DNA of 64,000 nucleotides from a virus. Position numbers and translations under genes: made by a program. Location: the IMG/VR virus record IMGVR_UViG_3300037483_001670, positions 64,001 through 128,000 of that record. One strand, 5' to 3'. The notes under the pieces were generated by a model. That model had not been told where the DNA came from. It saw nothing but the letters and a program-made list of their open reading frames with translations, and did no database searches. Shown here piece by piece: positions 1-64,000 of this stretch. Within the stretch, counting starts at the first letter, position 1. Each line of letters begins with the position of its first letter.

Positions 1-1
1 A

Positions 2-175
2 TGCCAGGTGTGCGAGCGGACCGTGTGCCGCGGCTGCACGCTCGTCATTCCCGGGTCAACCCCGCCCGAGTATTACTCGATGACGCTCTGTTCGACGGCG
101 TGCAGGGAGCAGGCCGGTCGTGATCGTTTGGGAGCTGGAGGTTCAATCAGGTCGAAATCGGGAGCTGGAGGTTGA
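2..175 (+). CDS. 3' end of a Cys-rich (CxxC..CxxC) protein, truncated by the window edge
   Basis: Frame 2 reads CQVCERTVCRGC...CSTAC to TGA at 173-175. Confidence 0.45.
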   Translation, partial: CQVCERTVCRGCTLVIPGSTPPEYYSMTLCSTACREQAGRDRLGAGGSIRSKSGAGG

Positions 176-231
176 CCATGTCGTGGCAGCGTGGGAGCGC
201 TGGAAGCGAGCAATTCGTGGGGAGCTGGAGG
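130..231 (+). repeat. GGGAGCTGGAGG direct repeat on a 30-bp period
   Basis: Exact copies at 130, 160 and 220; degenerate copy GGGAGCGCTGGAAG at 193. Confidence 0.8.
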
Positions 232-249
232 AACGTCCCGTGAGAGGAG

Positions 250-1227
250 TCAGGCGGCCGGGAGGAGGTTGAGCCACACACGGTGCTCGGCCCCCTTCCC
301 GCCGACGGCTTCCCAGCTCGTCCATTGGCACCGTGCGCGGCCGATCGGATCGCGCTTGTCGTAGTGTGGGTTGTCGGCCAAGAACGCGTCCTCGGCCTCC
401 TCGTAGGCGGCGATGGCCTTTTCGTTGAACTTGCCGTCCCGCTTCGAGATCGTCTTCTCGAACCGCGTTCGGTGGTCCGCCCGCGGGAACATGACGCCGA
501 GCAGCCGCGCGTCGAGGCAGATCGTGTCCTGGCCGAGCAGCGCGAGCGTAAACGACAGCTTCGCCAGGCCGAGCCCCTCGGGCGGCGGCGCCTGGAGGGC
601 TAGCACGCGCCGGAGCTCGCGGTCCCGGTAGCCCGTGCCCATCGCCTCGCGGATGACGGGCACGTATTTGGCGACGGCATCGAAAACGGCCGTCTTCGTG
701 TTTTGAAGCCCGACGAAGCACCGTTTGAGCTTCGAGAGATCGGGCATCTGCCGGCCGCGCGCGCGGTAGAGCTCGGCGAAGCAGTTGAACGCGATCTCCG
801 CCTGGTCGATGCGCGTACGCACCGTCGAGACGGCAAAGAGCGCCGACACCCGAATCGCGTCCTCGCTCGGTACACGCATGCGGTGCCTGCGGAGGTAAAC
901 CTCGGCTGCCGGAAAGCCCGACAAGGCTTCTTCGGGCAGGAGCGGGAACTGGTCGCCTTTCGGCGCGTAGCGCGGCCGGCGGTTCGCGACCAGGCGCTCG
1001 ACCCACTTTTCGGACACGCCGAGCTCGACCCCGTAGTACACAGCGGCCGGGTCGACGCTGACGAGCGTGATGATGTCCTCGGGTCGAAACTCGACGAGCT
1101 GAATGCGCACCGGATCGAAGCCGATCAGGGCCGGGCTGCCGTCGGTTTCGGTGCCGACGAGCACGATCGACACGGAGTCCTCGTTGCGAACGATGGCGAA
1201 CGGGAGGGCCGGCATGGCGCCCTCCAT
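250..1227 (-). CDS. HhH-GPD-like DNA glycosylase/lyase-like protein
   Basis: HhH-like PEGLGLAKLSF followed by a conserved Asp motif (CLDARLL) and a C-terminal QWxxW. Confidence 0.5.
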   Translation of the reverse strand: MEGAMPALPFAIVRNEDSVSIVLVGTETDGSPALIGFDPVRIQLVEFRPEDIITLVSVDPAAVYYGVELGVSEKWVERLVANRRPRYAPKGDQFPLLPEEALSGFPAAEVYLRRHRMRVPSEDAIRVSALFAVSTVRTRIDQAEIAFNCFAELYRARGRQMPDLSKLKRCFVGLQNTKTAVFDAVAKYVPVIREAMGTGYRDRELRRVLALQAPPPEGLGLAKLSFTLALLGQDTICLDARLLGVMFPRADHRTRFEKTISKRDGKFNEKAIAAYEEAEDAFLADNPHYDKRDPIGRARCQWTSWEAVGGKGAEHRVWLNLLPAA

Positions 1228-1525
1228 GGTACCCCAAAAAAACTTGACCTACCAAATCCCCCGTGCGGGGTGATAAAGACGATCGGTATTGTGAGTGCTC
1301 GCCTCTTCTACGCCGCTTGTGCGCAGGCGCTCCAGGCCGCCAGCGAACGAAATAGCGTCGCCGTCCAAAGGGCGCTCGGCGATGCATGGCGGCAGCTGAA
1401 CGAGGCGTCTCCGCTGCTGAAGGCGCGCGGCGAGCTCGGGGCGATCGATTCGTTGAAGGAAGAGCTGCGCCAGACGGCCGAAAGCTGCCGGCGCAGCCTC
1501 CGGCCACGCAAAAAGGGAGAGAGCC

Positions 1526-2032
1526 ATGGGTACAGCGAAAGCACAACGAATCGCTCGCACGTCACCATCCGTCAGCACACGCAAGGTGCACCTCAGGCGC
1601 CAGTTTCGAGCGGTCAAGTTCCTGACGACGGTCAGCACGGTGGCAGGGTGGTTCGCGATGTGGGCCGTGCGGCAGAGCCCCTACGGCTACCCGGACAAGC
1701 TCGACAAGGTGGTGCACCGCCTGCGGCGCGAGCTCCTTCACCACGCCCGGAGCGTGCCGAAAGCCAATCGCCTCATGAAGGCGGCCGGGATGTTCACGAT
1801 CGATCAGAACGCGCTCGAGGATCTCATCCTGAGCGTGCTCAAGCCGTGCCGCGAGTTTCAAAAGTGGAACCAGCGCAAGAACGGCAACAAAGCACCGTTC
1901 GGTATCAGCACCCGCTACGACGATCCGTCGAAGCGCGATCCCGATGATGATTTCATCGATCTCGACGCGCTCGCGCGCAACGTGGCGCACGGTGTAGCCG
2001 CCGAAGAGATCGAAGCGAGCAAGCACGACTGA
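1526..2032 (+). CDS. hypothetical protein
   Basis: GGGAGAG RBS before the ATG; protein-like composition. Confidence 0.6.
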   Translation: MGTAKAQRIARTSPSVSTRKVHLRRQFRAVKFLTTVSTVAGWFAMWAVRQSPYGYPDKLDKVVHRLRRELLHHARSVPKANRLMKAAGMFTIDQNALEDLILSVLKPCREFQKWNQRKNGNKAPFGISTRYDDPSKRDPDDDFIDLDALARNVAHGVAAEEIEASKHD

Positions 2033-2218
2033 GAGGTCGGGGCCCCACGCGCATCGGCGGGTCGCTAGCCCCGCGTCGAAGACTGGTCGATGGTCCGCCC
2101 GCTTTTTCCCGAGTCCCTCTTGCCGGAGGTGGCAGGGCGCTGCGGCTCTACGTCTTCCGAGACCTTCCGAATCGTGCTTGCTCGGGTAGACGACGCGTGG
2201 CGAGCCGGTTTCTGACAA

Positions 2219-2956
2219 CTAGATCGACGCGAGGATGCTTTGCGCGGCCGCCGCCGGGTCAAAGGCATCGCGGATGGGCGAGCCGACCACGATCATGGAC
2301 GCTCCGTCGGCCATGGCCTGCTTTGGCGTGCCGATGCGTTGTTGGTCGTCCGGCATGACGACCCCCGCCGCGCGCAGCACGGCGGACGCCTGGCGAAGGG
2401 TTCCGGTGTCCAACGGCCGAATCCCGGGAACGAGCAGAAACCGGTCTGGCGCGCCCCGGCGCAGGGTCGCTACCTCCCGCGGCGAGCACACGAAGTCGTT
2501 CACCCCGAGCGCGGCGGCATAGCCCGAGAGAAACCCGACGCGCGCCGACACGCTCGTCGAGGGTCCCATCGACAGATCTTCCAAGTCCTCCCCCTGCATC
2601 GAGGTCAGCACGGTGACGCCCAAGAGCCGGATGCCGAACGGCTCCGCGGCGCGCGCGGCCGCTTCCATGGTGGCGCGCTGCTGGATGTGCATCGTCACGA
2701 ACTTCACGCCGAGGTCCCCGGCCGCTGCGACCGCGCGGGCCACGGTCCGCGGGATGTCGTGCAACTTGAGATCGAGGATGATCGGCCGCGCGGTTTGCTG
2801 CGGCGTCGGCAGCTTGCCGCTCGCGATGAAGAGCTCGAGGCCGACCTTGAACGCTCCGACGTGGTCCTCGAGCAGGTGGATGTAGCGATCGGCGTCGTCC
2901 TTGGACGGCAGGTCGAGAGCGAAGCAGATCGGGTTCGTAATTGTTTCCGAGCTCAT
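2219..2956 (-). CDS. pyrF: orotidine-5'-phosphate decarboxylase
   Basis: FALD, KVGLELF, DLKLHDIPRTV active-site motif, VLTS, VPGIRP, QQRIGTP, IVVGSPI. Confidence 0.95.
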   Translation of the reverse strand: MSSETITNPICFALDLPSKDDADRYIHLLEDHVGAFKVGLELFIASGKLPTPQQTARPIILDLKLHDIPRTVARAVAAAGDLGVKFVTMHIQQRATMEAAARAAEPFGIRLLGVTVLTSMQGEDLEDLSMGPSTSVSARVGFLSGYAAALGVNDFVCSPREVATLRRGAPDRFLLVPGIRPLDTGTLRQASAVLRAAGVVMPDDQQRIGTPKQAMADGASMIVVGSPIRDAFDPAAAAQSILASI

Positions 2957-2974
2957 TCGTATTCCTTTACGAGG

Positions 2975-3190
2975 TCAAGTGGAGCAGGTGGGACAGCGGG
3001 GACCGACCGGCACGAGTTTGCTGCACGTCTTGCAATAGTAAAATGGGTCGCCGCCTGGCATGACCTTCTTCAATCCTTCGCCGTTGTTGAGCCGCGAACG
3101 GAGCTCGCAGAGCTCGGCGGCGGTCATCTCGCACGCGAGGTCCGTGATGAGATCGGAGACGCTGCCCCGCCACGCGACACGGACAGTCAC
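2975..3190 (-). CDS. small Zn-ribbon hypothetical protein
   Basis: CKTC...CPTC at the C-terminus; lies in a tightly packed minus-strand operon. Confidence 0.55.
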   Translation of the reverse strand: MTVRVAWRGSVSDLITDLACEMTAAELCELRSRLNNGEGLKKVMPGGDPFYYCKTCSKLVPVGPRCPTCST

Positions 3191-3191
3191 C

Positions 3192-3518
3192 TCAGGCCTC
3201 CGCCGCGGGCGTCTCGGTCACCTTGCCGGCGGCGTGCGCCAGCGCCCGAGCGAGCCACAAGATTTCCACGGCCGCGTCGTAGGCCGTCGTGAGGTTGCCG
3301 GATTGCATCGCCTTGACGAAGATCGCGCCCGCGCCGACCGTGGCCTGGCCGAGGTCGTCCGGCAGCACCTCATCGGTCCCCAGCGCTTCGACGAGGCCGC
3401 GCCGAATGGTCGGACCTCGATCGGCCATGGCAGCGACGAGCGCCGCCATCACCTCTTGCTTCGTGGGCAGCTGTTTGCGGCTTTGCGCGGCGAGGCCGCG
3501 TCGTTCGTGTCGGCTCAT
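3192..3518 (-). CDS. hypothetical protein
   Basis: ATG at 3518 overlaps the upstream stop; start revised from the ORF track. Confidence 0.55.
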   Translation of the reverse strand: MSRHERRGLAAQSRKQLPTKQEVMAALVAAMADRGPTIRRGLVEALGTDEVLPDDLGQATVGAGAIFVKAMQSGNLTTAYDAAVEILWLARALAHAAGKVTETPAAEA

Positions 3519-3934
3519 CGGGGGAAGAGTCCTTTCTCGCGGCCAGCGGCGAGAATCGCCGCGATGGCTGCCTGGGTCAGCACCGGGATGTGGATGTAGT
3601 CGCACCAGCGGCACGAGGGCACTTCTGCGTACCAGCCTTGGCGCTTGTCCGACCAGCGCCAGGTGTGCTGCTGGAGCGTGAACTTGGGCGCGGCCGCGTC
3701 GCAGCACCTCTCCTGCGTCGCGCGCTCGAGCGTCAGAAGGTCCGCGTGGGCGATCTCGACCGTGACGACGTGGCCCTCGCACTCGTCGTTCAGCTCGACT
3801 ACGTCGTCCGGCATGAAGTCGACGTTTTCCTCGACCTCGACCACGAACCACCCCTCCTCCGCGTCCGAGCGCAGAATCGCTTCGAGGTACCGTCGGTCCT
3901 CGCGGTTCAGCTGGATCAACTGCGGCGCGGGCAT
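3515..3934 (-). CDS. hypothetical protein
   Basis: Coupled ATG/stop overlaps on both sides. Confidence 0.6.
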   Translation of the reverse strand: MPAPQLIQLNREDRRYLEAILRSDAEEGWFVVEVEENVDFMPDDVVELNDECEGHVVTVEIAHADLLTLERATQERCCDAAAPKFTLQQHTWRWSDKRQGWYAEVPSCRWCDYIHIPVLTQAAIAAILAAGREKGLFPR

Positions 3935-4344
3935 CAGATCGCTGCGTCAGCGTCGAAGACGTCGTCAGTCGCTTGCTGCGGAGCGTTCGGGAGCCAGAAC
4001 GCATCGAAGTGCATCTGTCGTTCGTCGGCCGGCACCTGCCGCTTCGGTCGCTCGAACACGGCTGCGAACTTCCCCTGCGACACCTCGCGCAGCCACGCGA
4101 GCTCGGCCGGTCGGAGCCATGCGTGCGGCGGAATCGAAGTCAGCGCCTCCAGGGCAAACATGATGGCCATGCTGCTCGGGCGCGCGGGGTCCTCGGCGCG
4201 GCACCAGTAGGACACGGTGGCCGGCGTCAAGTTCAGCACCCGCGCCATGCCGGCGAAGGTGCGGGACTTGTCGGCCTCGAACCAAATGCGGAGCGCTTCG
4301 TGCCCCGGAGCTTCGTTCACCACAGCAGATTCTGGCGACGTCAT
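3934..4344 (-). CDS. Cro/XRE-like HTH protein
   Basis: TFAGMARVLNLTPATVSYWCR HTH-like segment; own promoter directly upstream. Confidence 0.55.
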   Translation of the reverse strand: MTSPESAVVNEAPGHEALRIWFEADKSRTFAGMARVLNLTPATVSYWCRAEDPARPSSMAIMFALEALTSIPPHAWLRPAELAWLREVSQGKFAAVFERPKRQVPADERQMHFDAFWLPNAPQQATDDVFDADAAI

Positions 4345-4345
4345 C

Positions 4346-4383
4346 GTTACGATCGTACTACCCGGCGCGCGCGTAGCTGTCAA
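4346..4383 (-). promoter_or_regulatory. sigma70-like promoter overlapped by a dyad box
   Basis: Minus strand TTGACA-17-TAGTAC; box GTTACGATCGTAC at 4346-4358 abuts the ATG at 4344. Confidence 0.6.
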
Positions 4384-6100
4384 TCAACGCGTCGGTCTGC
4401 CCGAGCGCCTCTTCGAGAACCGCGGCCTCGTCGACCGCGAGCGGGTCGTCGAGCGTGTGAGCGATGAGGATTTCCTTGTCGGCGCTGAGGCCGGCGATGT
4501 ACTCGTCGACCGTGCCGGCGGCGTCGAGAAACGTCGCCATGACCGGCCTGCGCTGTCCGATGCGGTGGCAGCGCGCGATGGCCTGCCGCATCATGGTCGG
4601 CTCCCAGAGCCGCTCGGTGAAAAGGAGATCCGATGCGCGTTCTTGCAAGTTGAGCCCGACGCCGGCGCATTTGATCGGCGCGATGAACACGTCCGTGTAC
4701 CCGGCGTTGAACATGTCGACCGCGCGCTGGCGCTTCACGGCCGGGTCGGCGCTCCCCACGATGGAGACGCGCCCTTGCCGGAGGCGCATGCACTCGTTGT
4801 AGATGGCGATCAGGATGTCCTTGTGGAACCCAAACACCACCAGCGGCTCGACGGTCTCCCGATCGAACCACTGCTCGAGGTACTCTGGAATCGCGCGCCG
4901 CATCTTGCCCTGGGCCGCCAGGTGCCGGAGCGTTGTCAGCTTCACGATGGCCTGCGCGCGCGACGCCGCCCGGGCCCGGACGTCCCCGAACTGTTGCGAC
5001 CGCATCCAGGCGATGATGTCTCCCTCGGCTTGCTTGTAGGCCCGCATGTCCCACTCGTCGATCTCGACCAAGATCTGACGCGCGGACTGCGGCGGCAAAT
5101 CCTGCGCGACCTCGTGCTTGCGGCGGCGGAGGAGAATCGGTTCGACGCGCGTCTTCAGCTCTTCGAGGTGCTCGACGCGGCCGGCGCTGTTGATGACGCT
5201 CGTTTGCTCGTCGGCCAGGTGGTCGTCGTCCGGCGGCGCCCGGCAGTAGCGTTGGTCGAACTCTTCGAAGCTCCGCCACTCGCTCGGGTCCGCGTTGTGC
5301 AGTAGGCGCCAGAGGTCCCGGAGCTTGTTGTAGACCGGCGTACCGGTGAGCTCGACGGTGCGGCCGATCCAGCTCGAGAGCCGGGTCGCCGCCGCGGCGC
5401 GGTGCTTCGTCGACGGCTTCGGGTGCTTGTAGTCCTGCGCCTCGTCGAGCACGAAGCAGCGCGCGTGGAGGTTGCCGAGCTGCTCCTCGCGCGCCGTCAG
5501 GAGGTCCCGGTTCAGGATGATGACGTCGGCGCCGCGGATCTCGCCCCGTTTGGTGTTGAGGATCTCGATGGTCGGCGGGTTGACCGTCCAGCTGAACTCG
5601 CGCGCCCAGTTGATCTTGACACCGGTCGGACAAACAACGACCGCGGGGTACATGTTCGTGGCGACGATGGCCGCGATTGCCTGGGCGCTCTTGCCGAGGC
5701 CCATGTCGTCGCCGAGAATGGCGCCCTTCGCAGCGGCCAATTGGGAGGCGATCCAGGCGGCGCCCTCGACCTGATAGCGGTAAAGCGGCCGGCGCATCAC
5801 CTGCGCGACTCGCTTTTTCCACTCGGGGTCAACGACCCGGATGTCGTAGGGCGGGGGAACGGCCTGCACGGCCACCTTGCCGAGCTCGGTCACGCGGCCG
5901 TGTTTGCCGATTGGCGTGACGCGCACCGCTTCCGCGATGAGCGTCACCTCAGTCCCGAGCTTCGGAGGTTCGCGCGTCGTGTACCAATACATCTCCGGGC
6001 CGGGGCCGACGGTGACCGCAAAACTGCCGTCGATCCGCGGTCGGACTGCCACGACGATGCCGCTGGCGTGCACCTCGGCGGCGGAGCCGCCCGCCGTCAT
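4358..6100 (-). CDS. SNF2-family helicase/ATPase
   Basis: LGDDMGLGKS, VVCP, VLDEAQ, LTGTPVYN, GVGLNLQ, QAIARCHRIGQ. Confidence 0.93.
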   Translation of the reverse strand: MTAGGSAAEVHASGIVVAVRPRIDGSFAVTVGPGPEMYWYTTREPPKLGTEVTLIAEAVRVTPIGKHGRVTELGKVAVQAVPPPYDIRVVDPEWKKRVAQVMRRPLYRYQVEGAAWIASQLAAAKGAILGDDMGLGKSAQAIAAIVATNMYPAVVVCPTGVKINWAREFSWTVNPPTIEILNTKRGEIRGADVIILNRDLLTAREEQLGNLHARCFVLDEAQDYKHPKPSTKHRAAAATRLSSWIGRTVELTGTPVYNKLRDLWRLLHNADPSEWRSFEEFDQRYCRAPPDDDHLADEQTSVINSAGRVEHLEELKTRVEPILLRRRKHEVAQDLPPQSARQILVEIDEWDMRAYKQAEGDIIAWMRSQQFGDVRARAASRAQAIVKLTTLRHLAAQGKMRRAIPEYLEQWFDRETVEPLVVFGFHKDILIAIYNECMRLRQGRVSIVGSADPAVKRQRAVDMFNAGYTDVFIAPIKCAGVGLNLQERASDLLFTERLWEPTMMRQAIARCHRIGQRRPVMATFLDAAGTVDEYIAGLSADKEILIAHTLDDPLAVDEAAVLEEALGQTDALIDSYARAG

Positions 6101-6399
6101 TGCAGCTTCGAGCGGGCCTTCGGCCGCTTCGTCGACCTCTTCGAGTGACCATTGGTGACCCGACGCCGGGGGCGAAGCTCGTTCTGCACTTCCAGGATCT
6201 GCGGAAGGAGGCCGGGTTTGACCCGTTCGAACTCGAAAAGCATCAGCACCTTCAGGTCACGGCCGAGCTCAAGATTTCGGATCGTGGAGACGCAGCATCC
6301 CATCTTGCTTGCGAGCTCATCGCGGGTGAGCGACTCCGGGTCGCTCTTGCGCCAACGTTTGATGATGTCGCCGATCTGGACGTTCGCAGCAGTTGCCAT
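6097..6399 (-). CDS. XRE-family HTH transcriptional regulator
   Basis: LTRDELASKMGCCVSTIRNLELG; divergent from the recT-like operon. Confidence 0.8.
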   Translation of the reverse strand: MATAANVQIGDIIKRWRKSDPESLTRDELASKMGCCVSTIRNLELGRDLKVLMLFEFERVKPGLLPQILEVQNELRPRRRVTNGHSKRSTKRPKARSKLQ

Positions 6400-6438
6400 G
6401 AGTTGAAACCCTATGTTCTCTCGATCCGAAATGCACTC

Positions 6439-6489
6439 GTACGATCGTACTAGTACGTTCTTGACACTCCAGATTGTAGCATTTACGGT
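6439..6489 (+). promoter_or_regulatory. double dyad operator plus sigma70-like promoter
   Basis: GTACGATCGTAC-TA-GTACGTTC immediately followed by TTGACA-17-TACGGT. Confidence 0.75.
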
Positions 6490-6512
6490 GGCTGCTCACT
6501 TCGGGAGGCGAA

Positions 6513-7619
6513 ATGGTCGAGGCGCAGAGTACAGAACTAGCACGAACCGGAGCGTCCACACTGGCGCCCGGGGTCCGGCTGCCGGTAGCGTTGGTCGAGC
6601 GCGAGAAGGCGGGCCGCCTCTACCCGACAGAGATCGAGTGGTCGGCCATTTTGCAAGCCGCCTCCTCAATGTGGAAGAGCGGCATCGCGAAGGCGATGAA
6701 TTTCGAGACCGAGACCGCCATCGTGACGGTGGCCCTGAAAGGGTGGGAGCTCGGAGTCCCGCTCATGGCTTCGCTCGAGGGTATGCCGGTCATCAAAGGC
6801 AAGCCGAAGCCGACCGGAGGGTTTCTCGAATTTTTGGGCGCGCGCATCGGTGGCCGGGTCGAGTGGATCAAGGACGGTCGTGACGGTACCGCGGAGGTGA
6901 TTGCGCACCGGCCGGGCAAGAAGCCGGTGCGCGGCATCTTCACCATGGAGGACGCGAAGCGCGCCGGCCTCATGGTCAAGGACACGTACCAGCAGTACCC
7001 GTCCGACATGCTTTGTAAGCGGGCGCTCTCGCGGGCGACGTGGAAGCAGTACAGCGATCTCTATTTCGGTCACGTGCCGAGCGTCAACGAGGTCGCTGAC
7101 GACGATTACGTCGACGAGGACGCTGAGACGGTTGCGACTGACGGCGGGGTCGAGACGGCGCCCAATGGAAGCGCGGAGCCGGCAGCCGGTGGCAAGACCC
7201 GGCGGACCAAGACGACCCCGGCAACGACGACTACGGCCGCGCCGGCCGGCGGTTCGGTGGCACCGGCGGCTGCGCCGGTCAATGGGCAGCCTGCGAGCCC
7301 GGCGCCGGCTGCCCAGCCAGCTAGCGCCGCCGCTGCCGCACCGGCTGCGTCGGAGCCAGCGCAGGCGCCGGCCGCGACCGGAGCGGCCCCAGTGCCGGCA
7401 GGGGCACCCCCGGACATGGTGCTTCACTTTTCCAAGGGCGACTATGCCGGCAAAAAGTTGTCCGATCTGACCGAACCCGACTTCCGCAAGATCATTCCCG
7501 GCACGCGGAGCGCCTTGGCGAACCCGAACCTGCCGCCGGATCGCAAGCAGATTCACGTCGACTGGCTTCCGCGCTTCGAGGCATGGGCCGCGTTTCGCGG
7601 CATCCTGATCCCGGCTTGA
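6513..7619 (+). CDS. RecT/Redbeta-like single-strand annealing protein with Ala/Pro linker and small C-terminal domain
   Basis: GWELGVPLMASL, DAKRAGL, YQQYPSDMLCKRALSRA...D...G pattern; C-terminal FSKGDYAGKKLSDL. Confidence 0.65.
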   Translation: MVEAQSTELARTGASTLAPGVRLPVALVEREKAGRLYPTEIEWSAILQAASSMWKSGIAKAMNFETETAIVTVALKGWELGVPLMASLEGMPVIKGKPKPTGGFLEFLGARIGGRVEWIKDGRDGTAEVIAHRPGKKPVRGIFTMEDAKRAGLMVKDTYQQYPSDMLCKRALSRATWKQYSDLYFGHVPSVNEVADDDYVDEDAETVATDGGVETAPNGSAEPAAGGKTRRTKTTPATTTTAAPAGGSVAPAAAPVNGQPASPAPAAQPASAAAAAPAASEPAQAPAATGAAPVPAGAPPDMVLHFSKGDYAGKKLSDLTEPDFRKIIPGTRSALANPNLPPDRKQIHVDWLPRFEAWAAFRGILIPA

Positions 7620-7811
7620 GCGTGGCATCGCCCAGACGATCGAAGACGACTCGTGTTCGCCGGCCGCGCGCCCGGCCTCTCGCTTGGATGTTCGACCAGC
7701 GCGCAGACGGGTCACTTCACGTCGAGATCGACATAACCAAGAAACGCGCAAGCACCTGCTCGCTCTCATTCGTGAAATCGACCTGCGCCTCAAAAGGAAA
7801 TCAGTCCGACC

Positions 7812-8144
7812 ATGAAGCTCATCCCGCTCTACCAGAAAGTCATCGTGCGACCCCTCGTCGAACCGGACCGCACGAAAGGCGGCATCATCGTGCCCGAGAC
7901 GGCAAGGAAGACCGAGCGGGCGTACACCGCGAAGGTGGTCGCCGTCGGCCCCGGCCGCATCCTCCAAGACGGCCAGCTCTTGCCCTGCACCGTCAAGGTT
8001 GGCGACACCGTCATTTGCCCGCACTACGTCTACCGGGACAACAACGGCACCGAGCAGACGAGCGACATCGAGATCAAGGGACCCGAGGGGGAAATGCTCC
8101 GCGTCGTGCTCGAGCCCGACCTGCACGCGATCGTGGAGGAGTAG
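7812..8144 (+). CDS. groES: co-chaperonin GroES-like
   Basis: MKLIPLYQKVIVRP, TKGGIIVPETA mobile loop, VVAVGPGR, VKVGDTV. Confidence 0.9.
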   Translation: MKLIPLYQKVIVRPLVEPDRTKGGIIVPETARKTERAYTAKVVAVGPGRILQDGQLLPCTVKVGDTVICPHYVYRDNNGTEQTSDIEIKGPEGEMLRVVLEPDLHAIVEE

Positions 8145-9149
8145 ATGAAACAGTACTTAGACGCCGTGCGTGAGGTGCTCCAGCAGGGGACCCGCAAAGA
8201 GAATCGCACAGGGGTCGACACCCTCTCCACGTTCAATATCACCTACGAGATCGATCTGCGCGACGGGTTCCCGCTGCTGACCACGAAGCAGATCTCGTGG
8301 AAGAATATCGTCGTCGAGAACCTCTGGTTTCTGTCGGGCGATCCGCAAATTGGCCTCCTGCGCAAACACGGCTGCAAGTTCTGGGACGCTTGGGCGAACG
8401 AGGACGGTAGCGTGCCGAGCGCGTACGGCAACTTCTGGCGGCGCTTTCCGGTGCCGGGTCCGAGCATTCCGATACGCACTATGTCAACGATCCCCGAAGA
8501 GACAACCGGTGAGGCTAGCGTCGTCGAGTACAACGATCAACTCGCGTGGGTGCTAGCCGAGCTGAAGCGCAACCCGATGAGTCGGCGCCTAGTCGTGTCG
8601 GCGTGGGCTCCCGGCAACGCGCAGACGTCGAAACTGCCACCGTGCCACCTCCTCTTCACGTTCAACGTGCAGAGCATGCGCAAGGGTCCAAACCGCGACC
8701 TCTTGCTCACGCCCGAGCAGGAACGAAACCTGACGCCCGAAGAGCGCGCCTTCAACTTCGAGCAGGTGCTTTGCCTGCACCTCACGCAGCGCAGCTGCGA
8801 CATTGCGATCGGCGTGCCGTACAACATCGCCGGCTACGCATTTCTCCTCGAGCTGTTCGCCCGGTTCAGCGGCATTCGCGCCGGCATCTTCGCTCACACG
8901 CTCATCGACGCTCATGCGTACACGTCGAAACCGGACGGCTCGATGACCGAGTACGACCACGTTCCTGGTCTCGAGCTCCAGCTGACGCGCGCGCCGCGCC
9001 GGCTGCCGCGTCTTGTGATCGACGATGGCATTCGCGATCTCGCCGACATTCGCCCGCTGCTCGAGGCACCGACCGATGATCTCCTGAAGCACTTCGCGCT
9101 CGAAGGCTACGATCCGCACCCGGCCATCTCCTTCAAAGTAGCGGTATGA
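8145..9149 (+). CDS. thyA: thymidylate synthase
   Basis: NRTGVDT, FPLLTTK, SRRLVVSAW, LPPCH, QRSCDIAIGVPYN, DAHAY. Confidence 0.97.
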   Translation: MKQYLDAVREVLQQGTRKENRTGVDTLSTFNITYEIDLRDGFPLLTTKQISWKNIVVENLWFLSGDPQIGLLRKHGCKFWDAWANEDGSVPSAYGNFWRRFPVPGPSIPIRTMSTIPEETTGEASVVEYNDQLAWVLAELKRNPMSRRLVVSAWAPGNAQTSKLPPCHLLFTFNVQSMRKGPNRDLLLTPEQERNLTPEERAFNFEQVLCLHLTQRSCDIAIGVPYNIAGYAFLLELFARFSGIRAGIFAHTLIDAHAYTSKPDGSMTEYDHVPGLELQLTRAPRRLPRLVIDDGIRDLADIRPLLEAPTDDLLKHFALEGYDPHPAISFKVAV

Positions 9150-9787
9150 TTTTCCCGATCACGCGCGCCGAGTGGGAGATGAAATTGGTGCAGCGCGCCG
9201 GCGGCACGTATTCGAATCACGCGCTCGTGGCGTCGTCCGATTTGATGATCTCGAAGCGGGACGGCGAGTTCATGGACTCGGTACGCCGTTGGGACGTTCG
9301 TCGGGCCGGGTCGTCGGCTTACAGTTTCGAGGCCGTGTGTCTGGCCCGTGGACGTCTTCTCGTGCACGGTGACATCGCGGCCGTGATCTTCGCTCCGAGC
9401 GAAAGCATGTCGCCGATCGACCTGGTTCGGTTCGTCGCAAAGACCGCTGAGCTCGACTACATCCGCAGCAAGGTCATCACGACCAACACGTACGGATGGG
9501 TGGCCGACGTTGCCATCCGCGATCTCGAAGAGCACATGGAGCAAACCCAGTGCGCGCTCTCCCGCGCTAGCCAGGCGAGGTACGATGGTTTTTGCGCGAT
9601 CGTCGACAACCTTCGCAGGGAGGAGTTGACCAACGAGATCGACTTTCGGAAACGTCTGTTTGAATGCACCGACGACTACGAGCTCACCTGCGGGCAGGTC
9701 GTGCATCCCGACGTCATCTGGGCACAGCAGGCCGTCGCTTGCCTCTACCGTTTGATCGGCGGCACCGCTAAGGACGTCCAGTCTTGA
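9146..9787 (+). CDS. hypothetical protein
   Basis: ATGA overlap with thyA. Confidence 0.6.
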   Translation: MIFPITRAEWEMKLVQRAGGTYSNHALVASSDLMISKRDGEFMDSVRRWDVRRAGSSAYSFEAVCLARGRLLVHGDIAAVIFAPSESMSPIDLVRFVAKTAELDYIRSKVITTNTYGWVADVAIRDLEEHMEQTQCALSRASQARYDGFCAIVDNLRREELTNEIDFRKRLFECTDDYELTCGQVVHPDVIWAQQAVACLYRLIGGTAKDVQS

Positions 9788-10239
9788 GCCAATACACGCG
9801 CACGTTTCAGGTGATGGCCTACCGGGAGCTCGTTCCCGGCGCGGATCGCTTTTCCGTCAACACCACGTCGCCGGTGTCGCGACGGGTGGTGCCGAAAAGG
9901 CCCACCTTCGTGGCCGGCGCCACGGCGCGCGTCGCGGCCGAGCCCGCAGCAACGCGCTTCGGCGTCCACGTCTCCGATCTCGAGCTGAAACCGATCGATG
10001 TGCCGCCGGGCTGGACCCCGCCCGAGGGCGGTGAGCTCTTGACCGAAATCCCGATCGGCGCGACGGCGGACGCCGGCGAGCTCAGCGAGGCCGATATGGA
10101 GCGAATCCGCGAAGAGGCCTACAAGAAGCTGCAACCCAAGGAGACGGCAGAGGAGAGCGTCCCGTCCGATCCGAGCGAGGTACCTGGCTTTATCACTCGA
10201 CGAACAGCGAACGGCGCTCCAAAGGGCAAGAAACGATGA
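9784..10239 (+). CDS. hypothetical protein
   Basis: Translationally coupled within the operon; TTG start uncertain. Confidence 0.5.
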   Translation: MSQYTRTFQVMAYRELVPGADRFSVNTTSPVSRRVVPKRPTFVAGATARVAAEPAATRFGVHVSDLELKPIDVPPGWTPPEGGELLTEIPIGATADAGELSEADMERIREEAYKKLQPKETAEESVPSDPSEVPGFITRRTANGAPKGKKR

Positions 10240-10484
10240 TTGCGTACCATCCCGATCCCGACATCAACGCGGGCGTGGCTGCGGACGTGCTCGCCGCCGA
10301 GCTCGTCGACCTCCGCACCGGCTACCCGCCGCGTCGCTGGGCGTGCCCGTGCGGCGCGAGCCACTCGAGGGGCCATTTCCAGGCCATCGGGCAGCACCGC
10401 TGCCTTCACTGCGGCTACGTCGGCGAGGGCGGCGTCATGTGGGACTCCGAGAGCGAAGCCGCTCCGACGGGGAGCGCCGCATGA
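10236..10484 (+). CDS. small Cys/His-rich hypothetical protein
   Basis: CPCG...HRCLHCG; coupled overlaps on both sides. Confidence 0.55.
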   Translation: MIAYHPDPDINAGVAADVLAAELVDLRTGYPPRRWACPCGASHSRGHFQAIGQHRCLHCGYVGEGGVMWDSESEAAPTGSAA

Positions 10485-11119
10485 ACATCGCCATTCTCTA
10501 CGGTCACCTCGGTGCCGATCCGGAGCTGCGCTACACGCAGGCCGGTCAAGCCGTGCTCAACATGCGCCTCGCGACGTCCGAGAAGTTCAAGTCCCGCAAC
10601 AGCGACCAGCGGGAGGAGCGCACCGACTGGCACAACATCGTCGTCTGGGGCAAACGCGCCGAAGGGCTCGCCAAGCATCTCAGCAAGGGCTCGGCGATCA
10701 TTGTGCGTGGCGCGATCCGGACCTCGAGCTACGAGGACAAGGAAGGCGTCAAGAAGTACAAAACGGACATCGTCGTTACCAGGCCCGGCGATGACATTCA
10801 GTTCGCCGGCAAGCGGCAGGGCGGCGGGGGCGGCGACCGAGACGACGATCGGCGCAGCAACAACAGCGGGGGGAACCGCAGCGGTGGCAACAGCGGCTCG
10901 GGAGGTGGCGGGGACAGGCGGCAGCAGGCGAAAGACAGCCCACCTTCCGACTACGACCCTGAAGCCGACCTGGGAGGTGGAGACGACGACGATATCCCTT
11001 TTGACCTTCCCCATGATGCGGTAGCCTCCGCGTCATGGGGAAAGACAAGAGGCCGAGAAAGCGGTGCTTCAAATGTGGCAAACGTCGGCTGCTCAAGTAT
11101 TTCTACAAGCATCCAATGA
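10481..11119 (+). CDS. ssb: single-stranded DNA-binding protein (reads through its DDIPF tail)
   Basis: MNIAILYGHLGADPELRYT, ERTDWHNIVVWG, Gly-rich linker, DDDDIPF. Confidence 0.95.
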   Translation: MNIAILYGHLGADPELRYTQAGQAVLNMRLATSEKFKSRNSDQREERTDWHNIVVWGKRAEGLAKHLSKGSAIIVRGAIRTSSYEDKEGVKKYKTDIVVTRPGDDIQFAGKRQGGGGGDRDDDRRSNNSGGNRSGGNSGSGGGGDRRQQAKDSPPSDYDPEADLGGGDDDDIPFDLPHDAVASASWGKTRGRESGASNVANVGCSSISTSIQ

Positions 11120-11478
11120 TGGCCGATCGCCATCTCAACAAGTGCGTCGACTGTGCCAAGCGCGACGTAAGACAGAACTACCGTGACAAGATCGAAGAGA
11201 AGCACGCCTACGACAAGAAACGTTCGCGACGTCCGGAGCGTCGAGCGTACGCGCGCGAGGCGCTCCGGCGACATCGACAGCGCAATCCGCTCAAATACAA
11301 GGCACGCAACGCGGTCAACAACGCTCTTCGCGACGGACGATTGCGCCGGCAGGGTTGCGAAATCAAAGGCTGTGGCAAGCGGGCACAGGCGCGTCACGAG
11401 GATTACCATCGACCCCTCGATGTCAGGTGGCGCTGCTTTCAGCATCACCGCGAACTGCACGGACAGGAGCCGTCGTGA
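11035..11478 (+). CDS. Zn-binding HNH-like phage protein
   Basis: CFKCG..FYKH...LNKCVDC; CEIKGC..AQARHEDYHRPLDVRWRCFQHH. Confidence 0.65.
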   Translation: MGKDKRPRKRCFKCGKRRLLKYFYKHPMMADRHLNKCVDCAKRDVRQNYRDKIEEKHAYDKKRSRRPERRAYAREALRRHRQRNPLKYKARNAVNNALRDGRLRRQGCEIKGCGKRAQARHEDYHRPLDVRWRCFQHHRELHGQEPS

Positions 11479-13499
11479 GGCTGGTTAGCGTAACCATTGA
11501 CGGCATGCGCGGCATCGCGCACGAACGCATCGCGCTCGGGCCGGTGACGCTCTTCACGGGGTACAACGGCACGGGCAAGACCGCAGCTGTCGGCGCCGTC
11601 GCGTACGCGCTCACGGGCCGCTTCCCTGGCCTCCTCGCGGTGCACCCGGGCGACCTCCTCGCGCTCGCCAACGACCCGCGGCGCGGCTTTCGCGTCCGAA
11701 TCGAGGCCGACGACGGAACCGAGGTCGAGCGCGGCGTGGACGTCACTTTCGAAGCCAGCACGGGCACCGACAAGCCCGAGCACCGGTTCCTCGTCGGCCG
11801 CCCGGGCGGCCATCCGGCCAAGAGCAAGGCCGCGGAAGGACTCCTCCGCACGCTGTTTGGCGACGTCGCGTGGTTCGTGGAGGCGTTCGACCCCGAGCGC
11901 TCGATCTGGCGGCTCTCCGGCGAGAAGCGCAAGGAGTGGGCGTTGAACCTGTGCGCGGGCTCGAGCGGTTGGTCGCGCGAGCGGCTTCTGGGCGAAATTG
12001 GGAAAAAGTCCGACGACTGGAATCCGGAGCTCGGGCGCGACGCGGGAACCTGCCTCGAGCTCAATTTGGACAATCTGTCCGAGCGGTTAAAAGATCTCCA
12101 GCGGCTCGTACGCGAAGCGAACACGGTCGCCGAGGGGGTTACGGTCGGGGAAGGTCTGGGGATAATTACGCAGCGCGTCACAAGCTGCGAGACCGACTAC
12201 GAAAACGCGCGTCAAAAGCTCCAGGTGCTCGGGAAGAGCCTCAGTGACGCCAAGGCCGAGCAGACCTCGATCGACCATGTCCGCAAGGAACGCGCCCGCC
12301 TCACGCAAGCGGCGGCCGACGCGCGCGCCGAGCTCGCGAAGCTCCTGCCGCCCAAGTCGCCCAACCAAACCGAGATGCTCATGCTGGTGATGCAGCTCGA
12401 GGCCGCCGAAATACGGCTCTTCAGCTTGCAGGTCGAGCTCGAGGACTACGACGCGGTGGCCGAGTCGGCTCGTGCCGCCCGCGGGGCCGCGGAGGCGGAG
12501 CTCGACTCGCTGAAGAAGCTCGCGACCGAGCACGCGTGTCCGACCTGCGGCGCGCCGGCCCCGAGTCCTCTGGCGCTCGGTGCGATGATCGGGGCAGCGG
12601 AAGCACGCGTCGCCGCGACTGAGCAGATCTGGGCACCCGCGGAAAAGAACCGCGTCGCCGCACAGGCGAGCTACGACGCGCTTGAGCAGGAAATCCAGGG
12701 CTTTCGGACGGCCAGGGCGGTCCATGAGCACGCGGCCGCTTCGTTCGTCGAGCGCGAGGTGCAATTCGCCTCCACGTGGCAAACCGTGCTGCGCAACGTT
12801 CAATCGATCGAGGACCAGCTCGGCAAACTGCCCGCCGACCGCGCGGACATGCCAAGTCTGGTCCTTCTCGCCACCGACGTGACCACGCAAGAGGACAAAC
12901 TCGGCCCTCTGAAAACGGCCCTCGCCAAGGCCCGCGCCGAGCTCGGGGTAGCCCAGGAACGCGCCGGCCAGCTCAAGTCGGCCGAGGACGCCACAGCGCG
13001 CATCGAAACCGTCAAGGCGCTCCTAGCAAAGCTCCGCACTGTGCGCGACCGCATGCTCGACGACGCCACCCGCCCGCTGTCCGACGCCCTCGATCAGCTC
13101 CGCGATCTCGCGCCGCAAAATGGCCGCTGGACCCTCCACCGCAAGGACAAAACCATCGACGTCTGTCTGGCCAGTAGCCGCAACCAGTACCTCATGGAGG
13201 TGCCGGTCACCGCCCTCTCGGCCGGCGAGCGGATGCGCGGCACGATCGCCCTTCTCGTTGCCCGATCAATGGTCAAGCGCGAGCCGTGCTGTCTCCTCTT
13301 CATCGACAATTTCGAGCAGATTCACCCCGATTCCGAGCGGGTCAAGGTGCTCCAAGCGCTGGCGCGAACCGTCCGCATGGGGTTCGTTGACAACGTGCTC
13401 GTGGCTGCCGCCTGCGACACCATCGACAGTCAGGAGATCGACGGCGTGGCGGTCTACGAGCGCACCCGCGACGAGCCGAGCGCGAGGACCGGAACGTGA
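11475..13499 (+). CDS. SMC/SbcC/Rad50-like ATPase
   Basis: Walker A GYNGTGKT, coiled coil with CPTCG hook, LSAGE signature, Walker B LLFID. Confidence 0.88.
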   Translation: MRLVSVTIDGMRGIAHERIALGPVTLFTGYNGTGKTAAVGAVAYALTGRFPGLLAVHPGDLLALANDPRRGFRVRIEADDGTEVERGVDVTFEASTGTDKPEHRFLVGRPGGHPAKSKAAEGLLRTLFGDVAWFVEAFDPERSIWRLSGEKRKEWALNLCAGSSGWSRERLLGEIGKKSDDWNPELGRDAGTCLELNLDNLSERLKDLQRLVREANTVAEGVTVGEGLGIITQRVTSCETDYENARQKLQVLGKSLSDAKAEQTSIDHVRKERARLTQAAADARAELAKLLPPKSPNQTEMLMLVMQLEAAEIRLFSLQVELEDYDAVAESARAARGAAEAELDSLKKLATEHACPTCGAPAPSPLALGAMIGAAEARVAATEQIWAPAEKNRVAAQASYDALEQEIQGFRTARAVHEHAAASFVEREVQFASTWQTVLRNVQSIEDQLGKLPADRADMPSLVLLATDVTTQEDKLGPLKTALAKARAELGVAQERAGQLKSAEDATARIETVKALLAKLRTVRDRMLDDATRPLSDALDQLRDLAPQNGRWTLHRKDKTIDVCLASSRNQYLMEVPVTALSAGERMRGTIALLVARSMVKREPCCLLFIDNFEQIHPDSERVKVLQALARTVRMGFVDNVLVAAACDTIDSQEIDGVAVYERTRDEPSARTGT

Positions 13500-13530
13500 G
13501 CCGGGCCCTCATTTGTGGGACATTTCGGAC

Positions 13531-13794
13531 ATGACCACCGAACACACCTTCCCTCCCCTGTCGCACGACCCGCTGAACGACGCCGGCATTAAGCTCGCGC
13601 AGTCGATCGAGCAGGCCTGCACGAAGGACGGTATCCGGTTCGAGGGCATCTGGTGCAGCTGCTCCGACTGCCAGCACCGCATGGCCCTCGTGCGCTCGAG
13701 CGTGCCGACCGCTGCCAACGACTCGATCGAGACCCTTCAGCGCGTCTGCTTCATCTATTGGCGCACCTTCCGCCGCAAGGCCGCACTCGCGTGA
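13531..13794 (+). CDS. hypothetical protein
   Basis: WCSCSDC motif; lies within the operon. Confidence 0.45.
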   Translation: MTTEHTFPPLSHDPLNDAGIKLAQSIEQACTKDGIRFEGIWCSCSDCQHRMALVRSSVPTAANDSIETLQRVCFIYWRTFRRKAALA

Positions 13795-13798
13795 CCCC

Positions 13799-14428
13799 AT
13801 GCAATTCACTCTCCCTACTGGCGAGGTCGCGTTCGTTTGCAAGAGCGCCGAGACGGACCCCGCTCAAGGCCTTGTCGTCGAGGAGACCGATATGACGCAG
13901 CCGACGCCGTTGCACGAAAAGACCTGGCTCGAAGAAAACCCGGACCGAGCGCAGATCTTTGAGGCGCTCCGAAGTCAGCTGCGCAGGCTCGTCGATGCCA
14001 TGGACGTGGGACCGCGTGCCCTCACCCAAATCGAACAGACTGCACGCCTTGGGCGCGAGCTCCTCGCCGTCGGAAAAGACCCGAATAGCATCGGCGCGAT
14101 CATGATGGCCAGCCAGGGCTACAACACGATGCAGGGCGCTGAGACCATCGGCATCGGAGACGGTTACGCGGCTACCGCGACGAGCGCGCCGGCCGAGACG
14201 TTCGGCACGTCGCTGATTCGCGAGCTCGTGGGTGCCATCGGCACCATCATGGCGCCGCGCGACCCCTCTCCGCCCACCGCGTACCCGCCGATGCTCTCCG
14301 AGCTTGTGCTCGCGATCGACGTCGCTCGCGCGAAGGGAATGACCGAGCTGGTCGAAAAGCTCGAGGCGCAGCTCCTGGCGCGGGCAGCGCCAGAGGAAGA
14401 CGAACCGAAAGGAGAGGTAGCGGCATGA
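13799..14428 (+). CDS. hypothetical protein
   Basis: Protein-like composition; coupled to the next gene. Confidence 0.55.
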   Translation: MQFTLPTGEVAFVCKSAETDPAQGLVVEETDMTQPTPLHEKTWLEENPDRAQIFEALRSQLRRLVDAMDVGPRALTQIEQTARLGRELLAVGKDPNSIGAIMMASQGYNTMQGAETIGIGDGYAATATSAPAETFGTSLIRELVGAIGTIMAPRDPSPPTAYPPMLSELVLAIDVARAKGMTELVEKLEAQLLARAAPEEDEPKGEVAA

Positions 14429-15399
14429 AGTGGTACATCCCCAGCTGGAACGGCGATCTCCGGCTCACGCCGAGCGCCAAGAACGATGACCACACGACGC
14501 TGACGATTCACCAGCCGACGCTCGCCGAGCGCCAGCTACTCGTGCAAATGGGCCGGGCGTTCGAAAAGCGAGGTTGGGTGCCGAGCTGGAAAGACCCGAA
14601 ACCGCAAAAGCTCTTCGGTCGTCCGACCAAGATCGAGCTCCGCGCGCCCCTCGACGAAGTCGGTCCGGTCGTGTCGAAGATCATGCGGCCCGGCAAAGCC
14701 GTGCTGACGGCGATCACGTTCATCGACGGACGCGTCGAAACGTGCAGCGGCTCGGAAGCCGATCTCGCGGAGCTCGCGAAGGGGGCGACCGCGGCACCCG
14801 AGGACAGCGCGCCCCGGGCGGCCGCGACCATAAAACGACCCACCCCCTCTTGCCCGCAGTGCATCCCGGGCGCCATCCTCCCTGCGTCGGAGGTGCTCCT
14901 CACATTCTTGTCACCTGAGCAGCACGCAAGCTGGGCACGTACGCGCTCGATCGTCGTCACCGGCGGCCTTTCCAAGCACCGCTACATCATCGCGCACCGG
15001 CACTCGCCGATCGCTCGGCGCTTCGGCCGCATCTGCTACGACTTCGATTCCAACATGGTCGTGCATTTTCACGACTGGACCGTGCCTCCCGAAGAAGAAG
15101 TGCTTGCCGCCAAGCTCATTTTGGAGCACCGCGAACCGTGGCTTCGCAACGAGGCCACGATGCTCTTGGACTTCGGCATCCTCGACACCTGCGGCGTCCA
15201 ACGGATCGTCCAGCGCGACCTGCGCGACCGGCAGCCAGTGTACAAAAACCCTTTCGGCGACGTGATGGACGGCGTCGCCGATGCCAACATGGCCCGCCGC
15301 GTCGGCGAGGCGGCGCTGCGACTCTTCGGGTCCGGTATCCAAGGGCCACCGGAGCAAAAGGCGACTCCGTCGACCGTTGCCCCGAAGGAGGTCCCGTGA
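14425..15399 (+). CDS. hypothetical protein
   Basis: GGAGAGG RBS, ATGA overlap, CPQC motif. Confidence 0.65.
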   Translation: MKWYIPSWNGDLRLTPSAKNDDHTTLTIHQPTLAERQLLVQMGRAFEKRGWVPSWKDPKPQKLFGRPTKIELRAPLDEVGPVVSKIMRPGKAVLTAITFIDGRVETCSGSEADLAELAKGATAAPEDSAPRAAATIKRPTPSCPQCIPGAILPASEVLLTFLSPEQHASWARTRSIVVTGGLSKHRYIIAHRHSPIARRFGRICYDFDSNMVVHFHDWTVPPEEEVLAAKLILEHREPWLRNEATMLLDFGILDTCGVQRIVQRDLRDRQPVYKNPFGDVMDGVADANMARRVGEAALRLFGSGIQGPPEQKATPSTVAPKEVP

Positions 15400-17225
15400 G
15401 CCTGTACATCGCGAAAAAGAAGGACTCGCTCGTCCTCCCGGATTCGACGGTCACCGAAAAGTTCGGAATCGTCGGGGCGAGCGGCTACGGCAAAACGCAC
15501 CTCGCCACCGTGCTGCTCGAGGAGATGCTCGAACAGCGGTTGCCGGTGGCCGTCATCGATCCCGAGGGCGTCTTCTGGGGCCTCGGGTCAAGCATCGACG
15601 GCAAGTCCCCCGGCTACAAGGTCATCGTTTTAGGAGGCAGCCACGGCAACCTCGACCTGAAACCGACCTCCGGGACCGCCATGGCCGAGCTCGTCGTCCG
15701 TACCCGGCAGCCGATGATCTTCGATCTCTCCAACTTCGACGACGAAGACGATGAAGCGCTGTTCGTGGCCGCCTTCGCGCAGACGCTCTACCAACGCAAC
15801 GGGATCGAGCGCCGTCCGATTCATCTCTACTGTGACGAGATCGACAAGTTCGCGCCCGAGCAGCCCATGTCGAAGGCCCAAATCGCTTCGACCAAAGCGC
15901 TCAAGAACGTCTTTCAGCGCGGCCGCGGGCGCGGCATCGGAGCCACCGCCATCACGCAGCGCCCGGCCGTCGTCAAGAAGGACATCCTCTACCAGGTACG
16001 TTGCCTCGTGACGTTCAATTTGCCTGGCCCGCTCGATCAGGACGCGATCTCGCGCTGGATGATCAAGCCGGCCAACATCGACAAGAAGGAGCGCGATCAC
16101 TTCTTGAGCACGCTCCCCAAGCTTCAGCGCGGGCATGCGTGGCTCTGGAGTCCGGCGTGGCTCAACGTGATGCAGCAAGTGGTCGTGCGCGAGCGCCGCA
16201 CGTTCGACTCGAGCAAGACCCCCGAGGTCGGCGCCAGCATGCTCACGCCGGTTCGGCAGGAAATCGATCTCGAAGCCATTCGCAGCATCATGGCCGAGCT
16301 CGTCGACCGCAACGAGCAAGACGATCCGACGACGCTCCGCGCGCGCGTTCGCGAGCTCGAGACCAAGCTAGCGACTCAGCCGAGCGCCCCCGCGCCGGCG
16401 CCCATCGTGAACAACGAGGACATGCGGTCGCTGTATGAGGCGCACACCGACGTCGTCAACATCGGAAACGTGGTGAGCAAGTTGGCCGGTGAGCTAGCGG
16501 TCTTGCACGACAAAATCGGCACGCTGCACCAGACCATTTCCGGCCGGATGGGAGGACAACCGATCGCAAAGATTCACTACCTCAACGAGGCCCACGAGCT
16601 TCCCCGTACGACCAAGGCGGCCGCGCGCCGCGAGCGGCGCGTCACGGCTGCGCCGACTGACAACAGCGGAGCTCGCGAAAAGTCGACGTCGAAGGTTGCT
16701 GCCGTTCCCGAGGAGCTCAAGGTGTTCCGCAAGGGCGAGCGCGACATGCTCATCACGCTCTACGACTTCGGCGGCCACCTTTCCCGCAGGCAGCTTGGCA
16801 CGATGGTCGGCATCAAACCGAAGGGCTCCACGATGGGCACGTACCTGACGACCCTGAAAAGCAACGCGGTCGCCACCTACACCATGGTCGACGTAACTTT
16901 GACGGACACCGGCAAGACGCTCCTCGCGAGGGTCTTGAACCGCAAACCGATGCCGCACAAACAGGACCAGCTCCTCGAAATCTGGCGCAAGAAGCTCCGG
17001 AAGGGCGAGCGCGACATCCTCGACACCGTCGTGCAAGCGCCGAACGGCATCACACGCAAAGACATGGCCGAAAAGCTCGACATCGCTCCGGACGGCTCCA
17101 CGATCGGCACGTACCTCTCCACGCTGCGTTCGAACGCTCTCATCAACGACGACGGCGAGCTGCTCACGATCGGCGACGCCCTGGCCATCTCTCGGGCGCC
17201 TCGGCGGCGCGCCAGCAACGCGTAA
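15396..17225 (+). CDS. HerA/DUF87-like P-loop ATPase with tandem C-terminal wHTH repeats
   Basis: GASGYGKT, VIDPEG, LYCDE, RGRGRGIG, TQRP; two RKGERD..GST.GTYL.TL.SN repeats. Confidence 0.8.
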   Translation: MSLYIAKKKDSLVLPDSTVTEKFGIVGASGYGKTHLATVLLEEMLEQRLPVAVIDPEGVFWGLGSSIDGKSPGYKVIVLGGSHGNLDLKPTSGTAMAELVVRTRQPMIFDLSNFDDEDDEALFVAAFAQTLYQRNGIERRPIHLYCDEIDKFAPEQPMSKAQIASTKALKNVFQRGRGRGIGATAITQRPAVVKKDILYQVRCLVTFNLPGPLDQDAISRWMIKPANIDKKERDHFLSTLPKLQRGHAWLWSPAWLNVMQQVVVRERRTFDSSKTPEVGASMLTPVRQEIDLEAIRSIMAELVDRNEQDDPTTLRARVRELETKLATQPSAPAPAPIVNNEDMRSLYEAHTDVVNIGNVVSKLAGELAVLHDKIGTLHQTISGRMGGQPIAKIHYLNEAHELPRTTKAAARRERRVTAAPTDNSGAREKSTSKVAAVPEELKVFRKGERDMLITLYDFGGHLSRRQLGTMVGIKPKGSTMGTYLTTLKSNAVATYTMVDVTLTDTGKTLLARVLNRKPMPHKQDQLLEIWRKKLRKGERDILDTVVQAPNGITRKDMAEKLDIAPDGSTIGTYLSTLRSNALINDDGELLTIGDALAISRAPRRRASNA

Positions 17226-17235
17226 AGGAGACGGC

Positions 17236-17931
17236 ATGACAACACCGGAAGAAGAGCAAGCGCCGCAGGAGGATCGACAGCGGTCCGTCTCCGACAGAGA
17301 TCTCACGCTCTTGCGGGCCAAGTACCCTGGCTATTCGGCGTTCAAAGTAGCCTCTGGCGACCAAGTCCACCCCGACACGAACTGGCACGCATGGGTGGTG
17401 CTCGACGTCTTCGCGGAAGACGAGCTCTTGGTCGTCATCGACGAGGCTCCGGTCTCGAAAAGCTTGTCCCCGCATCGGCTCGCCATCGATTCCACGAGCA
17501 CGCAGAGCAACTATACCCCCGACAACAACTGGGGAGGGCCCAACAACAACAGCAAAGACATGGGCGTCCGTCGGCACCTGGTGGTGCGGCGCCAGCGGTA
17601 CCTGCTGGGCCAGCTCACGGGGACGGTCGTCGCGCGCCTGACCGAGCAAGTGGAAGCCGACAAGCGCAAGCTCGAGCAAGCCGGAAATGACCGAGTCGCC
17701 GCAGACGCCGCGCTGCGCAAGGCAAACGACGATCTGGGCGCCGCCGAGCGCAAGCTCGAGAAGGAGCAGGACGAACGCACCAAGCAGCAGCACTCGCTTG
17801 ACCAACTCAACGCCGATCTGCGCGGTCGTAGCGTCGAAGTCGCGCTACTGCGTGCCCAAGTGAAAAAATTGAGAGAGCACATCGGGCAACGCGAGTTCGA
17901 CAAACTGTTGGCGGAGGCCTCCAAAAAGTGA
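17236..17931 (+). CDS. coiled-coil hypothetical protein
   Basis: AAAGGAG RBS; heptad-rich C-terminal half. Confidence 0.65.
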   Translation: MTTPEEEQAPQEDRQRSVSDRDLTLLRAKYPGYSAFKVASGDQVHPDTNWHAWVVLDVFAEDELLVVIDEAPVSKSLSPHRLAIDSTSTQSNYTPDNNWGGPNNNSKDMGVRRHLVVRRQRYLLGQLTGTVVARLTEQVEADKRKLEQAGNDRVAADAALRKANDDLGAAERKLEKEQDERTKQQHSLDQLNADLRGRSVEVALLRAQVKKLREHIGQREFDKLLAEASKK

Positions 17932-18088
17932 AACGTACCCCATCGAAGCCGCCGCCCGGCGTCGAAGTCTTGACGCTCGGTCCGCGGCGCAGCGTTCGCT
18001 ACGTGCCCGCGCCACCCGGGCCGAAGACGAAGCAGCACCGACCGCGACCGCCGGGCAACCGGGATCGCCGGTTCCACGGACCGCCCGA

Positions 18089-18985
18089 GTGACCGCAGCC
18101 GCACCGACCGATCCGTCGCCGACCAGCGCTCCGCACCCTTTCCTTAAGTGGGCAGGGAGCAAACGAGCGTCGGCCGCTGCGATCCTCGACGTGCTCCCCG
18201 AGCGCATCGTGAACTATTACGAACCGATGCTCGGCGGGGGAGCCGTCTTCTTTGCCCTCCGCGCCGCGGGGCGCATCGACGGCACCCCGCACCTCACCGA
18301 CATCAACGCCGAGCTCGTCACCACGTTTCGGATCGTGCGCGACGAAATCACGCCGCTGATCCGCGAGCTGTCGCAGCACGCCTACAGCCGCGACGTCTTC
18401 GAGGCCTGGAAAGCGAAGGATCCCACTCTTTTGACCCCGCTCGCCTGCGCCACACGTATGATCTACCTGAACCGGACGTGCTTCAACGGGCTCTACCGGC
18501 TGAACATGGCCGGGCGCTTCAACGTGCCGTTCGGGCGCTACACCAATCCGACCATTTGCCAGTCCGGACCGCTCCAGGAGGCTTCGAACGCGCTCCGCGG
18601 CGCCGCGCTCGCCGTGGGCGACTACCGGGGCACGTACGTTATCCTCGAGCCAACCGAGCCGTGGCTCTTCCAAGAGCCCGCCACCGGCGACGCGGTCTAC
18701 TTCGATCCGCCCTACGTCCCCCTGTCGCACACATCGAACTTCACCAGTTACACCCAAGGGCGGTTCGGTAGGAAGGCACACGAGGCTCTGGCGACGCGGT
18801 TCGCCGAGCTCGCCCAACGGGGCGTCGCCGTGGCCTTGAGCAATTCCGACACCCCATTCACGCGTGAACTGTACCGCGGCTTCCAGGTGCGCAGCATCAT
18901 GGTGCGGCGGGCCATCAACAGCCGAGCCGCCAAGCGTGGCGCCGTCGGTGAAATTCTCGTGACAGCCAACTGTCGCGGCGACTAG
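18089..18985 (+). CDS. dam: Dam-family DNA adenine methyltransferase
   Basis: FLKWAGSK, YYEPMLGGGAVFF, YLNRTCFNGLYR, YFDPPY. Confidence 0.93.
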   Translation: MTAAAPTDPSPTSAPHPFLKWAGSKRASAAAILDVLPERIVNYYEPMLGGGAVFFALRAAGRIDGTPHLTDINAELVTTFRIVRDEITPLIRELSQHAYSRDVFEAWKAKDPTLLTPLACATRMIYLNRTCFNGLYRLNMAGRFNVPFGRYTNPTICQSGPLQEASNALRGAALAVGDYRGTYVILEPTEPWLFQEPATGDAVYFDPPYVPLSHTSNFTSYTQGRFGRKAHEALATRFAELAQRGVAVALSNSDTPFTRELYRGFQVRSIMVRRAINSRAAKRGAVGEILVTANCRGD

Positions 18986-18999
18986 CCAAACTTATGCTA

Positions 19000-19012
19000 G
19001 TACGTTCGTAAC
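19000..19012 (+). promoter_or_regulatory. dyad box
   Basis: GTACGTTCGTAAC 19 nt upstream of the ATG at 19032. Confidence 0.65.
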
Positions 19013-19031
19013 AAAAAAAGGGAGAACAGCC

Positions 19032-19739
19032 ATGACCGAGACAGAGCCGCAGCCCATCTTTTCGGCCGTACGCATGGAGATCGATGTCAGTCCGACCTGG
19101 TGGCCCAAAATCCATCACCGGCGGGGCGGCGCGTTCAGCGTCACGCTCTCCGCGCTCATCCAGATTCTCGACCGTCGAAAGCTCGAGCCGCTCGAGCTCC
19201 GTGCCAACGAAGACAGGATCGTCGTGGTCCTCGCCGTCGGACTCGACGTCGAGCCGGGCGAATACCAGAGCCACGCCGTGCAAATCCGCGCCGCACTCAC
19301 ACTCGCAGTCACGATCGAGCCAGAAGACGACTTTCACATGGATCTCCAGTTTGTAGAGGTGGGCGAGTCCGAGGCCGCTCGGCAGTCGACGACCCGCCGC
19401 GAGCTCGAGGAAGTGCTCCGCAAATGCGGCTTCGTGCAGGGAGCTTCGGCGGCGCTCACCGCTCACAAGTACAAAGAGATCGGCGACAATGACATTTGGA
19501 CACTGCCCACGGGCAGCCGCTGCGTGCAGTTCGACGAGGACACGACGATCGACATGGTCGGCACGGCGCGCTGGATGGACGCGACCGGCGAAAAAATCTA
19601 CACGTTCGACACGATCGTCCAAAATCTCGCCGCGTTGCTTCGAAAGGCCGAAGAGACAAATCCGGTGACCCCGGACGAAAAGTCGGCGGCCGGCATCCTA
19701 CCTGGCAAGGGTAGCGTGAAGGGCGGCATCTTCGCCTAA
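19032..19739 (+). CDS. hypothetical protein
   Basis: GGGAG RBS. Confidence 0.65.
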   Translation: MTETEPQPIFSAVRMEIDVSPTWWPKIHHRRGGAFSVTLSALIQILDRRKLEPLELRANEDRIVVVLAVGLDVEPGEYQSHAVQIRAALTLAVTIEPEDDFHMDLQFVEVGESEAARQSTTRRELEEVLRKCGFVQGASAALTAHKYKEIGDNDIWTLPTGSRCVQFDEDTTIDMVGTARWMDATGEKIYTFDTIVQNLAALLRKAEETNPVTPDEKSAAGILPGKGSVKGGIFA

Positions 19740-20449
19740 TGGCCACGCTCGACGCCGAGATGCCGGTCACCCGCGCGGAGCTCGAAGAGACGCTCCGCGC
19801 GGAGGGCTTTCAGCAGACGTCGCCGCACGTTTGGTGCAGCCAGGACCGCACGAAGTTCGTGTCGTTTCCCGAGGACACGTCGGGCGAGGCCATCTACGGC
19901 GACTCGGAGATCGGCGAGCCGGGCCGAACCATACCCATCGCTGCGGCCCACCGCGTCGTGCGAGGCGAGCTCCTCTTGGACTCGCCGCTCGGCGTCTCGC
20001 CGATGCAGCATCCAGCGGAGCGTGCCCTGAGCGGCCGGGCGCACCGCGAACTGCCGCCAATCATCGAACGGCCGCTTTTGCGATCGAGCCACGTCCGCGT
20101 GCTCTCGTCGTCGAACCCGCCGCCCAACGTCCACGATGCCGAGTTCGTCGAAACTGTCCCCGCGCCCAAGCCCGAGCCAAATCCCGTGGTGGAGGGCATG
20201 ACCTTCGAGCGCGCGGTACAGAGCGAGATGCGCGCACGCATCAGCGAGCTCCAAGCGAGCAAGGGGCGCGTGCACGGCTTTCTCATCGGGATTGTCGCGG
20301 GCGCCCTCGCGCTGACGGCTGCCATTTGGATCGCGTACGGGATCGTCGTCCATCGAACGCCGGAGCGTGACCACGACGTCCTTCTGAGCGGAGCCGTCGT
20401 CGCGACGATCGCGATCATCCTCTACGCTCGCCACTTCCACGATCTCTGA
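19739..20449 (+). CDS. hypothetical membrane protein
   Basis: TAATG overlap; two C-terminal hydrophobic helices. Confidence 0.6.
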   Translation: MATLDAEMPVTRAELEETLRAEGFQQTSPHVWCSQDRTKFVSFPEDTSGEAIYGDSEIGEPGRTIPIAAAHRVVRGELLLDSPLGVSPMQHPAERALSGRAHRELPPIIERPLLRSSHVRVLSSSNPPPNVHDAEFVETVPAPKPEPNPVVEGMTFERAVQSEMRARISELQASKGRVHGFLIGIVAGALALTAAIWIAYGIVVHRTPERDHDVLLSGAVVATIAIILYARHFHDL

Positions 20450-20450
20450 C

Positions 20451-21032
20451 ATGGCGCTCAACGACATCCCTACGCCGATCGCATCGGACACGTCCATTTG
20501 CGTCGACGACGACTGCCCGCTCCCTGAGCACAGCGGCGAGTGCCCGACCGAGCGCACGCTCGAGATGTGGCGCACCGAGGCCCAGCGCTGTCGGGCGATG
20601 ATCGGCCGGCTCCTCAACGATCTCCGCCGCCGGGACGAAATCATCGAAGCGTACCGTCAGAAGACCGACTGTCAGAAGACCGATGCTCCGCGCCTCGGCG
20701 AACTCTGGACCGGTGGCCCCAACAGCTGCAACGCCGGCGCCGAGGTCGTGTTCATCTACATGAACCACAATCCTTACTCGGTCCATGCGGTCGTGAAGCG
20801 CATCAACGGCCCGTGGTCCATGAACCGCGTCGCCTTCTGCGGGTGCGAACCGTACATCGGTCCGATCGGCTGGTCCGGTGCGCCTCCCCCCGACGTGACA
20901 CTCTGTCGCGTTTGCGCCACCCAGGTCGATCTCTGCGCAGATGGAACGTGGCGCGTCAGGACGAACGCACCGTCCCGCATCAACCGACGTTGGACGTACA
21001 CCCCTTCGAGCTCCTTTTACAGGGACGACTGA
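20451..21032 (+). CDS. Cys-rich hypothetical protein
   Basis: Operon context; several Cys clusters. Confidence 0.55.
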   Translation: MALNDIPTPIASDTSICVDDDCPLPEHSGECPTERTLEMWRTEAQRCRAMIGRLLNDLRRRDEIIEAYRQKTDCQKTDAPRLGELWTGGPNSCNAGAEVVFIYMNHNPYSVHAVVKRINGPWSMNRVAFCGCEPYIGPIGWSGAPPPDVTLCRVCATQVDLCADGTWRVRTNAPSRINRRWTYTPSSSFYRDD

Positions 21033-21304
21033 TGCCGAAGAAGACCGACGTCACCAATGAGCTGCTCCAGCTGCGGCACGCCGCCAGGGCCGTGCTCCGC
21101 TACCTCGACGGACCCGACAATGGTCATTGCCGCGCGTGCCAAGCGTTCATCGGAGAATGCCGGCCGTCGTGCGTGCTGTGGAAGATCCGCGTAGCCACCG
21201 GTCGACTCAAGTGCAAGCACGAGAACGGCACGTACCGCGGCGACATGTTGATGCACTGCTCCGATTGCGGGGCGCGCGACTTGAGAGGAAGCAATACCCC
21301 ATGA
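21032..21304 (+). CDS. small Zn-binding hypothetical protein
   Basis: TGATG overlap; CRAC, CKH..CSDCG. Confidence 0.55.
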   Translation: MPKKTDVTNELLQLRHAARAVLRYLDGPDNGHCRACQAFIGECRPSCVLWKIRVATGRLKCKHENGTYRGDMLMHCSDCGARDLRGSNTP

Positions 21305-22692
21305 AACGGCTTGAGCCTCGCGACTACCAACATACCGGCGTTGTCAGCACCATAGCCTACCTAAAAAAACGCAAGAACGTCTTGCTTGTCTCGCCTGGCG
21401 GAAGCGGCAAAACGGTGATGATCGCCATGCTCGCCGCGAGGTTGCGCAAGATGCACCTCCGCGTCCTCATCTTGGCCCAGCGCCGCGAGCTCATCCAACA
21501 GGCCTACCGCCACCTGCAAGGCATCGGACTACCTGACAACACGTTTGGGGTCATCATGACCAGCCCGGACGAAGACCACATCCGACCGGGTGCTCCTATT
21601 CAGATCGGAAGCAAGCAGCTTTTCGACTGCCGCACCGATCTGCCGACGTACGACGTTGTCCTCGTCGACGAAGGCCACCACGTCACCGCTCCAGGCTACC
21701 AGCGCATCGTTATGCGCAAGGGCGTCCTCCGCGTTGGCTTCACTGCCACGCCCGAGCGATACGACGGCGCCGGGCTCAGCGCCTTTTACGATGTGATGAT
21801 CGAAACCGCCAAACCACGCGAACTCGTCGATCGTGGCTACTTGGCTCGCCCGCGCATTTTCACAACGCTCGACGAGCTCCTACCGGATCTCTCCGAGCTG
21901 CGCCCCACGGTCAACGGTGATTACGCCGTCTACCGGCTCGGCCACCTGGTCGACAAGGGCGTCCTCCTGGGCAACATCGTGGACAACTACGCGCTACACG
22001 CCAGCGGCCTCTCCATGAGCGTCCACGCCACAAACGTCGCGCATTCGCGCCATCTAGTCGATCGCTTTGTTGGGAGTGGCGTAACCGCAGCTCACATCGA
22101 TGGCGACACGTCGGTCACCGATCGAGATCGCATCGTGCGACTTGCTCGGCAACGCCGCATTCTAATTCTGTCGAGCTGCATGGTGTTCAGCGAAGGAATC
22201 TCGCTTCGCGAGTTTCAAGGAACCATCATGGCCCGGCCAACGCGCAGTCTGACGCTCTACATGCAGCAAGCCAATCGCGCGATGCACCACAAGGGCAAAG
22301 ACCGGCCCATTATTCTGGACCACGCTCGCAACGTGCTGTACCACGGCCGCCCCGATGCCGACCGCGAGTTCACCCTCGAAGATGGACAGGTGAAACCGCA
22401 AAGCAAGGCAAAACACCCACCCGTGAAGGTCTGCGGTGAGTGTAACGCCGTCAACCTGCCCAGCGCCACCGCGTGCGAAGAGTGTGAACATCCATTTCAT
22501 GCGTCGACCATCCCCCAGGAAACGGACGCCGTCCTGAGGGAGATGACGTTGGCGGAGGTTCGGAAACTGAAGAAGCGTCTCGCTGCTTACGGCAAAAAGC
22601 AGGGATGGTCTGCCACGCACGTCGCGACGTGGGTCAACAAAGTCCTGAAACAATGGTGGTCCGAGCGAGGGCTCACCCCCATGCAGACGTAA
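21301..22692 (+). CDS. SF2 (DEAH/ResIII-like) helicase with C-terminal Zn ribbon
   Basis: GGSGKT, VDEGHH, FTATPER, RPTRSL.LYMQQ..R, LDH..N, CGEC..CEEC. Confidence 0.9.
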   Translation: MKRLEPRDYQHTGVVSTIAYLKKRKNVLLVSPGGSGKTVMIAMLAARLRKMHLRVLILAQRRELIQQAYRHLQGIGLPDNTFGVIMTSPDEDHIRPGAPIQIGSKQLFDCRTDLPTYDVVLVDEGHHVTAPGYQRIVMRKGVLRVGFTATPERYDGAGLSAFYDVMIETAKPRELVDRGYLARPRIFTTLDELLPDLSELRPTVNGDYAVYRLGHLVDKGVLLGNIVDNYALHASGLSMSVHATNVAHSRHLVDRFVGSGVTAAHIDGDTSVTDRDRIVRLARQRRILILSSCMVFSEGISLREFQGTIMARPTRSLTLYMQQANRAMHHKGKDRPIILDHARNVLYHGRPDADREFTLEDGQVKPQSKAKHPPVKVCGECNAVNLPSATACEECEHPFHASTIPQETDAVLREMTLAEVRKLKKRLAAYGKKQGWSATHVATWVNKVLKQWWSERGLTPMQT

Positions 22693-24026
22693 ACGTGGCC
22701 GCCGCCAAGTCGCTCGGCTATGGACCTAGGCCCATTTGCAAGGTTAAGCATTGGCGTTTGGTGAGCCCAGTACCATCAGGCCGCCGATATGGAAGCCAGT
22801 GTACGTACACCTGGCGATGCTCGCGATGCGACGCAACGCATGAGCTGACCCTCGGCGCTGCGCGTGGCAATCGCTGCCCAACCTGCGTCCGTCGTCAGAT
22901 CGACAACAAAGTACCGAAACGAATTGGCACATTCGTATTAATCGACCGCGCAAGCGTTCCGCGAACGCTACCGAACGGCCGACGCCAACGCGTGTGGAAA
23001 TGGCGTTGCGACCAATGTCACCGCATCAGCCTTAGCACCGTCACTTACAGGAAACTCCGCAGGTGTGCTTGCACCGTCGGGCCTCCTCGGCCACCGTCGC
23101 GCATCGGCACCTACGCATTGGACAGCACCACACCAGCCAACAGGAAGCATGGAGCTGCCCTTTACCGGTGGACGTGCACCGTTTGCAATTCCACAATCGT
23201 CTGCAACACGAGCCGCGCCAGAGAAGGATGCACACTCTGTCGATCGCGCCAGCGTATCAAGGCGCAGCTGTCAGATGCCTCCGGCTCGTCTTTACTGCGG
23301 CTCGTATCGGACGTTCCTGAGCGCACCACTTCGCGTTTGGTGGTTTTCACCTATCAATGCAAGGCTTGCGGTAGGTATAAGAAACAAACACCACGCGACA
23401 CGCGCGCAGGTGTAGGCTGCCGGTCGTGCAGGGGCGCGCACAGAGTAACCATCGCCGACCACGCGACGCCGCTCCCGTTGGCCGCTAAACTATTCGGCCT
23501 CGCACGTGGTGTTGTGTCGTGCCGTGCACGCAAGGGCCTACTTGGAATGAGCTTACTAATGCCGCTGACTCGCTCGAAAACTATCGTGCATGCTCCGCGC
23601 ACCGGCAGCTACAACATCGCAGGCCACAACCTAACCATCAATGCCATCGGCAACCTGTTCGACGTTCGTCCAGAAACCATGGCCAGTAGAGTCCGCCGAG
23701 GCATGTCGCCGCTGCAAGCTGCTACTGCGGTTCACCACAAAATGTTTAGAGGTGAGCGGCCCAAGCTTTCCGCCACGCCCGATGCAACGCTGGCAGGTGC
23801 GATCACGAAACGCCTAACCAAGTTTGCGCTCACTGTTGGGCTGTCTCAGAATTGGGTACGGACGACCATGGAGCAGTGGTGGACCGAACGACGTCGGCGG
23901 ACCGCCCTGGCCAGGCGCGCCAAGGAGGACAAGAGGAACGCTGCACGACGTGCTCGAGCTGCTCGCCGCCGAGCGCAACGGACGGCAGCGCGACTCGTGA
24001 TCTACAAGTCGGAGCGCCACACTTGA
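22605..24026 (+). CDS. multi-Zn-ribbon and HTH-repeat DNA-binding protein (true start probably downstream of 22692)
   Basis: Four W/YxCxxC...CxxC units, two HEG-type HTH segments; more A/T-rich than its flanks. Confidence 0.6.
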   Translation: MVCHARRDVGQQSPETMVVRARAHPHADVNVAAAKSLGYGPRPICKVKHWRLVSPVPSGRRYGSQCTYTWRCSRCDATHELTLGAARGNRCPTCVRRQIDNKVPKRIGTFVLIDRASVPRTLPNGRRQRVWKWRCDQCHRISLSTVTYRKLRRCACTVGPPRPPSRIGTYALDSTTPANRKHGAALYRWTCTVCNSTIVCNTSRAREGCTLCRSRQRIKAQLSDASGSSLLRLVSDVPERTTSRLVVFTYQCKACGRYKKQTPRDTRAGVGCRSCRGAHRVTIADHATPLPLAAKLFGLARGVVSCRARKGLLGMSLLMPLTRSKTIVHAPRTGSYNIAGHNLTINAIGNLFDVRPETMASRVRRGMSPLQAATAVHHKMFRGERPKLSATPDATLAGAITKRLTKFALTVGLSQNWVRTTMEQWWTERRRRTALARRAKEDKRNAARRARAARRRAQRTAARLVIYKSERHT

Positions 24027-24084
24027 GCCGCAATAACGGCCACCTTTTCCCTTAGGCCTCACTTCGACTAGACTGTCAGAACGG

Positions 24085-27000
24085 ATGACCGCTGCCCTCG
24101 CCACCGTTCCCGCCGAGCTCCACGGCCGCGCGCAGTTCGCACTGACGCAGATCGCCGAGGCGTGGCGCCGCGACACCCACGGGACGCAGTACGTCGAGGC
24201 CCTGAAGACGTTCCTCTTCGGCCTGCCGAGCCGCAACACACGCGCGCAATACAGCCGATCGATCAACGAGTTTTTCGAGTGGTACGAGCGCGAGAAGGGG
24301 CGCATTCCGGTCCCGGGCGAGGTCCGGCGAGAGGACGCGATCAAGTACGCCGATTGGCTCCGCACCCGCACCGTCGGGCTCGAGGAGCATCGTCTCAAGA
24401 AGGACACGACCCGCCGGCTCGATCTCGCGATCTACCGCCTCGTGAAAGCGTCGCCCGGCATCCGCGTTGACACGATCCGCGGCCACCTCCTCGCCAGCCC
24501 CGAGTTCACGGTGCTCGCCAAGATGCGGCCGAACGCGGCGGCCGCGTCGCTCGATCGCGTGCTCAAGATCGAAGAAGCCAGCCCCGACGGGCTCGATCGG
24601 CACCTCGGCTGCCTCGTCTCCATGCGCGTGCTCGAGCGCTCGCCGTCGATCGACGACATCCGAATGGGCCGCTTCATCGTGCCCGGGCTCGACATACCGA
24701 GCCGGGCGCAGATCGAGTTCCGCGTGCCCGAGATGACGTTCGCATACCGCGTCGCGGCCCACGATGAGCCGACGGGTGCAGGGCGCGCGAGCACGATCAA
24801 GATCCGCCTCACGGCGCTGAAAAGCTTCTGGAGCTACCTCATTCGGTCCGGCGAAAACGTGCGCGGGATGACCGATCCGCTCCTGAAATACAACATCTGG
24901 GAAGCCGGCACGGCGCAAGCCTCCAGGGAAGCGAAGGCGCAGCAAGCCGTGAGCCGGTCGCTGAAAACGCCGGACATGGAGATCTTCAATCGCCTGCTCG
25001 GCACGACGTACCGAACGAGCAGCGAAGATGGAATGGTGCTGCCGTCGCGCGATCTCGAGGACATCCGCGACCGCGCGATCCTGCTCTTTCTCCTCTACAT
25101 CGCGAGCCGGGCCGAGGAGCTCGTCACGATCCAGCGAACGGACGTCGTGTGGGGTCCCGAGCCGCTCGTGTCGATCCTCGGCAAGGGGCAAAAGAAGCGC
25201 CTCGTGCGCATCCCGGACCCGGCCTACCAAGCGGTGCTCGATCTCACCGCCAAGCTCGAGGAGCTAGCCGACCAGGCCGAGCGCTCGCGCCCGACCGAGA
25301 TCGCTCCCGCGCGGCGCCTACTCGCCCCCGACGCGCCTCTCTTTCCGCCGACGTCGCGCTGGGGATGCAACGCCGACATCAACCGAAGGAAAGAGCTGCC
25401 TCCGATCCTGCCGGCGCTCGATCGCACGGCCATCTACAAGATGCTGCACCGGCGCGCGGAAGAGACCGGTTTTGCGCGCGGATCGCACGAGTTCACGCGG
25501 TCGCACCCGCACGGCTTCCGGCATCTCGCCGCCCAGCTCGCGCGCGACGCCGGCACCCCCCTTCCCATCATCCAGGCCGTGCTCGGCCATTCCTCCCTTT
25601 CGACCACCGGCACCTACACCGAAGCGCGCGACCCGAACAGCGTGATCCTCTTCGGTTGGAGCCCCCCCCAGATCGTCGGCGGGTCGCCCGCTGCTCCACC
25701 CGGCGCGCCCATTCCGCCGCCCACGGCGCGCCCAATTGTCACTCCGGCACCTCCGACACCCGAGCGCCCGCGCCCCCCCGTGAAGGTCGTTCAGACGGTC
25801 GGAACGCCGGTTCCGGAGCCCATCCCCGCCGCGCGTCCGCCGGCTCCCCATGACTGGCCCGTCGCGCTGCCGCCGCCTCCTCCGCTGCCTCCGGATCCGG
25901 AGCCCATGCCCGACGTCGCGCCACCGCCGGAGGAGCGCCTGGTCGCCGTCGGAGCCACGCCTGAATCGCTCTTCGAGGAGGACCAGCGCCGCACCGCGGC
26001 CGAGCTCGATCGCATCTACGAGACCAACTGGGGCGAGGCCCGTGGCGGCGAGCAACTGCGCACCGGCAAGAAAGTCCCGGGCGACGAGGCCTACGACACG
26101 CTCATCCGCACGACGGCGGGGCGGCGCTCGGGGCTCGTGTGGTGGGCGGGCCCGACGGGACGCCTTCAGCTCAGCATGCCGGTGATGTCGCCCGGCCAGG
26201 TTATCGGCGAGGAGACCGTGTACGGCTCGGTTCGGGAGCGGCTCGGCGAGCTCTGGACGCATTGGATGGATCTCGACGACGACGCCCGCGGGCCGACGGC
26301 CGCGTTCGCGCTCCTCGCATGGGTGCGCGATGCGCTCGAGGTCTCCTACGACGTCGCGAGCGAAGTCGAGGTCCGCCAGGGCGAGTGGATCGGCTACCTT
26401 GCCCCCATCGAAGCGACCGCGCGCACCACCGGCAAACGGCGCATCTTTCGGGAGCACCGCGACGATCGCATTGCTGACTGGTTCGGAACGACGGCGTGGC
26501 AGCATCGGATCTCCCGAGGCCGAACGGCCACCGGGGGGCGCCCTCCGCGCGTCGTTGACACCGTGCTCGACGTCCCAGCGTGGTACCAGCTCGCCGATCC
26601 GCTCGCCGAGCTCAGCGACGCCGACCGACGCGATCTGTTCGACTGGATCCGCGTGCTCACCGGCCGGCCCCCCGTCGATCCGACCGTCCGCTACAAGGGC
26701 GCATCTCGCAAGGACATCGGAGGCCTCATCGGCCTCATGTGCACCTACGACGCGAATCGCGCCGAGCTCCGCCGCGCGCAGCACGCCGGCGAGCGCGAGG
26801 CCCTGCGCGATCTGAAGCACAGCGTCGAGCAGGATCGCGAGGCCGTGAACCTGGTCGTGCAGAGCATGCGCAACCTGAAGTTCGACATCCGCGCGGCCGT
26901 CGACGAACGCGTGCAAGGCACCCGTCAACGGATGGAATCCGAGTCCATCCGCAAGGCGGCCGGCGAAGAGGACGACGACGAGAGCTCACCGCGGGAGCGC

Positions 27001-27717
27001 CGTGAGGGCAACCGCAAGTTCTACCTGCGGGTCATCGGTGATCTGTTCGGGCCCGAGGCGGCCGCGGACGACATCCTCGCCCTCTTCGCGTACTGCAACC
27101 AGGAGGATGCCCCCCTTTCCGGCTGGCTGTATCCCCAACTTTTTCACATCCAGGGGAAAACGATCGTGCACTCGCCCGAGTTCGCGAAACAGTTCGCGCG
27201 CGAAACCGGCGGGGCGCACAGCGAGTGCGTGGCCCGCCGGATGGCCCGCGAGCTCTGGGAGCTCCGGCAGAAGCAGCGCGAGGCCGAGATCGCCGGCAGC
27301 ACCGCGCCGCGCCTCATCCAGCGCCCGGACGAGCTCCTCGAGTGGCTCCACGCGATGGCGTTCTTCAAGATCCCGTGTCCCCGCGAGCTCGAGACGGAGC
27401 TCCGCGAGCGCATCGCCGATCGCACGCCGGTGCCGGTCTACGAGGAATGGCAGCGCTGGCGCCAGCAGATCGAAGAGCGGTTCAGCAAGGAACGCTCGGC
27501 CGTGCGCGCCGCACGCGCGCAGGAGCAGACCCGCCACGTCGGCATCCTGGAAGAGTTTGGTGAGGCGGCCGAGAAGTACCGCGAGGCCGTCCAGCGCGAC
27601 GCCCGCGCCACCGAGTTCGAGCCGAATGCGCGCGCGAAGGAGTACCGCTACCAGCCCAACATGCGCCGGTTCGTGCCGAGCCCCGTCGCGCTCCTCTTCT
27701 GCGTCTACGCGAGATAA
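24085..27717 (+). CDS. giant tyrosine recombinase (1210 aa)
   Basis: Catalytic set R342 (ASRAEEL), K367, H476-x-x-R479 (PHGFRH), H502 (LGH), Y511; about 700 aa follow the catalytic Tyr. Confidence 0.9.
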   Translation: MTAALATVPAELHGRAQFALTQIAEAWRRDTHGTQYVEALKTFLFGLPSRNTRAQYSRSINEFFEWYEREKGRIPVPGEVRREDAIKYADWLRTRTVGLEEHRLKKDTTRRLDLAIYRLVKASPGIRVDTIRGHLLASPEFTVLAKMRPNAAAASLDRVLKIEEASPDGLDRHLGCLVSMRVLERSPSIDDIRMGRFIVPGLDIPSRAQIEFRVPEMTFAYRVAAHDEPTGAGRASTIKIRLTALKSFWSYLIRSGENVRGMTDPLLKYNIWEAGTAQASREAKAQQAVSRSLKTPDMEIFNRLLGTTYRTSSEDGMVLPSRDLEDIRDRAILLFLLYIASRAEELVTIQRTDVVWGPEPLVSILGKGQKKRLVRIPDPAYQAVLDLTAKLEELADQAERSRPTEIAPARRLLAPDAPLFPPTSRWGCNADINRRKELPPILPALDRTAIYKMLHRRAEETGFARGSHEFTRSHPHGFRHLAAQLARDAGTPLPIIQAVLGHSSLSTTGTYTEARDPNSVILFGWSPPQIVGGSPAAPPGAPIPPPTARPIVTPAPPTPERPRPPVKVVQTVGTPVPEPIPAARPPAPHDWPVALPPPPPLPPDPEPMPDVAPPPEERLVAVGATPESLFEEDQRRTAAELDRIYETNWGEARGGEQLRTGKKVPGDEAYDTLIRTTAGRRSGLVWWAGPTGRLQLSMPVMSPGQVIGEETVYGSVRERLGELWTHWMDLDDDARGPTAAFALLAWVRDALEVSYDVASEVEVRQGEWIGYLAPIEATARTTGKRRIFREHRDDRIADWFGTTAWQHRISRGRTATGGRPPRVVDTVLDVPAWYQLADPLAELSDADRRDLFDWIRVLTGRPPVDPTVRYKGASRKDIGGLIGLMCTYDANRAELRRAQHAGEREALRDLKHSVEQDREAVNLVVQSMRNLKFDIRAAVDERVQGTRQRMESESIRKAAGEEDDDESSPRERREGNRKFYLRVIGDLFGPEAAADDILALFAYCNQEDAPLSGWLYPQLFHIQGKTIVHSPEFAKQFARETGGAHSECVARRMARELWELRQKQREAEIAGSTAPRLIQRPDELLEWLHAMAFFKIPCPRELETELRERIADRTPVPVYEEWQRWRQQIEERFSKERSAVRAARAQEQTRHVGILEEFGEAAEKYREAVQRDARATEFEPNARAKEYRYQPNMRRFVPSPVALLFCVYAR

Positions 27718-27725
27718 CCCCCGCC

Positions 27726-28160
27726 ATGTCTGCTGTGTTCATTAAGCCGTTCAAGGAACTCACGCCAAGTGAAGTTGTGCAACTGAAGCGGTTGACACGC
27801 ACAAAAGGCTCGATGAGGGCCGAACTTTCGATCGGCAGAAAACCTCACGAGAAACAGGAATTTACCGCTGTTTTTTACAAAGTACGCAACCAGATCGTTG
27901 CTTGGTGGAGCGTCGCTAAGGCACCCAAAGGAACGGTCTTCGTCAATGCCTTCACGCACCACATGTATCGAGGCAAAGGGATCGCGCAGGATCTCGGACG
28001 ATGTGTGATCACTTGGGTAGCTCGACAATACGGCAAGGGAACCCAATTGGTGGCGTACCCGTACGACGACGCCGGCGCGAACCTCTACAAACGTCTCGGG
28101 TACACCCCCGATCCGAACGGAAGGACTTGGTCTCGTTTGACCAGTGGGGCACACACGTGA
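27726..28160 (+). CDS. GNAT-family acetyltransferase
   Basis: HMYRGKGIA acetyl-CoA motif, ANLYKRLGY. Confidence 0.75.
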   Translation: MSAVFIKPFKELTPSEVVQLKRLTRTKGSMRAELSIGRKPHEKQEFTAVFYKVRNQIVAWWSVAKAPKGTVFVNAFTHHMYRGKGIAQDLGRCVITWVARQYGKGTQLVAYPYDDAGANLYKRLGYTPDPNGRTWSRLTSGAHT

Positions 28161-28390
28161 GAGCGCTCACCCTCATCGCCGCCATGGTCCCCGCTGCCAC
28201 GCCGGCCGCCGCCGTCACGCAACCGAACGTGAAAGACCCGATGGCGCCCGAGCTCCCGACGCTGGTCAAGAAAAACAAGATGCGCGTCGGCTGGGTCACT
28301 GGCGGCACTGGGCCGAAGCACCGGTCGAAGCAGGAACGCAACCAGCGCAAGGCCGTGCGCCGCGCCCGTGCCCGCAACACGAAACGGTAG
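28157..28390 (+). CDS. small basic hypothetical protein
   Basis: GTGA overlap. Confidence 0.45.
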   Translation: MRALTLIAAMVPAATPAAAVTQPNVKDPMAPELPTLVKKNKMRVGWVTGGTGPKHRSKQERNQRKAVRRARARNTKR

Positions 28391-28395
28391 CAGCG

Positions 28396-28887
28396 ATGCA
28401 CGCGAGCAAACGGCACCTGCGTATCTACCAGTTCGATGACTACGGCACCGAGATCGATCCGGCGCCGTTCAGCACGGCGTACATGCCGGCCACCCGCATG
28501 CCCTTCAACCGACGGCTCCGCGCGAGCGATTACTGTTCGCTCACGCACCAGCTCCGCCAGCAGCTCGCCGTCCACCTCGCCCTCCGCGAAGCGAAGCGCA
28601 AAAAGCCGCTCTACTGGGGCGTATTCGTGGTGGTCTGCCCCGATCGCAGCCGGGCCGCGTACCGCTCGAAGCGAGCCAAAACGCCGGGGCTCCAAGCGCG
28701 ACTCGTTCCTGGCAACGCCTACCTCGGTTCGTACGCCGCGATTTCGCCGCTCGGTAAGATCGTCGCCGGTGACGTCATGGCCCCCCGTCTGCGGCAGGCC
28801 GTCGCCGAGGCCGAGGGGATGATCCGCGAGGTCATGATGCGCAAGCCCGGCGAGCACGACAAGCGCTTCTTGCTCAGCCGTCGCTGA
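28396..28887 (+). CDS. hypothetical protein
   Basis: Operon context; start revised from the ORF track. Confidence 0.5.
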   Translation: MHASKRHLRIYQFDDYGTEIDPAPFSTAYMPATRMPFNRRLRASDYCSLTHQLRQQLAVHLALREAKRKKPLYWGVFVVVCPDRSRAAYRSKRAKTPGLQARLVPGNAYLGSYAAISPLGKIVAGDVMAPRLRQAVAEAEGMIREVMMRKPGEHDKRFLLSRR

Positions 28888-29177
28888 TTCAGCCCGGCGT
28901 CATCGAGCAATCGTCGTCGACGTCTAGCGCTGCGGCTGTGGCAAGAACCCGGGCAGCGTCGGCTGATCGATCGACGCGCCCGTGGTCGCAAATTCGCAGC
29001 CGGCCTTGTGGAACGCCTGTTTTTTGCACCGATTCCAGAACCGCTTGTACGTCGTCGGGCAGATGCTGATCTTCATGCGCGGGCAGAAGCCATCGTCAAA
29101 AATCGCCTCCGGCGGCGCCGGATCGGCCACGACCGGCGGTGGATCGTCGATGTAGTCGTCCGGGTTCCACGGCTCTT

Positions 29178-29423
29178 CTAGAGGAATTTCTCCGGATCCC
29201 ACGGCTCTGTCTCCGGCTCGGGGGCCTGCTTCGAGTTGATGATGCTCCCGAGCATCGCATGGAGCCGCAGAACGTCGCCACCACCTTTCAGACCCACGAA
29301 AAGGGTATGCCCGTCCGCCATCCGAAACTCGACGGCCCACTCGATCTCCGTCTTGTCGCGCATCCGCCGCCGCGTCACGCGGGCCGGCTCCACAAGGCGG
29401 ATCACGTGGTCGCCTGGCTTCAC
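29178..29423 (-). CDS. hypothetical protein
   Basis: Coupled overlap with the upstream gene. Confidence 0.5.
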   Translation of the reverse strand: MKPGDHVIRLVEPARVTRRRMRDKTEIEWAVEFRMADGHTLFVGLKGGGDVLRLHAMLGSIINSKQAPEPETEPWDPEKFL

Positions 29424-29617
29424 GGAGACTGCTGCTTCATCTGCTTGGCTCGCTCGACAGCAGCGCGCTGCGTCTCCGCAGACTCGGCAAACTTCGCGAT
29501 GAGCTTCGGGAGCACCTCAGCTCCGTAGGCCTTCAGGTCCGCCGCCAGCGCCGCCTGCTCGAGCGGCGTAAAGCGGGAGGCCAGTTGCGTGTACAGCTCG
29601 AGCGCTCGCTGGTTCAT
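29420..29617 (-). CDS. hypothetical protein
   Basis: AAAAGG RBS. Confidence 0.55.
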   Translation of the reverse strand: MNQRALELYTQLASRFTPLEQAALAADLKAYGAEVLPKLIAKFAESAETQRAAVERAKQMKQQSP

Positions 29618-29638
29618 TTGCAGCCCTTTCCTTTTCCA

Positions 29639-29872
29639 CTACTCGATGGGATCGCCGAAGACGAAACGTTGCTTCTTCCGCCTTTTCTTGGCCGGCGCCC
29701 AGCTGAGCAACCGATTCGCTGCCTTCCATAGCTTTCGATCTTTCTCCGTCACGATGATCGACGTTCCCTCGGGCGGCAGCTTCTCGTCGTGGAACGACAT
29801 TGTTTCGATCGCCACCGCTTTTGCCGCGGCGATCACATCGTCCCGCAAGGTCTTCAACGTCACTTTCGGCAT
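29639..29872 (-). CDS. hypothetical protein
   Basis: MPKVTLK start with GGAG..AGG RBS. Confidence 0.5.
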   Translation of the reverse strand: MPKVTLKTLRDDVIAAAKAVAIETMSFHDEKLPPEGTSIIVTEKDRKLWKAANRLLSWAPAKKRRKKQRFVFGDPIE

Positions 29873-29874
29873 GG

Positions 29875-30099
29875 TCAGCCTTTCTCCACGGGCGCGTCCT
29901 CGATGGTCCAGTCGATGATAGGCGAGCACGTCGGCACAGCCACGAAACGATTCGCCTCGTCTCGCGTCATTTGCTTGGCCCGCCGGGGTGCAGACACGAG
30001 CCCGTTCTCGGACAACCACCGCTTCATCCCAAATGTGTTCGTCCCCACGACGTAGAGCTTTGGCTTCGCAAAGAGGCGCTGCCACCATTGCCTCAGCAT
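29875..30099 (-). CDS. hypothetical protein
   Basis: TGATG overlap. Confidence 0.5.
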   Translation of the reverse strand: MLRQWWQRLFAKPKLYVVGTNTFGMKRWLSENGLVSAPRRAKQMTRDEANRFVAVPTCSPIIDWTIEDAPVEKG

Positions 30100-30536
30100 C
30101 ACGGTTTCGGACTCCAGTTCGAGCACTTCGCCACGGCGACGCGCAGTTCGTGCCCAGCATCACGCGCAAAGTCGCGCGTGAGACAAATGTCACCGAGGCG
30201 CGACGCGAAGTTGACCCGGTAGCGCTTTCCTTCGTGGTCGCAAAACAGCTTGAAACGCTCGGTCCACGGGCGAAAGTCCACCTGGAGCACCGCCGGCATC
30301 CGAAAAAAATTGAGCACGAACCGCGCGTACGGATCGCCGCCGTGCCGGTCGATGAAGTCGTCGACGTCGATCCCGTCCGGATTGCGCTTGTTGACGATCT
30401 CCCGCTCGGCCGTCGTGAGCTGCCTCCAAAGCCGGTCCATCGCATCGCGCACCATGCCGGCGGTCGTATCGTCCTGGTCGTCCAGAAGGCGCGCCGCCTC
30501 GTCGAGGCTCAGGTAGGCCGCAAGGTAGACGTACAT
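30099..30536 (-). CDS. hypothetical protein
   Basis: Packed operon. Confidence 0.55.
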   Translation of the reverse strand: MYVYLAAYLSLDEAARLLDDQDDTTAGMVRDAMDRLWRQLTTAEREIVNKRNPDGIDVDDFIDRHGGDPYARFVLNFFRMPAVLQVDFRPWTERFKLFCDHEGKRYRVNFASRLGDICLTRDFARDAGHELRVAVAKCSNWSPKP

Positions 30537-30539
30537 CGA

Positions 30540-31001
30540 TCAGGCTTCCTCGCGCTCTCGCGAAGCCACCGGCTCCGGCGGGTCCGAAAAGACGGGTCTC
30601 CGCCCGGTGGCCCACACAGGCTCCATGCTGATCTCGAAGCTCCACCCGGAATAGTGCGAGCTCACGTAGGCGACGACCTTAACGTGCTGGCTTTTCTCCA
30701 ACATCGCCTTCAGCTTGTCATCGAAACAGCCCATACCGCCCGCCTCGACCGACGCGCGAACCTCTTCCGATGCCCCCTCGATCGCCGCTGCGCGCGTCGT
30801 GAAAAGGTGCACGTATTCGTGGCGCGAGGTGTGCCCCATCGAAACGATGTTGCGCGTCGTCTTGAGCTCCCACACGTGGAGCGCCGACTCGTCAGGCTCG
30901 AACATCAAATCGCCCGCTTTGCGCTTCGCCACCAGCTGGGCATGCCGTTTGGCCGATTCCTCGGCCACCACCGCCAACGTCGCACCTCGCGCCGTCTTCA
31001 C
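30540..31001 (-). CDS. hypothetical protein
   Basis: GTG start overlapping the uvrD stop (GTGA). Confidence 0.55.
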   Translation of the reverse strand: MKTARGATLAVVAEESAKRHAQLVAKRKAGDLMFEPDESALHVWELKTTRNIVSMGHTSRHEYVHLFTTRAAAIEGASEEVRASVEAGGMGCFDDKLKAMLEKSQHVKVVAYVSSHYSGWSFEISMEPVWATGRRPVFSDPPEPVASREREEA

Positions 31002-34000
31002 GGCAGCGCCCGATCGTTTCGCACGTTGAGCCGCATCGCCGCTCGTTCCTTCTGCTCGTACTCGTACTGCGTGATCCACACCCGGTGCTGCTCCGGCAGA
31101 TCGTCGAGAAACACGCTCGGGTCGCTCGTGACGATCTGCCCGTACCGCAGGCGCCGGGCGCAGTACGTCAGCCAAAGCTGCCGGCGCGCGCGGGTGATGG
31201 CCACGTACGCGAGGCGCCGTTCCTCGTTCTTGTCGGGCGCGAGGACCGCGTTCTGGTGCGGGAACACACCCTTTTCCATGCCCACGATGAAAACGTAGTC
31301 GAACTCGAGCCCCTTCGCCGCGTGCACGGTCATCAGCACCATCTTCGCTTCCGCGTCGGCCGAGTCCTGATCGGTCAGCAGCGCCACCTCCTCCAGGTAC
31401 CCGAGCACCGTCGGGGTTTCCCCAACATTTCCCATGCGCTTTTCGTAGTACGCGATCGATTCCACAACTTGGTCACAGTTTTTCGCCCGCTCCTCCGCGT
31501 CCTCCATCGCGCGGGTCGATTTCGCACCGATCGCCTCCTCGAGCCACATGGCCTTGTACCGAGTCTCCTCGATGAGCATCGCGGCCATGTCGCTCGGCCG
31601 CATGTTCATCGTCCTGCCACAGAGCCCTGACATGATCTCCTTGAACTTCGTCAGCTGTTCACGTTCCTTCAGGCGGATGTCGGGCGACCACGCCGCGTGA
31701 TCGAGAGCTTCCCACATGGAGACCTTCTTACGCTTCGCAACTTCCCTCAGTTTCTTCACAGTGCCGGCGCCGATGCCGCGGACCGGTCGGTTGATGACGC
31801 GGATGAGGTCGACGTCGGAGTTCGGCTTGGTCGCGAGGCGCAGGTACGCGAGCACGTCGCGCACCTCCTTGCGCTCGTAGAACGAATGCCCGCCGACGAC
31901 CACGTACGGGATCGCCGCCAGGCGGAGCTCGTCCTCGATCGGCCGCGAGAGCGAATGCGACCGGTAGAGCACCGCCATGTCGCCCGGCGCCGCGCCGGCC
32001 TTGATCAGGAGCCTCGCCCGGTCCTTCACGAACGTGCCCTCTTCCCGATCGTCTGGGCACTCGATCACCGTCACCCGCGGCCCGTCCGGGTTCGCGGTCC
32101 AGAGCGACTTCGGTTCCCGGCCCTCGGCCACCTCGATGACGGCGAGGGCCGCGCCGACAATGTGCTTCGTCGATCGGTAGTTCTGCTCGAGTTTGACGAT
32201 CCTCGCGTCGGGGAAGTCCGTCTTGAACCCGAGGATGATCGACCGGTCGGCCCCGCGCCACGAATAAATACCCTGATCGTCGTCGCCAACCACGCACACG
32301 TTGCGCTTAGCTCCAAGGGCGCGCACCAGGCGGTACTGGGTCATGTTCGTATCCTGGAACTCGTCGACCATGACGTGCTCGAACCGGGCGCGGAGATCCA
32401 TCCCAATCTCGTCCTCGCGCTCGGCGAGCCGCATCATGTTAACGATGAGATCCTCGAAGTCGAACGCGTCGCCGTACTGAAGCCAGTCCTCGTACTGAAT
32501 CCAGATCTCCCGGAACCGCTCCTCGTCCTCGTCCATCGGGTTGATGTCGTGCGGCCTCAGCGCCTTCTGCTTGCAAAGGCCGATCTTTTCAAGTGTCTCG
32601 CCGAGATCGACCACCTTGCGGTCGATCTTCATGTCGTCGAGCACCTGCTTCAGCACCACCTCCTGCTCGTCCCGCGTGTAGATCTCGAAGGACGGTGTTC
32701 GCTGGACGTGCTGCGCGCGCTTCCGCAGCCCCGCCGCGCAGACCGAGTGGAACGTGCCCGACACGAGCCCCCGCGTCGCCCCGGGCGCCACCTTGTCGAT
32801 CCTGTGGCGCATCTCCGCCGCCGCCTTCTTCGTGAAGGTAACGAGCAGCATCGCGCCGGGCCGGACGCCCTGCTGCAAGAGGCGCACGGTGCGGGCGGTG
32901 AGCGTCTTGGTCTTGCCACTGTTGTGCGTTACCGTAAAATCGTCGAGCAGGTACCGACCGTCACCCTCGATCGAAAAGCCGCAATATCGTCCACGGCCCA
33001 CAGGCTCAACGGATTTGACGCCGGTACGCAGAACGTTCTTTTTCTGACGCCGCGGAGAGGCCATCTTCCTGCGGATTCGACATGGCACCGCCGACGTGTC
33101 CCCGGAAATGCTGACACGGTGGTACGTCCCACCGTGGCCGTTCTGGTCGTGCTTCTCGCACGCCCTCACGTAAGCGGCCAAGCCCACACTGCGAGACAAA
33201 AAAGCAACATCGTCCGCCAACTGCTTCGACTTATTGATCCAGTCGTACCCGTTGGCGTGCAAGTGCCCATCCGTGTCGAGCAGGCCGGCCAACACATGCA
33301 ACCGCACCGCTCGCGAGCCTTTCAGGTAGGGAGGCGGGACAAATCGGAGGTCGCTCCGCAACTTATACAGCCCCAGCTCACGCAATTCGTTGATGAGCTG
33401 ATTCGGATGCGCGTACCGACCCAAACGTGGTCCACGGTAACTGATGCCGTACGATCGCGACGACGGTCGAGGGTTTTCGTCCACCCTCACATGCAACCCA
33501 TACCTGCGCGCCTGCTTTCGCACCTCTCGATGAATCTCCACGTCTGGTTTCGACACGGCAACGCCAGCCCCCATCGAGCCATCGCCCAGAAGAACTCCTA
33601 AAAAGTACGGCTCCACCGTCACCTTGCCAGAGTCGCCGTGAAATACCGCAACCGGCGCCCTAAGAAGCTTGCTCTCCACTCTCCTCTTCTTGGACAACTT
33701 GAACCAATCGCGCACCTTCACATCGAACACACGGCCAGTCGTCGTGTCGACCAACGTCAGCACGTGCTGATCGTTCACCACGAACGCAGCCCCTTTTACC
33801 GGCGTTACCCGAAACATCGGAGCACGCCCCGCAACGGTACGCAGCACTTGCCTCTCAGTACCGTCCCAGCCCATTACACGATCGCCGACCATCACCGCGG
33901 CAGCGCGCTTGACGGAGCCATCCGACATCATGATGCCCTGATTGGGCTCGTGACACCCGGCGCCCGCAAAGATGAGCAGCGGCCCCGTCGTGTGCATGGC

Positions 34001-34036
34001 CGCCTCGCGCTGCGGCTCGTTCAGCTCGGCGAGCAT
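30998..34036 (-). CDS. uvrD: UvrD/PcrA/Rep helicase containing an intein
   Basis: LNEPQREA, AGAG|SGKT, TFTKKAA, VDEFQDTN, VGDDDQGIYSWRGA, LEQNYRST, MTVHAAKGLEF, EERRLAYVAITRAR. Confidence 0.96.
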   Translation of the reverse strand: MLAELNEPQREAAMHTTGPLLIFAGAGCHEPNQGIMMSDGSVKRAAAVMVGDRVMGWDGTERQVLRTVAGRAPMFRVTPVKGAAFVVNDQHVLTLVDTTTGRVFDVKVRDWFKLSKKRRVESKLLRAPVAVFHGDSGKVTVEPYFLGVLLGDGSMGAGVAVSKPDVEIHREVRKQARRYGLHVRVDENPRPSSRSYGISYRGPRLGRYAHPNQLINELRELGLYKLRSDLRFVPPPYLKGSRAVRLHVLAGLLDTDGHLHANGYDWINKSKQLADDVAFLSRSVGLAAYVRACEKHDQNGHGGTYHRVSISGDTSAVPCRIRRKMASPRRQKKNVLRTGVKSVEPVGRGRYCGFSIEGDGRYLLDDFTVTHNSGKTKTLTARTVRLLQQGVRPGAMLLVTFTKKAAAEMRHRIDKVAPGATRGLVSGTFHSVCAAGLRKRAQHVQRTPSFEIYTRDEQEVVLKQVLDDMKIDRKVVDLGETLEKIGLCKQKALRPHDINPMDEDEERFREIWIQYEDWLQYGDAFDFEDLIVNMMRLAEREDEIGMDLRARFEHVMVDEFQDTNMTQYRLVRALGAKRNVCVVGDDDQGIYSWRGADRSIILGFKTDFPDARIVKLEQNYRSTKHIVGAALAVIEVAEGREPKSLWTANPDGPRVTVIECPDDREEGTFVKDRARLLIKAGAAPGDMAVLYRSHSLSRPIEDELRLAAIPYVVVGGHSFYERKEVRDVLAYLRLATKPNSDVDLIRVINRPVRGIGAGTVKKLREVAKRKKVSMWEALDHAAWSPDIRLKEREQLTKFKEIMSGLCGRTMNMRPSDMAAMLIEETRYKAMWLEEAIGAKSTRAMEDAEERAKNCDQVVESIAYYEKRMGNVGETPTVLGYLEEVALLTDQDSADAEAKMVLMTVHAAKGLEFDYVFIVGMEKGVFPHQNAVLAPDKNEERRLAYVAITRARRQLWLTYCARRLRYGQIVTSDPSVFLDDLPEQHRVWITQYEYEQKERAAMRLNVRNDRALP
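32921..33955 (-). mobile_element. 345-aa intein with LAGLIDADG endonuclease, inserted in the UvrD Walker A
   Basis: Begins with Cys (CHEPNQG), block B VNDQH, FLGVLLGDG and LAGLLDTDG, ends THN with +1 Ser; removing it restores GAGSGKT. Confidence 0.95.
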
Positions 34037-34353
34037 CAGTGGACGCGGACGAAGCCGAGCAGGTGGTACCCGGTGACCTCCGGATCGCCATCGCCGAAAT
34101 TGACGACGATCTCGTAGCACTCGTCCGGCGGCATCCCGACGGAGAGATCGATCGCCCGCTCTTCGAGCTCGACGCTGTGCTTGCCCGCGTCGAATGGCAC
34201 CGGCGAGCCCTCGATGTCGGCCTCGAAGCCATCCAGCACCGTCTTCATGGCGTGGAGCGCCTCAGCCTTCGTCGCGAACACGCCCTCGAGCTCGAGCGTG
34301 ACCTCGTTGTCGTCGTCCTCATCTGCGTCCGTATCCGTCACCAGCACGTACAT
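34036..34353 (-). CDS. acidic hypothetical protein
   Basis: AAGGGAG RBS; TGATG overlap with uvrD. Confidence 0.6.
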   Translation of the reverse strand: MYVLVTDTDADEDDDNEVTLELEGVFATKAEALHAMKTVLDGFEADIEGSPVPFDAGKHSVELEERAIDLSVGMPPDECYEIVVNFGDGDPEVTGYHLLGFVRVH

Positions 34354-34364
34354 GGCATCTCCCT

Positions 34365-34808
34365 TCAGGCAACGAGCTTCGTCTCGTCGACCTCAAACAA
34401 GTTCAGTTCACCAAGATAGGGAATCAACTTCGGAAAGACTTCGACGTTCTGCAAGATGAGCCCGTTTTGCAGCTTGCGGTTGTATTCGCGCATCCACCAC
34501 TTCACGTCGACGCCCCACTTGTCGGCCACCTTCTGCGCCTGATCGGCGAAGCTCCCCCTCGGGATCACGTCGACGAAGTCGCAGCGCCCCACGATGCCGC
34601 CAAAGGCCAGATCCTCGCGCCGCGGCGGCTCGACACCGATGCGGCGCATCCGCTCGCACGAATCCTCGTAGTAGGGCGTCGACATCGTGAGGGACGCATG
34701 CAGCAAGATGGGGCCGCGGTGCTTCGGCACCCAGCTCCGATTCTCGACCCGCTTACCGAGGTACAGCACGGCATGACACCAGGGATGCTTCATAGAAAGA
34801 GCGAACAT
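34365..34808 (-). CDS. ASCH domain protein
   Basis: ALSMKHPW..AV..GKRVENRSW...RGPILLHAS. Confidence 0.85.
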   Translation of the reverse strand: MFALSMKHPWCHAVLYLGKRVENRSWVPKHRGPILLHASLTMSTPYYEDSCERMRRIGVEPPRREDLAFGGIVGRCDFVDVIPRGSFADQAQKVADKWGVDVKWWMREYNRKLQNGLILQNVEVFPKLIPYLGELNLFEVDETKLVA

Positions 34809-35495
34809 CTACTCCTCGTCGATCGGAACAGCGAGGCCGGCACGCTTCAACGCGAGCAACGCCAGATCGCACACCTGGCCTGGCGTGTGGTACGGCTCGA
34901 CGTTCACGTAGTGCACTTCCCCCTTCGGAAGGAGACCCTCCAGCGCGTAGAGCTCGACCACCCGGCGCTGAATCGCCTCCGTCTCGAATACCTCCGCCGC
35001 TTTGCCTCGGCCGGCACGGCGAACGCTCGCGAGCCCCGGATCAATTTTGAGCACCAGCGTCACGGTGGGCCGAAGCAACATCCCATGGATCGACCGAATC
35101 CAATTGACCCGATTCGTCCACCGCTCGTCGCCCTGCACGAACCCAGAGCCCACCATCTGGTAGACGAGCGTCGACAGGTCGTACCGATCGCAAATCACCG
35201 TCTCGCCGCGGGCGAGCGCAGGATGCACCACGTAGTGCAGATGATCCGACCGGTCGGCCGCGAAAAGCAGCGCCATTGTGTTCGAGTCCGGGGGGCGCAC
35301 TGGGGCCTGCCGATCCATCGCAAGCCGCCCCGTCAGCACCTGGCGGATGAGCGACCCGATCGGACCATTCGTCGGTTCAGCCGTCGCTCTCACCGGCGTC
35401 TCGTGGTTCTCCCACCAGTCAACGAGTCGTTTCACCAAGGTCGTCTTGCCGCACCCGTCCGGACCCTCCACGACGATGAAAGCCGCCTCCGTCAT
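34809..35495 (-). CDS. tmk: thymidylate (dTMP) kinase
   Basis: FIVVEGPDGCGKTT, EP, LLFAADR, VICDRY..S..VYQ. Confidence 0.92.
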   Translation of the reverse strand: MTEAAFIVVEGPDGCGKTTLVKRLVDWWENHETPVRATAEPTNGPIGSLIRQVLTGRLAMDRQAPVRPPDSNTMALLFAADRSDHLHYVVHPALARGETVICDRYDLSTLVYQMVGSGFVQGDERWTNRVNWIRSIHGMLLRPTVTLVLKIDPGLASVRRAGRGKAAEVFETEAIQRRVVELYALEGLLPKGEVHYVNVEPYHTPGQVCDLALLALKRAGLAVPIDEE

Positions 35496-35926
35496 GGCGG
35501 CCCCGGCTCCGCCGGCATCGGCGCAGCCCACAGGTCTTCGCCGTAGGGCACCACCTCGAACACCGTCGCGTAGAGCTCCGCGAACGGCGACCACTTCAAA
35601 AACTCTTCGCGCGTGAACCACGTCACCGGGCAACCGGTCTCCATCTCCCTCGGCTCCCCGGCCGCGAGCACCCGATAGACGTGGACATGTCTCGCGCGAT
35701 TGAGCTTGACCGATTCCGGGTTCTCGTACGCCGAGTCGAAGACCGGCGTGTACTTCGCCGCGCCGAGGCCGGTCTCCTCGCGGAGCTCGCGCAGAAGAGC
35801 CTCCTCGAGCGTCTCGGTGTCTTCGACCATGCCGCCCGGCAGGGACCAGCCGCCGTAGCGACGGTTCCACACGCAAAGGATACGACCGTCGGCACGCTCG
35901 ATCAAAGCTACGGCTGCGCGTTTCAT
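35492..35926 (-). CDS. NUDIX hydrolase
   Basis: WSLPGGMVEDTETLEEALLRELREETG Nudix box. Confidence 0.92.
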   Translation of the reverse strand: MKRAAVALIERADGRILCVWNRRYGGWSLPGGMVEDTETLEEALLRELREETGLGAAKYTPVFDSAYENPESVKLNRARHVHVYRVLAAGEPREMETGCPVTWFTREEFLKWSPFAELYATVFEVVPYGEDLWAAPMPAEPGPP

Positions 35927-35934
35927 GACCGACG

Positions 35935-35987
35935 ACGGTACTCGCCCCGGCGCTGCGCCGTCAAGAACGTACTAGTACGATCATAAC
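35935..35987 (-). promoter_or_regulatory. sigma70-like promoter with the same upstream operator as at 6443-6465
   Basis: Minus strand GATCGTACTAGTACGTTC-TTGACG-18-TACCGT; 23 nt identical to the 6443-6465 block. Confidence 0.75.
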
Positions 35988-36895
35988 TATTCTAGGACAT
36001 TGACGGTCACGGCGTCGCGTGCCTGCGAAAGCGGCACCGCATGCCCCGGATCGGTGATGGCCCAGAAGGGGCGTTCGTGTGTGTCCCGCCGCACGTGCCC
36101 GACGTTGTTCAAGTGCACGTCGGCGAGCAGCAGTCCCCGCTCGAGATAAAAGTCGAGCGCTTCGCCCACTTCGGGACCGCCCGGCTCGTGCTCCATCAAT
36201 TCCGCAACGATCGCGCATGCCCGGACGAGCGCCGCCGCCCGTTGCGCGCCCTTCAAAGTCCCGAACGGCCCGGCGCGCTGACCCTCCCAATGCTGGCGAC
36301 CCATCCCCTCGCCGATGTCGTCGAGCTCGACCTTGTCCCGCGCCCAATCCTCGTAGCGCTTCATGCTCGCCAACGTGGCCGCCTGGTCGGCCGCGCGCGT
36401 CACAATGTCCTTGACGATGCCGGCACATGTCTGAAACACCCGCAGGTGCCAGACGAACTCCTGCATGGCACGCGGATCCTCGCCTGGGAGATTCTTAAGC
36501 CACACGAGCCGCCCGACGTCGTACGCCTCCTCGCGCCAAAGCACGAAGACGGGCCGACCTCGGTACTCTGCCGGCAGCCGGTAGATCGCAGCGTAGTGCA
36601 CGATGCCGTCGGGGAAGGCGCGCATCTTCATCGCCGACGCCACGAAGTGAGCCTCGAGCGGATCGCTCGTCACCTTCAGCACGAGCCCCTTGCGGCTGGT
36701 CGGCAGGACGCAGCCGTAATGACCGCACCCGTACTCCTCCACGCTCCGCCGCTTTCCACTGCTTCCCACTTTTTCCGTCGGCATGAGCTCCTTGCCGACG
36801 CGTTCCTGCATCGCGTCCCACGATTCCGCGAGGCTGCGGTTCACCCATGCCGGGTTCGGCTCGAACTCCTCGAGCTCGGCGCGACCGGCAGTCAT
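35987..36895 (-). CDS. protein-kinase-like protein
   Basis: YGCGHYGCV Gly loop, VLKVT, DVHLNNVG catalytic-loop-like motif, ITDPG. Confidence 0.6.
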   Translation of the reverse strand: MTAGRAELEEFEPNPAWVNRSLAESWDAMQERVGKELMPTEKVGSSGKRRSVEEYGCGHYGCVLPTSRKGLVLKVTSDPLEAHFVASAMKMRAFPDGIVHYAAIYRLPAEYRGRPVFVLWREEAYDVGRLVWLKNLPGEDPRAMQEFVWHLRVFQTCAGIVKDIVTRAADQAATLASMKRYEDWARDKVELDDIGEGMGRQHWEGQRAGPFGTLKGAQRAAALVRACAIVAELMEHEPGGPEVGEALDFYLERGLLLADVHLNNVGHVRRDTHERPFWAITDPGHAVPLSQARDAVTVNVLE

Positions 36896-37374
36896 AGGTG
36901 CACGAGCCACCGCGTGAGCAGGTAGGCACCGAGGCCGGTCATGCCCACTGCCAGCGCCCGACCGACGTTCGAGATCGCCGCCGTGCTCACGGCCGGCACC
37001 TCGACGTCCCACGGGTAGACGTCGGGGGGCGGCGGCTCGCATTCGGTCGCCATGAACGTCATCACGTTCGGGTTGCAGGTCGTCGGCGCCGGCTGGCCGC
37101 TCATGTCGTAGACGGTGACCCCTCGAATCGGAGGGTCGACGTTGACGCGCTTCCCGCCTCGGTTGGTCCACGTGTGCCATTCGACCCGCGCAAGCGCCGG
37201 CACGCCGGCAAACACATTCGGCACGGTCGCCCCCATCGGATACGCGGACGGATCATGCACGATCGCCGATGCCCACTTGCCCATCTCGGGCGGCACCGGG
37301 CGCGTCCATATTTTGGCTCCAGGAGGCGGGGGCGGGTTGAGTGCCACGACCCGTAAGACTACCCCGAAAACCAC
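36892..37374 (-). CDS. Pro-rich hypothetical protein with C-terminal hydrophobic helix
   Basis: ATGA-type coupling with the kinase-like gene; TM-like C-terminus. Confidence 0.45.
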   Translation of the reverse strand: MVFGVVLRVVALNPPPPPGAKIWTRPVPPEMGKWASAIVHDPSAYPMGATVPNVFAGVPALARVEWHTWTNRGGKRVNVDPPIRGVTVYDMSGQPAPTTCNPNVMTFMATECEPPPPDVYPWDVEVPAVSTAAISNVGRALAVGMTGLGAYLLTRWLVHL

Positions 37375-37428
37375 GTGCCGAAAAGCCGCCTTTGCGACGC
37401 GGGATCGGGCGTGCCAGGTTCATCCAGG

Positions 37429-37614
37429 ATGAACGCGATCCGACTCGAGAAGAAACGACGGGTGCGCGGCGCACGCTTGGTGCGCCGCCTCCTGCGCCGG
37501 GGACACGACAATGCTGGCCGTTGGTTTTGGCTTGGTCGGGTCGCCTTGAATCCGTGGCTTACGATACCCAACGAGGCCTACGCGTACTTGTGGGCGTACC
37601 TGCGGATCCGCTGA
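37429..37614 (+). CDS. cassette mini-ORF (61 aa)
   Basis: Starts 11 nt after a motif; its stop begins the next motif. Confidence 0.55.
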   Translation: MNAIRLEKKRRVRGARLVRRLLRRGHDNAGRWFWLGRVALNPWLTIPNEAYAYLWAYLRIR

Positions 37615-37662
37615 TTTTTCGCCTTTGTGAATCGCCGGAGCGCGTGCCACGTCTGACGGACC

Positions 37663-37881
37663 ATGGCGAAGTCGACGCGAGCGTACCCCCTTCCGAGAGT
37701 AGAGAACGACCCGCGCTTCAATTTGGGGCTGCTCCTTGCGGTCGCCGAAGTTCTCGAAGCGAAGGGATTTCCCAAGCCAGACGCTTACGACTTCCCCGAT
37801 CTCTCGGTCGCGCTCTTTCGTTTCCTCTACCGAGATGAAGCCGCGGAAGCCGCGACGAAGGTTCCTGGCGAAGGGCGCTGA
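37663..37881 (+). CDS. cassette mini-ORF (72 aa)
   Basis: Bounded by motifs on both sides. Confidence 0.6.
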   Translation: MAKSTRAYPLPRVENDPRFNLGLLLAVAEVLEAKGFPKPDAYDFPDLSVALFRFLYRDEAAEAATKVPGEGR

Positions 37882-37926
37882 TTTTTCGCCCTTGCGGGTC
37901 GAGCTCGCGCGTTTCACGATCGCCAG

Positions 37927-38115
37927 GTGCCTAGCTGCGAATGCGAGGATTTTCGTTCGGAACGACCCGCGGGGCAAAAGTTTGCCGTATGTGGAGATCC
38001 AGCTGAATGGCGGCGCGACGACAACGGGCCAGGCCCGCCCAACATCTGCACCAAGCACGCGGAGACGCTTCGGGCCGCCGGGCTTGCCGTGGTCAAACCC
38101 AACCCGTTGAACTGA
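37927..38115 (+). CDS. cassette mini-ORF (62 aa, Cys-containing)
   Basis: Bounded by motifs on both sides. Confidence 0.55.
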   Translation: MPSCECEDFRSERPAGQKFAVCGDPAEWRRDDNGPGPPNICTKHAETLRAAGLAVVKPNPLN

Positions 38116-38160
38116 GTTTTCGCCTTTGCGGAGCGCCTGCGGGCGTGCCAAGCCTTCGAC

Positions 38161-38337
38161 GTGACCTCCGACGAAGCCGATCGATACGTGCGGCGTGAGC
38201 TCGGAGAATGGCTCTGCAAGTGGCTCAGCGATGAGCATGAGGGGGCCGAACCGCGCTTTTCTCCAACCGGCGATCCCGACGAGCTCGCAGCCATCAATGA
38301 TGCCTGGGGCCGGCTGCGCCGCTATCTCTTGGGCTAA
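38161..38337 (+). CDS. cassette mini-ORF (58 aa)
   Basis: GTG 9 nt after a motif; TAA begins the next motif. Confidence 0.55.
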   Translation: MTSDEADRYVRRELGEWLCKWLSDEHEGAEPRFSPTGDPDELAAINDAWGRLRRYLLG

Positions 38338-38382
38338 TTTTCGCCTTTGCGGCTCGCGAGCTCGCGTGTCACCGTCCGAAGC

Positions 38383-38655
38383 ATGCCCGCCGTGATCCTC
38401 GGACTGCCCCCCGACAAGTGCGACCACATCTACCCGCGGACCCGGGATGGCCGTTGCCAGGGCTGCGGTTCGGTGAGCTGCGCAGCGCCGAAGGATCGAA
38501 GCCTGGCTGGTCTCGGCGGCCCGCGCTGCGGAAAGCCGGCGACCATGCGGCGCGACGGTCAACCGCAGTGCGATGAGTGCTGGGCCGACCGGCCTCACCT
38601 CGCTTCGTGCGTGCACGGTGATTGCTGGTGTAAGCCCGGCAGCGACGGGACCTAG
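38383..38655 (+). CDS. cassette mini-ORF (90 aa, Cys-rich)
   Basis: Bounded by motifs on both sides. Confidence 0.55.
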   Translation: MPAVILGLPPDKCDHIYPRTRDGRCQGCGSVSCAAPKDRSLAGLGGPRCGKPATMRRDGQPQCDECWADRPHLASCVHGDCWCKPGSDGT

Positions 38656-38692
38656 TTTTTAGTCGTTGCGGCGCATCTGACCGCATATCACG

Positions 38693-38905
38693 ATGACCGG
38701 AATGACCACTCGCGATGATGTCGACTTCGTGAACGCGCTAGGAGCTCGGTGCGGAGACCTGTCGAAGCTCGAACGTGACGCACCGGCGCCGATCACCATC
38801 GGCGAGCTGCGCCGGCTTTTGACCATCCTAGCCAGCCAGATCCAAATGAACATGACGATCGTCGACGAACTCAAACGCAGGTGCGAGGCATTGGGCATCG
38901 GCTAA
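38693..38905 (+). CDS. cassette mini-ORF (70 aa)
   Basis: Bounded by motifs on both sides. Confidence 0.6.
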   Translation: MTGMTTRDDVDFVNALGARCGDLSKLERDAPAPITIGELRRLLTILASQIQMNMTIVDELKRRCEALGIG

Positions 38906-38950
38906 TTGCCGGTTTGCGGAGCGCTCGAGCGCGTGTCAGCGTCGATCCCC

Positions 38951-39220
38951 ATGAAGGACTGGGGCCCGAGGGGAGCTCTCATCGCCCCGCCGGGCCCAGC
39001 GTCCTCGGCGGCGCGAAAGGGTCTACCGCGTTTTTCGGCCCGCGATTGGGACGGATCGTACGGCCATGGGGCGCGGCGGGCCCACTACGCCGTTGGCGTG
39101 GTTCGGTGCCCTACTTGCGGAGCTCCCCGCGGCGCGCTTTGCCAAGGTGCGCTTGGGCCACATTTGGGAACCCACATCGAGCGGCGCAAGGCATACAGCC
39201 AAGCGAAGCGCGCGAAGTGA
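38951..39220 (+). CDS. cassette mini-ORF (89 aa, CPTC..C Zn finger)
   Basis: Bounded by motifs on both sides. Confidence 0.55.
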   Translation: MKDWGPRGALIAPPGPASSAARKGLPRFSARDWDGSYGHGARRAHYAVGVVRCPTCGAPRGALCQGALGPHLGTHIERRKAYSQAKRAK

Positions 39221-39264
39221 CTTTCGCCCTTGTGAGCCGGCTCGAGCCGTATCAACCTGGATCG

Positions 39265-39447
39265 GTGGCAAAACACCGTACCAGTGCGCTCGACGGTTCT
39301 CCCGAATGGCGAGCACTCTTCGCCGGCCTCGTGGCCAAAGCCGAGATCGAAGAGCGCGCAGTCGAAGCTTTCGCCGAGCACTGGGGACTCAAGTACGACG
39401 CCGACCTCCGCGAGCTCGTCCGCTTTGCCCGCCAAGGCCCACACTGA
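39265..39447 (+). CDS. cassette mini-ORF (60 aa)
   Basis: Bounded by motifs on both sides. Confidence 0.55.
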   Translation: MAKHRTSALDGSPEWRALFAGLVAKAEIEERAVEAFAEHWGLKYDADLRELVRFARQGPH

Positions 39448-39623
39448 TTTTCGTCGTTGCGGCGCGCGCCCAGGCGTACCAGGATCAAAGCGCCGTGGCC
39501 TGGAGACGCCGGAAGGCCGGCCGCGGAAGTTCCGATGAGCTAAGACGCGTCTTCCGGCGCCGAGCTCGGCGGAGCGATTCGCCCTTGTGAATCGCTCCGC
39601 CGCGTGCCACGTCTTGACGCGAC

Positions 39624-39785
39624 ATGCGGTGGAAGCGTCGACGCCGGCTGAAGCTCCAACGTCGCACCCTCGACCGCTTCGAAAGAACGCGTCCCCTTAC
39701 CCGCAAGCTGGTCGCCCTTGGGCTCTTGGATCCGATCGTCGCCGAGCTTCACTACTACGCCGCGGCTCAACGCCATCGCGCCTAG
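39624..39785 (+). CDS. cassette mini-ORF (53 aa, Arg-rich)
   Basis: ATG 13 nt after a motif; TAG just before the next motif. Confidence 0.5.
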   Translation: MRWKRRRRLKLQRRTLDRFERTRPLTRKLVALGLLDPIVAELHYYAAAQRHRA

Positions 39786-40057
39786 GTGGCTTTTTCGACT
39801 TGTAAGCCGGCTCGAGGCGTATCAACCTGGATCGAGGTCGCCAGCTCGGAGCGCGTGCGATGAAGCAGCGAAAGCTGCGGAGACCGCGACGGGTGATGGA
39901 ATCGCCTAGCTGGCGGCCCATTTTCGCCTTTGCGACACGACCTCGAGCGGTTCATCCTCTTGAACCATGCCACGTCGTTCGTGCCCGAAGTGCGGGTGGT
40001 GGGTCGATTCGGTTTCGGCCTTGGCCCGAAGCCTGCTTACCCGGCAGTCTGGCGCTC

Positions 40058-40363
40058 ATGGAGCGCACCATTCTGCACGTCCGCATCGAGCTGGCGATGT
40101 TCAACGCCGCCACACGGCGAGCCGTAGAGCACGCGTCGACCTGCGCGAGCTCCCTCATTCTGGTCGCCGAGCTCGCCAAGGACAGCATCGCCGATCTGTT
40201 CTTCGATGCCGAGCCGGACGAGCTGCGAGCTCGAGCGACACGTCTCCGGAGTGCTGTGCTGCACGCGTCGAATCTTGGGGCCGAGCTCCAGGCCGTTGCG
40301 GGCAGCTTGGAGCAGCTCGCCCTGCTCCGCGAGCTGGCCGAGCCGGAGACGGACGAAGACTAG
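40058..40363 (+). CDS. hypothetical helical protein
   Basis: Protein-like ORF after the last motif copy. Confidence 0.5.
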   Translation: MERTILHVRIELAMFNAATRRAVEHASTCASSLILVAELAKDSIADLFFDAEPDELRARATRLRSAVLHASNLGAELQAVAGSLEQLALLRELAEPETDED

Positions 40364-40729
40364 GCGTTGAGCCGCCGCCGTGCTGCGCGCCCGTCGGCGC
40401 GTCCGAGTTCGTAACAAATAGCTCCGACCACCAGCAGTCCGATACCCACCGCTACGGGTTCGGAAATACCGAAGATGCCGGCTTCAACCGTGCCATCCGG
40501 CCGTGCAGCAACAGCAAACGACGACCGCTGAATGGGTCGCCGGGACCGGCGAACGAGGGACTGCGACATTGTTTCTCCTGTCTGTCGCGGGACCTTTGCG
40601 TGGCTCGGGCGCCAACCCTTGCCACGTCCCGCGTCCCGGCGGCCTTTTTAGCGGCCGTCGAGCTTGTCCAGGATCCATTTAGGGTGAACGCATGTCAAGC
40701 CGATCGCAGCATGGTAAACTGCGCTTCGG

Positions 40730-40984
40730 ATGGCTCCGCGGATGCCTGTCGACGTCAACCAGCTAGCGCACTCAATCGTCGCGAGAGCGACGGGGCAACG
40801 CGAGCGTCTGGCGTCCCTTCCTGGTGGCAAAAAAGTGAAGAACAAGGCTGCGGTCGAACTCGGGCGCCGAGGCGGCCTGAAGGGCGGCAAGGCGCGCGCG
40901 GACAAGCTTTCTGCGAAGCGTCGTCGTGCCATCGCCAAGAAGGCGGCGGCTGCTCGCTGGGCAAAGAAACAAGCTTCGGGCTAG
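40730..40984 (+). CDS. small basic protein typically found beside IS1-like transposases
   Basis: DVNQLAHSIVARATG...AAVELGRRGGLKGGKARA.KLS..RR.AIAKKAAAARW. Confidence 0.75.
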   Translation: MAPRMPVDVNQLAHSIVARATGQRERLASLPGGKKVKNKAAVELGRRGGLKGGKARADKLSAKRRRAIAKKAAAARWAKKQASG

Positions 40985-40997
40985 CCCTCAAATCGAC

Positions 40998-41252
40998 ATG
41001 GTTGTCTGCGAGAACTGCGGTCGAGAAAACCACGATCTCGGAGGCGATCTCACCGGCTGGGCATGCGGTTATTGCGGCCTTGGGCCGCTGCGTAGAATCC
41101 CTGCCGCTCCTGCGCCTCAGCCGCAACAAAACGATCCTGGGAAGGTACTCGTTGGAGGTGCACTCGGAGCGGCCGTTGGTGGCGCGCTCGGTGGACCGCC
41201 GGGCGCACTTGTCGGTGCGTTTTTGGGAGCAATCTTCGGGTCAAGACAATGA
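40998..41252 (+). CDS. Zn-ribbon plus glycine-zipper passenger protein
   Basis: CENC..CGYC then GGALGAAVGGALGGPPGALVGAFLG. Confidence 0.6.
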   Translation: MVVCENCGRENHDLGGDLTGWACGYCGLGPLRRIPAAPAPQPQQNDPGKVLVGGALGAAVGGALGGPPGALVGAFLGAIFGSRQ

Positions 41253-41575
41253 GCGATCTTTGGCTTTGGCTGAAGGATCACCCTCATGGCTGGCAACCAG
41301 TTCTCATCGTGGTCGGCGTCATGGCTAACGGAATTTGGGGCGGAAAGCGCTGGCCGAAGACGGGTCAGTGGATGCATTTGTTTGCGTGCGCTTGCAGTTT
41401 TAGTGGCGCAGCTCGCATTTGGTTGGATGCCGCAAGGAAGATGGACGATCCCTCTTCGTGGGGGCAGGTCCTCGGTGCCCTCGCGATGATCTTGATCACT
41501 GCTGAAAGCGCTTGGAAGGTCATGTCCGATCTTACGACTCGAGATCCAAAGCCTCCGCCCCTTGAGAAGCCGTGA
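41249..41575 (+). CDS. small membrane passenger protein
   Basis: Hydrophobic helices; ATGA overlap. Confidence 0.55.
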   Translation: MSDLWLWLKDHPHGWQPVLIVVGVMANGIWGGKRWPKTGQWMHLFACACSFSGAARIWLDAARKMDDPSSWGQVLGALAMILITAESAWKVMSDLTTRDPKPPPLEKP

Positions 41576-41594
41576 CAATTAATGTCCTAGCCGC

Positions 41595-41625
41595 GCTTGA
41601 GCATGCTTCACCGCTCAAGCATACT
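41595..41625 (+). promoter_or_regulatory. transposase promoter with overlapping inverted repeat
   Basis: TTGAGC-17-CATACT; GCTTGAGC/GCTCAAGC inverted repeat; ATG 7 nt downstream. Confidence 0.6.
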
Positions 41626-41632
41626 GACCAGT

Positions 41633-42485
41633 ATGAACCGACTGGACAGCAAACGACGAAAGCAAGTCGTCGCTGCGCTGGTCGAGGGTTGCAGCATTCG
41701 CGCGACCTGCCGGATGACGGGCGTGGCAAAGGGCACGGTTCTGAGGCTGCTTACAGATCTCGGCACGGTGTGCGCGAACTACCTGGATCAGCGGCTACGC
41801 AATCTCACGTGCAAGAAGATCCAGTGCGACGAAATCTGGAGCTTCTGCTACGCGAAGGACAAGAACGTCCCGGACTCGATGAAGGACAAGCCTGGCGTCG
41901 GTTCGATCTGGACGGTGGACGGCCATCGACGCCGACACGAAGTTGATCGTCGCGTATCACGTGGGTACGCGCGACGCGACGTGTGCGAACCACTTCATGA
42001 AGGACGTTGCGAAGCGGCTGGCGCATCGGGTTCAGCTCACCACCGACGGGCTGCACCTGTACATGTGGGCCGTCGGCCTCGCGTTCGGTGGAGAAATCGA
42101 CTACGCGATGCTGGTCAAGCTCTACGGCCCGTCGCGGGGCGAAGGCACGTACAGCCCGCCAGAGTGCATCGGCACCAAGATTCGGGTGGTTCGTGGCGAA
42201 CCGGACTACGAGCACGTCTCGACGAGCTACGTCGAGCGACAGAACCTCACGATGCGCATGCAGATGCGCAGGTTCACGCGATTGACCAACGCGTTTTCCA
42301 AGAAGGTCGAGAACACGAAGCACGCGCTGGCACTGCATTTTCTCCACTACAACTTCGTTCGGATTCACCAAACGTTGCGGGTGACGCCAGCAATGGCCGC
42401 CGGGCTCACGGACCGGCTCTGGGACGTCGATGACATCGTTCCGCTGCTCGAACAGGCCGAAGCGACGGCCGTCAAGTCAAACTGA
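41633..42485 (+). pseudogene. IS1-family DDE transposase with a +1 frameshift near 41915
   Basis: N-terminal HTH (EGCSIRATCRMTGV), QCDEIWSF, then TGG ACG G TGG ACG shift, then [25 protein letters not shown]. Confidence 0.85.
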
Positions 42486-42663
42486 CCCACTACCGAAGTG
42501 CGGTCGCCTCGAACCAAGCCACATCTGCGATTCGCACTGCCCCGAAGGGGGCTATTGCAACTTCACCGAGATGACCCGGACCGATTGGAGCGACCTGATC
42601 GATCGGACTCGCACGCAGAACCACGACATTGCTTCGCAGCGAGCCAAGAACCTGGGCAAGGCC

Positions 42664-42702
42664 TGAATTTGCGCCCTTTCGGGGCGCGAACTCGCGTCTT
42701 TC
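42664..42702 (+). repeat. degenerate 13th cassette motif with an internal hairpin
   Basis: TGA-ATTTGCGCCC-TTTCGG-N12-CGTCTTTC; GCGCCC/GGGCGC stem. Confidence 0.4.
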
Positions 42703-42783
42703 GGCGTGATGTGACAGGATGGTTCGCAGCCGAGTTGACCTTGGTCGTTCCAAACGCGGGCCACAGCGGCAGCGAACGTCCAC

Positions 42784-42820
42784 CGATAGGCCGCCTTTCG
42801 GGGCGGCCTATCGTGTTTTC
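42784..42820 (+). terminator. intrinsic terminator
   Basis: 12-bp stem CGATAGGCCGCC/GGCGGCCTATCG followed by TGTTTT. Confidence 0.75.
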
Positions 42821-42825
42821 GTTGC

Positions 42826-42838
42826 GTTACGTTTGTAC
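42826..42838 (+). promoter_or_regulatory. dyad box variant
   Basis: GTTACGTTTGTAC upstream of the gene at 42860. Confidence 0.5.
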
Positions 42839-42859
42839 GCGTGACACCGTTGCAATGGA

Positions 42860-43048
42860 ATGCGTGAGCGTCAGAGTCGCTGTCCCCACTGCCGTCGCGT
42901 CCTGTTTTTCAACGATGCAAAGCGGACGATCCGTCACGAGGTTCCCATGTGCCCCGAGTTCGAAAAGCTGATGAACAACGCCGTGGCCTCAGGAACAGCA
43001 GTACCAGAGGGGACGTCGGAGCGGACCTTCGACGACGACAGCAACTAA
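42860..43048 (+). CDS. small Zn-ribbon protein
   Basis: CPHC..CPE; TAATG coupling. Confidence 0.5.
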   Translation: MRERQSRCPHCRRVLFFNDAKRTIRHEVPMCPEFEKLMNNAVASGTAVPEGTSERTFDDDSN

Positions 43049-43596
43049 TGAAAGCAAGTTTCGTCTGTCTCGAATGCGGTAGCGAGCTCGACCTCGACAC
43101 CGACTTCGGATGGGACGGGTCGTCGCAAGACGTCGCCCACTACAACCTCGACATCGTCGTCTGCCGGGGCGAGCTCGTACCCGAAAACGACCCGCGCACC
43201 GCCAACGTCGTCCGCAAGGACATGACTCCCGAGCAGGAAGAGCGCCTCAAGCACATCGTGCAGGGCTCGATCGATAATGCCGCTCGAGAGCACGTCACCA
43301 TCCCGACGGTGCTTTTGGCAAAGGGACCTTTCCCCTGCCCGAACTGCGCCGAAGCGTTCAACACGGCCATCGAGCTCGCCGAGCACCGCAGCCAGCACAT
43401 CGTCGTCGATCATGTCATCGCGGTCTGCAAAGGCTGCCGGCGAGAGCGAACGTTCTACCCGGACGCCCATCTCGTGGGCGCTCCTGCCCTGCTCGACTGG
43501 ATGAAAACGTTGACGCAGTGCGACTGCGGCGCAGAGAAGGCCGACTTGAGGGCTCACATCAAAAACGCCGATGCGCTCGGCCTCCCGAAAGGCTGA
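43048..43596 (+). CDS. Cys-rich hypothetical protein with C2H2-like motif
   Basis: CLECG; CPNC..F....L..H...H; CKGC; CDCG. Confidence 0.6.
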   Translation: MKASFVCLECGSELDLDTDFGWDGSSQDVAHYNLDIVVCRGELVPENDPRTANVVRKDMTPEQEERLKHIVQGSIDNAAREHVTIPTVLLAKGPFPCPNCAEAFNTAIELAEHRSQHIVVDHVIAVCKGCRRERTFYPDAHLVGAPALLDWMKTLTQCDCGAEKADLRAHIKNADALGLPKG

Positions 43597-43599
43597 CGG

Positions 43600-43857
43600 G
43601 TGAACCACAAACGACGCCGACCAAAGAATCGCCAAGAGCACTTCGACGGGTTCTTCAACATCTTGGGCGCGCTCGTACCGTTCGTGAAGCTGGCGGTCGT
43701 CGTGGCGGTCATCTACCTCCTCGCGCATTCTTGCGGGTGCGGCCGGGCTCGTGGCACCATGGGCGCGCCTACGGGCTCAGTGACCACCCCGACCGCGGCC
43801 AGTCCTCCGCGCTGCGCGCAGCGTCGACCTGGCCCGGCCGGGCTGCTCTTCGCGTAA
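43600..43857 (+). CDS. small membrane protein
   Basis: Single hydrophobic helix. Confidence 0.45.
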   Translation: MNHKRRRPKNRQEHFDGFFNILGALVPFVKLAVVVAVIYLLAHSCGCGRARGTMGAPTGSVTTPTAASPPRCAQRRPGPAGLLFA

Positions 43858-43861
43858 AACC

Positions 43862-44185
43862 ATGGCAAAGCGCAAACACGACGGCAGAATCGAAGGCATC
43901 TCTGCCGCGCTCGAAGGTCTGCGCGACGAAGCCATCGCCGAGCTCGACGCCCAGATCCGGTGCGCTCGCGATGCCGCAAAGAAAGCGCTCGAGTTCCACG
44001 CCGCCGGCGACGGCACGCAGGCTCGCGCTTTTCTGAAAAAAGCGCTCGACGCCGAATACGATGCATTCGCGGACTGCGAAGTGCTCGGCCCCATCGCCCA
44101 GGAGCTCTTCCCGGACGAGGACACCGTTGACTGGCCCGACGTCGAAACGCCCCCTGTTGCCGGAGCCAGCAAGTCAACTCCATGA
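43862..44185 (+). CDS. hypothetical protein
   Basis: Helical, protein-like composition. Confidence 0.6.
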   Translation: MAKRKHDGRIEGISAALEGLRDEAIAELDAQIRCARDAAKKALEFHAAGDGTQARAFLKKALDAEYDAFADCEVLGPIAQELFPDEDTVDWPDVETPPVAGASKSTP

Positions 44186-44472
44186 CCGACAAACGCGAAG
44201 AGCGCATGCACCCGAGCATCCAACTTGCCGACGGTCGACCGATGATGGTGATTCGTCCCGCGACCGCGGAGGGAAAGCGCATCGCGCTCCAGACGGCGGC
44301 CGCGGCGATCTTGAGCCAGAAGCCACAGCTGCTCGAGCAGCCGCCCGCTGACGATTACATTTTCGTGGGCTATTTGAGCATGCGAGGCGACATCGTCGAC
44401 AGGCACGGCAAAAAGCTCGGCAGGCCTGAAGCCGGTGATTCTTTCGTGACCGCACGCGACGAGCCCTCCTGA
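44182..44472 (+). CDS. hypothetical protein
   Basis: ATGA overlap. Confidence 0.55.
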   Translation: MTDKREERMHPSIQLADGRPMMVIRPATAEGKRIALQTAAAAILSQKPQLLEQPPADDYIFVGYLSMRGDIVDRHGKKLGRPEAGDSFVTARDEPS

Positions 44473-44474
44473 TC

Positions 44475-44687
44475 ATGGGCACCCTCTTCGCAACCGACGC
44501 CGGACGCGGCTCGATCGCCTTCCATGGCCCCGACTGGCTACGCAACGTGTCGAACAACGCCCGCGTGCGCCTGGCCCGCGGCGAGGCCGTCACCATCGGC
44601 TGCGGCGTCTACCGGGTCTGCCGCATCTGCCACGACGTCGTTCGCGTCAACAAGCCGATCGTCGGCGATCTTCACCTCTGCGCGTGA
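44475..44687 (+). CDS. small Cys-containing hypothetical protein
   Basis: CRIC..HLC. Confidence 0.55.
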   Translation: MGTLFATDAGRGSIAFHGPDWLRNVSNNARVRLARGEAVTIGCGVYRVCRICHDVVRVNKPIVGDLHLCA

Positions 44688-44708
44688 GCGGTTGCGCAAA
44701 CGGCACTC

Positions 44709-45107
44709 TCACTTGCCCGTGCCGCCGCAGTCGTCGCAGTCGTACCACTCATGGTCCTCTTCACCGTTCTTCTCGCACCGACATGCCTGTGGCGCCTCGC
44801 CGCAGAGGTTGCAGAGCTTGCCAGTACCATCACATCGAAAGCAGCTCGCCGGGGCAACTGGAGCGACCGTCGCACGAATCCTACGAGACGGGACACTGAG
44901 ATTCCGAATCAAGCGACCACGCGGGTTGTCGTCCGCGCATTCTTCGCCTGTCATTAGATCGACCCGGCGCTCTTTGCCCTTCGGCAACTTAACCTTGTGC
45001 CAGCCGCGCCAATCGCTCAGCTTTCTGACGTACGTGGCAGGCTCCCAGGGCGCGTATGACACTGCACGCTGCACCTCGACGGCATCGCCTTCTTTGAATT
45101 TCTTCAC
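44709..45107 (-). CDS. hypothetical protein with DnaJ-like CxxCxGxG motifs
   Basis: CFRCDGTG and CDDCGGTG. Confidence 0.6.
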   Translation of the reverse strand: MKKFKEGDAVEVQRAVSYAPWEPATYVRKLSDWRGWHKVKLPKGKERRVDLMTGEECADDNPRGRLIRNLSVPSRRIRATVAPVAPASCFRCDGTGKLCNLCGEAPQACRCEKNGEEDHEWYDCDDCGGTGK

Positions 45108-45149
45108 GTGTGTCGCCTCAGTGGCAGCGTCCTAACCGACGCGCCTGCG

Positions 45150-45599
45150 TCACGCCTGGGCCGCCCCGCGCCGGCCGAGCGCGAACACGTTGCACGGATC
45201 GACGATCGGCAGGTTGTCGCCACGCGGCAACCTGATGCCCTTGGCCATGATGGCGGTCACGAACGGCACCGCGCCGCCCACGAGCGCGAGCCACGAGTCG
45301 AGGATGCGGAACAGCTTCTGTTCGTCGAACGCGCTCCGGTTGAACTTGTTCGCAAACTCGGGCCAGAGCCGCTCGAACTCTGCCTTGGGAAGCCCGCGCA
45401 GGCCGTCGATGCGCATATTGAACTCCTTGCCCTGCGTGAAGAGGCGCACGAAGACCTCGCCGTCGCTCTCGGTCGACACAAAGATGTCCTCCGCCTCGAA
45501 GCCGAGCCGCCGAAGACCTTCGTGTGTCGCCCAGGTCCACTCCACAATACGCGGGTAACCCAAGAGGCCCTGCGGCGGCGTCCGCTTCTTCTTACCCAC
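45150..45599 (-). CDS. hypothetical protein
   Basis: Packed operon. Confidence 0.55.
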   Translation of the reverse strand: MGKKKRTPPQGLLGYPRIVEWTWATHEGLRRLGFEAEDIFVSTESDGEVFVRLFTQGKEFNMRIDGLRGLPKAEFERLWPEFANKFNRSAFDEQKLFRILDSWLALVGGAVPFVTAIMAKGIRLPRGDNLPIVDPCNVFALGRRGAAQA

Positions 45600-45601
45600 G
45601 G

Positions 45602-45919
45602 CTACTCCTCGGGATCCTCTTCGCCCTCTTCGTCGTCTCGGCCTTCCGCATCGTCGACGATTTCGTCGAGAATCTTGTCGACCGCCTCGAGCATCTCGAT
45701 GGCGGCGTCGCCGTGCTCCTGGAGCGTCTCCAAGTCCTCTCCTATCGCCTCGAGCGGTTCGGAGTCGAGCAGCTTGTTCAGGTCGTTGACGAGCGCAGCC
45801 ATGTTTTCCGCGTCCGGGAGCTCCTCGTCCTCGTCGAGATCTTCACCCCGGAGCGTCTCCAGGGTCCCCTGTACCTTCTTGTGCAGGATCTTCACTTTCT
45901 TCAGCAGGCGTTTCTCCAT
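45602..45919 (-). CDS. acidic hypothetical protein
   Basis: GAAGGAG RBS. Confidence 0.6.
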   Translation of the reverse strand: MEKRLLKKVKILHKKVQGTLETLRGEDLDEDEELPDAENMAALVNDLNKLLDSEPLEAIGEDLETLQEHGDAAIEMLEAVDKILDEIVDDAEGRDDEEGEEDPEE

Positions 45920-46544
45920 CGGCTTTCGTCTCCTTCGTCAACACCACCACGCGGGAGTGATCGGCTTCCCACGTCACCACAGCTTTCGCGTACGTCTCGA
46001 CCCACGCGTCAAGGGCGGTCTGGAGCGCCGCCGTCGCGCCGGCCTCGAGCCAGTCGCGCGCATCCTCGTGATGGTCCGAAAGCTCGTTGTCGATCACGTC
46101 CCCCGCGTCGAACTTGCCGAAGCCGCGCGACGTGCACGCCCACACCCACTCGGGCAAATCGTCGCCATCGAAATATTCGCGGAGCTCTTCGAGCGACTCG
46201 AAGTAGCCTTCCTGCGATCCGTTCCCCCCTTCGTCGAAGACCGCTCCGTCGTACTCGGTCTCCGGCACTTTCGTGGCCTTCTCGTAGCGCTCCTGTTCTC
46301 TCTTCGCGTCGCGCTTGCCGTGGCAGGGCTTACACACGGTGTAGTGCCAGCCTTTTTCGAGCGGATCATTGCAATCTTCGCAGCGCCGGTCGCAGCACCG
46401 CACCGCCGCGTCCCGTGCCGCCTCGTACACGCTCGGCCCATTGCCCGCGTAGATCGTCGGCGAGTGGTAGAGGTTGCAAACCGAGCACGCGTAGCCGACA
46501 ACCTTTTCGCCACCTTTTACGACCACTTCGAGCGGTTCCGCCAT
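45843..46544 (-). CDS. Cys-containing hypothetical protein
   Basis: AGGAGG RBS; CSVC, CEDC..CKPC. Confidence 0.65.
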   Translation of the reverse strand: MAEPLEVVVKGGEKVVGYACSVCNLYHSPTIYAGNGPSVYEAARDAAVRCCDRRCEDCNDPLEKGWHYTVCKPCHGKRDAKREQERYEKATKVPETEYDGAVFDEGGNGSQEGYFESLEELREYFDGDDLPEWVWACTSRGFGKFDAGDVIDNELSDHHEDARDWLEAGATAALQTALDAWVETYAKAVVTWEADHSRVVVLTKETKADGETPAEESEDPAQEGTGDPGDAPG

Positions 46545-46672
46545 CCGAGCCTCCTAGCAGCAGACAACGACCAGCGCGACAATCGCGCCGATCGCGAACA
46601 AGACCCAGCCGCCACCGGTGCGTACCACCGGCCGGTGACCGAGCAACGACTCCGACTCGTCCAGGCTCAACA

Positions 46673-47041
46673 TCAACGGCACTTTCCGTCGTGATCCAAG
46701 GGAAGCCGGCATTCTCGCACGGGCAACACCTGGCGGTCATTCTCGAACTCCGCCGACAGCATCTTGCCGCACCGAATGTCCAAAGCTTCCCCTCGCGCCA
46801 GGACAACATGCAGCGGATGGTAGTCGGCCGACAGCCTTCCGCTCGCCACTTGCTCTCGAAACGTACGCACCCAGAGCGCCGCGTCGTCGAACCCGTCAGC
46901 GTAACACTCGCGCCCGAGCAGCACTTGCTGCGCCGCTTCGACACGGAGCGCCCCCTCGACGACATCTAGCACCGCCAGCGCCGTACGCTTATCGAGCGGC
47001 TTCGTCGGCATCCGGCTCGGGCGCGGTAGGGGGTCGGCCAT
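46673..47041 (-). CDS. hypothetical protein
   Basis: First gene of the minus-strand block. Confidence 0.5.
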   Translation of the reverse strand: MADPLPRPSRMPTKPLDKRTALAVLDVVEGALRVEAAQQVLLGRECYADGFDDAALWVRTFREQVASGRLSADYHPLHVVLARGEALDIRCGKMLSAEFENDRQVLPVRECRLPLDHDGKCR

Positions 47042-47062
47042 GGAACTGCTACAATCGCACTA

Positions 47063-47075
47063 GTACGTTCGTAAC
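47063..47075 (+). promoter_or_regulatory. dyad box at a divergence point
   Basis: GTACGTTCGTAAC; TACAAT -10-like hexamer at 47050. Confidence 0.65.
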
Positions 47076-47084
47076 TCAAGGCTC

Positions 47085-47627
47085 TTGACTTCGTTTCTTG
47101 CCGCCAGCAGAGTGGCGCACTCGCCGATGCCGTTCGACCCCGACATCCCGCAAAAGATCACCGGCTACGTCATCGTCGAACCTGGCGGCGACCGGCCCTA
47201 CTTCTCGCACAGCGCGCCGCTCGAGTACCTGCGCTCGAAACCCGACGCCCGCATTTTCGCATTCGCGCTGTGGCTGCCCGACGCGCCGAACAGGGCCGAG
47301 TCCTCCGGAGTCGTGGAGATCGACCTCACGCGAGCGAGCATCTTCGCTGCCATCGCGGCAAAGCACGCCAAAACGTTTTCCGAAGCGGGTCGCCCGAACG
47401 GCACCGGCGGCGACGCGGCCAGGAGCGCCGCGGAGCTCTTGCGCTCCATCTGCATTCGCGCCGAGGGCGCTTGGTCGTTCGCGGAGTCGCTCGCGAAGAC
47501 CGTGGCCAGCGCGTTCGCTGAGGTCGAAGACGAGAAGATCCTGCCCGAGCTCGTGCAGGTAGGCGTCACGGTCGTCCAATGGATGGAAACCATTCGGCGC
47601 CGCCAGCGCGAGCGCCGCGCGCTATGA
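47085..47627 (+). CDS. hypothetical protein
   Basis: Protein-like composition; TTG start uncertain. Confidence 0.55.
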   Translation: MTSFLAASRVAHSPMPFDPDIPQKITGYVIVEPGGDRPYFSHSAPLEYLRSKPDARIFAFALWLPDAPNRAESSGVVEIDLTRASIFAAIAAKHAKTFSEAGRPNGTGGDAARSAAELLRSICIRAEGAWSFAESLAKTVASAFAEVEDEKILPELVQVGVTVVQWMETIRRRQRERRAL

Positions 47628-47907
47628 TTTGGAATGGGGCCTCGGCTGTTGGAACGCGGATGGCAGGGAGGATCTGCGTCTCGTCAGCCGAATCGCCTCG
47701 GACTTGCCCTCGCCCCCCGACATCCAAAGCCCGTTTATCTGCCGTCCATGCTGCTGCGACGGCCCACCGGTTCCCCAGTACCACTCCCTCGGAAGTTGTG
47801 CTCCGGGTCACGTTCGTCCGCTGTCCGGACAGCGGGTTCCACGACGTGAACGGGCTGAGGCGGCGTGGGGCGAGGGCGCGTCCATTCTCGAACCCAAGGA
47901 AAACGCC

Positions 47908-48483
47908 ATGAACGACAAGCAACTCTACGACGAACTGCTCAACATGCTTCGGACGCGTTCGATGCGTACCGGCCGCACCTTCAAACTCGCGTCCGGCCGC
48001 ACGAGCGATTTCTTCATCGACTGCAAGGCGACCGTGCTCTCCGGCCGTGGCCACCATTTGGTCGGCGCCGTCCTCTTGCCTCGCATCATGGAGATGGCGA
48101 ACGATGTCGAAGCGGTCGCCGGCGTTGAACTTGGCGGCTGCCCGCTCGCGAGCGCCGTCGCCATGATGAGCTCGATCCGCGGCATGGTCGGTAAGCTCGA
48201 CGCGCTCTACGTCCGCAAAGCGGCCAAGGACCACGGCACCGAACGCCTGATCGAGGGCACGGCACACGTCCGCCCACGAGCCACCGTCGTTCTGCTCGAG
48301 GACGTGCTCACTACCGGCGGCTCCGCTCTGTCCGCAGTCGAAACCTTGCTCCGGTCCGACTTCGTGGTGCGCGGCGTTCTCGCGCTCGTCGACCGGGAGG
48401 AGGGCGCCGCGGAGGCCTTCGCCAAGGCGCACATCCCCTTCGCGAGCGTGTACACGCAAACTGTCCTACGGGCCGAGCCATGA
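47908..48483 (+). CDS. pyrE: orotate phosphoribosyltransferase
   Basis: FKLASGRTSDFFIDCK, GVELGG, VRKAAKDHGT, PRPP motif LLEDVLTTGGS, ALVDREEG. Confidence 0.95.
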   Translation: MNDKQLYDELLNMLRTRSMRTGRTFKLASGRTSDFFIDCKATVLSGRGHHLVGAVLLPRIMEMANDVEAVAGVELGGCPLASAVAMMSSIRGMVGKLDALYVRKAAKDHGTERLIEGTAHVRPRATVVLLEDVLTTGGSALSAVETLLRSDFVVRGVLALVDREEGAAEAFAKAHIPFASVYTQTVLRAEP

Positions 48484-49037
48484 GCGAGCCCACGATCCAT
48501 CTCTGGCGGTACCTGATTCCCAGCTCTGGCCTGGAAGGCTGGGGGCTCTTCCTCATCGCCTCCGACGGCTACTTCTCGTGCGTGTCCGACTACGGCAATT
48601 ACGCGTACCGGTGGAACGCCTTCGGTGACCGCGACTTCCGCGAGTTCCTGATCGGCCTGAACGCCGACTACCTCATCGGCAAGATCGCTCCCGAGCAGCG
48701 GTACGACGGCCCGCTCACGCTCGGGCACGTCAAAAAGTACATCGACGAGCTGCACGAGAAGAAAAACATTTCGGTCCACCGAATGAAAGAGGAGCTCGAG
48801 CTGATCGGGAAGACGTCTCTCGAGAACGAGTTCGCTTTTTTCGAATGGACGCAGGACACCTCGCTCGACGAACCGCAATCGTTCTACTCGACGTCGCACA
48901 GCTCCGACGTCCACAACTTCTGCAAACACCTCTGGCCGCGGTTCGTGGAGGTGCTGAAGAAAGATCTCGAGCTCGGCGCGGCGGCCGCGTTCCTCGCCCG
49001 CTCGCAAATGGGCGGAAACACCAAGGAGACCCCATGA
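48480..49037 (+). CDS. hypothetical protein
   Basis: ATGA overlap; SDYGNYAY motif. Confidence 0.65.
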   Translation: MSEPTIHLWRYLIPSSGLEGWGLFLIASDGYFSCVSDYGNYAYRWNAFGDRDFREFLIGLNADYLIGKIAPEQRYDGPLTLGHVKKYIDELHEKKNISVHRMKEELELIGKTSLENEFAFFEWTQDTSLDEPQSFYSTSHSSDVHNFCKHLWPRFVEVLKKDLELGAAAAFLARSQMGGNTKETP

Positions 49038-49318
49038 GCCTGCTCGACAAGGAATCGATGGAAAATCTGGCTCGAGCCATCGCCGAGCAGCTGCCCAAGG
49101 AGTACGTCATCGAGATCATCGGCGCGGCCGTCAAAAACGCGATCGATCGCTTCAGCTGGGGCGACGACAAGGTCGCTGATCTCGTCAAGGAATGCATCGT
49201 CGAGCGGGCGAGGGAACTCGTAAAGACCAAGTACAAGGAGCAGATCGAGCAAAAAGCTGATCTGCTCGCTGCCAAGATGGTGTCCGACATGTCGCGGCTC
49301 GTCGTTCGGGATCGATGA
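49034..49318 (+). CDS. hypothetical protein
   Basis: AAGGAG RBS. Confidence 0.6.
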   Translation: MSLLDKESMENLARAIAEQLPKEYVIEIIGAAVKNAIDRFSWGDDKVADLVKECIVERARELVKTKYKEQIEQKADLLAAKMVSDMSRLVVRDR

Positions 49319-49671
49319 CGCCCGAGAATCCGCGCCGGGTCGGCCCCTCTCGCGAGATCGTCTCCCTCAACGATAAGCTCGTGCCTTGGGACGTGGGCCT
49401 GGAGCAGCCGATCCTCTTTGGGATGCCCGGCTCGACGTGGCTCTACGTGGCCGGCTTTCCGAGCGTGAGCGAACTCCACGCCTTCATGATGCGAATCGGC
49501 ATCGGCGAATATACGATCAAGCTCATCGAGAGCACCGACGTGTTTCTGGCCTCGTTCACGCCCACGCAGCGAAGCCAATACTGCATCATCATCGATCCGT
49601 GGTTCACGCCCGAGGGGCGCATCCGCTTCTCGCAGCTCGACTGGAGCTCCGCCGTCGAGCCGGCCAGTTGA
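49315..49671 (+). CDS. hypothetical protein
   Basis: ATGA overlap. Confidence 0.6.
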   Translation: MTPENPRRVGPSREIVSLNDKLVPWDVGLEQPILFGMPGSTWLYVAGFPSVSELHAFMMRIGIGEYTIKLIESTDVFLASFTPTQRSQYCIIIDPWFTPEGRIRFSQLDWSSAVEPAS

Positions 49672-49688
49672 CGAGAACGAGGAGACAG

Positions 49689-49779
49689 CGGAGAGGGCGG
49701 GATTCGAACCCGCGAAACCCCATATTCGGAGCTTTCACACTTAGCAGGTGCGCGCCTTCGACCGCTCGGCCACCTCTCC
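49689..49779 (-). tRNA. tRNA-Ser(GCT)
   Basis: Cloverleaf, loop CT-GCT-AA, long variable arm, G73. Confidence 0.93.
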
Positions 49780-50234
49780 TAAAAATCGATACGTTCCCCG
49801 TCTAGCACGATGTTGTTGCGATGCGATTCCGGATTGATCCGCTTGTTCGTTGCATACTTCACGTTAGCGGTTTGGTCTGGATCGAGCGTTATTCCAGCCT
49901 TAATGTGCTCGATCTCTTCGATGGAAAAACAGTACGCGTCACCAGTCTGGCGTACGACGCCAACAATAAAATCGGTGTGCTCTTTGGTGTACCTGTAAAT
50001 TCGGAGCTGCTTCCCTGGGCTCATTTTGCGGAGGGGAACGCAGTACCTACCGTACGGCTTCACCAACATAGCTACCTTGACTTGGATTCGGAAAAAGCGA
50101 CCTTCTCGGTAAATAGCGAGATCGAAAGGCAAAGAATCTGACAGGGGCTGAAGAACGATGAGCCCCACCGCCATCAATCGTGAAGCGATCAGATACACGG
50201 CCGCGTCGCCACGCTGGGTCGTCGGTGAAAGCAT
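49779..50234 (-). CDS. PD-(D/E)XK endonuclease (free-standing, homing-endonuclease-like)
   Basis: RGD.A..L, PFDLAI, RIQVK; A/T-rich; stop codon overlaps G1 of tRNA-Ser. Confidence 0.75.
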   Translation of the reverse strand: MLSPTTQRGDAAVYLIASRLMAVGLIVLQPLSDSLPFDLAIYREGRFFRIQVKVAMLVKPYGRYCVPLRKMSPGKQLRIYRYTKEHTDFIVGVVRQTGDAYCFSIEEIEHIKAGITLDPDQTANVKYATNKRINPESHRNNIVLDGERIDF

Positions 50235-50299
50235 TTGCCAAGTAAGACGCGTCCATTGCGAAGTATGTTCACTTCAGACGGATTTTAAGGATTCGCTCC

Positions 50300-50500
50300 A
50301 TGAACGACGCCGAATTGAAGTTGGTCCATCGCGTTGAGGAACTCGCCCGCGAGCTCATCGACTCCGGCAGCAACCTGCGCCGCGGCGAGTGGCCCCGCGG
50401 GCGTGATAACCGCCGAGACATGGGCACGATCGCGCATGAGCTCGAGATCCTGCTCGTCCGCCTCGACGCCATTCGTTCGAACGCAGCCGTTTCGGTGTAG
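50300..50500 (+). CDS. hypothetical protein
   Basis: Short helical ORF. Confidence 0.45.
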   Translation: MNDAELKLVHRVEELARELIDSGSNLRRGEWPRGRDNRRDMGTIAHELEILLVRLDAIRSNAAVSV

Positions 50501-50510
50501 GCTGCCGCCC

Positions 50511-51122
50511 ATGGAATGGCGCGAACTGCGACCGATGTTCGAAGGCTGGGAGCTTTGCCTCGCTCTCATTCGGCGGTTCAACGATCACTACGCGATGGAC
50601 GAAGAGCAGCAGCACTACGTCTTCCGCTACGCCATGCAGGTGCCCGCCGGCGGCGTCGCCTTGGAGCTCGGCGTGTGCAATGGCAAAACAGCCGCGGTTC
50701 TCGCGTACTGCGCAGCGATGCGCGAGTTCGAGGCGCACGGCATCGACGGGTTCATCCTCGAGAACACCGCCGACGGCATCAACGAGACGATGCGCAAGCA
50801 CGATCTGCCGTTCACGCTCCACTACGGACTCACCGGCAACGAACCGATCCCCGGGCGGTACCTCCCCATTGTTCCGTGGGATCGACCGCTCGACCTATTG
50901 ATCGTCGACGGGAGCCACACGGACCCATGGGCGACCGACGACATCGCGCGCTGGACGCCGCTCGTCAAACCGGGCTGCGTCGCGCTGTTCCACGACTACG
51001 ACGGACGCGAGGACCAAACGAGCGCCCATCTCCCCGTGCGCCGCGCCGTCGATCGCCTCACGGCCGACTGGGGCATGGAGTACTACGTCAACGGCCTCAT
51101 GATCAAAAGGAAGCCGATCTAG
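50511..51122 (+). CDS. class I SAM-dependent methyltransferase (Methyltransf_24-like)
   Basis: ALELGVCNGKT, DLLIVDGSH, LVKPGCVALFHDY. Confidence 0.8.
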   Translation: MEWRELRPMFEGWELCLALIRRFNDHYAMDEEQQHYVFRYAMQVPAGGVALELGVCNGKTAAVLAYCAAMREFEAHGIDGFILENTADGINETMRKHDLPFTLHYGLTGNEPIPGRYLPIVPWDRPLDLLIVDGSHTDPWATDDIARWTPLVKPGCVALFHDYDGREDQTSAHLPVRRAVDRLTADWGMEYYVNGLMIKRKPI

Positions 51123-51209
51123 CGGAGGAAGTGCGATTCGAACGCACGTCGCCCTGACGGACGATCCGGTTTTCGAGACCGGTGGCTTAAGCCTCTCACC
51201 CATTCCTCC
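51123..51209 (-). tRNA. tRNA-Ser(CGA)
   Basis: Loop CT-CGA-AA, long variable arm. Confidence 0.93.
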
Positions 51210-51232
51210 AAAAGTTCAGTAAGCTGTTGGCG

Positions 51233-51406
51233 ATGGACATTCCCCGCCGCGCTCGCCTCGACCTGAGCACGCCCGCCGAGCTCGCCATCCGCGCGGCCGT
51301 GGACGCCGTCGAAAACCTGCCTGCCGATCCTCGCCTCACCCAGGCCGTCATTCTGCTTCAGCAGGCACGCGAAAAGGTCGCCGACTACGTTGACGACGTC
51401 CGGTAG
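51233..51406 (+). CDS. small hypothetical protein
   Basis: MDIPRRARLDL...; 57 aa, coupled to the next ORF. Confidence 0.5.
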   Translation: MDIPRRARLDLSTPAELAIRAAVDAVENLPADPRLTQAVILLQQAREKVADYVDDVR

Positions 51407-51409
51407 CCG

Positions 51410-51637
51410 ATGCGGATCGTCGACTCCCGCTCCGGTCGCGAGGTGAAGCTCGGCGAGGTCGTGACCTACCCCGAAGACCGCTATTCGTGGCGCCTGCTCG
51501 GCGCTGTGCAGCTGTCCTTCGGCGTGGCGCGGTTCACCGTCCAGCTGCCCACGGGCCAAGTCAGCGTCGTCGACGGACCCATCCGCCGCACCCACCCGCG
51601 GCACTTCCTCCAGAAGGTCGCGTTTCTGCCGACGTGA
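51410..51637 (+). CDS. hypothetical protein
   Basis: Protein-like composition. Confidence 0.5.
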   Translation: MRIVDSRSGREVKLGEVVTYPEDRYSWRLLGAVQLSFGVARFTVQLPTGQVSVVDGPIRRTHPRHFLQKVAFLPT

Positions 51638-51758
51638 CGCTCTCGGGTTGTACACGAATTTCTACTATGTGCCGGACCGCGGTAAATCCCTCGCTCCCCG
51701 CAAAAAAAAAGTTCCTCGGCTTGTCAGATGGGCCTGGATCGGGGGGTAGGGTCCCGGC

Positions 51759-51944
51759 ATGACCCAAAAAGACGCCCTGCTCGACAAGATCGAAGACTGC
51801 TGCGATCACCAGCTCGACTTCTTCTGTCCGCGCCTGCGTGAGCGCCTGGCCCGCCGGCTCAGCCGGCGCGATCTCACCGCCCTGCGGGACGCGTTCATGC
51901 TCGCCTACCAAGAAGGCTTCCAGCGCGCGGAGTTACGCGACTGA
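51759..51944 (+). CDS. hypothetical protein
   Basis: Short ORF after an A/T-rich intergenic region. Confidence 0.45.
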   Translation: MTQKDALLDKIEDCCDHQLDFFCPRLRERLARRLSRRDLTALRDAFMLAYQEGFQRAELRD

Positions 51945-52436
51945 CCGTATATGTATGTTCACATGTTGGCATTTCGTGGATAACCTCGGACCAAAGTCCG
52001 CCTAGACTGGGCTACGAAGACCGCGAGCTGAGCGTCGTCCCGAGGGACCAGCTCGTCTTGGCCATCTCATAAAGAACCGAACGCCACGCCTGACGTTCTC
52101 GTCGACCCCGACTACGAGAACCGAATCCTCGATCTGGCTATCGAGGCGCTCTCCGACGTCGTCGAGTGCGACGAGTCGGTCGTCCTCATCCGCTGGGTCT
52201 CGATCGCCGAGCTCCTTCGCGGGCGCCTTGCCGCCGGCTCGATCGGTCGCAAGGTCCCGCTGCTCTACGTCCTCTTCAGCGAGGTCTCCCACCCGACCCC
52301 ATGCCCGCTCCCCGGCATCGCCTGTGGCCTGTCGTTCCGTGGGCGCCGCCTTCGCGGCCGTGGCAATCTTGTTTGTCACCGCAACGTCCGCAGCGCCGCC
52401 GCCGGCTCGACGCAAACGCCGGCGGCCCAAGAGGGC

Positions 52437-52622
52437 ATGATGGTCATCAACTGGGAACACGAAGAACCGATGGCCGAGAACGAGATGCAAGCCGTCGTGG
52501 TGCTCATTCACCGCGGCAAGATCACGGACGGCACGCGGGTGACCCGCGCCCTGCTCGCGACCCTTCTCGGCTGCACGCATCCAAACGGGCCCTGCACGAC
52601 CTGCGCGAACCAGCTCAACTAG
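52437..52622 (+). CDS. hypothetical protein
   Basis: Stop abuts the tRNA 3' end. Confidence 0.4.
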   Translation: MMVINWEHEEPMAENEMQAVVVLIHRGKITDGTRVTRALLATLLGCTHPNGPCTTCANQLN

Positions 52623-52705
52623 CGGAGAGAGCGCGATTCGAACGCGCGATGCTTACGCACTCCCGTTTTCAAAACGGGCGCCTTCGTCCACTCAGCCACC
52701 TCTCC
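52623..52705 (-). tRNA. tRNA-Ser(TGA)
   Basis: Loop TT-TGA-AA, long variable arm. Confidence 0.93.
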
Positions 52706-52813
52706 AGGCTCCCACGAGCCGAATCGACATCCTGCCCCTCCAACGCTCCCACTCTTCCTCCACGCTCCCACGCGGCGTCGAACTACGTTCGGCCTCCGAT
52801 GTCCCACCCCCTT

Positions 52814-53356
52814 CTAGTGGACATCGTGGCCGAAAAACTGCCGAGGGTCGAGCGGGTCCGCGTCGAGCACGTGGTCGTACATCGCGTCCGCGCGCACGAC
52901 GAGCTGCTCTTCCCACATCTCGCGCGTGTTCGTGTCGTACGTGTGAACGGCCACCCGAAAGACACCCTCTACCTCCTCCAGAATCGACACGTGCCGCCCC
53001 TCCGGATGCGCGTAGCCCGGCCGAACCTCACTCGGGATCGCCAAGCGCAGCTGCCCGCGCGGATCGAGCTCGAGAATGTGCTCGGGCCCGAACGCCACCT
53101 CGGCACCGAGCCGCATGGGCAAGGACGACGGAACATTGTCGAGCTTACCCACGTAGCGCTCGCCCTCTTGGCGCACAATCTCGAACCACATCCGCTCGCC
53201 GGCAGGCCGATCCGTTCGCCGCTCGTCGTGGTTGACGATGAGTTTGACGAAGTCGCCGACGCGCATCCCCTCGCGCGCGGCTCTCTCGACGATCTCAAAC
53301 GTCGTCGGGTGATCGCGATGCACTTGCTCTACATCCACAAGGTGACAGCCGTCCAT
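52814..53356 (-). CDS. DUF2314-like hypothetical protein
   Basis: GDFVKL...GERMWF...YVGKLDNVP...F..EHI. Confidence 0.55.
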   Translation of the reverse strand: MDGCHLVDVEQVHRDHPTTFEIVERAAREGMRVGDFVKLIVNHDERRTDRPAGERMWFEIVRQEGERYVGKLDNVPSSLPMRLGAEVAFGPEHILELDPRGQLRLAIPSEVRPGYAHPEGRHVSILEEVEGVFRVAVHTYDTNTREMWEEQLVVRADAMYDHVLDADPLDPRQFFGHDVH

Positions 53357-53358
53357 AA

Positions 53359-53371
53359 GTTACGTTTGTAC
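53359..53371 (-). promoter_or_regulatory. dyad box variant
   Basis: GTTACGTTTGTAC 2 nt from the ATG at 53356. Confidence 0.55.
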
Positions 53372-53384
53372 CACTTTTGCTCAG

Positions 53385-53471
53385 CGGAAGGGACGCGATT
53401 CGAACGCGCGTGACCCTTGCGGGCCAACCTGCTTTCCAGACAGGTGTCTTGAGCCACTCGACCACCCTTCC
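53385..53471 (-). tRNA. tRNA-Ser(GGA)
   Basis: Loop CT-GGA-AA, long variable arm. Confidence 0.93.
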
Positions 53472-53474
53472 AAG

Positions 53475-53702
53475 TTACTTCCGTGACGTCCGAGCGCGCG
53501 AAGCCTTCGGCAAAACGACCGATCCCATTTTTTGCAAGAGCGCCTGCATATTGGGAGCCTTCGGCGGCATCGTGTGCTCGACGTCCTCGCGGGTCAGCGC
53601 CCGGAGATTCGCGCCAACGAACGCCACCAATCGAGGAACGAGGGCGGCCCGCGGGTATTTGCCACGCTGCAAACGAAGTCGACGCCGGCGCCGAGGGTTC
53701 AT
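53475..53702 (-). CDS. small basic hypothetical protein
   Basis: ATGA coupling; ends 3 nt before a tRNA. Confidence 0.45.
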   Translation of the reverse strand: MNPRRRRRLRLQRGKYPRAALVPRLVAFVGANLRALTREDVEHTMPPKAPNMQALLQKMGSVVLPKASRARTSRK

Positions 53703-53929
53703 GGGATTCGGGCCGCCAGCTTACACGCCCGACAGCGCCGCCGCACGGCGTTCGTGTACCCCATCAGATCGCGCTTGGCTTCGCGCTCGTGCCCGCATTC
53801 GTACCGCTCGAACACATATTTACCGACGCACCACGACGCCACGACACGCCGCAGCGGCCCCGACTTGGCCCCGTTGCTTCGCGGACGCGGCCCCCGGTTG
53901 TTCCAAAACAGGTTGCTGAGCGATCCCAT
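53699..53929 (-). CDS. small Cys-containing hypothetical protein
   Basis: GGAGG RBS; CGH..CRAC. Confidence 0.5.
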   Translation of the reverse strand: MGSLSNLFWNNRGPRPRSNGAKSGPLRRVVASWCVGKYVFERYECGHEREAKRDLMGYTNAVRRRCRACKLAARIP

Positions 53930-53987
53930 GCGACACCTCCGTCTCCTAGTCCCGAGCGTCTCAGCTCGTAGACGGAAGGTGTTGCAG

Positions 53988-54059
53988 TCAGAGTGGCGGG
54001 ACTCGAACCCGCGACCTCGTGGTCCCCAACCACGCGCGCTACCACTGCGCTACACCCTG
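53988..54059 (-). tRNA. tRNA-Pro(GGG)
   Basis: Loop TT-GGG-GA. Confidence 0.92.
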
Positions 54060-54063
54060 GAAA

Positions 54064-54264
54064 CTACAAATAGTCCCTCTTCCGACGAAAGTGGCCCACG
54101 TCGAGCCCCTCCGCCGTGTAGGCGAGCGGGTGGTGCTGCGCCGTGTGACCGACGTAGCACCACCCGCAAACCCGCTGCGGGCACCAGAGGCACCGCCAAT
54201 CGACATCCTCCTCGGGGATCCGTCGCCCACAGCCGACGCACTTCTGCGGCCAGGTCCGCGTCAA
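54064..54264 (-). CDS. small Cys-rich protein
   Basis: CVGC, CLWC, CGWC. Confidence 0.5.
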   Translation of the reverse strand: MTRTWPQKCVGCGRRIPEEDVDWRCLWCPQRVCGWCYVGHTAQHHPLAYTAEGLDVGHFRRKRDYL

Positions 54265-54791
54265 CCCGCCTCGCGCACGAGGTCAGTACAGAACGGCTCC
54301 CACTCTTCCGGCAGCTTCTTCGTGTGTACCCGGAACGCCGCGATCGGCAGCTGCTTCGGCTTGAACGGCAGCCGCTTCAGCGTCATACCCGCCTCCGCCG
54401 GCGTGCGCCGACCCTTGCGCGTGTTGCACGGGCGGCAGGCGGTGACCGCATTCTCCCAGTTCTTGCGGCCGCCCCGCGACTTCGGAACAACGTGGTCGAT
54501 GGTCAGCTTGAGAACCGGAAACTTGCCGTCGCAGTACTGGCAGCGCTGGCCGTCGCGCGCGAACACGTTTTCGCGCGAAAAGCGCACCTGGCGCATCATG
54601 CTCGGCGTCGGCTTCTTCAGCCGCAGCACCGCCGGGATTTTCATCGTGACCGACGGGCTCGACACCGTCTCGTCGTACTCGGCCACGATGTCGACCGTGC
54701 CCTTGTAAACCATCACGATCGCGCTCTGCCAGCAGACCACCTTGTGCCGCGAATAGTGCGGCGTCAGCACCAACGTTCTCGCCTCCATCAC
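54261..54791 (-). CDS. HNH endonuclease
   Basis: RENVFARDGQRCQYC, LTIDHVVPKSRGG, WENAVTACRPCNTRKG. Confidence 0.92.
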   Translation of the reverse strand: MMEARTLVLTPHYSRHKVVCWQSAIVMVYKGTVDIVAEYDETVSSPSVTMKIPAVLRLKKPTPSMMRQVRFSRENVFARDGQRCQYCDGKFPVLKLTIDHVVPKSRGGRKNWENAVTACRPCNTRKGRRTPAEAGMTLKRLPFKPKQLPIAAFRVHTKKLPEEWEPFCTDLVREAG

Positions 54792-54824
54792 ACACCTACC
54801 TTATTGTTTGCATGTTAAACCTCG

Positions 54825-54909
54825 TGCTCACGGCAGGAGTCGAACCTGCATGCCCCGAAGGGCGGCTGGGTTTGGACCAGCTGCGTCTGCCTAGTTCCGC
54901 CACGCGAGC
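54825..54909 (-). tRNA. tRNA-Leu(CAA), C33 variant
   Basis: Stem GCTGG/CCAGC, loop TC-CAA-AC, long variable arm. Confidence 0.88.
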
Positions 54910-54912
54910 GCA

Positions 54913-55071
54913 CTACCAACCGACTGGCGACCAACACCATTCCACGTTTCCGTTCCGCTTGACCCGCACGTAGAGCCCCATCAGGCCGGTGACGTTCCGC
55001 CTCGCGCCTTTCACCTCGACGACGCGCTCGCCGTCAAGGATGACGACGGGGGCCTGCGTCACGTCCAGCAT
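54913..55071 (-). CDS. small hypothetical protein
   Basis: Ends 3 nt before a tRNA. Confidence 0.4.
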   Translation of the reverse strand: MLDVTQAPVVILDGERVVEVKGARRNVTGLMGLYVRVKRNGNVEWCWSPVGW

Positions 55072-55340
55072 TCGACGATCTTCACGTCGTCGCGCGGATG
55101 GCGCGCCGTCCATAGGAAGCCAGGTGGAATCTTCGAGCGAGCCTCCTCGATCGTATCGACAACCTCGAACGCCTCGTCCGGGAGGCTGTGGTCGAGGTGC
55201 GACTTCCATCCGCGCACGAGGTACTTGCCCGGGTAAAACTCGGTGTCGAAGTAGATCGTGTACGTCTGAACGCCATGCTCGTACTTCTTGCGGTACTCCT
55301 CGGTCGTGTCGCGTCCGTCGCCTTCGAAGAGCATTTCCAA
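55059..55340 (-). CDS. hypothetical protein
   Basis: Protein-like composition. Confidence 0.55.
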   Translation of the reverse strand: MEMLFEGDGRDTTEEYRKKYEHGVQTYTIYFDTEFYPGKYLVRGWKSHLDHSLPDEAFEVVDTIEEARSKIPPGFLWTARHPRDDVKIVECWT

Positions 55341-55351
55341 AGTTTACCAGG

Positions 55352-55438
55352 TGTCACCGACCGGAGTCGAACCGGTACGCCCAGAAGGGCACCAGACTCT
55401 CATTCTGGCGCGTCTGCCTGTAGTTCCGCCACGGTGAC
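55352..55438 (-). tRNA. tRNA-Leu(GAG), A37
   Basis: Loop AT-GAG-AG, long variable arm. Confidence 0.9.
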
Positions 55439-55970
55439 GATGCGTTTTTTCTGTCGACAGGACGTCTCCATCTGTGAGTGACAATTCGGGCAAAGAAACC
55501 TAAGATTTTCGAGACGATCGTCACTTCTGTCTCCGTTTGAATGATCGACCTCCAAGCGCAGCAGTTTGTCGTTCCACTCCGGAAGCAGACCGCATTCCGC
55601 GCAAACATACGGAACGCCCGCTTCCTTCATCGCTCGCGTCAACAGCGCGCCGGCCCGCCTACCGCCCGCAACGCGCTTGATCAGCAGTTCTACGTGCGTC
55701 TTTTTCGGTGGCACGTGATCGCGTCCACGATTCGTGCCCTGTAGCGTGAAGTGCGAGGTGTCGAGTCCGTATTCGAGAATCCGATCAACGATCATGTTGT
55801 GCGAACCGCCAGAAAATTTCACGAAACCAAGACTTCGCATGACACCTGCAACGCTTTTCGACGCAGCTACATGCGGCGCCAAGAACTCCACGGTGTATTT
55901 GCGCTTGCAATGCCTGACCGGACCTGGCCTCGGCCTTCGAAATGAAACCATGTCCGAAAATGATTTACCG
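55400..55970 (-). CDS. HNH endonuclease (tRNA-cluster type; start approximate)
   Basis: SVAGVMRSLG N-terminal motif, CAECG, LEVDHSNGDRSDDRLENLRFLCPNCH; A/T-rich. Confidence 0.85.
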
Positions 55971-56026
55971 CACATGAACAGCTGCGATCCACGAGCAACT
56001 TTCGCAGAACGGACAATCAATGTCAG

Positions 56027-56115
56027 TGCCAAGGACGAGATTCGAACTCGCACACCCCGAAGGGGTACGTCGTTCTGAGCGACGCGCGTCTACCGATTGG
56101 TTCCGCCACCTTGGC
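56027..56115 (-). tRNA. tRNA-Leu(CAG), A37
   Basis: Loop CT-CAG-AA, long variable arm. Confidence 0.92.
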
Positions 56116-56116
56116 C

Positions 56117-56191
56117 TGGTACCCCGGGACGGATTCGAACCGTCGGTCTTTCGCGTGTCGAGCGAACGCTCTTCCTCTGAGCTACCGGGGC
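56117..56191 (-). tRNA. tRNA-Val(GAC), C33 variant, CCA encoded
   Basis: Stem TTCGC/GCGAA, loop TC-GAC-AC. Confidence 0.88.
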
Positions 56192-56197
56192 GTGATA

Positions 56198-56210
56198 GTT
56201 ACGATCGTAC
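56198..56210 (+). promoter_or_regulatory. dyad box
   Basis: GTTACGATCGTAC between a divergent tRNA and the ATG at 56219. Confidence 0.65.
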
Positions 56211-56218
56211 TTCTTTCC

Positions 56219-56407
56219 ATGCTCGACGTTGTCCACGTGATCCGCAAAGAGACCAGCATGCCGCTCTGCCACAACATCACCGGACTCGGCAAAACCCAGG
56301 ATTGGCCGAAGGGCCACAAGTGGGTCCTCCTCGGCGATCCCGACGACGGCAACGCTACGTGCCCCCACTGCGCCGGACTCCGCAAGGCGCTCCGCCAAGG
56401 ACGGTGA
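56219..56407 (+). CDS. small Zn-binding protein
   Basis: LCH...CPHC. Confidence 0.5.
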   Translation: MLDVVHVIRKETSMPLCHNITGLGKTQDWPKGHKWVLLGDPDDGNATCPHCAGLRKALRQGR

Positions 56408-56410
56408 CCG

Positions 56411-57646
56411 ATGCCCTACGGCGCCACCCTGGCAGAAATGCAGCGTCAGCCGTGGGGAGATCTCTCCGTTCTCGATGAAGTGGGCCGCACGCATTGCGGT
56501 CTGAAGCTTTGGCTCTGCACCTGCTCCTGCGGCCACAAGGCTTTGCGCACGACAACTCGGCTCCGTCGAGCCGTCAAAGATGGACAGACATCGATGTGTC
56601 TCGAGTGTCTACGAGAGCTTCGCAGCGGCCTCCACATCGAGTATGTCGATCGCCGCAGACAGTTCTTTCGCCAGATTTGGGACAAGTTTCACACGCTCTA
56701 CCTCGACGTCCACCTGCGCAAAATGGAGCTGGACATCTACGAAGAAAGCGAGCTGCCGTACCAAGATCACGATGTCCCCAACACAGACGTGCCGATCGGC
56801 TACCACGTGTACGAGCCTCCCGATCGCTCTCCTCGCACGCCCGCCTTCGAGATGACGCTCGATGAGCTCGGAGCGCACTTCCAGGTAAGCAGGGAGCGCG
56901 CCCGGCAAATGGAACGCAAAGCGCTCCGCATGTTGCGCCATCCGAGTCGAGCCAAATTTTTGCGCCAGTTCGTCTACGATTCGGAGTTCTTTTCGCCACC
57001 ACTGCAAGCGCAACCACGCAAGTCGCCGCAAATGGCAACAGCTGCCACTCCTCGACTCCACTGGACCGACCAGCACGACCAAGCTCTTCGACGCGCGCAG
57101 GACGCCGCTTACCACGGCGAAACCCTGCACGAACAACAACAGCGTTCCGAGATCGAGCAAGAGGCCAAGATCGAAAAACGACACCGCCAACAGGAGCAAC
57201 GAGCACTGCAAAGCATCGAGCGGGAACGTGTCCGCCTCGAAAAAGAACGCTCGCAACTCGACCGAGGGCTCGCAACCGTATCCGTCATGTTCTCGTGCTC
57301 TTGCTCTTCGCAATCCGAGCTACAATTCACCTGTGCCGAGCTCTTGACTCTCGAACGTCAGCTCGATCCAAGGCTCGTTCTCAGCGCTAAAACCATGTGC
57401 GAGACGCTGCACACCTGGTCCCTTGTCCGACGCCCCGACTTGGACCACTCCCGCTTCGGAGCGACCGGCTTATGCGGCTATTGTTTCCGCTCCGGCGTAA
57501 TCGCCCTATCCCACGACGACATTCGCATCGGGCTCGAGCGCGCGAGAGCGCAGGATCTCCTACCGCCCGACACCGAGGCGCAGCTGCGTCTCCTGCTCGA
57601 CGATTATTGCCTGCGACACGGAGTACCGACCCTGGAGATCGCATGA
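56411..57646 (+). CDS. Zn-motif / sigma70 region-4 fusion protein
   Basis: WLCTCSCG at the N-terminus; [33 protein letters not shown] resembles RpoD region 4.2. Confidence 0.75.
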
Positions 57647-57757
57647 AAAACAGACGCCCATGGTGGGCCGCTGCCGATTCGAACGGCACCAAACCGCGTA
57701 TCAGACGATTCAGCTCAACCAGAGACTCGCGGCCCAAAAAGAAAGGATCCGGAACAC

Positions 57758-58126
57758 ATGACTCAGTCAATGGACATCACCACTCCGCTTCGAACAACCA
57801 AGCCGTGGACGTGCGACACCTGCCACGACCCGATCGCGGCAGACGCTGGCTATATTGCAGTAATGGACGCCGCCACCCATGGCCATCCTAACGAGGCGCC
57901 GTCTGCCGACTCCCCCCAGATTCACATTCACGCGTACCATCGTGCCTGCGACCCGCATCCGGACAAGGAACCGTACTGGTTCGACGTGGCGCGAGCTGAC
58001 ACGATCGAGAAGTGGTGCTCGTGGGTGCGCCAGCTGGGCACAAAGCCTTGGATGAACGCCGGTGACCTCGCTCAGATGGTCTGCTTCTGGTTTGACAACC
58101 GGGACGAGCGACTTCCCAACCCATGA
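57758..58126 (+). CDS. hypothetical Zn-binding protein
   Basis: CDTC...HRAC. Confidence 0.6.
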   Translation: MTQSMDITTPLRTTKPWTCDTCHDPIAADAGYIAVMDAATHGHPNEAPSADSPQIHIHAYHRACDPHPDKEPYWFDVARADTIEKWCSWVRQLGTKPWMNAGDLAQMVCFWFDNRDERLPNP

Positions 58127-58611
58127 GATACTACATCGACACGGAGTTCATCGAACGCGGCCACCGGTACCCGATCGAGCTCATCTCGATCGGCGTAGTC
58201 GCCGAAGACGGCCGCGAATATTACGCGGTGGCCAGCGACGGCTGGGACGAATCGCACGCAAGCGAGTGGGTGCGCACGAACGTCTTACCGAATCTCGGCG
58301 AGCTCGACGCCAACTGGCGAACGCCTAGGACCGCTATCGCGCAGAACATCATCGACTTCGTTGGAACGGACAAGCCAGAGTGGTGGTCGTACTATGGCGA
58401 CTACGACTGGGTCGTTTTCTGTCAACTCTTCGGCTTGATGATCGATCTTCCGAAGGGGTGGCCGATGTTCTGCCGGGACCTCATCCAACTCTGCAAAGAC
58501 CTCGGCAACCCCGAGCTCCCGAAGCAACTCGTCGACCGGCACAACGCGATCGAAGACGCCCGCCACTTCCGCGTGATGCACGACTTTCTGCTAGCCTTGC
58601 AGCGCAAGTGA
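58123..58611 (+). CDS. DEDDh 3'-5' exoribonuclease (RNase AS/Rv2179c-like)
   Basis: YYIDTEFIE, LISIG, YGDYDWV, HNAIEDAR. Confidence 0.85.
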   Translation: MRYYIDTEFIERGHRYPIELISIGVVAEDGREYYAVASDGWDESHASEWVRTNVLPNLGELDANWRTPRTAIAQNIIDFVGTDKPEWWSYYGDYDWVVFCQLFGLMIDLPKGWPMFCRDLIQLCKDLGNPELPKQLVDRHNAIEDARHFRVMHDFLLALQRK

Positions 58612-58913
58612 ACCGGCTGACGACGTCAACCGAGGCCGCGCTCACCGCCGTCCGTTCGATGCCCTACGGCGCGCGCTCTCGACCCTTCGCGGAAGCCATG
58701 TGGCCGAGCAGCGAGGCGTGGGGCAAGCCCGCCAAGGTCTGCGGCCTCGTGGCCCGCGCCGGGCGCTGGCTCGCCGAGCTCGCCCGCGATGGCTACCTCG
58801 AAGTGCTCTACGACGCGAAGGGTGCTCGGTACAGGCTCACGAAGCACGGCAGATCGGCGCTCAACCAGCCGGTGCCGACGGCGGGAGTCGAACCCGCAAA
58901 CCCCGAAAGGTGA
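58608..58913 (+). CDS. wHTH-like hypothetical protein
   Basis: GTGA overlap; L..L.RDGYL....YRLT.HG. Confidence 0.45.
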   Translation: MNRLTTSTEAALTAVRSMPYGARSRPFAEAMWPSSEAWGKPAKVCGLVARAGRWLAELARDGYLEVLYDAKGARYRLTKHGRSALNQPVPTAGVEPANPER

Positions 58914-58955
58914 CCGTTTTTAGGACGGCGGCGTCTGCCGTTCCGCCACGTCGGC
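58873..58955 (-). tRNA. tRNA-Leu(TAA), C33 variant
   Basis: Stem GCCGT/ACGGT, loop CC-TAA-AA, long variable arm. Confidence 0.86.
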
Positions 58956-59180
58956 ATGATGAGATTCGAAGAACAACTCCGCATCGAGCTCAGCTGCCTT
59001 CGGCCGCGGTGCCGCGGCGCGCTCATGAAGTTGAAAGGCAACCTGTCGCTCCGCGAAGCTGGCGCCGATTGCACGAGACTTCTCTACGAATGCCCGACGT
59101 GCTCGCGCCGGGTCACGGTCGCTGACGGGGCACCTCGCCCTTCCGCAGCACAGCTCGATGCGTTCGACACCGTCGAGTAG
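58956..59180 (+). CDS. small Zn-ribbon protein
   Basis: C..PRC...CPTC; sits exactly between two tRNAs. Confidence 0.5.
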   Translation: MMRFEEQLRIELSCLRPRCRGALMKLKGNLSLREAGADCTRLLYECPTCSRRVTVADGAPRPSAAQLDAFDTVE

Positions 59181-59253
59181 TAGCCCCAGCAGGACTCGAA
59201 CCTGCGCCGCCCGGAGTGTAGAACCGGCGCTCTTGCCGCTGAGCTATGGGGCC
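59181..59253 (-). tRNA. tRNA-Val(TAC), C33 variant, U31-U39 mismatch
   Basis: Positional count gives loop TC-TAC-AC; A73. Confidence 0.82.
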
Positions 59254-59254
59254 A

Positions 59255-59332
59255 TGGTCGGGATGACTGGATTTGAACCAGCAACCTCCTGTGTCCGAGA
59301 CAGGCGCGCTAACCAGGTTGCGCTACATCCCG
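59255..59332 (-). tRNA. tRNA-Pro(CGG), A37, CCA encoded
   Basis: Loop CT-CGG-AC. Confidence 0.92.
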
Positions 59333-59333
59333 A

Positions 59334-59663
59334 TTACGTCACTTCACCGTTCGTCACCATGCCGTGCCACTCACATCCGCCCGACAACTTGACGGACGAG
59401 CTGCCCGCGACGAGCGACAGGTCGCCGAAACCGGTACCCGCCAGGTTCCATCGACCCGGGCCGGGCACCACCTCGGGCGGCACCGATGGCGACCAGCAAA
59501 TCACGCTGTGCGTGCCCACCGAGCCGCCGTTCGCCTGAAAGCACTTCGGGCATAGAAAGATCACGCCATGCGCTTCCCCGATCGTGTCGACCGACCGATG
59601 GTACTGCTGGCCGTCGATCATCTCGTACACCAGGAATTTCGGCCGGAGCTCCGTCAGGCGCAT
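59334..59663 (-). CDS. DUF6527-like metal-binding protein
   Basis: FLCPKC..HS...SSSV...CEWHG.VTNG. Confidence 0.55.
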   Translation of the reverse strand: MRLTELRPKFLVYEMIDGQQYHRSVDTIGEAHGVIFLCPKCFQANGGSVGTHSVICWSPSVPPEVVPGPGRWNLAGTGFGDLSLVAGSSSVKLSGGCEWHGMVTNGEVT

Positions 59664-60238
59664 CGTGGCCTTGCCAGCAGAGCGTTGTATCCACCTCGAC
59701 GAAGTAGAAAGTCGCCCGCGCCGACCCACTCTTCATCGGGCGTCTTTCTTGACGAGCATGACACCAGCACCTCGTTTTCGATGTCCGCACCGCCGCCCCG
59801 GTCCGCTGGCCTCGGGACCCACCGCTCGCGCACGCCGACGATCAGGACCCAGTGGTCGGGCTGCGCGACGGGGCCTTTGCGCTCGCTGTCGACCTCGGCA
59901 ATTGCGTAGTAGCCCGCGTCGAACGCCATCCGCAGGTAGGCCCACCACTCGAGACAGTGCCGCGAGGCGAGACCGCCGAAGTCGTCGAAGTATCCCTCGG
60001 CGGCCCGTGGCCAGCGCGCGGGCGTTGGGACGATTCGATCGGCCAACCCGAGGCTCTTGGCCTCGTAAAGCGCCGATCTCATCGGTCCTTGCGAGATGGC
60101 CTTCTGCTTGCCCTCGCACAGCCTCTCGTAGACTTCGGGCACGGTGAGTCCGAACAGGCCGCCAAGCACGCACGCGCCGCAATCCCCGCCTTGGACGACA
60201 TCCGGCGTCGGCTGTGGCACGACCCGACGGGCAAGCAC
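59654..60238 (-). CDS. papain-fold (C39-like) peptidase-like protein
   Basis: Q...DCGACVL and HWVLIVG Cys/His dyad pattern; start approximate. Confidence 0.5.
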   Translation of the reverse strand: MLARRVVPQPTPDVVQGGDCGACVLGGLFGLTVPEVYERLCEGKQKAISQGPMRSALYEAKSLGLADRIVPTPARWPRAAEGYFDDFGGLASRHCLEWWAYLRMAFDAGYYAIAEVDSERKGPVAQPDHWVLIVGVRERWVPRPADRGGGADIENEVLVSCSSRKTPDEEWVGAGDFLLRRGGYNALLARPRCA

Positions 60239-60304
60239 GACCTCATGGTCCCTCAAGAATTGCACTCCGTCAGGCGCATTTATATGGCCAATATATAATA
60301 GCGG

Positions 60305-60376
60305 TCCCGGGTGAGGGAGTCGAACCCACGTGGGCAGCTTCAAAGGCTGCTGTCTTGGCCGCTAGACGAACCCGGA
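60305..60376 (-). tRNA. tRNA-Gln(TTG)
   Basis: Loop CT-TTG-AA. Confidence 0.9.
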
Positions 60377-60645
60377 TCATCGTCATGTTTATCGATGCTT
60401 GTTGTCACCTTCCCACCGCGGCGCGCTGCAAACCTCTTCGCCCAGGCAACTACACGAGCAGTTCCGATCAGCTCTATCGCCAGAACGTACGGCACCCATA
60501 CAAACCAAAGAAGCGATGTAACGATTACGGTAATGTAGCGAAGGTCCAGCGTTCGACCGTTGTGGTCGACTTCAAGCGAACGGCAGGACCACAAATTGAA
60601 CGGTACCGCAAGCACCGCGCCCAACATCCAAATTTTCAAGACCAT
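60340..60645 (-). CDS. small membrane protein
   Basis: Hydrophobic segments; C-terminus overlaps tRNA-Gln. Confidence 0.35.
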   Translation of the reverse strand: MVLKIWMLGAVLAVPFNLWSCRSLEVDHNGRTLDLRYITVIVTSLLWFVWVPYVLAIELIGTARVVAWAKRFAARRGGKVTTSIDKHDDDPGSSSGQDSSL

Positions 60646-60671
60646 CCCAGGGTTTCCTTCCAGCTCTTTCG

Positions 60672-60743
60672 TGCCGGTGCTCGGGGTCGAACCGAGACCT
60701 TGATCGTATGAAAATCCTGCTCTAACCGCTGAGCTACACCGGC
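60672..60743 (-). tRNA. tRNA-Met/Ile2(CAT), non-initiator
   Basis: Loop TT-CAT-AC; G1-C72; weak anticodon stem. Confidence 0.8.
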
Positions 60744-60745
60744 CT

Positions 60746-60819
60746 TGGATGCGGCGCCCTGAGTCGAACAGGGAAAACATCGGGCTTATGAGACCTGACT
60801 GGGACCGTCCCTCACCGCA
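60746..60819 (-). tRNA. atypical CAT tRNA with truncated D-arm, CCA encoded
   Basis: TGCGGTG/CGCCGCA acceptor, GGGA-CGG-TCCC mini D-arm, CT-CAT-AA loop, canonical T-arm, U73-CCA. Confidence 0.65.
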
Positions 60820-60842
60820 CAAGCAACGTACCACAACTTGAG

Positions 60843-60915
60843 CGCCCTCGGCAGGACTCGAACCTGCAACATCAGGCTCCGGAGGCCTGCGGTCTATCCA
60901 TTGGCCTACGAGGGC
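60843..60915 (-). tRNA. tRNA-Arg(CCG)
   Basis: Loop CT-CCG-GA. Confidence 0.92.
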
Positions 60916-61253
60916 AGCTTCTCTTTCGCCTTCAACTTCGCTTCGATGTCCCAGAGCACGTGCTCCGGCTTCCCCACGTCGAGCGGACCCGACGACGCCA
61001 GCGTCATCCCCGGCACGCGCACCTCACCGATGTAGCCCGACCGCATGCGGATGATCGTCACCTGCGCGCCGACGTCATTGCCCGCCATCCGAAAAATCTC
61101 GTCGAGCGTCGTCGCGGGGCGCGGCATCTCCTCGAGCCACTTGGCCAGCGCGCCGAGCTTCACCATGAACCGATCCAGCAGCACGTAAAGCGCCACCCAG
61201 CTCGTCGCAACCGTGACACCCAGCGTGACCGGGATGATCCACCAATAGCCCAT
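60906..61253 (-). CDS. membrane-anchored hypothetical protein
   Basis: N-terminal TM helix. Confidence 0.55.
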   Translation of the reverse strand: MGYWWIIPVTLGVTVATSWVALYVLLDRFMVKLGALAKWLEEMPRPATTLDEIFRMAGNDVGAQVTIIRMRSGYIGEVRVPGMTLASSGPLDVGKPEHVLWDIEAKLKAKEKLPS

Positions 61254-61275
61254 CGCACGATTGTACCACCCGAGG

Positions 61276-61347
61276 CGCCCTCCCCGCGATTCGAACGCGG
61301 AATGCCGGTTTCGTAGACCGGTATGATCTCCATTTCATCAGGAGGGC
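61276..61347 (-). tRNA. tRNA-Arg(ACG)
   Basis: Loop CT-ACG-AA. Confidence 0.9.
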
Positions 61348-61357
61348 AAAACCACAG

Positions 61358-61430
61358 CGTCCCGTGCGGGAGTCGAACCCGCGTTTGCTGAGTGAAAATC
61401 AGCGATCCTGGGCCCCTAGATGAACGGGAC
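61358..61430 (-). tRNA. tRNA-Glu(TTC)
   Basis: Loop TT-TTC-AC. Confidence 0.92.
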
Positions 61431-61439
61431 AGTTCACAG

Positions 61440-61513
61440 CGCCCCACGGAGGATTCGAACCTCCAACCTGACCGATAGAAGCGGCCTGCGCTATCCGGTT
61501 GCGCCACTGGGGC
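61440..61513 (-). tRNA. tRNA-Arg(TCT)
   Basis: Loop CT-TCT-AT. Confidence 0.88.
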
Positions 61514-61517
61514 GGAG

Positions 61518-62343
61518 CTACTTCAGCAAAGCAATGTTGGTCTGGTACTTCGCGCAAAGCACGCCGGGGTCGATCTCTTCGATCTCGCCGTTCTCCAAGA
61601 TCTCGACCACCTTGTGCCCGAAGCTCGTGAGCTTCTTAGCGAAGCGCATCGGGTCCTCGAAAAACATCGGCGTAAACTCGAGCACCAGCTGCATCTTCGG
61701 GTTCCGCTCGAGCAGGCCCTGCATCCCGTCCCACACCCGCTCCTCCGAGCCCTCGACGTCCATCACCACGAGATCGATCTCCTGCTTCGCGCCGAGTGCG
61801 ATGTCGAGCGTCGTCTGCGGCACCTGGTAATGCGAGGCGCCTCCGTGGACCAGATGCTTCGCCGCTTGGTCGTCGCGCACGTAGGCGTACCCGTTCCGGT
61901 GCTCGTTGATCGACATCTCGACCGGATCCGACGAGTTGCCCACCGCCGTATCGAACACCCCGACGCGCCCTTCGTAGAACCCGTTGGCGCGCGCCGAGCG
62001 ACCGACCAAAGTCCGCCAGGCGCTTCTGCGGCTCGAACGAATAGACGTACCCTTGCGGCCCGACGAGATCCGCGAGCAGCATCGTGTAGTAGCCGACGTT
62101 GGCGCCCACGTTGACGACGCGCGTCCGCGGCTTCACGAGCTTGACCACCTGCGTCGTAATCCACGGTTCCCAGATGCCGTCCATCAGCAAACTCGGCGCG
62201 ATCGATTCGTCGCGCGAGTCGACGTACATCTTGTACTTGTTGAGCACCCTGCAAATGTTGATGCCGCTCCCCACGTAGACGGACTTCGCACCTTCCCGTG
62301 AGACGCGCTCGAGCTGCTGCCGATCGACGATGTCGTAACCCAT
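61518..62343 (-). pseudogene. FkbM-family methyltransferase with a single-base frameshift near 62009
   Basis: VNVGANVGYYT, YSFEP, then GAC TTT GGT where GAC TTG GTC is expected, then VMDVEGSE, LVLEF. Confidence 0.8.
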
Positions 62344-62344
62344 G

Positions 62345-62358
62345 GTTACGTTCGTAAC
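62345..62358 (-). promoter_or_regulatory. dyad box
   Basis: GTTACGTTCGTAAC adjacent to the ATG at 62343. Confidence 0.7.
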
Positions 62359-62368
62359 ACAGACACAG

Positions 62369-62441
62369 AGGCGCAGGCGAGAATCGAACTCACGCAATGG
62401 GGTTTTTGCAGAACCCTGCCTTTCCGCTTGGCTACTGCGCC
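62369..62441 (-). tRNA. tRNA-Cys(GCA)
   Basis: Loop CT-GCA-AA, U73. Confidence 0.92.
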
Positions 62442-62540
62442 AGGCGTGAAGCGCCATACGGTCACTTCACGGGGTCGACGGCTCGGCCCAGCCATCAACA
62501 ACTCTGCCGGCCTGGTTGGCCGCGAACACCGGCAGATCGG

Positions 62541-62612
62541 AGCGGTGCACCGGATTCGAACCGGTATTAACTGCCTGGCAGACAGCAGTCCTAACCATTG
62601 GACGAGCACCGC
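62541..62612 (-). tRNA. tRNA-Gly(GCC)
   Basis: Loop CT-GCC-AG, U73. Confidence 0.9.
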
Positions 62613-62683
62613 AAAAGATCGGCCGACGCCGAAAGAGCGCTCCCTCCCGGTGCGCATCCCCGAGAAGGCAGTCGACGGCGACC

Positions 62684-62757
62684 TGGAGCGGGCAGCGAGA
62701 CTCGAACTCGCATACTTGGCATGGAAGACCAAAGTCCTACCGTTGGACGATGCCCGC
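62684..62757 (-). tRNA. tRNA-Gly(TCC), CCA encoded
   Basis: Loop CT-TCC-AT. Confidence 0.92.
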
Positions 62758-62792
62758 GCAACACGTGTACAATTGACTGTGGAGGTGCCCAC

Positions 62793-62951
62793 ATGGCCAC
62801 CATCATCGTTCCCCTGATCGTTTTGATCCTCGGCGCGCTCATGTACGCACTTGCCGCCAATCCGAAGCTCCAGGAGATGGGTCGCCTCCTGTTTTTCGTC
62901 GGTGCCTTCTGGCTCGTCCAGATGTTTGCCGGCCGACAAGTGCACTTCTGA
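62793..62951 (+). CDS. small two-TM membrane protein
   Basis: GGAGGT RBS; two hydrophobic helices. Confidence 0.65.
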   Translation: MATIIVPLIVLILGALMYALAANPKLQEMGRLLFFVGAFWLVQMFAGRQVHF

Positions 62952-63021
62952 GCCCTGCACGGGAATCGAACCCGCGTCGCGCTCTTACCAAGAGCGAGCT
63001 CTCCCACTGAGCTAACAGGGC
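62951..63021 (-). tRNA. tRNA-Thr(GGT)
   Basis: Loop TT-GGT-AA. Confidence 0.9.
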
Positions 63022-63027
63022 ACTTCG

Positions 63028-63099
63028 TGGAGACCGGGAGAGTCGAACTCCCGTCGGCCGGGTGCAAACCGGCTGCTCTCCCAGTTGAGCTAGGTCCCC
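63028..63099 (-). tRNA. tRNA-Ala(TGC)
   Basis: Loop TT-TGC-AC, G3:U70. Confidence 0.93.
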
Positions 63100-63281
63100 A
63101 TTTTCTGCGTCGTCGTTGATGCAAACACCACCATGTCGCCTTCGCGCACACACGCTTTGTGCACGTCGTGCTCGTTTCCCGCCTCGTCCCGAATGCGCGT
63201 GAACACCCGCCCATGAAAGCGCCGCGAGCACGCCCAGCAGAACTTGACCCTCGGCTGTTCTGGACCGGCCTTCCAGCTCAC
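63090..63281 (-). CDS. small Cys/His protein
   Basis: CWAC...VHKAC. Confidence 0.55.
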   Translation of the reverse strand: MSWKAGPEQPRVKFCWACSRRFHGRVFTRIRDEAGNEHDVHKACVREGDMVVFASTTTQKMGT

Positions 63282-63658
63282 GGCGCTTCCGGCTTGGGTG
63301 CGACCGGCATGGCGATCTGATCGAGCGGAAATCGTTGGTACCGCACGCCCGTCTCGGCAGCGGGATCATCTATCGCGACCAGAAGCGCGACGACCTTCCC
63401 GTCCTCGACGACGAACTCAGCCTTTCGTCCGGGCTTGTCGCTCGGCGGAAGAATGATCCTCGGCAGCCTTGGGTTGTACTGCATGCCGAGCGGCAAAAGA
63501 AACTGCTCGGTCCAGTCGACCTCGCCATCGTCCTTGCGCACGGTGAGCGTGATGAGCCGCATGCTGCCGTCGGGAGCCTCGCCAAGCTCGCACTCGGTAC
63601 CTGCAAAGTGCGTGAACCCAGGATGGGAGACGCTCGGTATCGGGCTCGAGATGAACAT
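63278..63658 (-). CDS. hypothetical protein
   Basis: ATGA coupling. Confidence 0.55.
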   Translation of the reverse strand: MFISSPIPSVSHPGFTHFAGTECELGEAPDGSMRLITLTVRKDDGEVDWTEQFLLPLGMQYNPRLPRIILPPSDKPGRKAEFVVEDGKVVALLVAIDDPAAETGVRYQRFPLDQIAMPVAPKPEAP

Positions 63659-63661
63659 TGG

Positions 63662-63877
63662 CTAACCCGTCGCTGAGATCCGCTCGACGCGGCGGAGCTC
63701 GAGCGGACCCTTCAGCGCTCGAACCAACTCCGCGGCGTGGTTACCGCAGCGCCAGTGCTTTCCGTGGCCTTCGACCTCTCGAATCGAAATGGTTGCTTCC
63801 CTGCGCTGCGTCGTCCCGACGTACAGACACCCATCGTGGTCGCAATACTTGTCCGACATCTCGATGCATTCACTCAT
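63662..63877 (-). CDS. small Cys-containing protein
   Basis: CDHDGC..WRCGNH; start revised from the ORF track. Confidence 0.5.
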   Translation of the reverse strand: MSECIEMSDKYCDHDGCLYVGTTQRREATISIREVEGHGKHWRCGNHAAELVRALKGPLELRRVERISATG

Positions 63878-63890
63878 GTGACGATCGTAC
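63878..63890 (-). promoter_or_regulatory. dyad box variant
   Basis: GTGACGATCGTAC abutting the ATG at 63877. Confidence 0.55.
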
Positions 63891-64000
63891 CATAACTGCG
63901 GAGCCAGAGGGGCGTCCCGCGCGGAGCAGAGCCGCCAGCTTGCACCTCGGACATCCCGGCCCAAAATACCCGATCTCACACTCTGGGCAGTACGCCTCGG

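Follow-up and report, generated by a model that had tools for sequence, protein, structure and literature searches.

Few DNA enzymes have been studied as well as tyrosine recombinases. Those of prokaryotes (Xer, Cre and the phage integrases) are about 300–450 aa long; the question raised by this locus is what a recombinase of 1210 aa might be doing in a large virus of bacteria. The window, that is the whole stretch of 64,000 nucleotides analysed here, carries the gene on the plus strand at 24085..27717 as an ORF (P0001) that is uninterrupted across 1210 codons, with a coding signature of GC1/2/3 = 0.70/0.50/0.87. Six full-length homologs with 42–66% identity cover ~100% of P0001, and the same layout is common to 141 cluster representatives, the full-length ones of which range from 1085 to 1618 aa. 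Since all full-length relatives keep the recombinase and the C-terminal region together, a fusion of two genes by sequencing error, which had been named as a possible source of the unusual length, is excluded. A hexamer, TAGACT, located 10 nt 5′ of the ATG (24069..24074, plus strand), may represent a putative −10 element of the recombinase gene, and TAnnnT boxes were observed at the equivalent position upstream of the recombinase genes of the relatives.

The catalytic domain (24973..25644, plus strand) was delimited with Pfam, PDB/Foldseek matches and an alignment to E. coli XerD. The Pfam model Phage_integrase (PF00589) matches residues 325–515 with 52.2 bits against a gathering cut-off of 27.1, and R342, K367, H476, R479, H502 and Y511 of P0001 pair in the alignment with R148, K172, H244, R247, H270 and Y279 of XerD. 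A Phage_integrase match was found in each of the 36 diverse members tested, which are 20–46% identical to P0001, and all six catalytic residues are invariant in 36/36 of them, so that the intact R342-K367-H476xxR479-H502-Y511 set proposed by the sequence-only reading is confirmed. The longer K-to-HxxR distance noted in comparison with XerC/D also stands, with 109 residues between K and H in P0001 versus 72 in XerD; the extra segment (25282..25422, plus strand), ~37 residues beyond XerD, contains a conserved W426-G427 pair and includes residues 422–445, where the confidence of the AF2 model is low. When searched alone against the PDB sequences, this extra segment gave no match, IntI4 included. 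A SAM-like helical core-binding domain precedes the catalytic domain and P0001 is without an arm-binding domain, and by these alignments it classifies as a tyrosine recombinase with a complete predicted catalytic set, belonging to the Xer/Cre-type 'simple' class.

The core-binding domain itself is split. Its first part, together with N-terminal helices (residues ~14–97; 24124..24375, plus strand), was recognised by a partial Pfam SAM_4 match at residues 50–95, by helices in the AF2 model and by VIA, in which residues 32..277 match the N-terminal domains of integrases. The second part (residues ~233–296; 24781..24972, plus strand) has a partial SAM_1 match at residues 234–255 and carries W249, which is invariant among the 36 members. 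Between the two parts lies a winged-helix domain (residues ~98–232; 24376..24780, plus strand), and the interruption of the core-binding region that had been noticed from the sequence corresponds to this nested winged helix, which may add to the recognition of the recombination site.

Behind the catalytic domain, a Pro-rich linker of variable length at about residues 525–615 (25657..25929, plus strand) is probably disordered, as suggested by the family alignment and a pLDDT <50, and it is followed by a conserved C-terminal region of 595 aa. From family conservation, this region contains a module C1 (residues ~640–865; 26002..26679, plus strand) with the invariant residues Y645, W686, P699, W746, R789, H791, W799 and D838, and a module C2 (residues ~986–1125; 27040..27459, plus strand) with the motif TIxH...SECVARRxARxLWE...PCP, of which SECVARR pulled family members out of the scans of genome and virus collections. 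The two modules are separated by a charged helical hairpin or coiled-coil segment of variable sequence (26680..27039, plus strand). The extreme C-terminal tail (27652..27714, plus strand) is also conserved, approximately as NARxx-[LVM]P-x-P-hydrophobic-x-hydrophobic-hydrophobic-[FA]A in the tails of 99 full-length members. P1198 and P1200 are at least 90% conserved in the family. Module C1 has no family or structure match in PDB, Pfam, PHROGs or NCBIfam, the C-terminal ~600 aa as a whole have none in Pfam, NCBIfam, PHROGs, the PDB sequences or the ESM Atlas, and comparing the C-terminal with the N-terminal half in hhalign revealed no internal duplication. The early description of a Pro-rich linker and an unrecognised C-terminus thus holds, with the addition that the region is conserved in the family. 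The enzyme may be docked or controlled through its C-terminal region, the conserved tail peptide included. A simple resolvase would have no need of these C-terminal 600 aa, a point that speaks against reading the protein as a resolvase.

P0001 defines a family that is present as a single copy per virus in a clade of large (~110–180 kb) uncultivated bacterial viruses. Exactly one Phage_integrase match per record was obtained in the record of the window and in those of 11 relatives, and P0001 is the sole tyrosine recombinase of its virus. One scan of IMG/VR added 12 further viral loci with a family member. The 185,579 species genomes, searched twice with peptide patterns that distant members could escape, yielded one true relative, on a 2.8-kb MAG contig holding nothing but the recombinase gene. 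No relative was found in the phage and plasmid collections apart from a weak match to a Fischerella integrase, and the literature on large or giant tyrosine recombinases and on jelly-roll viruses with recombinases contained no description of such a family that we could find. Because the layout is kept in the 141 representatives and the C-terminal 600 aa match no known family, the earlier suggestion that P0001 represents a new class of multidomain recombinases is supported. Its members are about four times the usual size; this size, the winged helix inside the core-binding domain and an undescribed conserved region of 600 aa are all fixed in the clade, whose large and poorly understood viruses encode no DNA polymerase or terminase that could be detected.

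By sequence and by structure, P0001 matches best to the chromosome-dimer resolvases XerC, XerD and XerA, with NCBIfam scores of 71 bits for XerA, 65.5 for XerC and 57.7 for XerD and a PDB match to XerD at E 4e-17. P0001 and Xer share the R-K-HxxR-H-Y set, the SAM-like core-binding domain and the two-domain layout lacking an arm-binding domain; however, P0001 is four times as long, is encoded by a virus and, unlike Xer, has the nested winged helix, the ~37 additional residues between K and HxxR and the 600-aa C-terminal region. Membership in XerC or XerD themselves was rejected, as the scores fall far under the equivalog cut-offs (65.5 vs 335.15 for TIGR02224 and 57.7 vs 329.6 for TIGR02225), and so was a Xer pair under FtsK control, since the 182-kb record, which is possibly incomplete (73%), has a single match to Phage_integrase and none to FtsK_SpoIIIE. 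The closest functional analogy is Cre-loxP of phage P1, and Cre structures are among the Foldseek and VIA matches of P0001. Cre, a simple tyrosine recombinase of 343 aa whose gene lies beside loxP, is encoded by the phage and serves in the cyclisation and resolution of that phage's genome; P0001 has 870 further residues, and the similarity between the two is of fold only.

Every gene context seen was viral and lies within a replication/repair module, with a SNF2 helicase gene within ~3–10 kb of the recombinase gene in nearly all loci and with UvrD, Rad50/SbcC-like, HerA-like and Dam genes frequent nearby. A downstream neighbour of 163 aa (P0148; 28396..28887, plus strand), which has no Pfam or PDB match and twelve relatives in total, is kept downstream of the recombinase in L002, L003, L004, L007, L010/L012 and L013; it stands immediately after the recombinase or one small ORF on in L002, L004 and L010, whereas in L003 a TnpB gene and in L007 two small ORFs come between them. 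An upstream neighbour of 236 aa (19739..20449, plus strand) is conserved as well; in L003 and L004 it immediately precedes the recombinase, while three ORFs part the two genes in the window (20451–21032, a ResIII helicase at 21127–22692 and a 473-aa ORF at 22605–24026). The record of the window (182 kb) is classed as linear and 73% complete, and its 126-nt end repeat falls in low-complexity sequence. A relative of 143,727 bp that is 100% complete (G011) has an exact 123-bp overlap of prefix and suffix in unique sequence, and its map is therefore circular or terminally redundant; its ends carry no inverted repeats. The record of the window encodes a DnaB-like helicase and gave no match to a family A, B or C DNA polymerase, a combination that fits replication of a circle by the host polymerase. 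Searches for a recombination site returned no conserved dyad adjoining the recombinase in the gene flanks of eight loci, and no unique, shared lox/dif-like site in palindrome scans of the window's record and G011.

The sequence-only reading had proposed the enzyme as a candidate for moving the mini-gene cassettes of a motif array at 37387–39954, in the manner of an integron. The array lies 9.7 kb from the recombinase gene, the K-to-HxxR spacing is similarly long in the integron integrases IntI1 and VchIntIA/IntI4, and IntI4 (2a3v) aligns to the catalytic domain with the family profile at E 1.2e-9. In addition, the Logan contigs from two samples are broken within the array, and in a contig of a related strain one motif is linked to another by different intervening sequence, indicating that the region varies between strains. 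Nevertheless, an integron-like role is very improbable: P0001 reaches 19.6 bits with TIGR02249, for which the cut-off is 265, its extra segment, although similar in length to the additional domain that IntI has between the K patch and HxxR, matched no IntI sequence when searched alone in the PDB, and no attI or attC adjoins its gene. Several genes, including that of UvrD, intervene between recombinase and array, and within the array the motif precedes each ORF and has no inverted-repeat arms or core of the kind formed by R/L boxes. All 12 motif copies are co-oriented, the start codon follows mostly 10–13 nt after the motif and no Shine-Dalgarno sequence is seen, for which reasons the motif looks more like a promoter, a placement that would fit near-leaderless mRNAs. 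A check for co-occurrence of homologs with such arrays was equally negative, since repeat scans of the loci of six relatives showed nothing comparable within 10 kb of the homologs and the exact motif has no copy in seven loci (L001–L007). Formation of hairpin ends on a linear genome by a telomere resolvase (protelomerase), for which a comparison had also been suggested, is just as improbable. TelK, TelN and ResT, which come from phages and replicons, are likewise enlarged enzymes of tyrosine-recombinase type with extra domains around the catalytic core, and the gene does lie in a replication module, but ResT-TelK_cat (PF16684) matches neither P0001 (E up to 1) nor the genome (E up to 0.1), and the core of P0001 is clearly Xer-like. 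No long palindrome that could be a tel site was found in the window's record, the best having 14-bp arms inside the motif array, and the complete relative closes by a direct overlap.

An integrase of lysogeny, inserting the viral genome into the host chromosome at an att site, is an unlikely alternative. In its favour, the top PHROG matches of P0001 are 'integrase' families, the JGI labels on relatives read 'integrase' and IMG/VR lists the record of one relative (G007) as a provirus. Such a role would be expected to leave integrated copies with host flanks and att repeats, and none were found in the scans of the 185,579 species genomes, from which the family is nearly missing; viral flanks were present on both sides wherever they could be seen, and this holds for L023, the 'provirus' record, and for L043, a MAG-binned contig. 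The intergenic space beside the gene is also tiny and without a dyad, and the placement of the gene inside a replication/repair module and the lack of an arm-binding domain count against lysogeny too. It is scarcely credible that P0001 is a regulator instead of an enzyme, a DNA-binding protein of recombinase fold comparable to the SPbeta MrpR or phi3T SroF repressors, for the invariance of the six catalytic residues across members so diverged argues for retained catalysis. The C-terminal region invites a further explanation, in which it would dock the capsid, membrane or core, so that resolution defines the wrapped unit genome and genome processing is coupled to assembly, replacing a terminase. 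The large, conserved, non-enzymatic C-terminal region behind a flexible linker, the extreme C-terminal peptide conserved across the family and the absence of Terminase_6N and FtsK-type matches from the genome all agree with this, yet the gene sits in the replication and not the structural module, and the terminase absence is not firm in a record that may be incomplete, which together make such coupling distinctly unlikely. The composite proposal, in which site-specific resolution of replicated DNA by the recombinase would define the unit genome and recombination would be coupled to encapsidation through the C-terminal region and tail in a virus apparently lacking a terminase, is more doubtful still, and we know of no virus in which site-specific recombination is coupled to encapsidation.

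The explanation that we prefer, tentatively and as something short of probable, is that P0001 acts on the virus's own genome as a resolvase or cyclase of Cre/Xer type, an assignment made from gene context and analogy. The searches that returned no recombination site and the linear classification of the window's own record tell against it. The genome would be circular or terminally redundant and presumably replicated by the host polymerase together with the DnaB-like helicase of the virus, which also encodes an extensive recombination toolkit. At one putative site, the enzyme would separate multimers or close incoming DNA into circles, yielding unit-length genomes, in the way that Cre-loxP serves P1 and XerCD-dif serves chromosomes. 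The site and the role of the C-terminal region, once known, would show how genomes of 110–180 kb are maintained and transmitted, and the family could be a source of recombinases that recognise their sites, or are controlled, in a new way. The database label 'integrase' carried by family members is probably misleading.

An ORF of 1210 open codons was found at positions 24085-27717 (+) of the window, which spans positions 64001-128000 of an IMG/VR virus record (182,423 bp, linear class, CheckV completeness 73%), and its GC content by codon position (0.70/0.50/0.87) matches the real-gene pattern of this 64% GC genome. Phage_integrase is the sole Pfam family found in the encoded protein (residues 325-515, 52.2 bits, cut-off 27.1); parts of the N-terminal SAM-like domain were matched below threshold in two places, residues 50-95 and 234-255. 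Residue-by-residue alignment pairs R342, K367, H476, R479, H502 and Y511 with R148, K172, H244, R247, H270 and Y279 of E. coli XerD, with a K-to-H spacing of 109 residues vs 72 in XerD. Since the ORF, the Pfam match and the XerD alignment agree, every element described in the earlier sequence-only reading is present, and by its sequence the protein is assigned to the tyrosine recombinase superfamily, presumably with a Xer/Cre-type mode.

Six full-length relatives, ranging from 1147 to 1239 aa, share 42-66% identity with the protein over ~100% coverage, with conservation from end to end and length variation confined to the Pro-rich linker. A search of 1.84 billion proteins with a profile built on the 595 C-terminal aa returned 141 representatives, and nearly all complete members of the family are between 1085 and 1618 aa, with the C-terminal region at the same place in each. 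The short profile matches are taken as fragments because they cluster with full-length 'integrase' proteins. In all 36 diverse members examined (20-46% identical to the window's protein), Phage_integrase is the only Pfam family present; none of them departs from the six catalytic residues, and Y645, W686, P699, W746, R789, H791, W799, D838, R1052, R1055 and P1097 of the C-terminal region are likewise invariant. The giant recombinase is thus not an artefact and belongs to a large family; a C-terminal region fused by sequencing error, one of the cases that were to overturn the sequence-only reading, is contradicted by the end-to-end conservation in the six relatives and by the 141 representatives. 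At one related locus (L043, 8771-12379), the recombinase was called as two ORFs of 396 aa and 792 aa, together ~1190 aa, which points to a frameshift or else to a natural split of the protein, and the 792-aa part is listed by NCBI as a Deltaproteobacteria MAG protein (MBW2672367.1).

The AF2 model of residues 1-525 (mean pLDDT 65.6) gave XerD, XerA, XerH, IntI4 and Cre as its top Foldseek matches. The N-terminal domain had been described as split, and the interruption is indeed there; from the model and the Foldseek matches, it is predicted to be a winged-helix domain nested in the core-binding domain, with key residues that are kept throughout the family. After the Pro-rich linker come module C1 (residues about 640-865), a charged helical hairpin and module C2 (about 986-1125, with the motif SECVARRxARxLWE), while the extreme C-terminus keeps a short LP-x-P motif followed by hydrophobic residues across the family. 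The C-terminal half, modelled poorly (pLDDT 47.5), had no match in PDB, Pfam, PHROGs, NCBIfam or ESM Atlas, in line with the earlier remark that it holds no recognised motif. The giant recombinase did not pass the family-level tests for XerC/D, IntI or telomere resolvases. Three traits set it apart as a new variant: the winged helix nested in its core-binding domain, the lengthened catalytic loop, and a conserved C-terminal region of 600 aa that carries the tail motif. This bears out the proposed new multidomain layout, and our literature search found no paper on such a giant tyrosine recombinase family.

The recombinase had also been read as integron-like and proposed to act on an array ~10 kb away. 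This array (37387-39954, +) contains 12 motif copies, all in the same orientation, each consisting of a T-run, CGCCyTTGyG, 14 nt and GyGTnyCA; the motif has no inverted-repeat arms and does not occur in this form elsewhere in the genome. At most copies, the stop codon of the preceding gene lies at or just before the T-run, and a new small ORF begins mostly 10-13 nt past the motif, without a Shine-Dalgarno sequence. In its simplest reading, the motif would serve as the promoter of near-leaderless early genes. The public (Logan) contigs from two samples are interrupted within the array (37.9-38.5 kb), and the contig of a related strain joins motif to motif with other sequence between, so gene content varies between strains; this variability is as compatible with accessory genes flanked by promoters as with cassettes. 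A link between recombinase and array is highly improbable, as the protein failed the integron-integrase family test, so that the integron-like reading is not supported either, and no array lies near the recombinase in six homolog loci.

The gene sits in a replication/repair block with a SNF2 helicase (4358-6100, -), thymidylate synthase (8145-9149), a Rad50/SbcC-like gene (11355-13499), a HerA-like ATPase (15138-17225), Dam methylase (18089-18985), a ResIII helicase (21127-22692), GNAT (27726-28160) and an intein-bearing UvrD (30998-34120, -). Viral genes lie on both sides of the recombinase in ~20 relatives' loci, nearly all with an orthologous SNF2 helicase ~3-10 kb away and often with UvrD nearby. 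In closer relatives, two small genes without a known family accompany it, encoding 163 aa downstream (28396-28887) and 236 aa upstream (19739-20449).

The favoured though tentative reading, by analogy with Cre of phage P1 and with Xer acting on dif, is that the recombinase would resolve or cyclise the viral genome, taken to be circular or terminally redundant, at a specific site. Replication of this genome would use the host polymerase, and the viral recombination machinery would readily convert it into multimers. The whole 182-kb record has a DnaB-like helicase (record positions 164935-165600) and no match to family A, B or C DNA polymerase, FtsK, Terminase_6N or ResT-TelK, and in each of 12 records Phage_integrase is matched once only. 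We hold resolution or cyclisation below an even chance because no recombination site was found in palindrome scans of the record and of the 100% complete, 143,727-bp relative G011 or in dyad searches of the gene's flanks at eight loci, because the reading gives no role to the C-terminal 600 aa, and because the end repeat of the record is ambiguous and low-complexity. The first 126 nt of the record (1-126) recur at 182294-182419, 4 nt before its end, in Pro/Gly-rich coding sequence; they may represent either the overlap of a circular map or an internal repeat at which the assembly broke. A bolder variant, in which the C-terminal region couples resolution to particle assembly, is favoured by the lack of a Terminase_6N match and is nevertheless improbable.

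Integration by the recombinase is unlikely: two scans with conserved family peptides over one genome for each of 185,579 prokaryote species gave one 2.8-kb MAG contig with the recombinase gene only, and the sole 'provirus'-labelled record has only virus-like genes around it. One IMG/VR peptide scan gave 12 further viral loci with relatives. A telomere function is likewise unlikely: neither a TelK/ResT signal nor a long palindrome was found in the genome, and G011 closes on itself through a direct overlap that is exact over 123 bp and lies in unique sequence. The 47,084-bp relative G001 was rated 13% complete by CheckV, which puts the expected genome size of some clade members at several hundred kb.

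Several minor features were also observed. Three ORFs at 20451-24026 (+), encoding 193 aa, a ResIII/DEAD helicase of 521 aa and 473 aa with a weak endonuclease PHROG match, separate the recombinase from its conserved upstream neighbour, the two being directly adjacent in loci L003 and L004; this stretch has a lower GC (0.60) and may be an insertion. In L003, a TnpB/Cas12f-like gene (10888-12174, -; OrfB_IS605, Cas12f1-like_TNB), flanked by a 24-nt direct repeat (10919 and 12191), lies between the recombinase and a conserved 157-aa neighbour. The intein of the window's UvrD-type helicase carries Hint and LAGLIDADG homing-endonuclease domains (residues ~60-340, before the helicase core), and the 681-aa homolog in locus L002 has no match to either. 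The run from the Rad50/SbcC-like gene to the HerA-like ATPase (11355-17225, +), with two middle genes lacking a Pfam match, is reminiscent of the rad50-mre11-nurA-herA operon for end resection in archaea. An AT-richer palindrome close to GTTACGATCGTRCTAGTACGATCGTAAC, absent from G011, has ~7 copies (window 6445, 35967 and 47055, intergenic and mostly between transcription units; whole record 50994, 59177, 60061 and 129514), the best with 11-bp arms and a 6-bp centre, and could function as an operator or as part of a promoter. Finally, 23 tRNA genes, all on the minus strand with small ORFs in between, occupy 13.4 kb (49688-63099), to our knowledge a very large set for a virus.

Follow-up and report, generated by a model that had tools for sequence, protein, structure and literature searches.

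A single locus of an apparently tailless bacterial virus carries 12 copies of a conserved module, all on the plus strand, between positions 37384 and 39958 of the window (the 64,000-nucleotide stretch analyzed here, from the 182-kb IMG/VR record IMGVR_UViG_3300037483_001670, or G000), where they head mini-ORFs of 31-90 aa. Read in register, the motif is most likely a sigma70-type promoter consisting of TTGYGR, a 17-nt spacer, an extended -10 and CANNNT, and each mini-gene is probably expressed as a leaderless mRNA from its own promoter. We consider it likely overall that a host-read sigma70 promoter module serves leaderless mini-genes that are shuffled in the manner of promoter-early stem-loop (PeSL) cassettes.

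A sequence-only reading of this DNA had counted 12 motif copies, and the same-strand array was confirmed. A strict pattern with up to 3 mismatches gave 8 matches, all on the plus strand, against 0.01 expected from shuffles, and a looser regular expression combined with direct reading brought the number to 12 (TTG anchors at 37392, 37625, 37892, 38126, 38347, 38666, 38914, 39230, 39457, 39585, 39800, and 39930). Modules recur every 130-320 bp; divergent genes border the array on its upstream side, and a strong terminator marks its downstream limit. In most copies, as that reading had noticed, the ORF before the module terminates right at the motif, its stop codon ending 0-3 nt 5' of TTTCGCC. 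Start codons, always purine-first (ATG or GTG), follow the final CA by 10-14 nt, essentially the 9-13 nt first given, and lie 6-10 nt past the CANNNT hexamer in nearly all units. No Shine-Dalgarno sequence occurs in the gap between hexamer and start codon. The description of the units as ORFs without Shine-Dalgarno sequences holds except that unit 11 has lost its start (GTG to AGG) and the 31-aa ORF of unit 9 scores as noncoding. The 34/36 identity between 39229-39264 and 39799-39834 proved exact, and the degenerate copy beyond the insertion sequence (IS) is real. The features are as follows.

37384-37420, +, promoter module 1, the array's first: TTGCGA-N17-CAGGTT, ATG 8 nt on, without T-run; core position weight matrix (PWM) score 26.4 bits
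37429-37614, +, c1, 61-aa basic ORFan; frame 0 best, no Pfam/PHROG match
37617-37653, +, promoter module 2, subtype B: TTGTGA-N17-CACGTC
37663-37881, +, c2, 72-aa ORFan; Atlas look-alikes are hypothetical proteins only
37884-37920, +, promoter module 3, subtype C
37927-38115, +, c3, 62-aa Cys-containing ORFan, GTG start
38118-38154, +, promoter module 4
38161-38337, +, c4, 58-aa ORFan, GTG start
38339-38375, +, promoter module 5, subtype A: spacer CGCGAGCTCGCG, -10 CACCGT, 32.3 bits
38383-38655, +, c5, 90-aa Cys-rich ORFan
38658-38694, +, promoter module 6, weakened: TTTAGTCG, CATAT; a relative's orthologous unit retains canonical CGTAT (contig loose end before 38703)
38702-38905, +, c6, 67-aa helical protein under purifying selection
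38906-38942, +, promoter module 7, subtype A: spacer GCGCTCGAGCGC, 33.3 bits
38951-39220, +, c7, 89 aa, putative DNA-binding phage zinc finger (PF24623, Phage_zn_bind_8)
39222-39258, +, promoter module 8, subtype G
39265-39447, +, c8, 60-aa three-helix protein, GTG start; no fold match
39449-39485, +, promoter module 9
39495-39590, +, c9, 31-aa ORF terminated by the TGA within the following -35 box; codon score -0.44
39577-39613, +, promoter module 10, subtype B, T-run lost
39624-39785, +, c10, 53-aa basic ORFan
39792-39828, +, promoter module 11, empty unit: 34/36 duplicate of module 8 (-36 to -1), start lost (AGG)
39922-39958, +, promoter module 12, subtype C
39967-39986, +, 5' piece of c12, which with 42495-42666 forms a 63-aa zinc-ribbon-like ORF
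39987-42494, no strand assigned, IS1-family element inside c12 (weak DDE_Tnp_IS1 match); not part of the array
42495-42666, +, 3' piece of c12; TGA end directly 5' of module 13
42669-42705, +, module 13, decayed: -10 TTCGGC, 15.1 bits
42784-42823, +, strong intrinsic terminator closing the array: 13-bp stem plus TGTTTTCGTT
42814-42850, +, 14th core copy: TTGCGT-N12-CGTGA-CACCGT, 14.9 bits, near shuffle noise level

A PWM scan of the full 182-kb record returned no further copy of comparable quality outside the array, and the promoter class is nearly limited to this single locus; the core copy at 42822-42850, past the strong terminator, had been missed by the first reading. Searches elsewhere gave no match by blastn against a phage collection and nothing with two full-motif patterns in IMG/VR, where a shorter upstream-half pattern hit only unrelated single matches in low-GC phages. 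Among GTDB genomes there were 15 single chance matches and no arrays, which gives no hint of the host.

Architecture and likely reader of the module

The promoter assignment is based on an ungapped alignment of 38 copies from 6 distinct sequences. T-35 and T-34 are invariant (38/38 each) and G-33 is present in 30/38; the extended -10 is represented by T-15 (35/38) and a G or A at -14 (G in 27/38), and the -10 itself by A-11 (34/38) and a pyrimidine at -7 in all 38 copies (T in 27, C in the rest). The spacer between the hexamers is exactly 17 nt in 38/38. The most conserved positions of the module are those contacted by sigma70-family holoenzyme, at canonical spacing. Agreement with the E. coli consensus is low: just 3-4 of 6 positions fit TTGACA in the -35 and 2-3 of 6 fit TATAAT in the -10, 36/38 copies have C instead of T at -12, and a simple promoter scan built on that consensus called 0 copies.

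Three further blocks, TTTTCGCC (34-37/38), C-27 G-26, and G-18 C-17 G-16, are strongly conserved outside the sigma contacts, so the module may need an additional factor or have another reader. The spacer also holds a CGC-N6-GCG dyad, whose pairs are present in 36, 34, and 27 of 38 copies. Palindromes, first remarked on in many spacers, do not occur in all of them: subtype A has perfect 12-bp ones, and the inner palindrome is missing in many copies; the conserved element is the dyad. Two other registers were rejected. The Caulobacter-type promoter register is TTGACGS-N10-14-GCTANAWC, and fitting it here implied a 14-nt spacer. For a sigma54 promoter (TGGCACG-N4-TTGC), the opposite strand does show TGGCACG (its reverse complement CGTGCCA is found in 6/12 window copies, and CGTGTCA in most others), but no TTGC at N4.

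No Sigma70_r2 domain, T7-type polymerase, or multisubunit polymerase was found in the record, and one viral protein carries sigma70 region 4 only. As the record is without a viral RNA polymerase or a complete sigma factor, host RNA polymerase is the likely reader. The suggestion that every mini-gene has its own promoter and a leaderless or near-leaderless mRNA is the best supported part of the sequence-only reading, although the architecture looks more like that of a primary-sigma promoter than of the alternative or phage sigma that it invoked. Near-confinement to a single locus is nevertheless odd for a plain host promoter.

That oddity is one of the points in favor of a different promoter reading, which we regard as rather improbable: the promoter would be recognized by an alternative, ECF-like host sigma that takes CGT for its -10, or would require a virus-encoded activator bound at TTTTCGCC, which would make it a middle-class promoter with a 7-10 nt leader, much as sigma is appropriated in the T4 MotA/AsiA fashion. 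CGT is a hallmark of ECF -10 elements, C-17, G-16, and T-15 equal the sigma70 positions in strength of conservation, TTTTCGCC is strongly conserved as well, and the virus encodes the region-4-only protein. However, there is no AAC-type -35; TTTTCGCC ends 19 nt and TTGYGR 12 nt before CGT, where 16-17 nt is usual, and the ECF register was rejected on this spacing; no sigma region 2 is encoded; and A-11, T-7, and the 6-10 nt start distance are left unexplained.

With a sigma70-type promoter, a start codon 6-10 nt past the hexamer leaves no room for a Shine-Dalgarno sequence, which makes leaderless mRNA probable. Genes led by Shine-Dalgarno sequences do occur in the same virus group, for example in contigs L011 (GGAGG after a 70-nt leader) and L014 (AAGGA), and an SD-like word precedes about 30% of long G000 ORFs versus 12% in the control.

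Mini-genes and their predicted expression

The mini-ORFs are real, as seen from a Pfam match, selection, and frame scores. The c7 product matches PF24623 with an E value of 2.3e-5 and 24.5 bits, against a cut-off of 24. Between c6 and its homologue P0001, identity is 91% at the amino acid level and about 84% over 70 nt, with some 10 synonymous changes to 1 nonsynonymous. In codon scoring, 10/11 ORFs had frame 0 on top or trailing the antisense shadow frame by no more than about 0.1, with low scores for the mini-ORFs (0-0.26, versus 0.39 in core genes); c9 is probably a decayed remnant. A 398-aa ORF on the opposite strand (37420-38616) was rejected as a candidate gene, with a codon score of -0.02 and a GC3 of 0.67, no better than the mini-ORFs.

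Pfam and PHROGs searches of the cargo gave matches at or above curated cut-offs only for c7 and for a Tad2-like protein of a relative. Atlas look-ups for c2 and c5 scored 0.86 or less and serve as leads only. Structure prediction, as had been proposed, gave AlphaFold models of small helical bundles for c6 and c8 (pLDDT about 72), neither of which found a fold match at E <= 0.001. The cargo consists of small accessory ORFans, which are probably early host-takeover or anti-defense proteins.

Terminator-like hairpins are limited to 2 weak sites in the array and the strong one at 42784, whose tail is the T-run of the 14th copy, forming a terminator-promoter composite (42784-42850). In the mechanism that we propose, a module of about 45 nt, from about -49 to -7, would be read by host RNA polymerase with its primary (sigma70-family) sigma; the T-run/CGCC block at -44..-37 may act as an UP-like element or a regulator site, and the spacer dyad is a candidate operator. 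Each transcript would begin with the first base of the start codon (A of ATG, G of GTG), 6-10 nt past the hexamer, and the leaderless mRNA of each mini-gene would be translated without a Shine-Dalgarno sequence. Without terminators between units, transcripts would continue to the single strong terminator at 42784-42823, and efficient translation would be limited to the 5'-terminal ORF of each transcript, which is why each gene would need its own promoter.

A regulator site within the promoter is compatible with this explanation. A more radical version, which we hold to be unlikely, makes the repeats stoperator-like operators at gene ends, with a viral repressor silencing or punctuating one operon expressed from the first unit. 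The asymmetric, uniform orientation, the overlap with stop codons, and the dyad with its perfect palindromes in subtype A would suit such sites. The inner palindrome is missing in many copies, though, operators need neither a fixed 6-10 nt distance to the start nor TTG, TG, A-11, and T-7 at sigma70 spacing, and ORFs without Shine-Dalgarno sequences about 55 nt past the previous stop would be untranslatable in a single operon.

Probable exchange of units among relatives

Seven metagenome contigs (6 distinct sequences) carry the module with identical stop/module/start geometry. One of them, L011, belongs to the same virus group, with a transglutaminase-like protein common to L011 and G000. In cross-contig pairs, module identity is 0.75-0.91 within -44..-5 against a background of 0.21-0.33 on either side, and the ORFs behind shared modules are unrelated between contigs. 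The order of promoter subtypes is partly shared, B to C being common to the window, L009, and L012, and A to E to L009 and M. The spacer of the decayed module 13 resembles that of a relative's unit in L010 (E 0.01). Gene Y is led by a Shine-Dalgarno sequence in L014 and by its own module in M, and another gene has a leader in L011 but none in L018. A Tad2-like anti-Thoeris protein (E 1.6e-25) is the product of a cassette in one relative, and modules 8 and 11 of the window are a promoter-only duplication. A search of viral contigs with a 397-aa neighbor, the UvrD helicase, and the giant recombinase found no close relatives.

The proposed comparison of the locus across relatives gave two answers: different genes stand behind the modules in the 7 contigs, and in close strains the order is unchanged wherever contigs span a junction, which few do, with the only difference being an IS, which is missing in strains from three other samples (joint 39986->42495 in X3, X4, and X5). 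Three joints in run X2 (37657->39578, 38131->39578, and 38372->38914) were rejected as rearrangements; their sides are 33-40 nt long, lie on repeated motif copies, and show 85% likeness, and we read them as motif copies of other relatives.

Recurring every 130-320 bp, the same 45 nt or so would probably also act as stretches of homology at which recombination could replace, duplicate, or delete units, and homologous recombination from one promoter copy to another is a plausible route of PeSL-like exchange. Exchangeable units with junctions at the motif, the weaker idea behind an integron-like interpretation of the array, fit the relatives. The stronger form of that interpretation, a site-specific recombination site without attC at which cassettes are captured and excised, for example by the 1210-aa Xer/Cre-like tyrosine recombinase 10 kb upstream (24085-27717), we judge highly unlikely. 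Unrelated one-gene units in a single direction between conserved repeats, different genes between the same repeats in relatives, and a serine resolvase adjoining a motif-headed gene in two relatives all speak for it. However, the repeat does not show a central spacer flanked by paired recombinase-binding arms, just the 3-bp dyad, and the positions that it conserves are those of a promoter, in fixed relation to the start codon; no resolvase is encoded in G000; in L011 the motif also precedes ordinary genes that belong to no array; the X|Y/Z junction, seen on comparing L014 with M, is a gene boundary without the motif; and the strains of the three other samples keep order at the junctions bridged.

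Least likely of all is a repeat that acts in RNA, where it would direct processing of one long polycistronic transcript or form a structure that loads ribosomes: the repeat fills the whole intergenic space just 5' of each start and some copies have GC-rich self-complementary spacers, but RNAalifold gave no consensus structure, covariation was not significant (reached by 15/500 shuffles, with inner pairs unpaired in 25 and 15 of 38 copies and only the invariant CGC/GCG pairs conserved), and a hairpin before the T-run was inconsistent (mean -8.0 versus -5.8 kcal/mol in controls).

Returning to promoter copies as recombination homology, a broader speculation, which we offer tentatively, is a lineage-wide gene-exchange system of large tailless membrane viruses. 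The module would be its unit and the ordered promoter subtypes its scaffold; coinfecting relatives would swap leaderless anti-defense ORFans by double crossover or mini-circles, with later switch-off via the spacer dyad or through competition of the sigma-region-4-only protein for the -35 box. For uncultured, barely annotated, very large tailless bacterial viruses, the locus supplies a promoter class concrete enough to be tested, together with a well-delimited island of accessory genes. The module could serve as a search handle for candidate early or anti-defense genes, as the relative's Tad2-like unit illustrates, and as a very compact expression signal without a ribosome-binding site for high-GC hosts. 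It would also give a simple rationale for one promoter per gene, namely that the ribosome can use only the 5'-terminal start codon.

Comparison with known systems

Several known systems resemble parts of this arrangement. The SPO1 host-takeover module has many small early genes and several closely spaced strong promoters for host polymerase; in its units one promoter serves several genes, and both Shine-Dalgarno sequences and terminators are present, and to our knowledge no exchangeable-module pattern has been described for it. The array likewise clusters small genes with closely spaced promoters but has one promoter per gene and no Shine-Dalgarno sequences. The stoperators and start-associated sequences of mycobacteriophage Clusters A and K are asymmetric, one-orientation repeats at gene boundaries that overlap stop/start regions. 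They are 13-nt genome-wide sites, either repressor sites or located 3-8 nt upstream of starts, and are without the bipartite -35/-10 geometry of the module. Integrons also string together unrelated single-gene units, one-directional and split by a repeated element. However, an integron cassette has no promoter, and at its 3' end lies an imperfect-palindrome attC on which a neighboring IntI acts, whereas the repeat here is a promoter at the 5' end of the gene with no attC-like structure, and no IntI-type integrase is adjacent, the nearest candidate being the giant recombinase.

For promoter use, the closest parallels are in Thermus phages, with leaderless middle and late transcripts in phiYS40 (PMC3594737) and a switch to extended -10 promoters through gp39 of P23-45 (PMC3950348). 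As proposed here, host RNA polymerase is used and promoters lie so near the start codon that the mRNAs have no leader. In contrast, the Thermus phage promoters head ordinary operons genome-wide rather than a tandem array with one promoter per ORFan, and the -35 TTG is conserved in the array.

The shuffling most resembles the PeSL cassettes known from T4-type phages (Arbiol et al. 2010, PMC2839356; Comeau et al. 2014, PMC4122927). In both, a conserved sigma70-like promoter is repeated before small ORFans in a variable region (with early timing in PeSL, which may hold here too), promoter copies are islands of identity amid unrelated sequence, and related phages differ by insertion, deletion, or replacement of ORFs, for the present array as judged by sequence comparison. 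Mini-circles formed from adjoining copies are a further trait of PeSL cassettes. The differences are that most units here are without a stem-loop terminator, 42784-42850 being the only terminator-promoter composite; that the genes have no Shine-Dalgarno sequence and are predicted to be leaderless, in high-GC DNA; and that the virus is apparently a tailless membrane virus and not a T4-like myovirus, with no T4-like genes in the array neighborhood. The idea that promoters double as break-points for gene shuffling would thereby extend beyond T4-type phages, in a leaderless, terminator-free form.

The repeated module and its probable promoter register

A strict motif pattern with up to three mismatches gave eight matches, all on the plus strand, against 0.01 expected, and a looser regular expression combined with a profile made from the copies raised the count in the array to 12, again all on the plus strand. 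This is the number that the sequence-only reading had given; its degenerate copy beyond the insertion sequence (IS) was also recovered, and its 34/36 identity between the copies at 39229-39264 and 39799-39834 was exact. The whole-genome weight-matrix scan that it had proposed was run and showed the class to be essentially limited to this locus: no comparable copies were found elsewhere in the 182-kb record by regular-expression, profile, or weight-matrix searches, and a core-only matrix added a single 14th core copy.

Features of the array and its flanks
35987-37374, minus strand: genes upstream of the array
37384-39958, plus strand: 12 module copies
39987-42494: IS1-family element with passenger ORFs, interrupting c12, the mini-ORF behind module 12
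42669-42705: module 13, a decayed copy past the IS
42784-42823: strong terminator with a 13-bp stem, just past module 13
42822-42850: 14th core copy

The virus record is 182,423 bp long; the window, its bases 64001-128000, has a G+C content of 64% and a tRNA array lying entirely on one strand. Upstream of the modules, an ORF of 397 aa (35987-37180) and one of 160 aa (36892-37374), both on the minus strand, overlap but are read in different frames. Each has high GC3 and no Pfam or PHROG match, and the overlap may reflect a miscalled start, a frameshift, or a programmed shift. A UvrD-type helicase (30998-34120, minus strand) contains an intein with Hint and LAGLIDADG domains at residues ~60 to 340.

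The stop-motif-start layout described earlier holds in most copies: the preceding ORF's stop ends 0 to 3 nt before TTTCGCC, and the next start codon, always ATG or GTG, lies at a fixed short distance of 6 to 10 nt after the -10 hexamer (most commonly 6 nt, with one outlier at 12 nt). In an ungapped alignment of 38 copies (window, 13; relatives, 25), TTGYGR and CANNNT are separated by 17 nt in every copy. Besides the positions listed here, the elements of the module include TTTTCGCC.

Conserved positions among the 38 aligned copies
T-35: 38/38
T-34: 38/38
G-33: 30/38
T-15: 35/38
G-14: 27/38
C-12: 36/38
A-11: 34/38
T-7: 27/38, with C in the remainder

We read these positions as sigma70-family contacts and the 17-nt spacer as the matching spacing, in a promoter whose -10 is extended. 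In this register, what had been read as CGTRYCA covers three pieces: the last bases of the spacer, the TG motif, and the initial two bases of the -10. Caution over this reading is called for by the C at -12 and by a strict scan for the E. coli consensus, which called none of the module copies. Equally conserved as the sigma contacts are TTTT/CGCC at -44 to -37, C-27 G-26, and G-18 C-17 G-16. The spacer dyad CGC-N6-GCG pairs in 36, 34, and 27 of the 38 copies; because covariation of the inner pairs was not significant across these copies and RNAalifold gave no consensus fold of the module, we read the dyad as a possible protein-binding site or DNA feature rather than an RNA structure.

Since the start codon sits where transcription is expected to start, each mRNA would have the start codon itself as its first bases, with 5' ends predicted on the A or G of the starts at 37429, 37663, 37927, 38161, 38383, 38702, 38951, 39265, 39624, and 39967. 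No Shine-Dalgarno (SD) sequence lies between module and start codon, and the gap is too short for one. This absence is meaningful because SD-led genes occur in the same virus group, as with GGAGG placed 7 nt before an ATG behind a 70-nt leader on metagenome contig L011 and AAGGA ahead of a coupled gene on contig L014. Within the record, an SD-like word was seen ahead of 30% of the long ORFs and 12% of the internal controls, and TANNNT stands at leaderless distance before 7/153 long ORFs versus 0/153 controls. The most likely reading, in which we have reasonable though incomplete confidence, is that the module is a promoter giving a leaderless gene.

Cargo genes and predicted transcript ends

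When scored with a codon model that had been trained on the long genes, 10 of the 11 ORFs had the proposed frame in first place or no more than about 0.1 behind its antisense shadow; c9 was called noncoding. The ORF c7 reaches the Pfam cutoff for a phage zinc-finger domain, and c6 has one homologue among 5.8 billion proteins, with 91% protein identity. Over a stretch of 70 nt, c6 and a relative's contig differ at 11 positions with one amino acid change, which indicates purifying selection on c6. PHROG searches with the cargo ORFs returned no matches, and Atlas and fold searches returned no informative ones. By coding statistics and conservation the cargo ORFs are judged to be real. The nearest Atlas clusters to c2 (37663-37881) are hypothetical proteins of about 70 aa, mostly from Actinomycetota (score, 0.86; TM, 0.78); as a pointer to the host or to the gene's origin this is weak.

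In sequencing runs X3, X4, and X5, which represent three different samples and studies, contigs are without the IS, joining 39986 to 42495 with nine shared letters, and by this comparison the element in c12 is judged a recent insertion. Read across it, c12 is a 63-aa zinc-ribbon-like ORF that stops right before module 13. Unit 11 is a promoter-only duplicate of unit 8 that has lost its start codon, and in unit 9, probably a decayed remnant, the stop falls within the next -35 box; together with the decayed module 13, these units are signs of turnover inside the window.

Within the array there are two terminator-like hairpins, both weak, and no hairpin consistently precedes the remaining T-runs. 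Transcripts from all promoters would thus be predicted to read through to a shared end at the strong terminator. Lacking a ribosome-binding site, ORFs would be translatable only when they lie at the 5' end of a transcript, which we infer to be the reason for one promoter per gene. The T-tail of the terminator doubles as the T-run of the 14th core copy. At 42784-42850 the terminator is followed immediately by a promoter-like core (TTGCGT-N12-CGTGA-CACCGT), the sole true terminator-promoter composite here, and a GTTAC...GTAC word overlaps the spacer of that core.

Possible gene exchange among relatives

A single strict-pattern scan of JGI metagenome contigs yielded ten loci, and at seven of them (L009, L010, L011, L012, L014, L016, and L018) the same stop/module/start layout is repeated in one to nine additional copies. 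L010 and L016 overlap perfectly and were merged into one 2,208-nt sequence, M. Outside the modules, blastn found no similarity between these contigs and the record. L011 and the record have a transglutaminase-like protein in common. Among 42 cross-contig module pairs picked at ≥80% identity (random expectation, 0.27), identity was 0.75 to 0.91 at -44 to -5, 0.40 at -54 to -45, and 0.21 to 0.33 on either side, and the proteins behind the modules were unrelated between contigs. Single-linkage clustering of the -35 to -7 cores gave subtypes common to several contigs; the order B to C recurs in window units 2-3, in units 10-12 around the empty unit, and in L009 and L012, and the order A to E recurs in L009 and M. 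From these alignments, the pattern looks like a conserved promoter scaffold on which genes have been replaced.

Individual genes also change context. Gene Y directly follows gene X in L014, led by an SD sequence, and lies 850 nt further on in M, headed there by a leaderless module of its own; between L014 and M, identity is 95% for X but only 71.5% for Y. Another ORF has no leader in L018, where a subtype-A module stands ahead of it; in L011 it comes after a module of subtype F, followed by a 70-nt leader and GGAGG. In M, a cassette behind a subtype-F module (L010:785-1015, minus strand), starting 21 nt after the hexamer, encodes a 76-aa protein like Tad2, Thoeris anti-defence 2 (PF11195; E = 1.6e-25). 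This fits a putative antidefense role for such islands; the record itself has no Tad2.

On L009, one strong hairpin sequence (CCCCGCCGCCGCGGGG, followed by a T-run) occurs ahead of two modules (at 300-330 and 2876-2905), forming a direct repeat that flanks most of that array. Run X2, from the record's own sediment sample, contains at least three further contigs with the module (depths, about 36, 24, and 6). One of these is 4.5 kb long and carries a homologue of c6, so several relatives share the sample with this virus.

The cassette exchange proposed earlier agrees with the relatives, where other genes stand behind the same modules and identity falls off at module edges, but near-identical strains are collinear where bridged. 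Exchange of the kind described for the promoter-early stem-loops (PeSL) of T4-type phages is a plausible secondary property of the modules, to which we give even chances. The proposed integron-like site for site-specific cassette recombination is unlikely. A serine resolvase (Resolvase plus HTH_7) does lie directly after a motif-headed gene in both L018 (1198-1857, plus strand) and L011 (8692-9555, minus strand), the two being 51% identical; the record has no resolvase, so it is not a constant partner. The motif has no arms of the recombinase type, conservation within it is linked to the start codon, the module also heads ordinary genes outside any array in L011, and the break-point between X|Y and X|Z is a gene boundary without a module. 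Near-identical strains from other samples, whose closeness makes them a less than strong test, are collinear at bridged units (c8-c9 in X3; c10 through unit 13 in X4), the IS being the sole difference.

Candidate readers and known systems

No sigma70 region 2 and neither of the two large multisubunit RNA polymerase subunits was matched in the record, with controls detected in each case; a T7-type polymerase was not matched either, but the T7-family control also failed to register. Host polymerase is therefore the default reader. The earlier proposal that each mini-gene has its own promoter giving a near-leaderless mRNA is favoured, with a primary, sigma70-type sigma factor more likely than an alternative or phage one. 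That the class is essentially confined to one locus is a further reason for caution and points to a temporal class more than to a generic promoter of the host type. The sole sigma-like match is an ORF of about 411 aa (56411-57646, plus strand; Sigma70_r4, 34.8 bits) with region 4 only. By analogy, its product could act as a competitor at -35 boxes or at the beta-flap, shutting off -35-dependent promoters such as the modules; P23-45 gp39 (PMC3950348) is the comparison case. In Thermus phage phiYS40, host polymerase is described as producing leaderless messages (PMC3594737).

Among described systems PeSL comes closest, in which sigma70-like early promoters with terminator stem-loops are repeated among the ORFans of hyperplastic regions, and copies recombine and swap genes (PMC2839356, PMC4122927). 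Unlike PeSL, our array lacks a stem-loop terminator in all but one place, its genes lack ribosome-binding sites, and the virus is unrelated to T4-type phages. The array and PeSL nonetheless share a promoter repeat, ORFan cargo, and a mosaic pattern.
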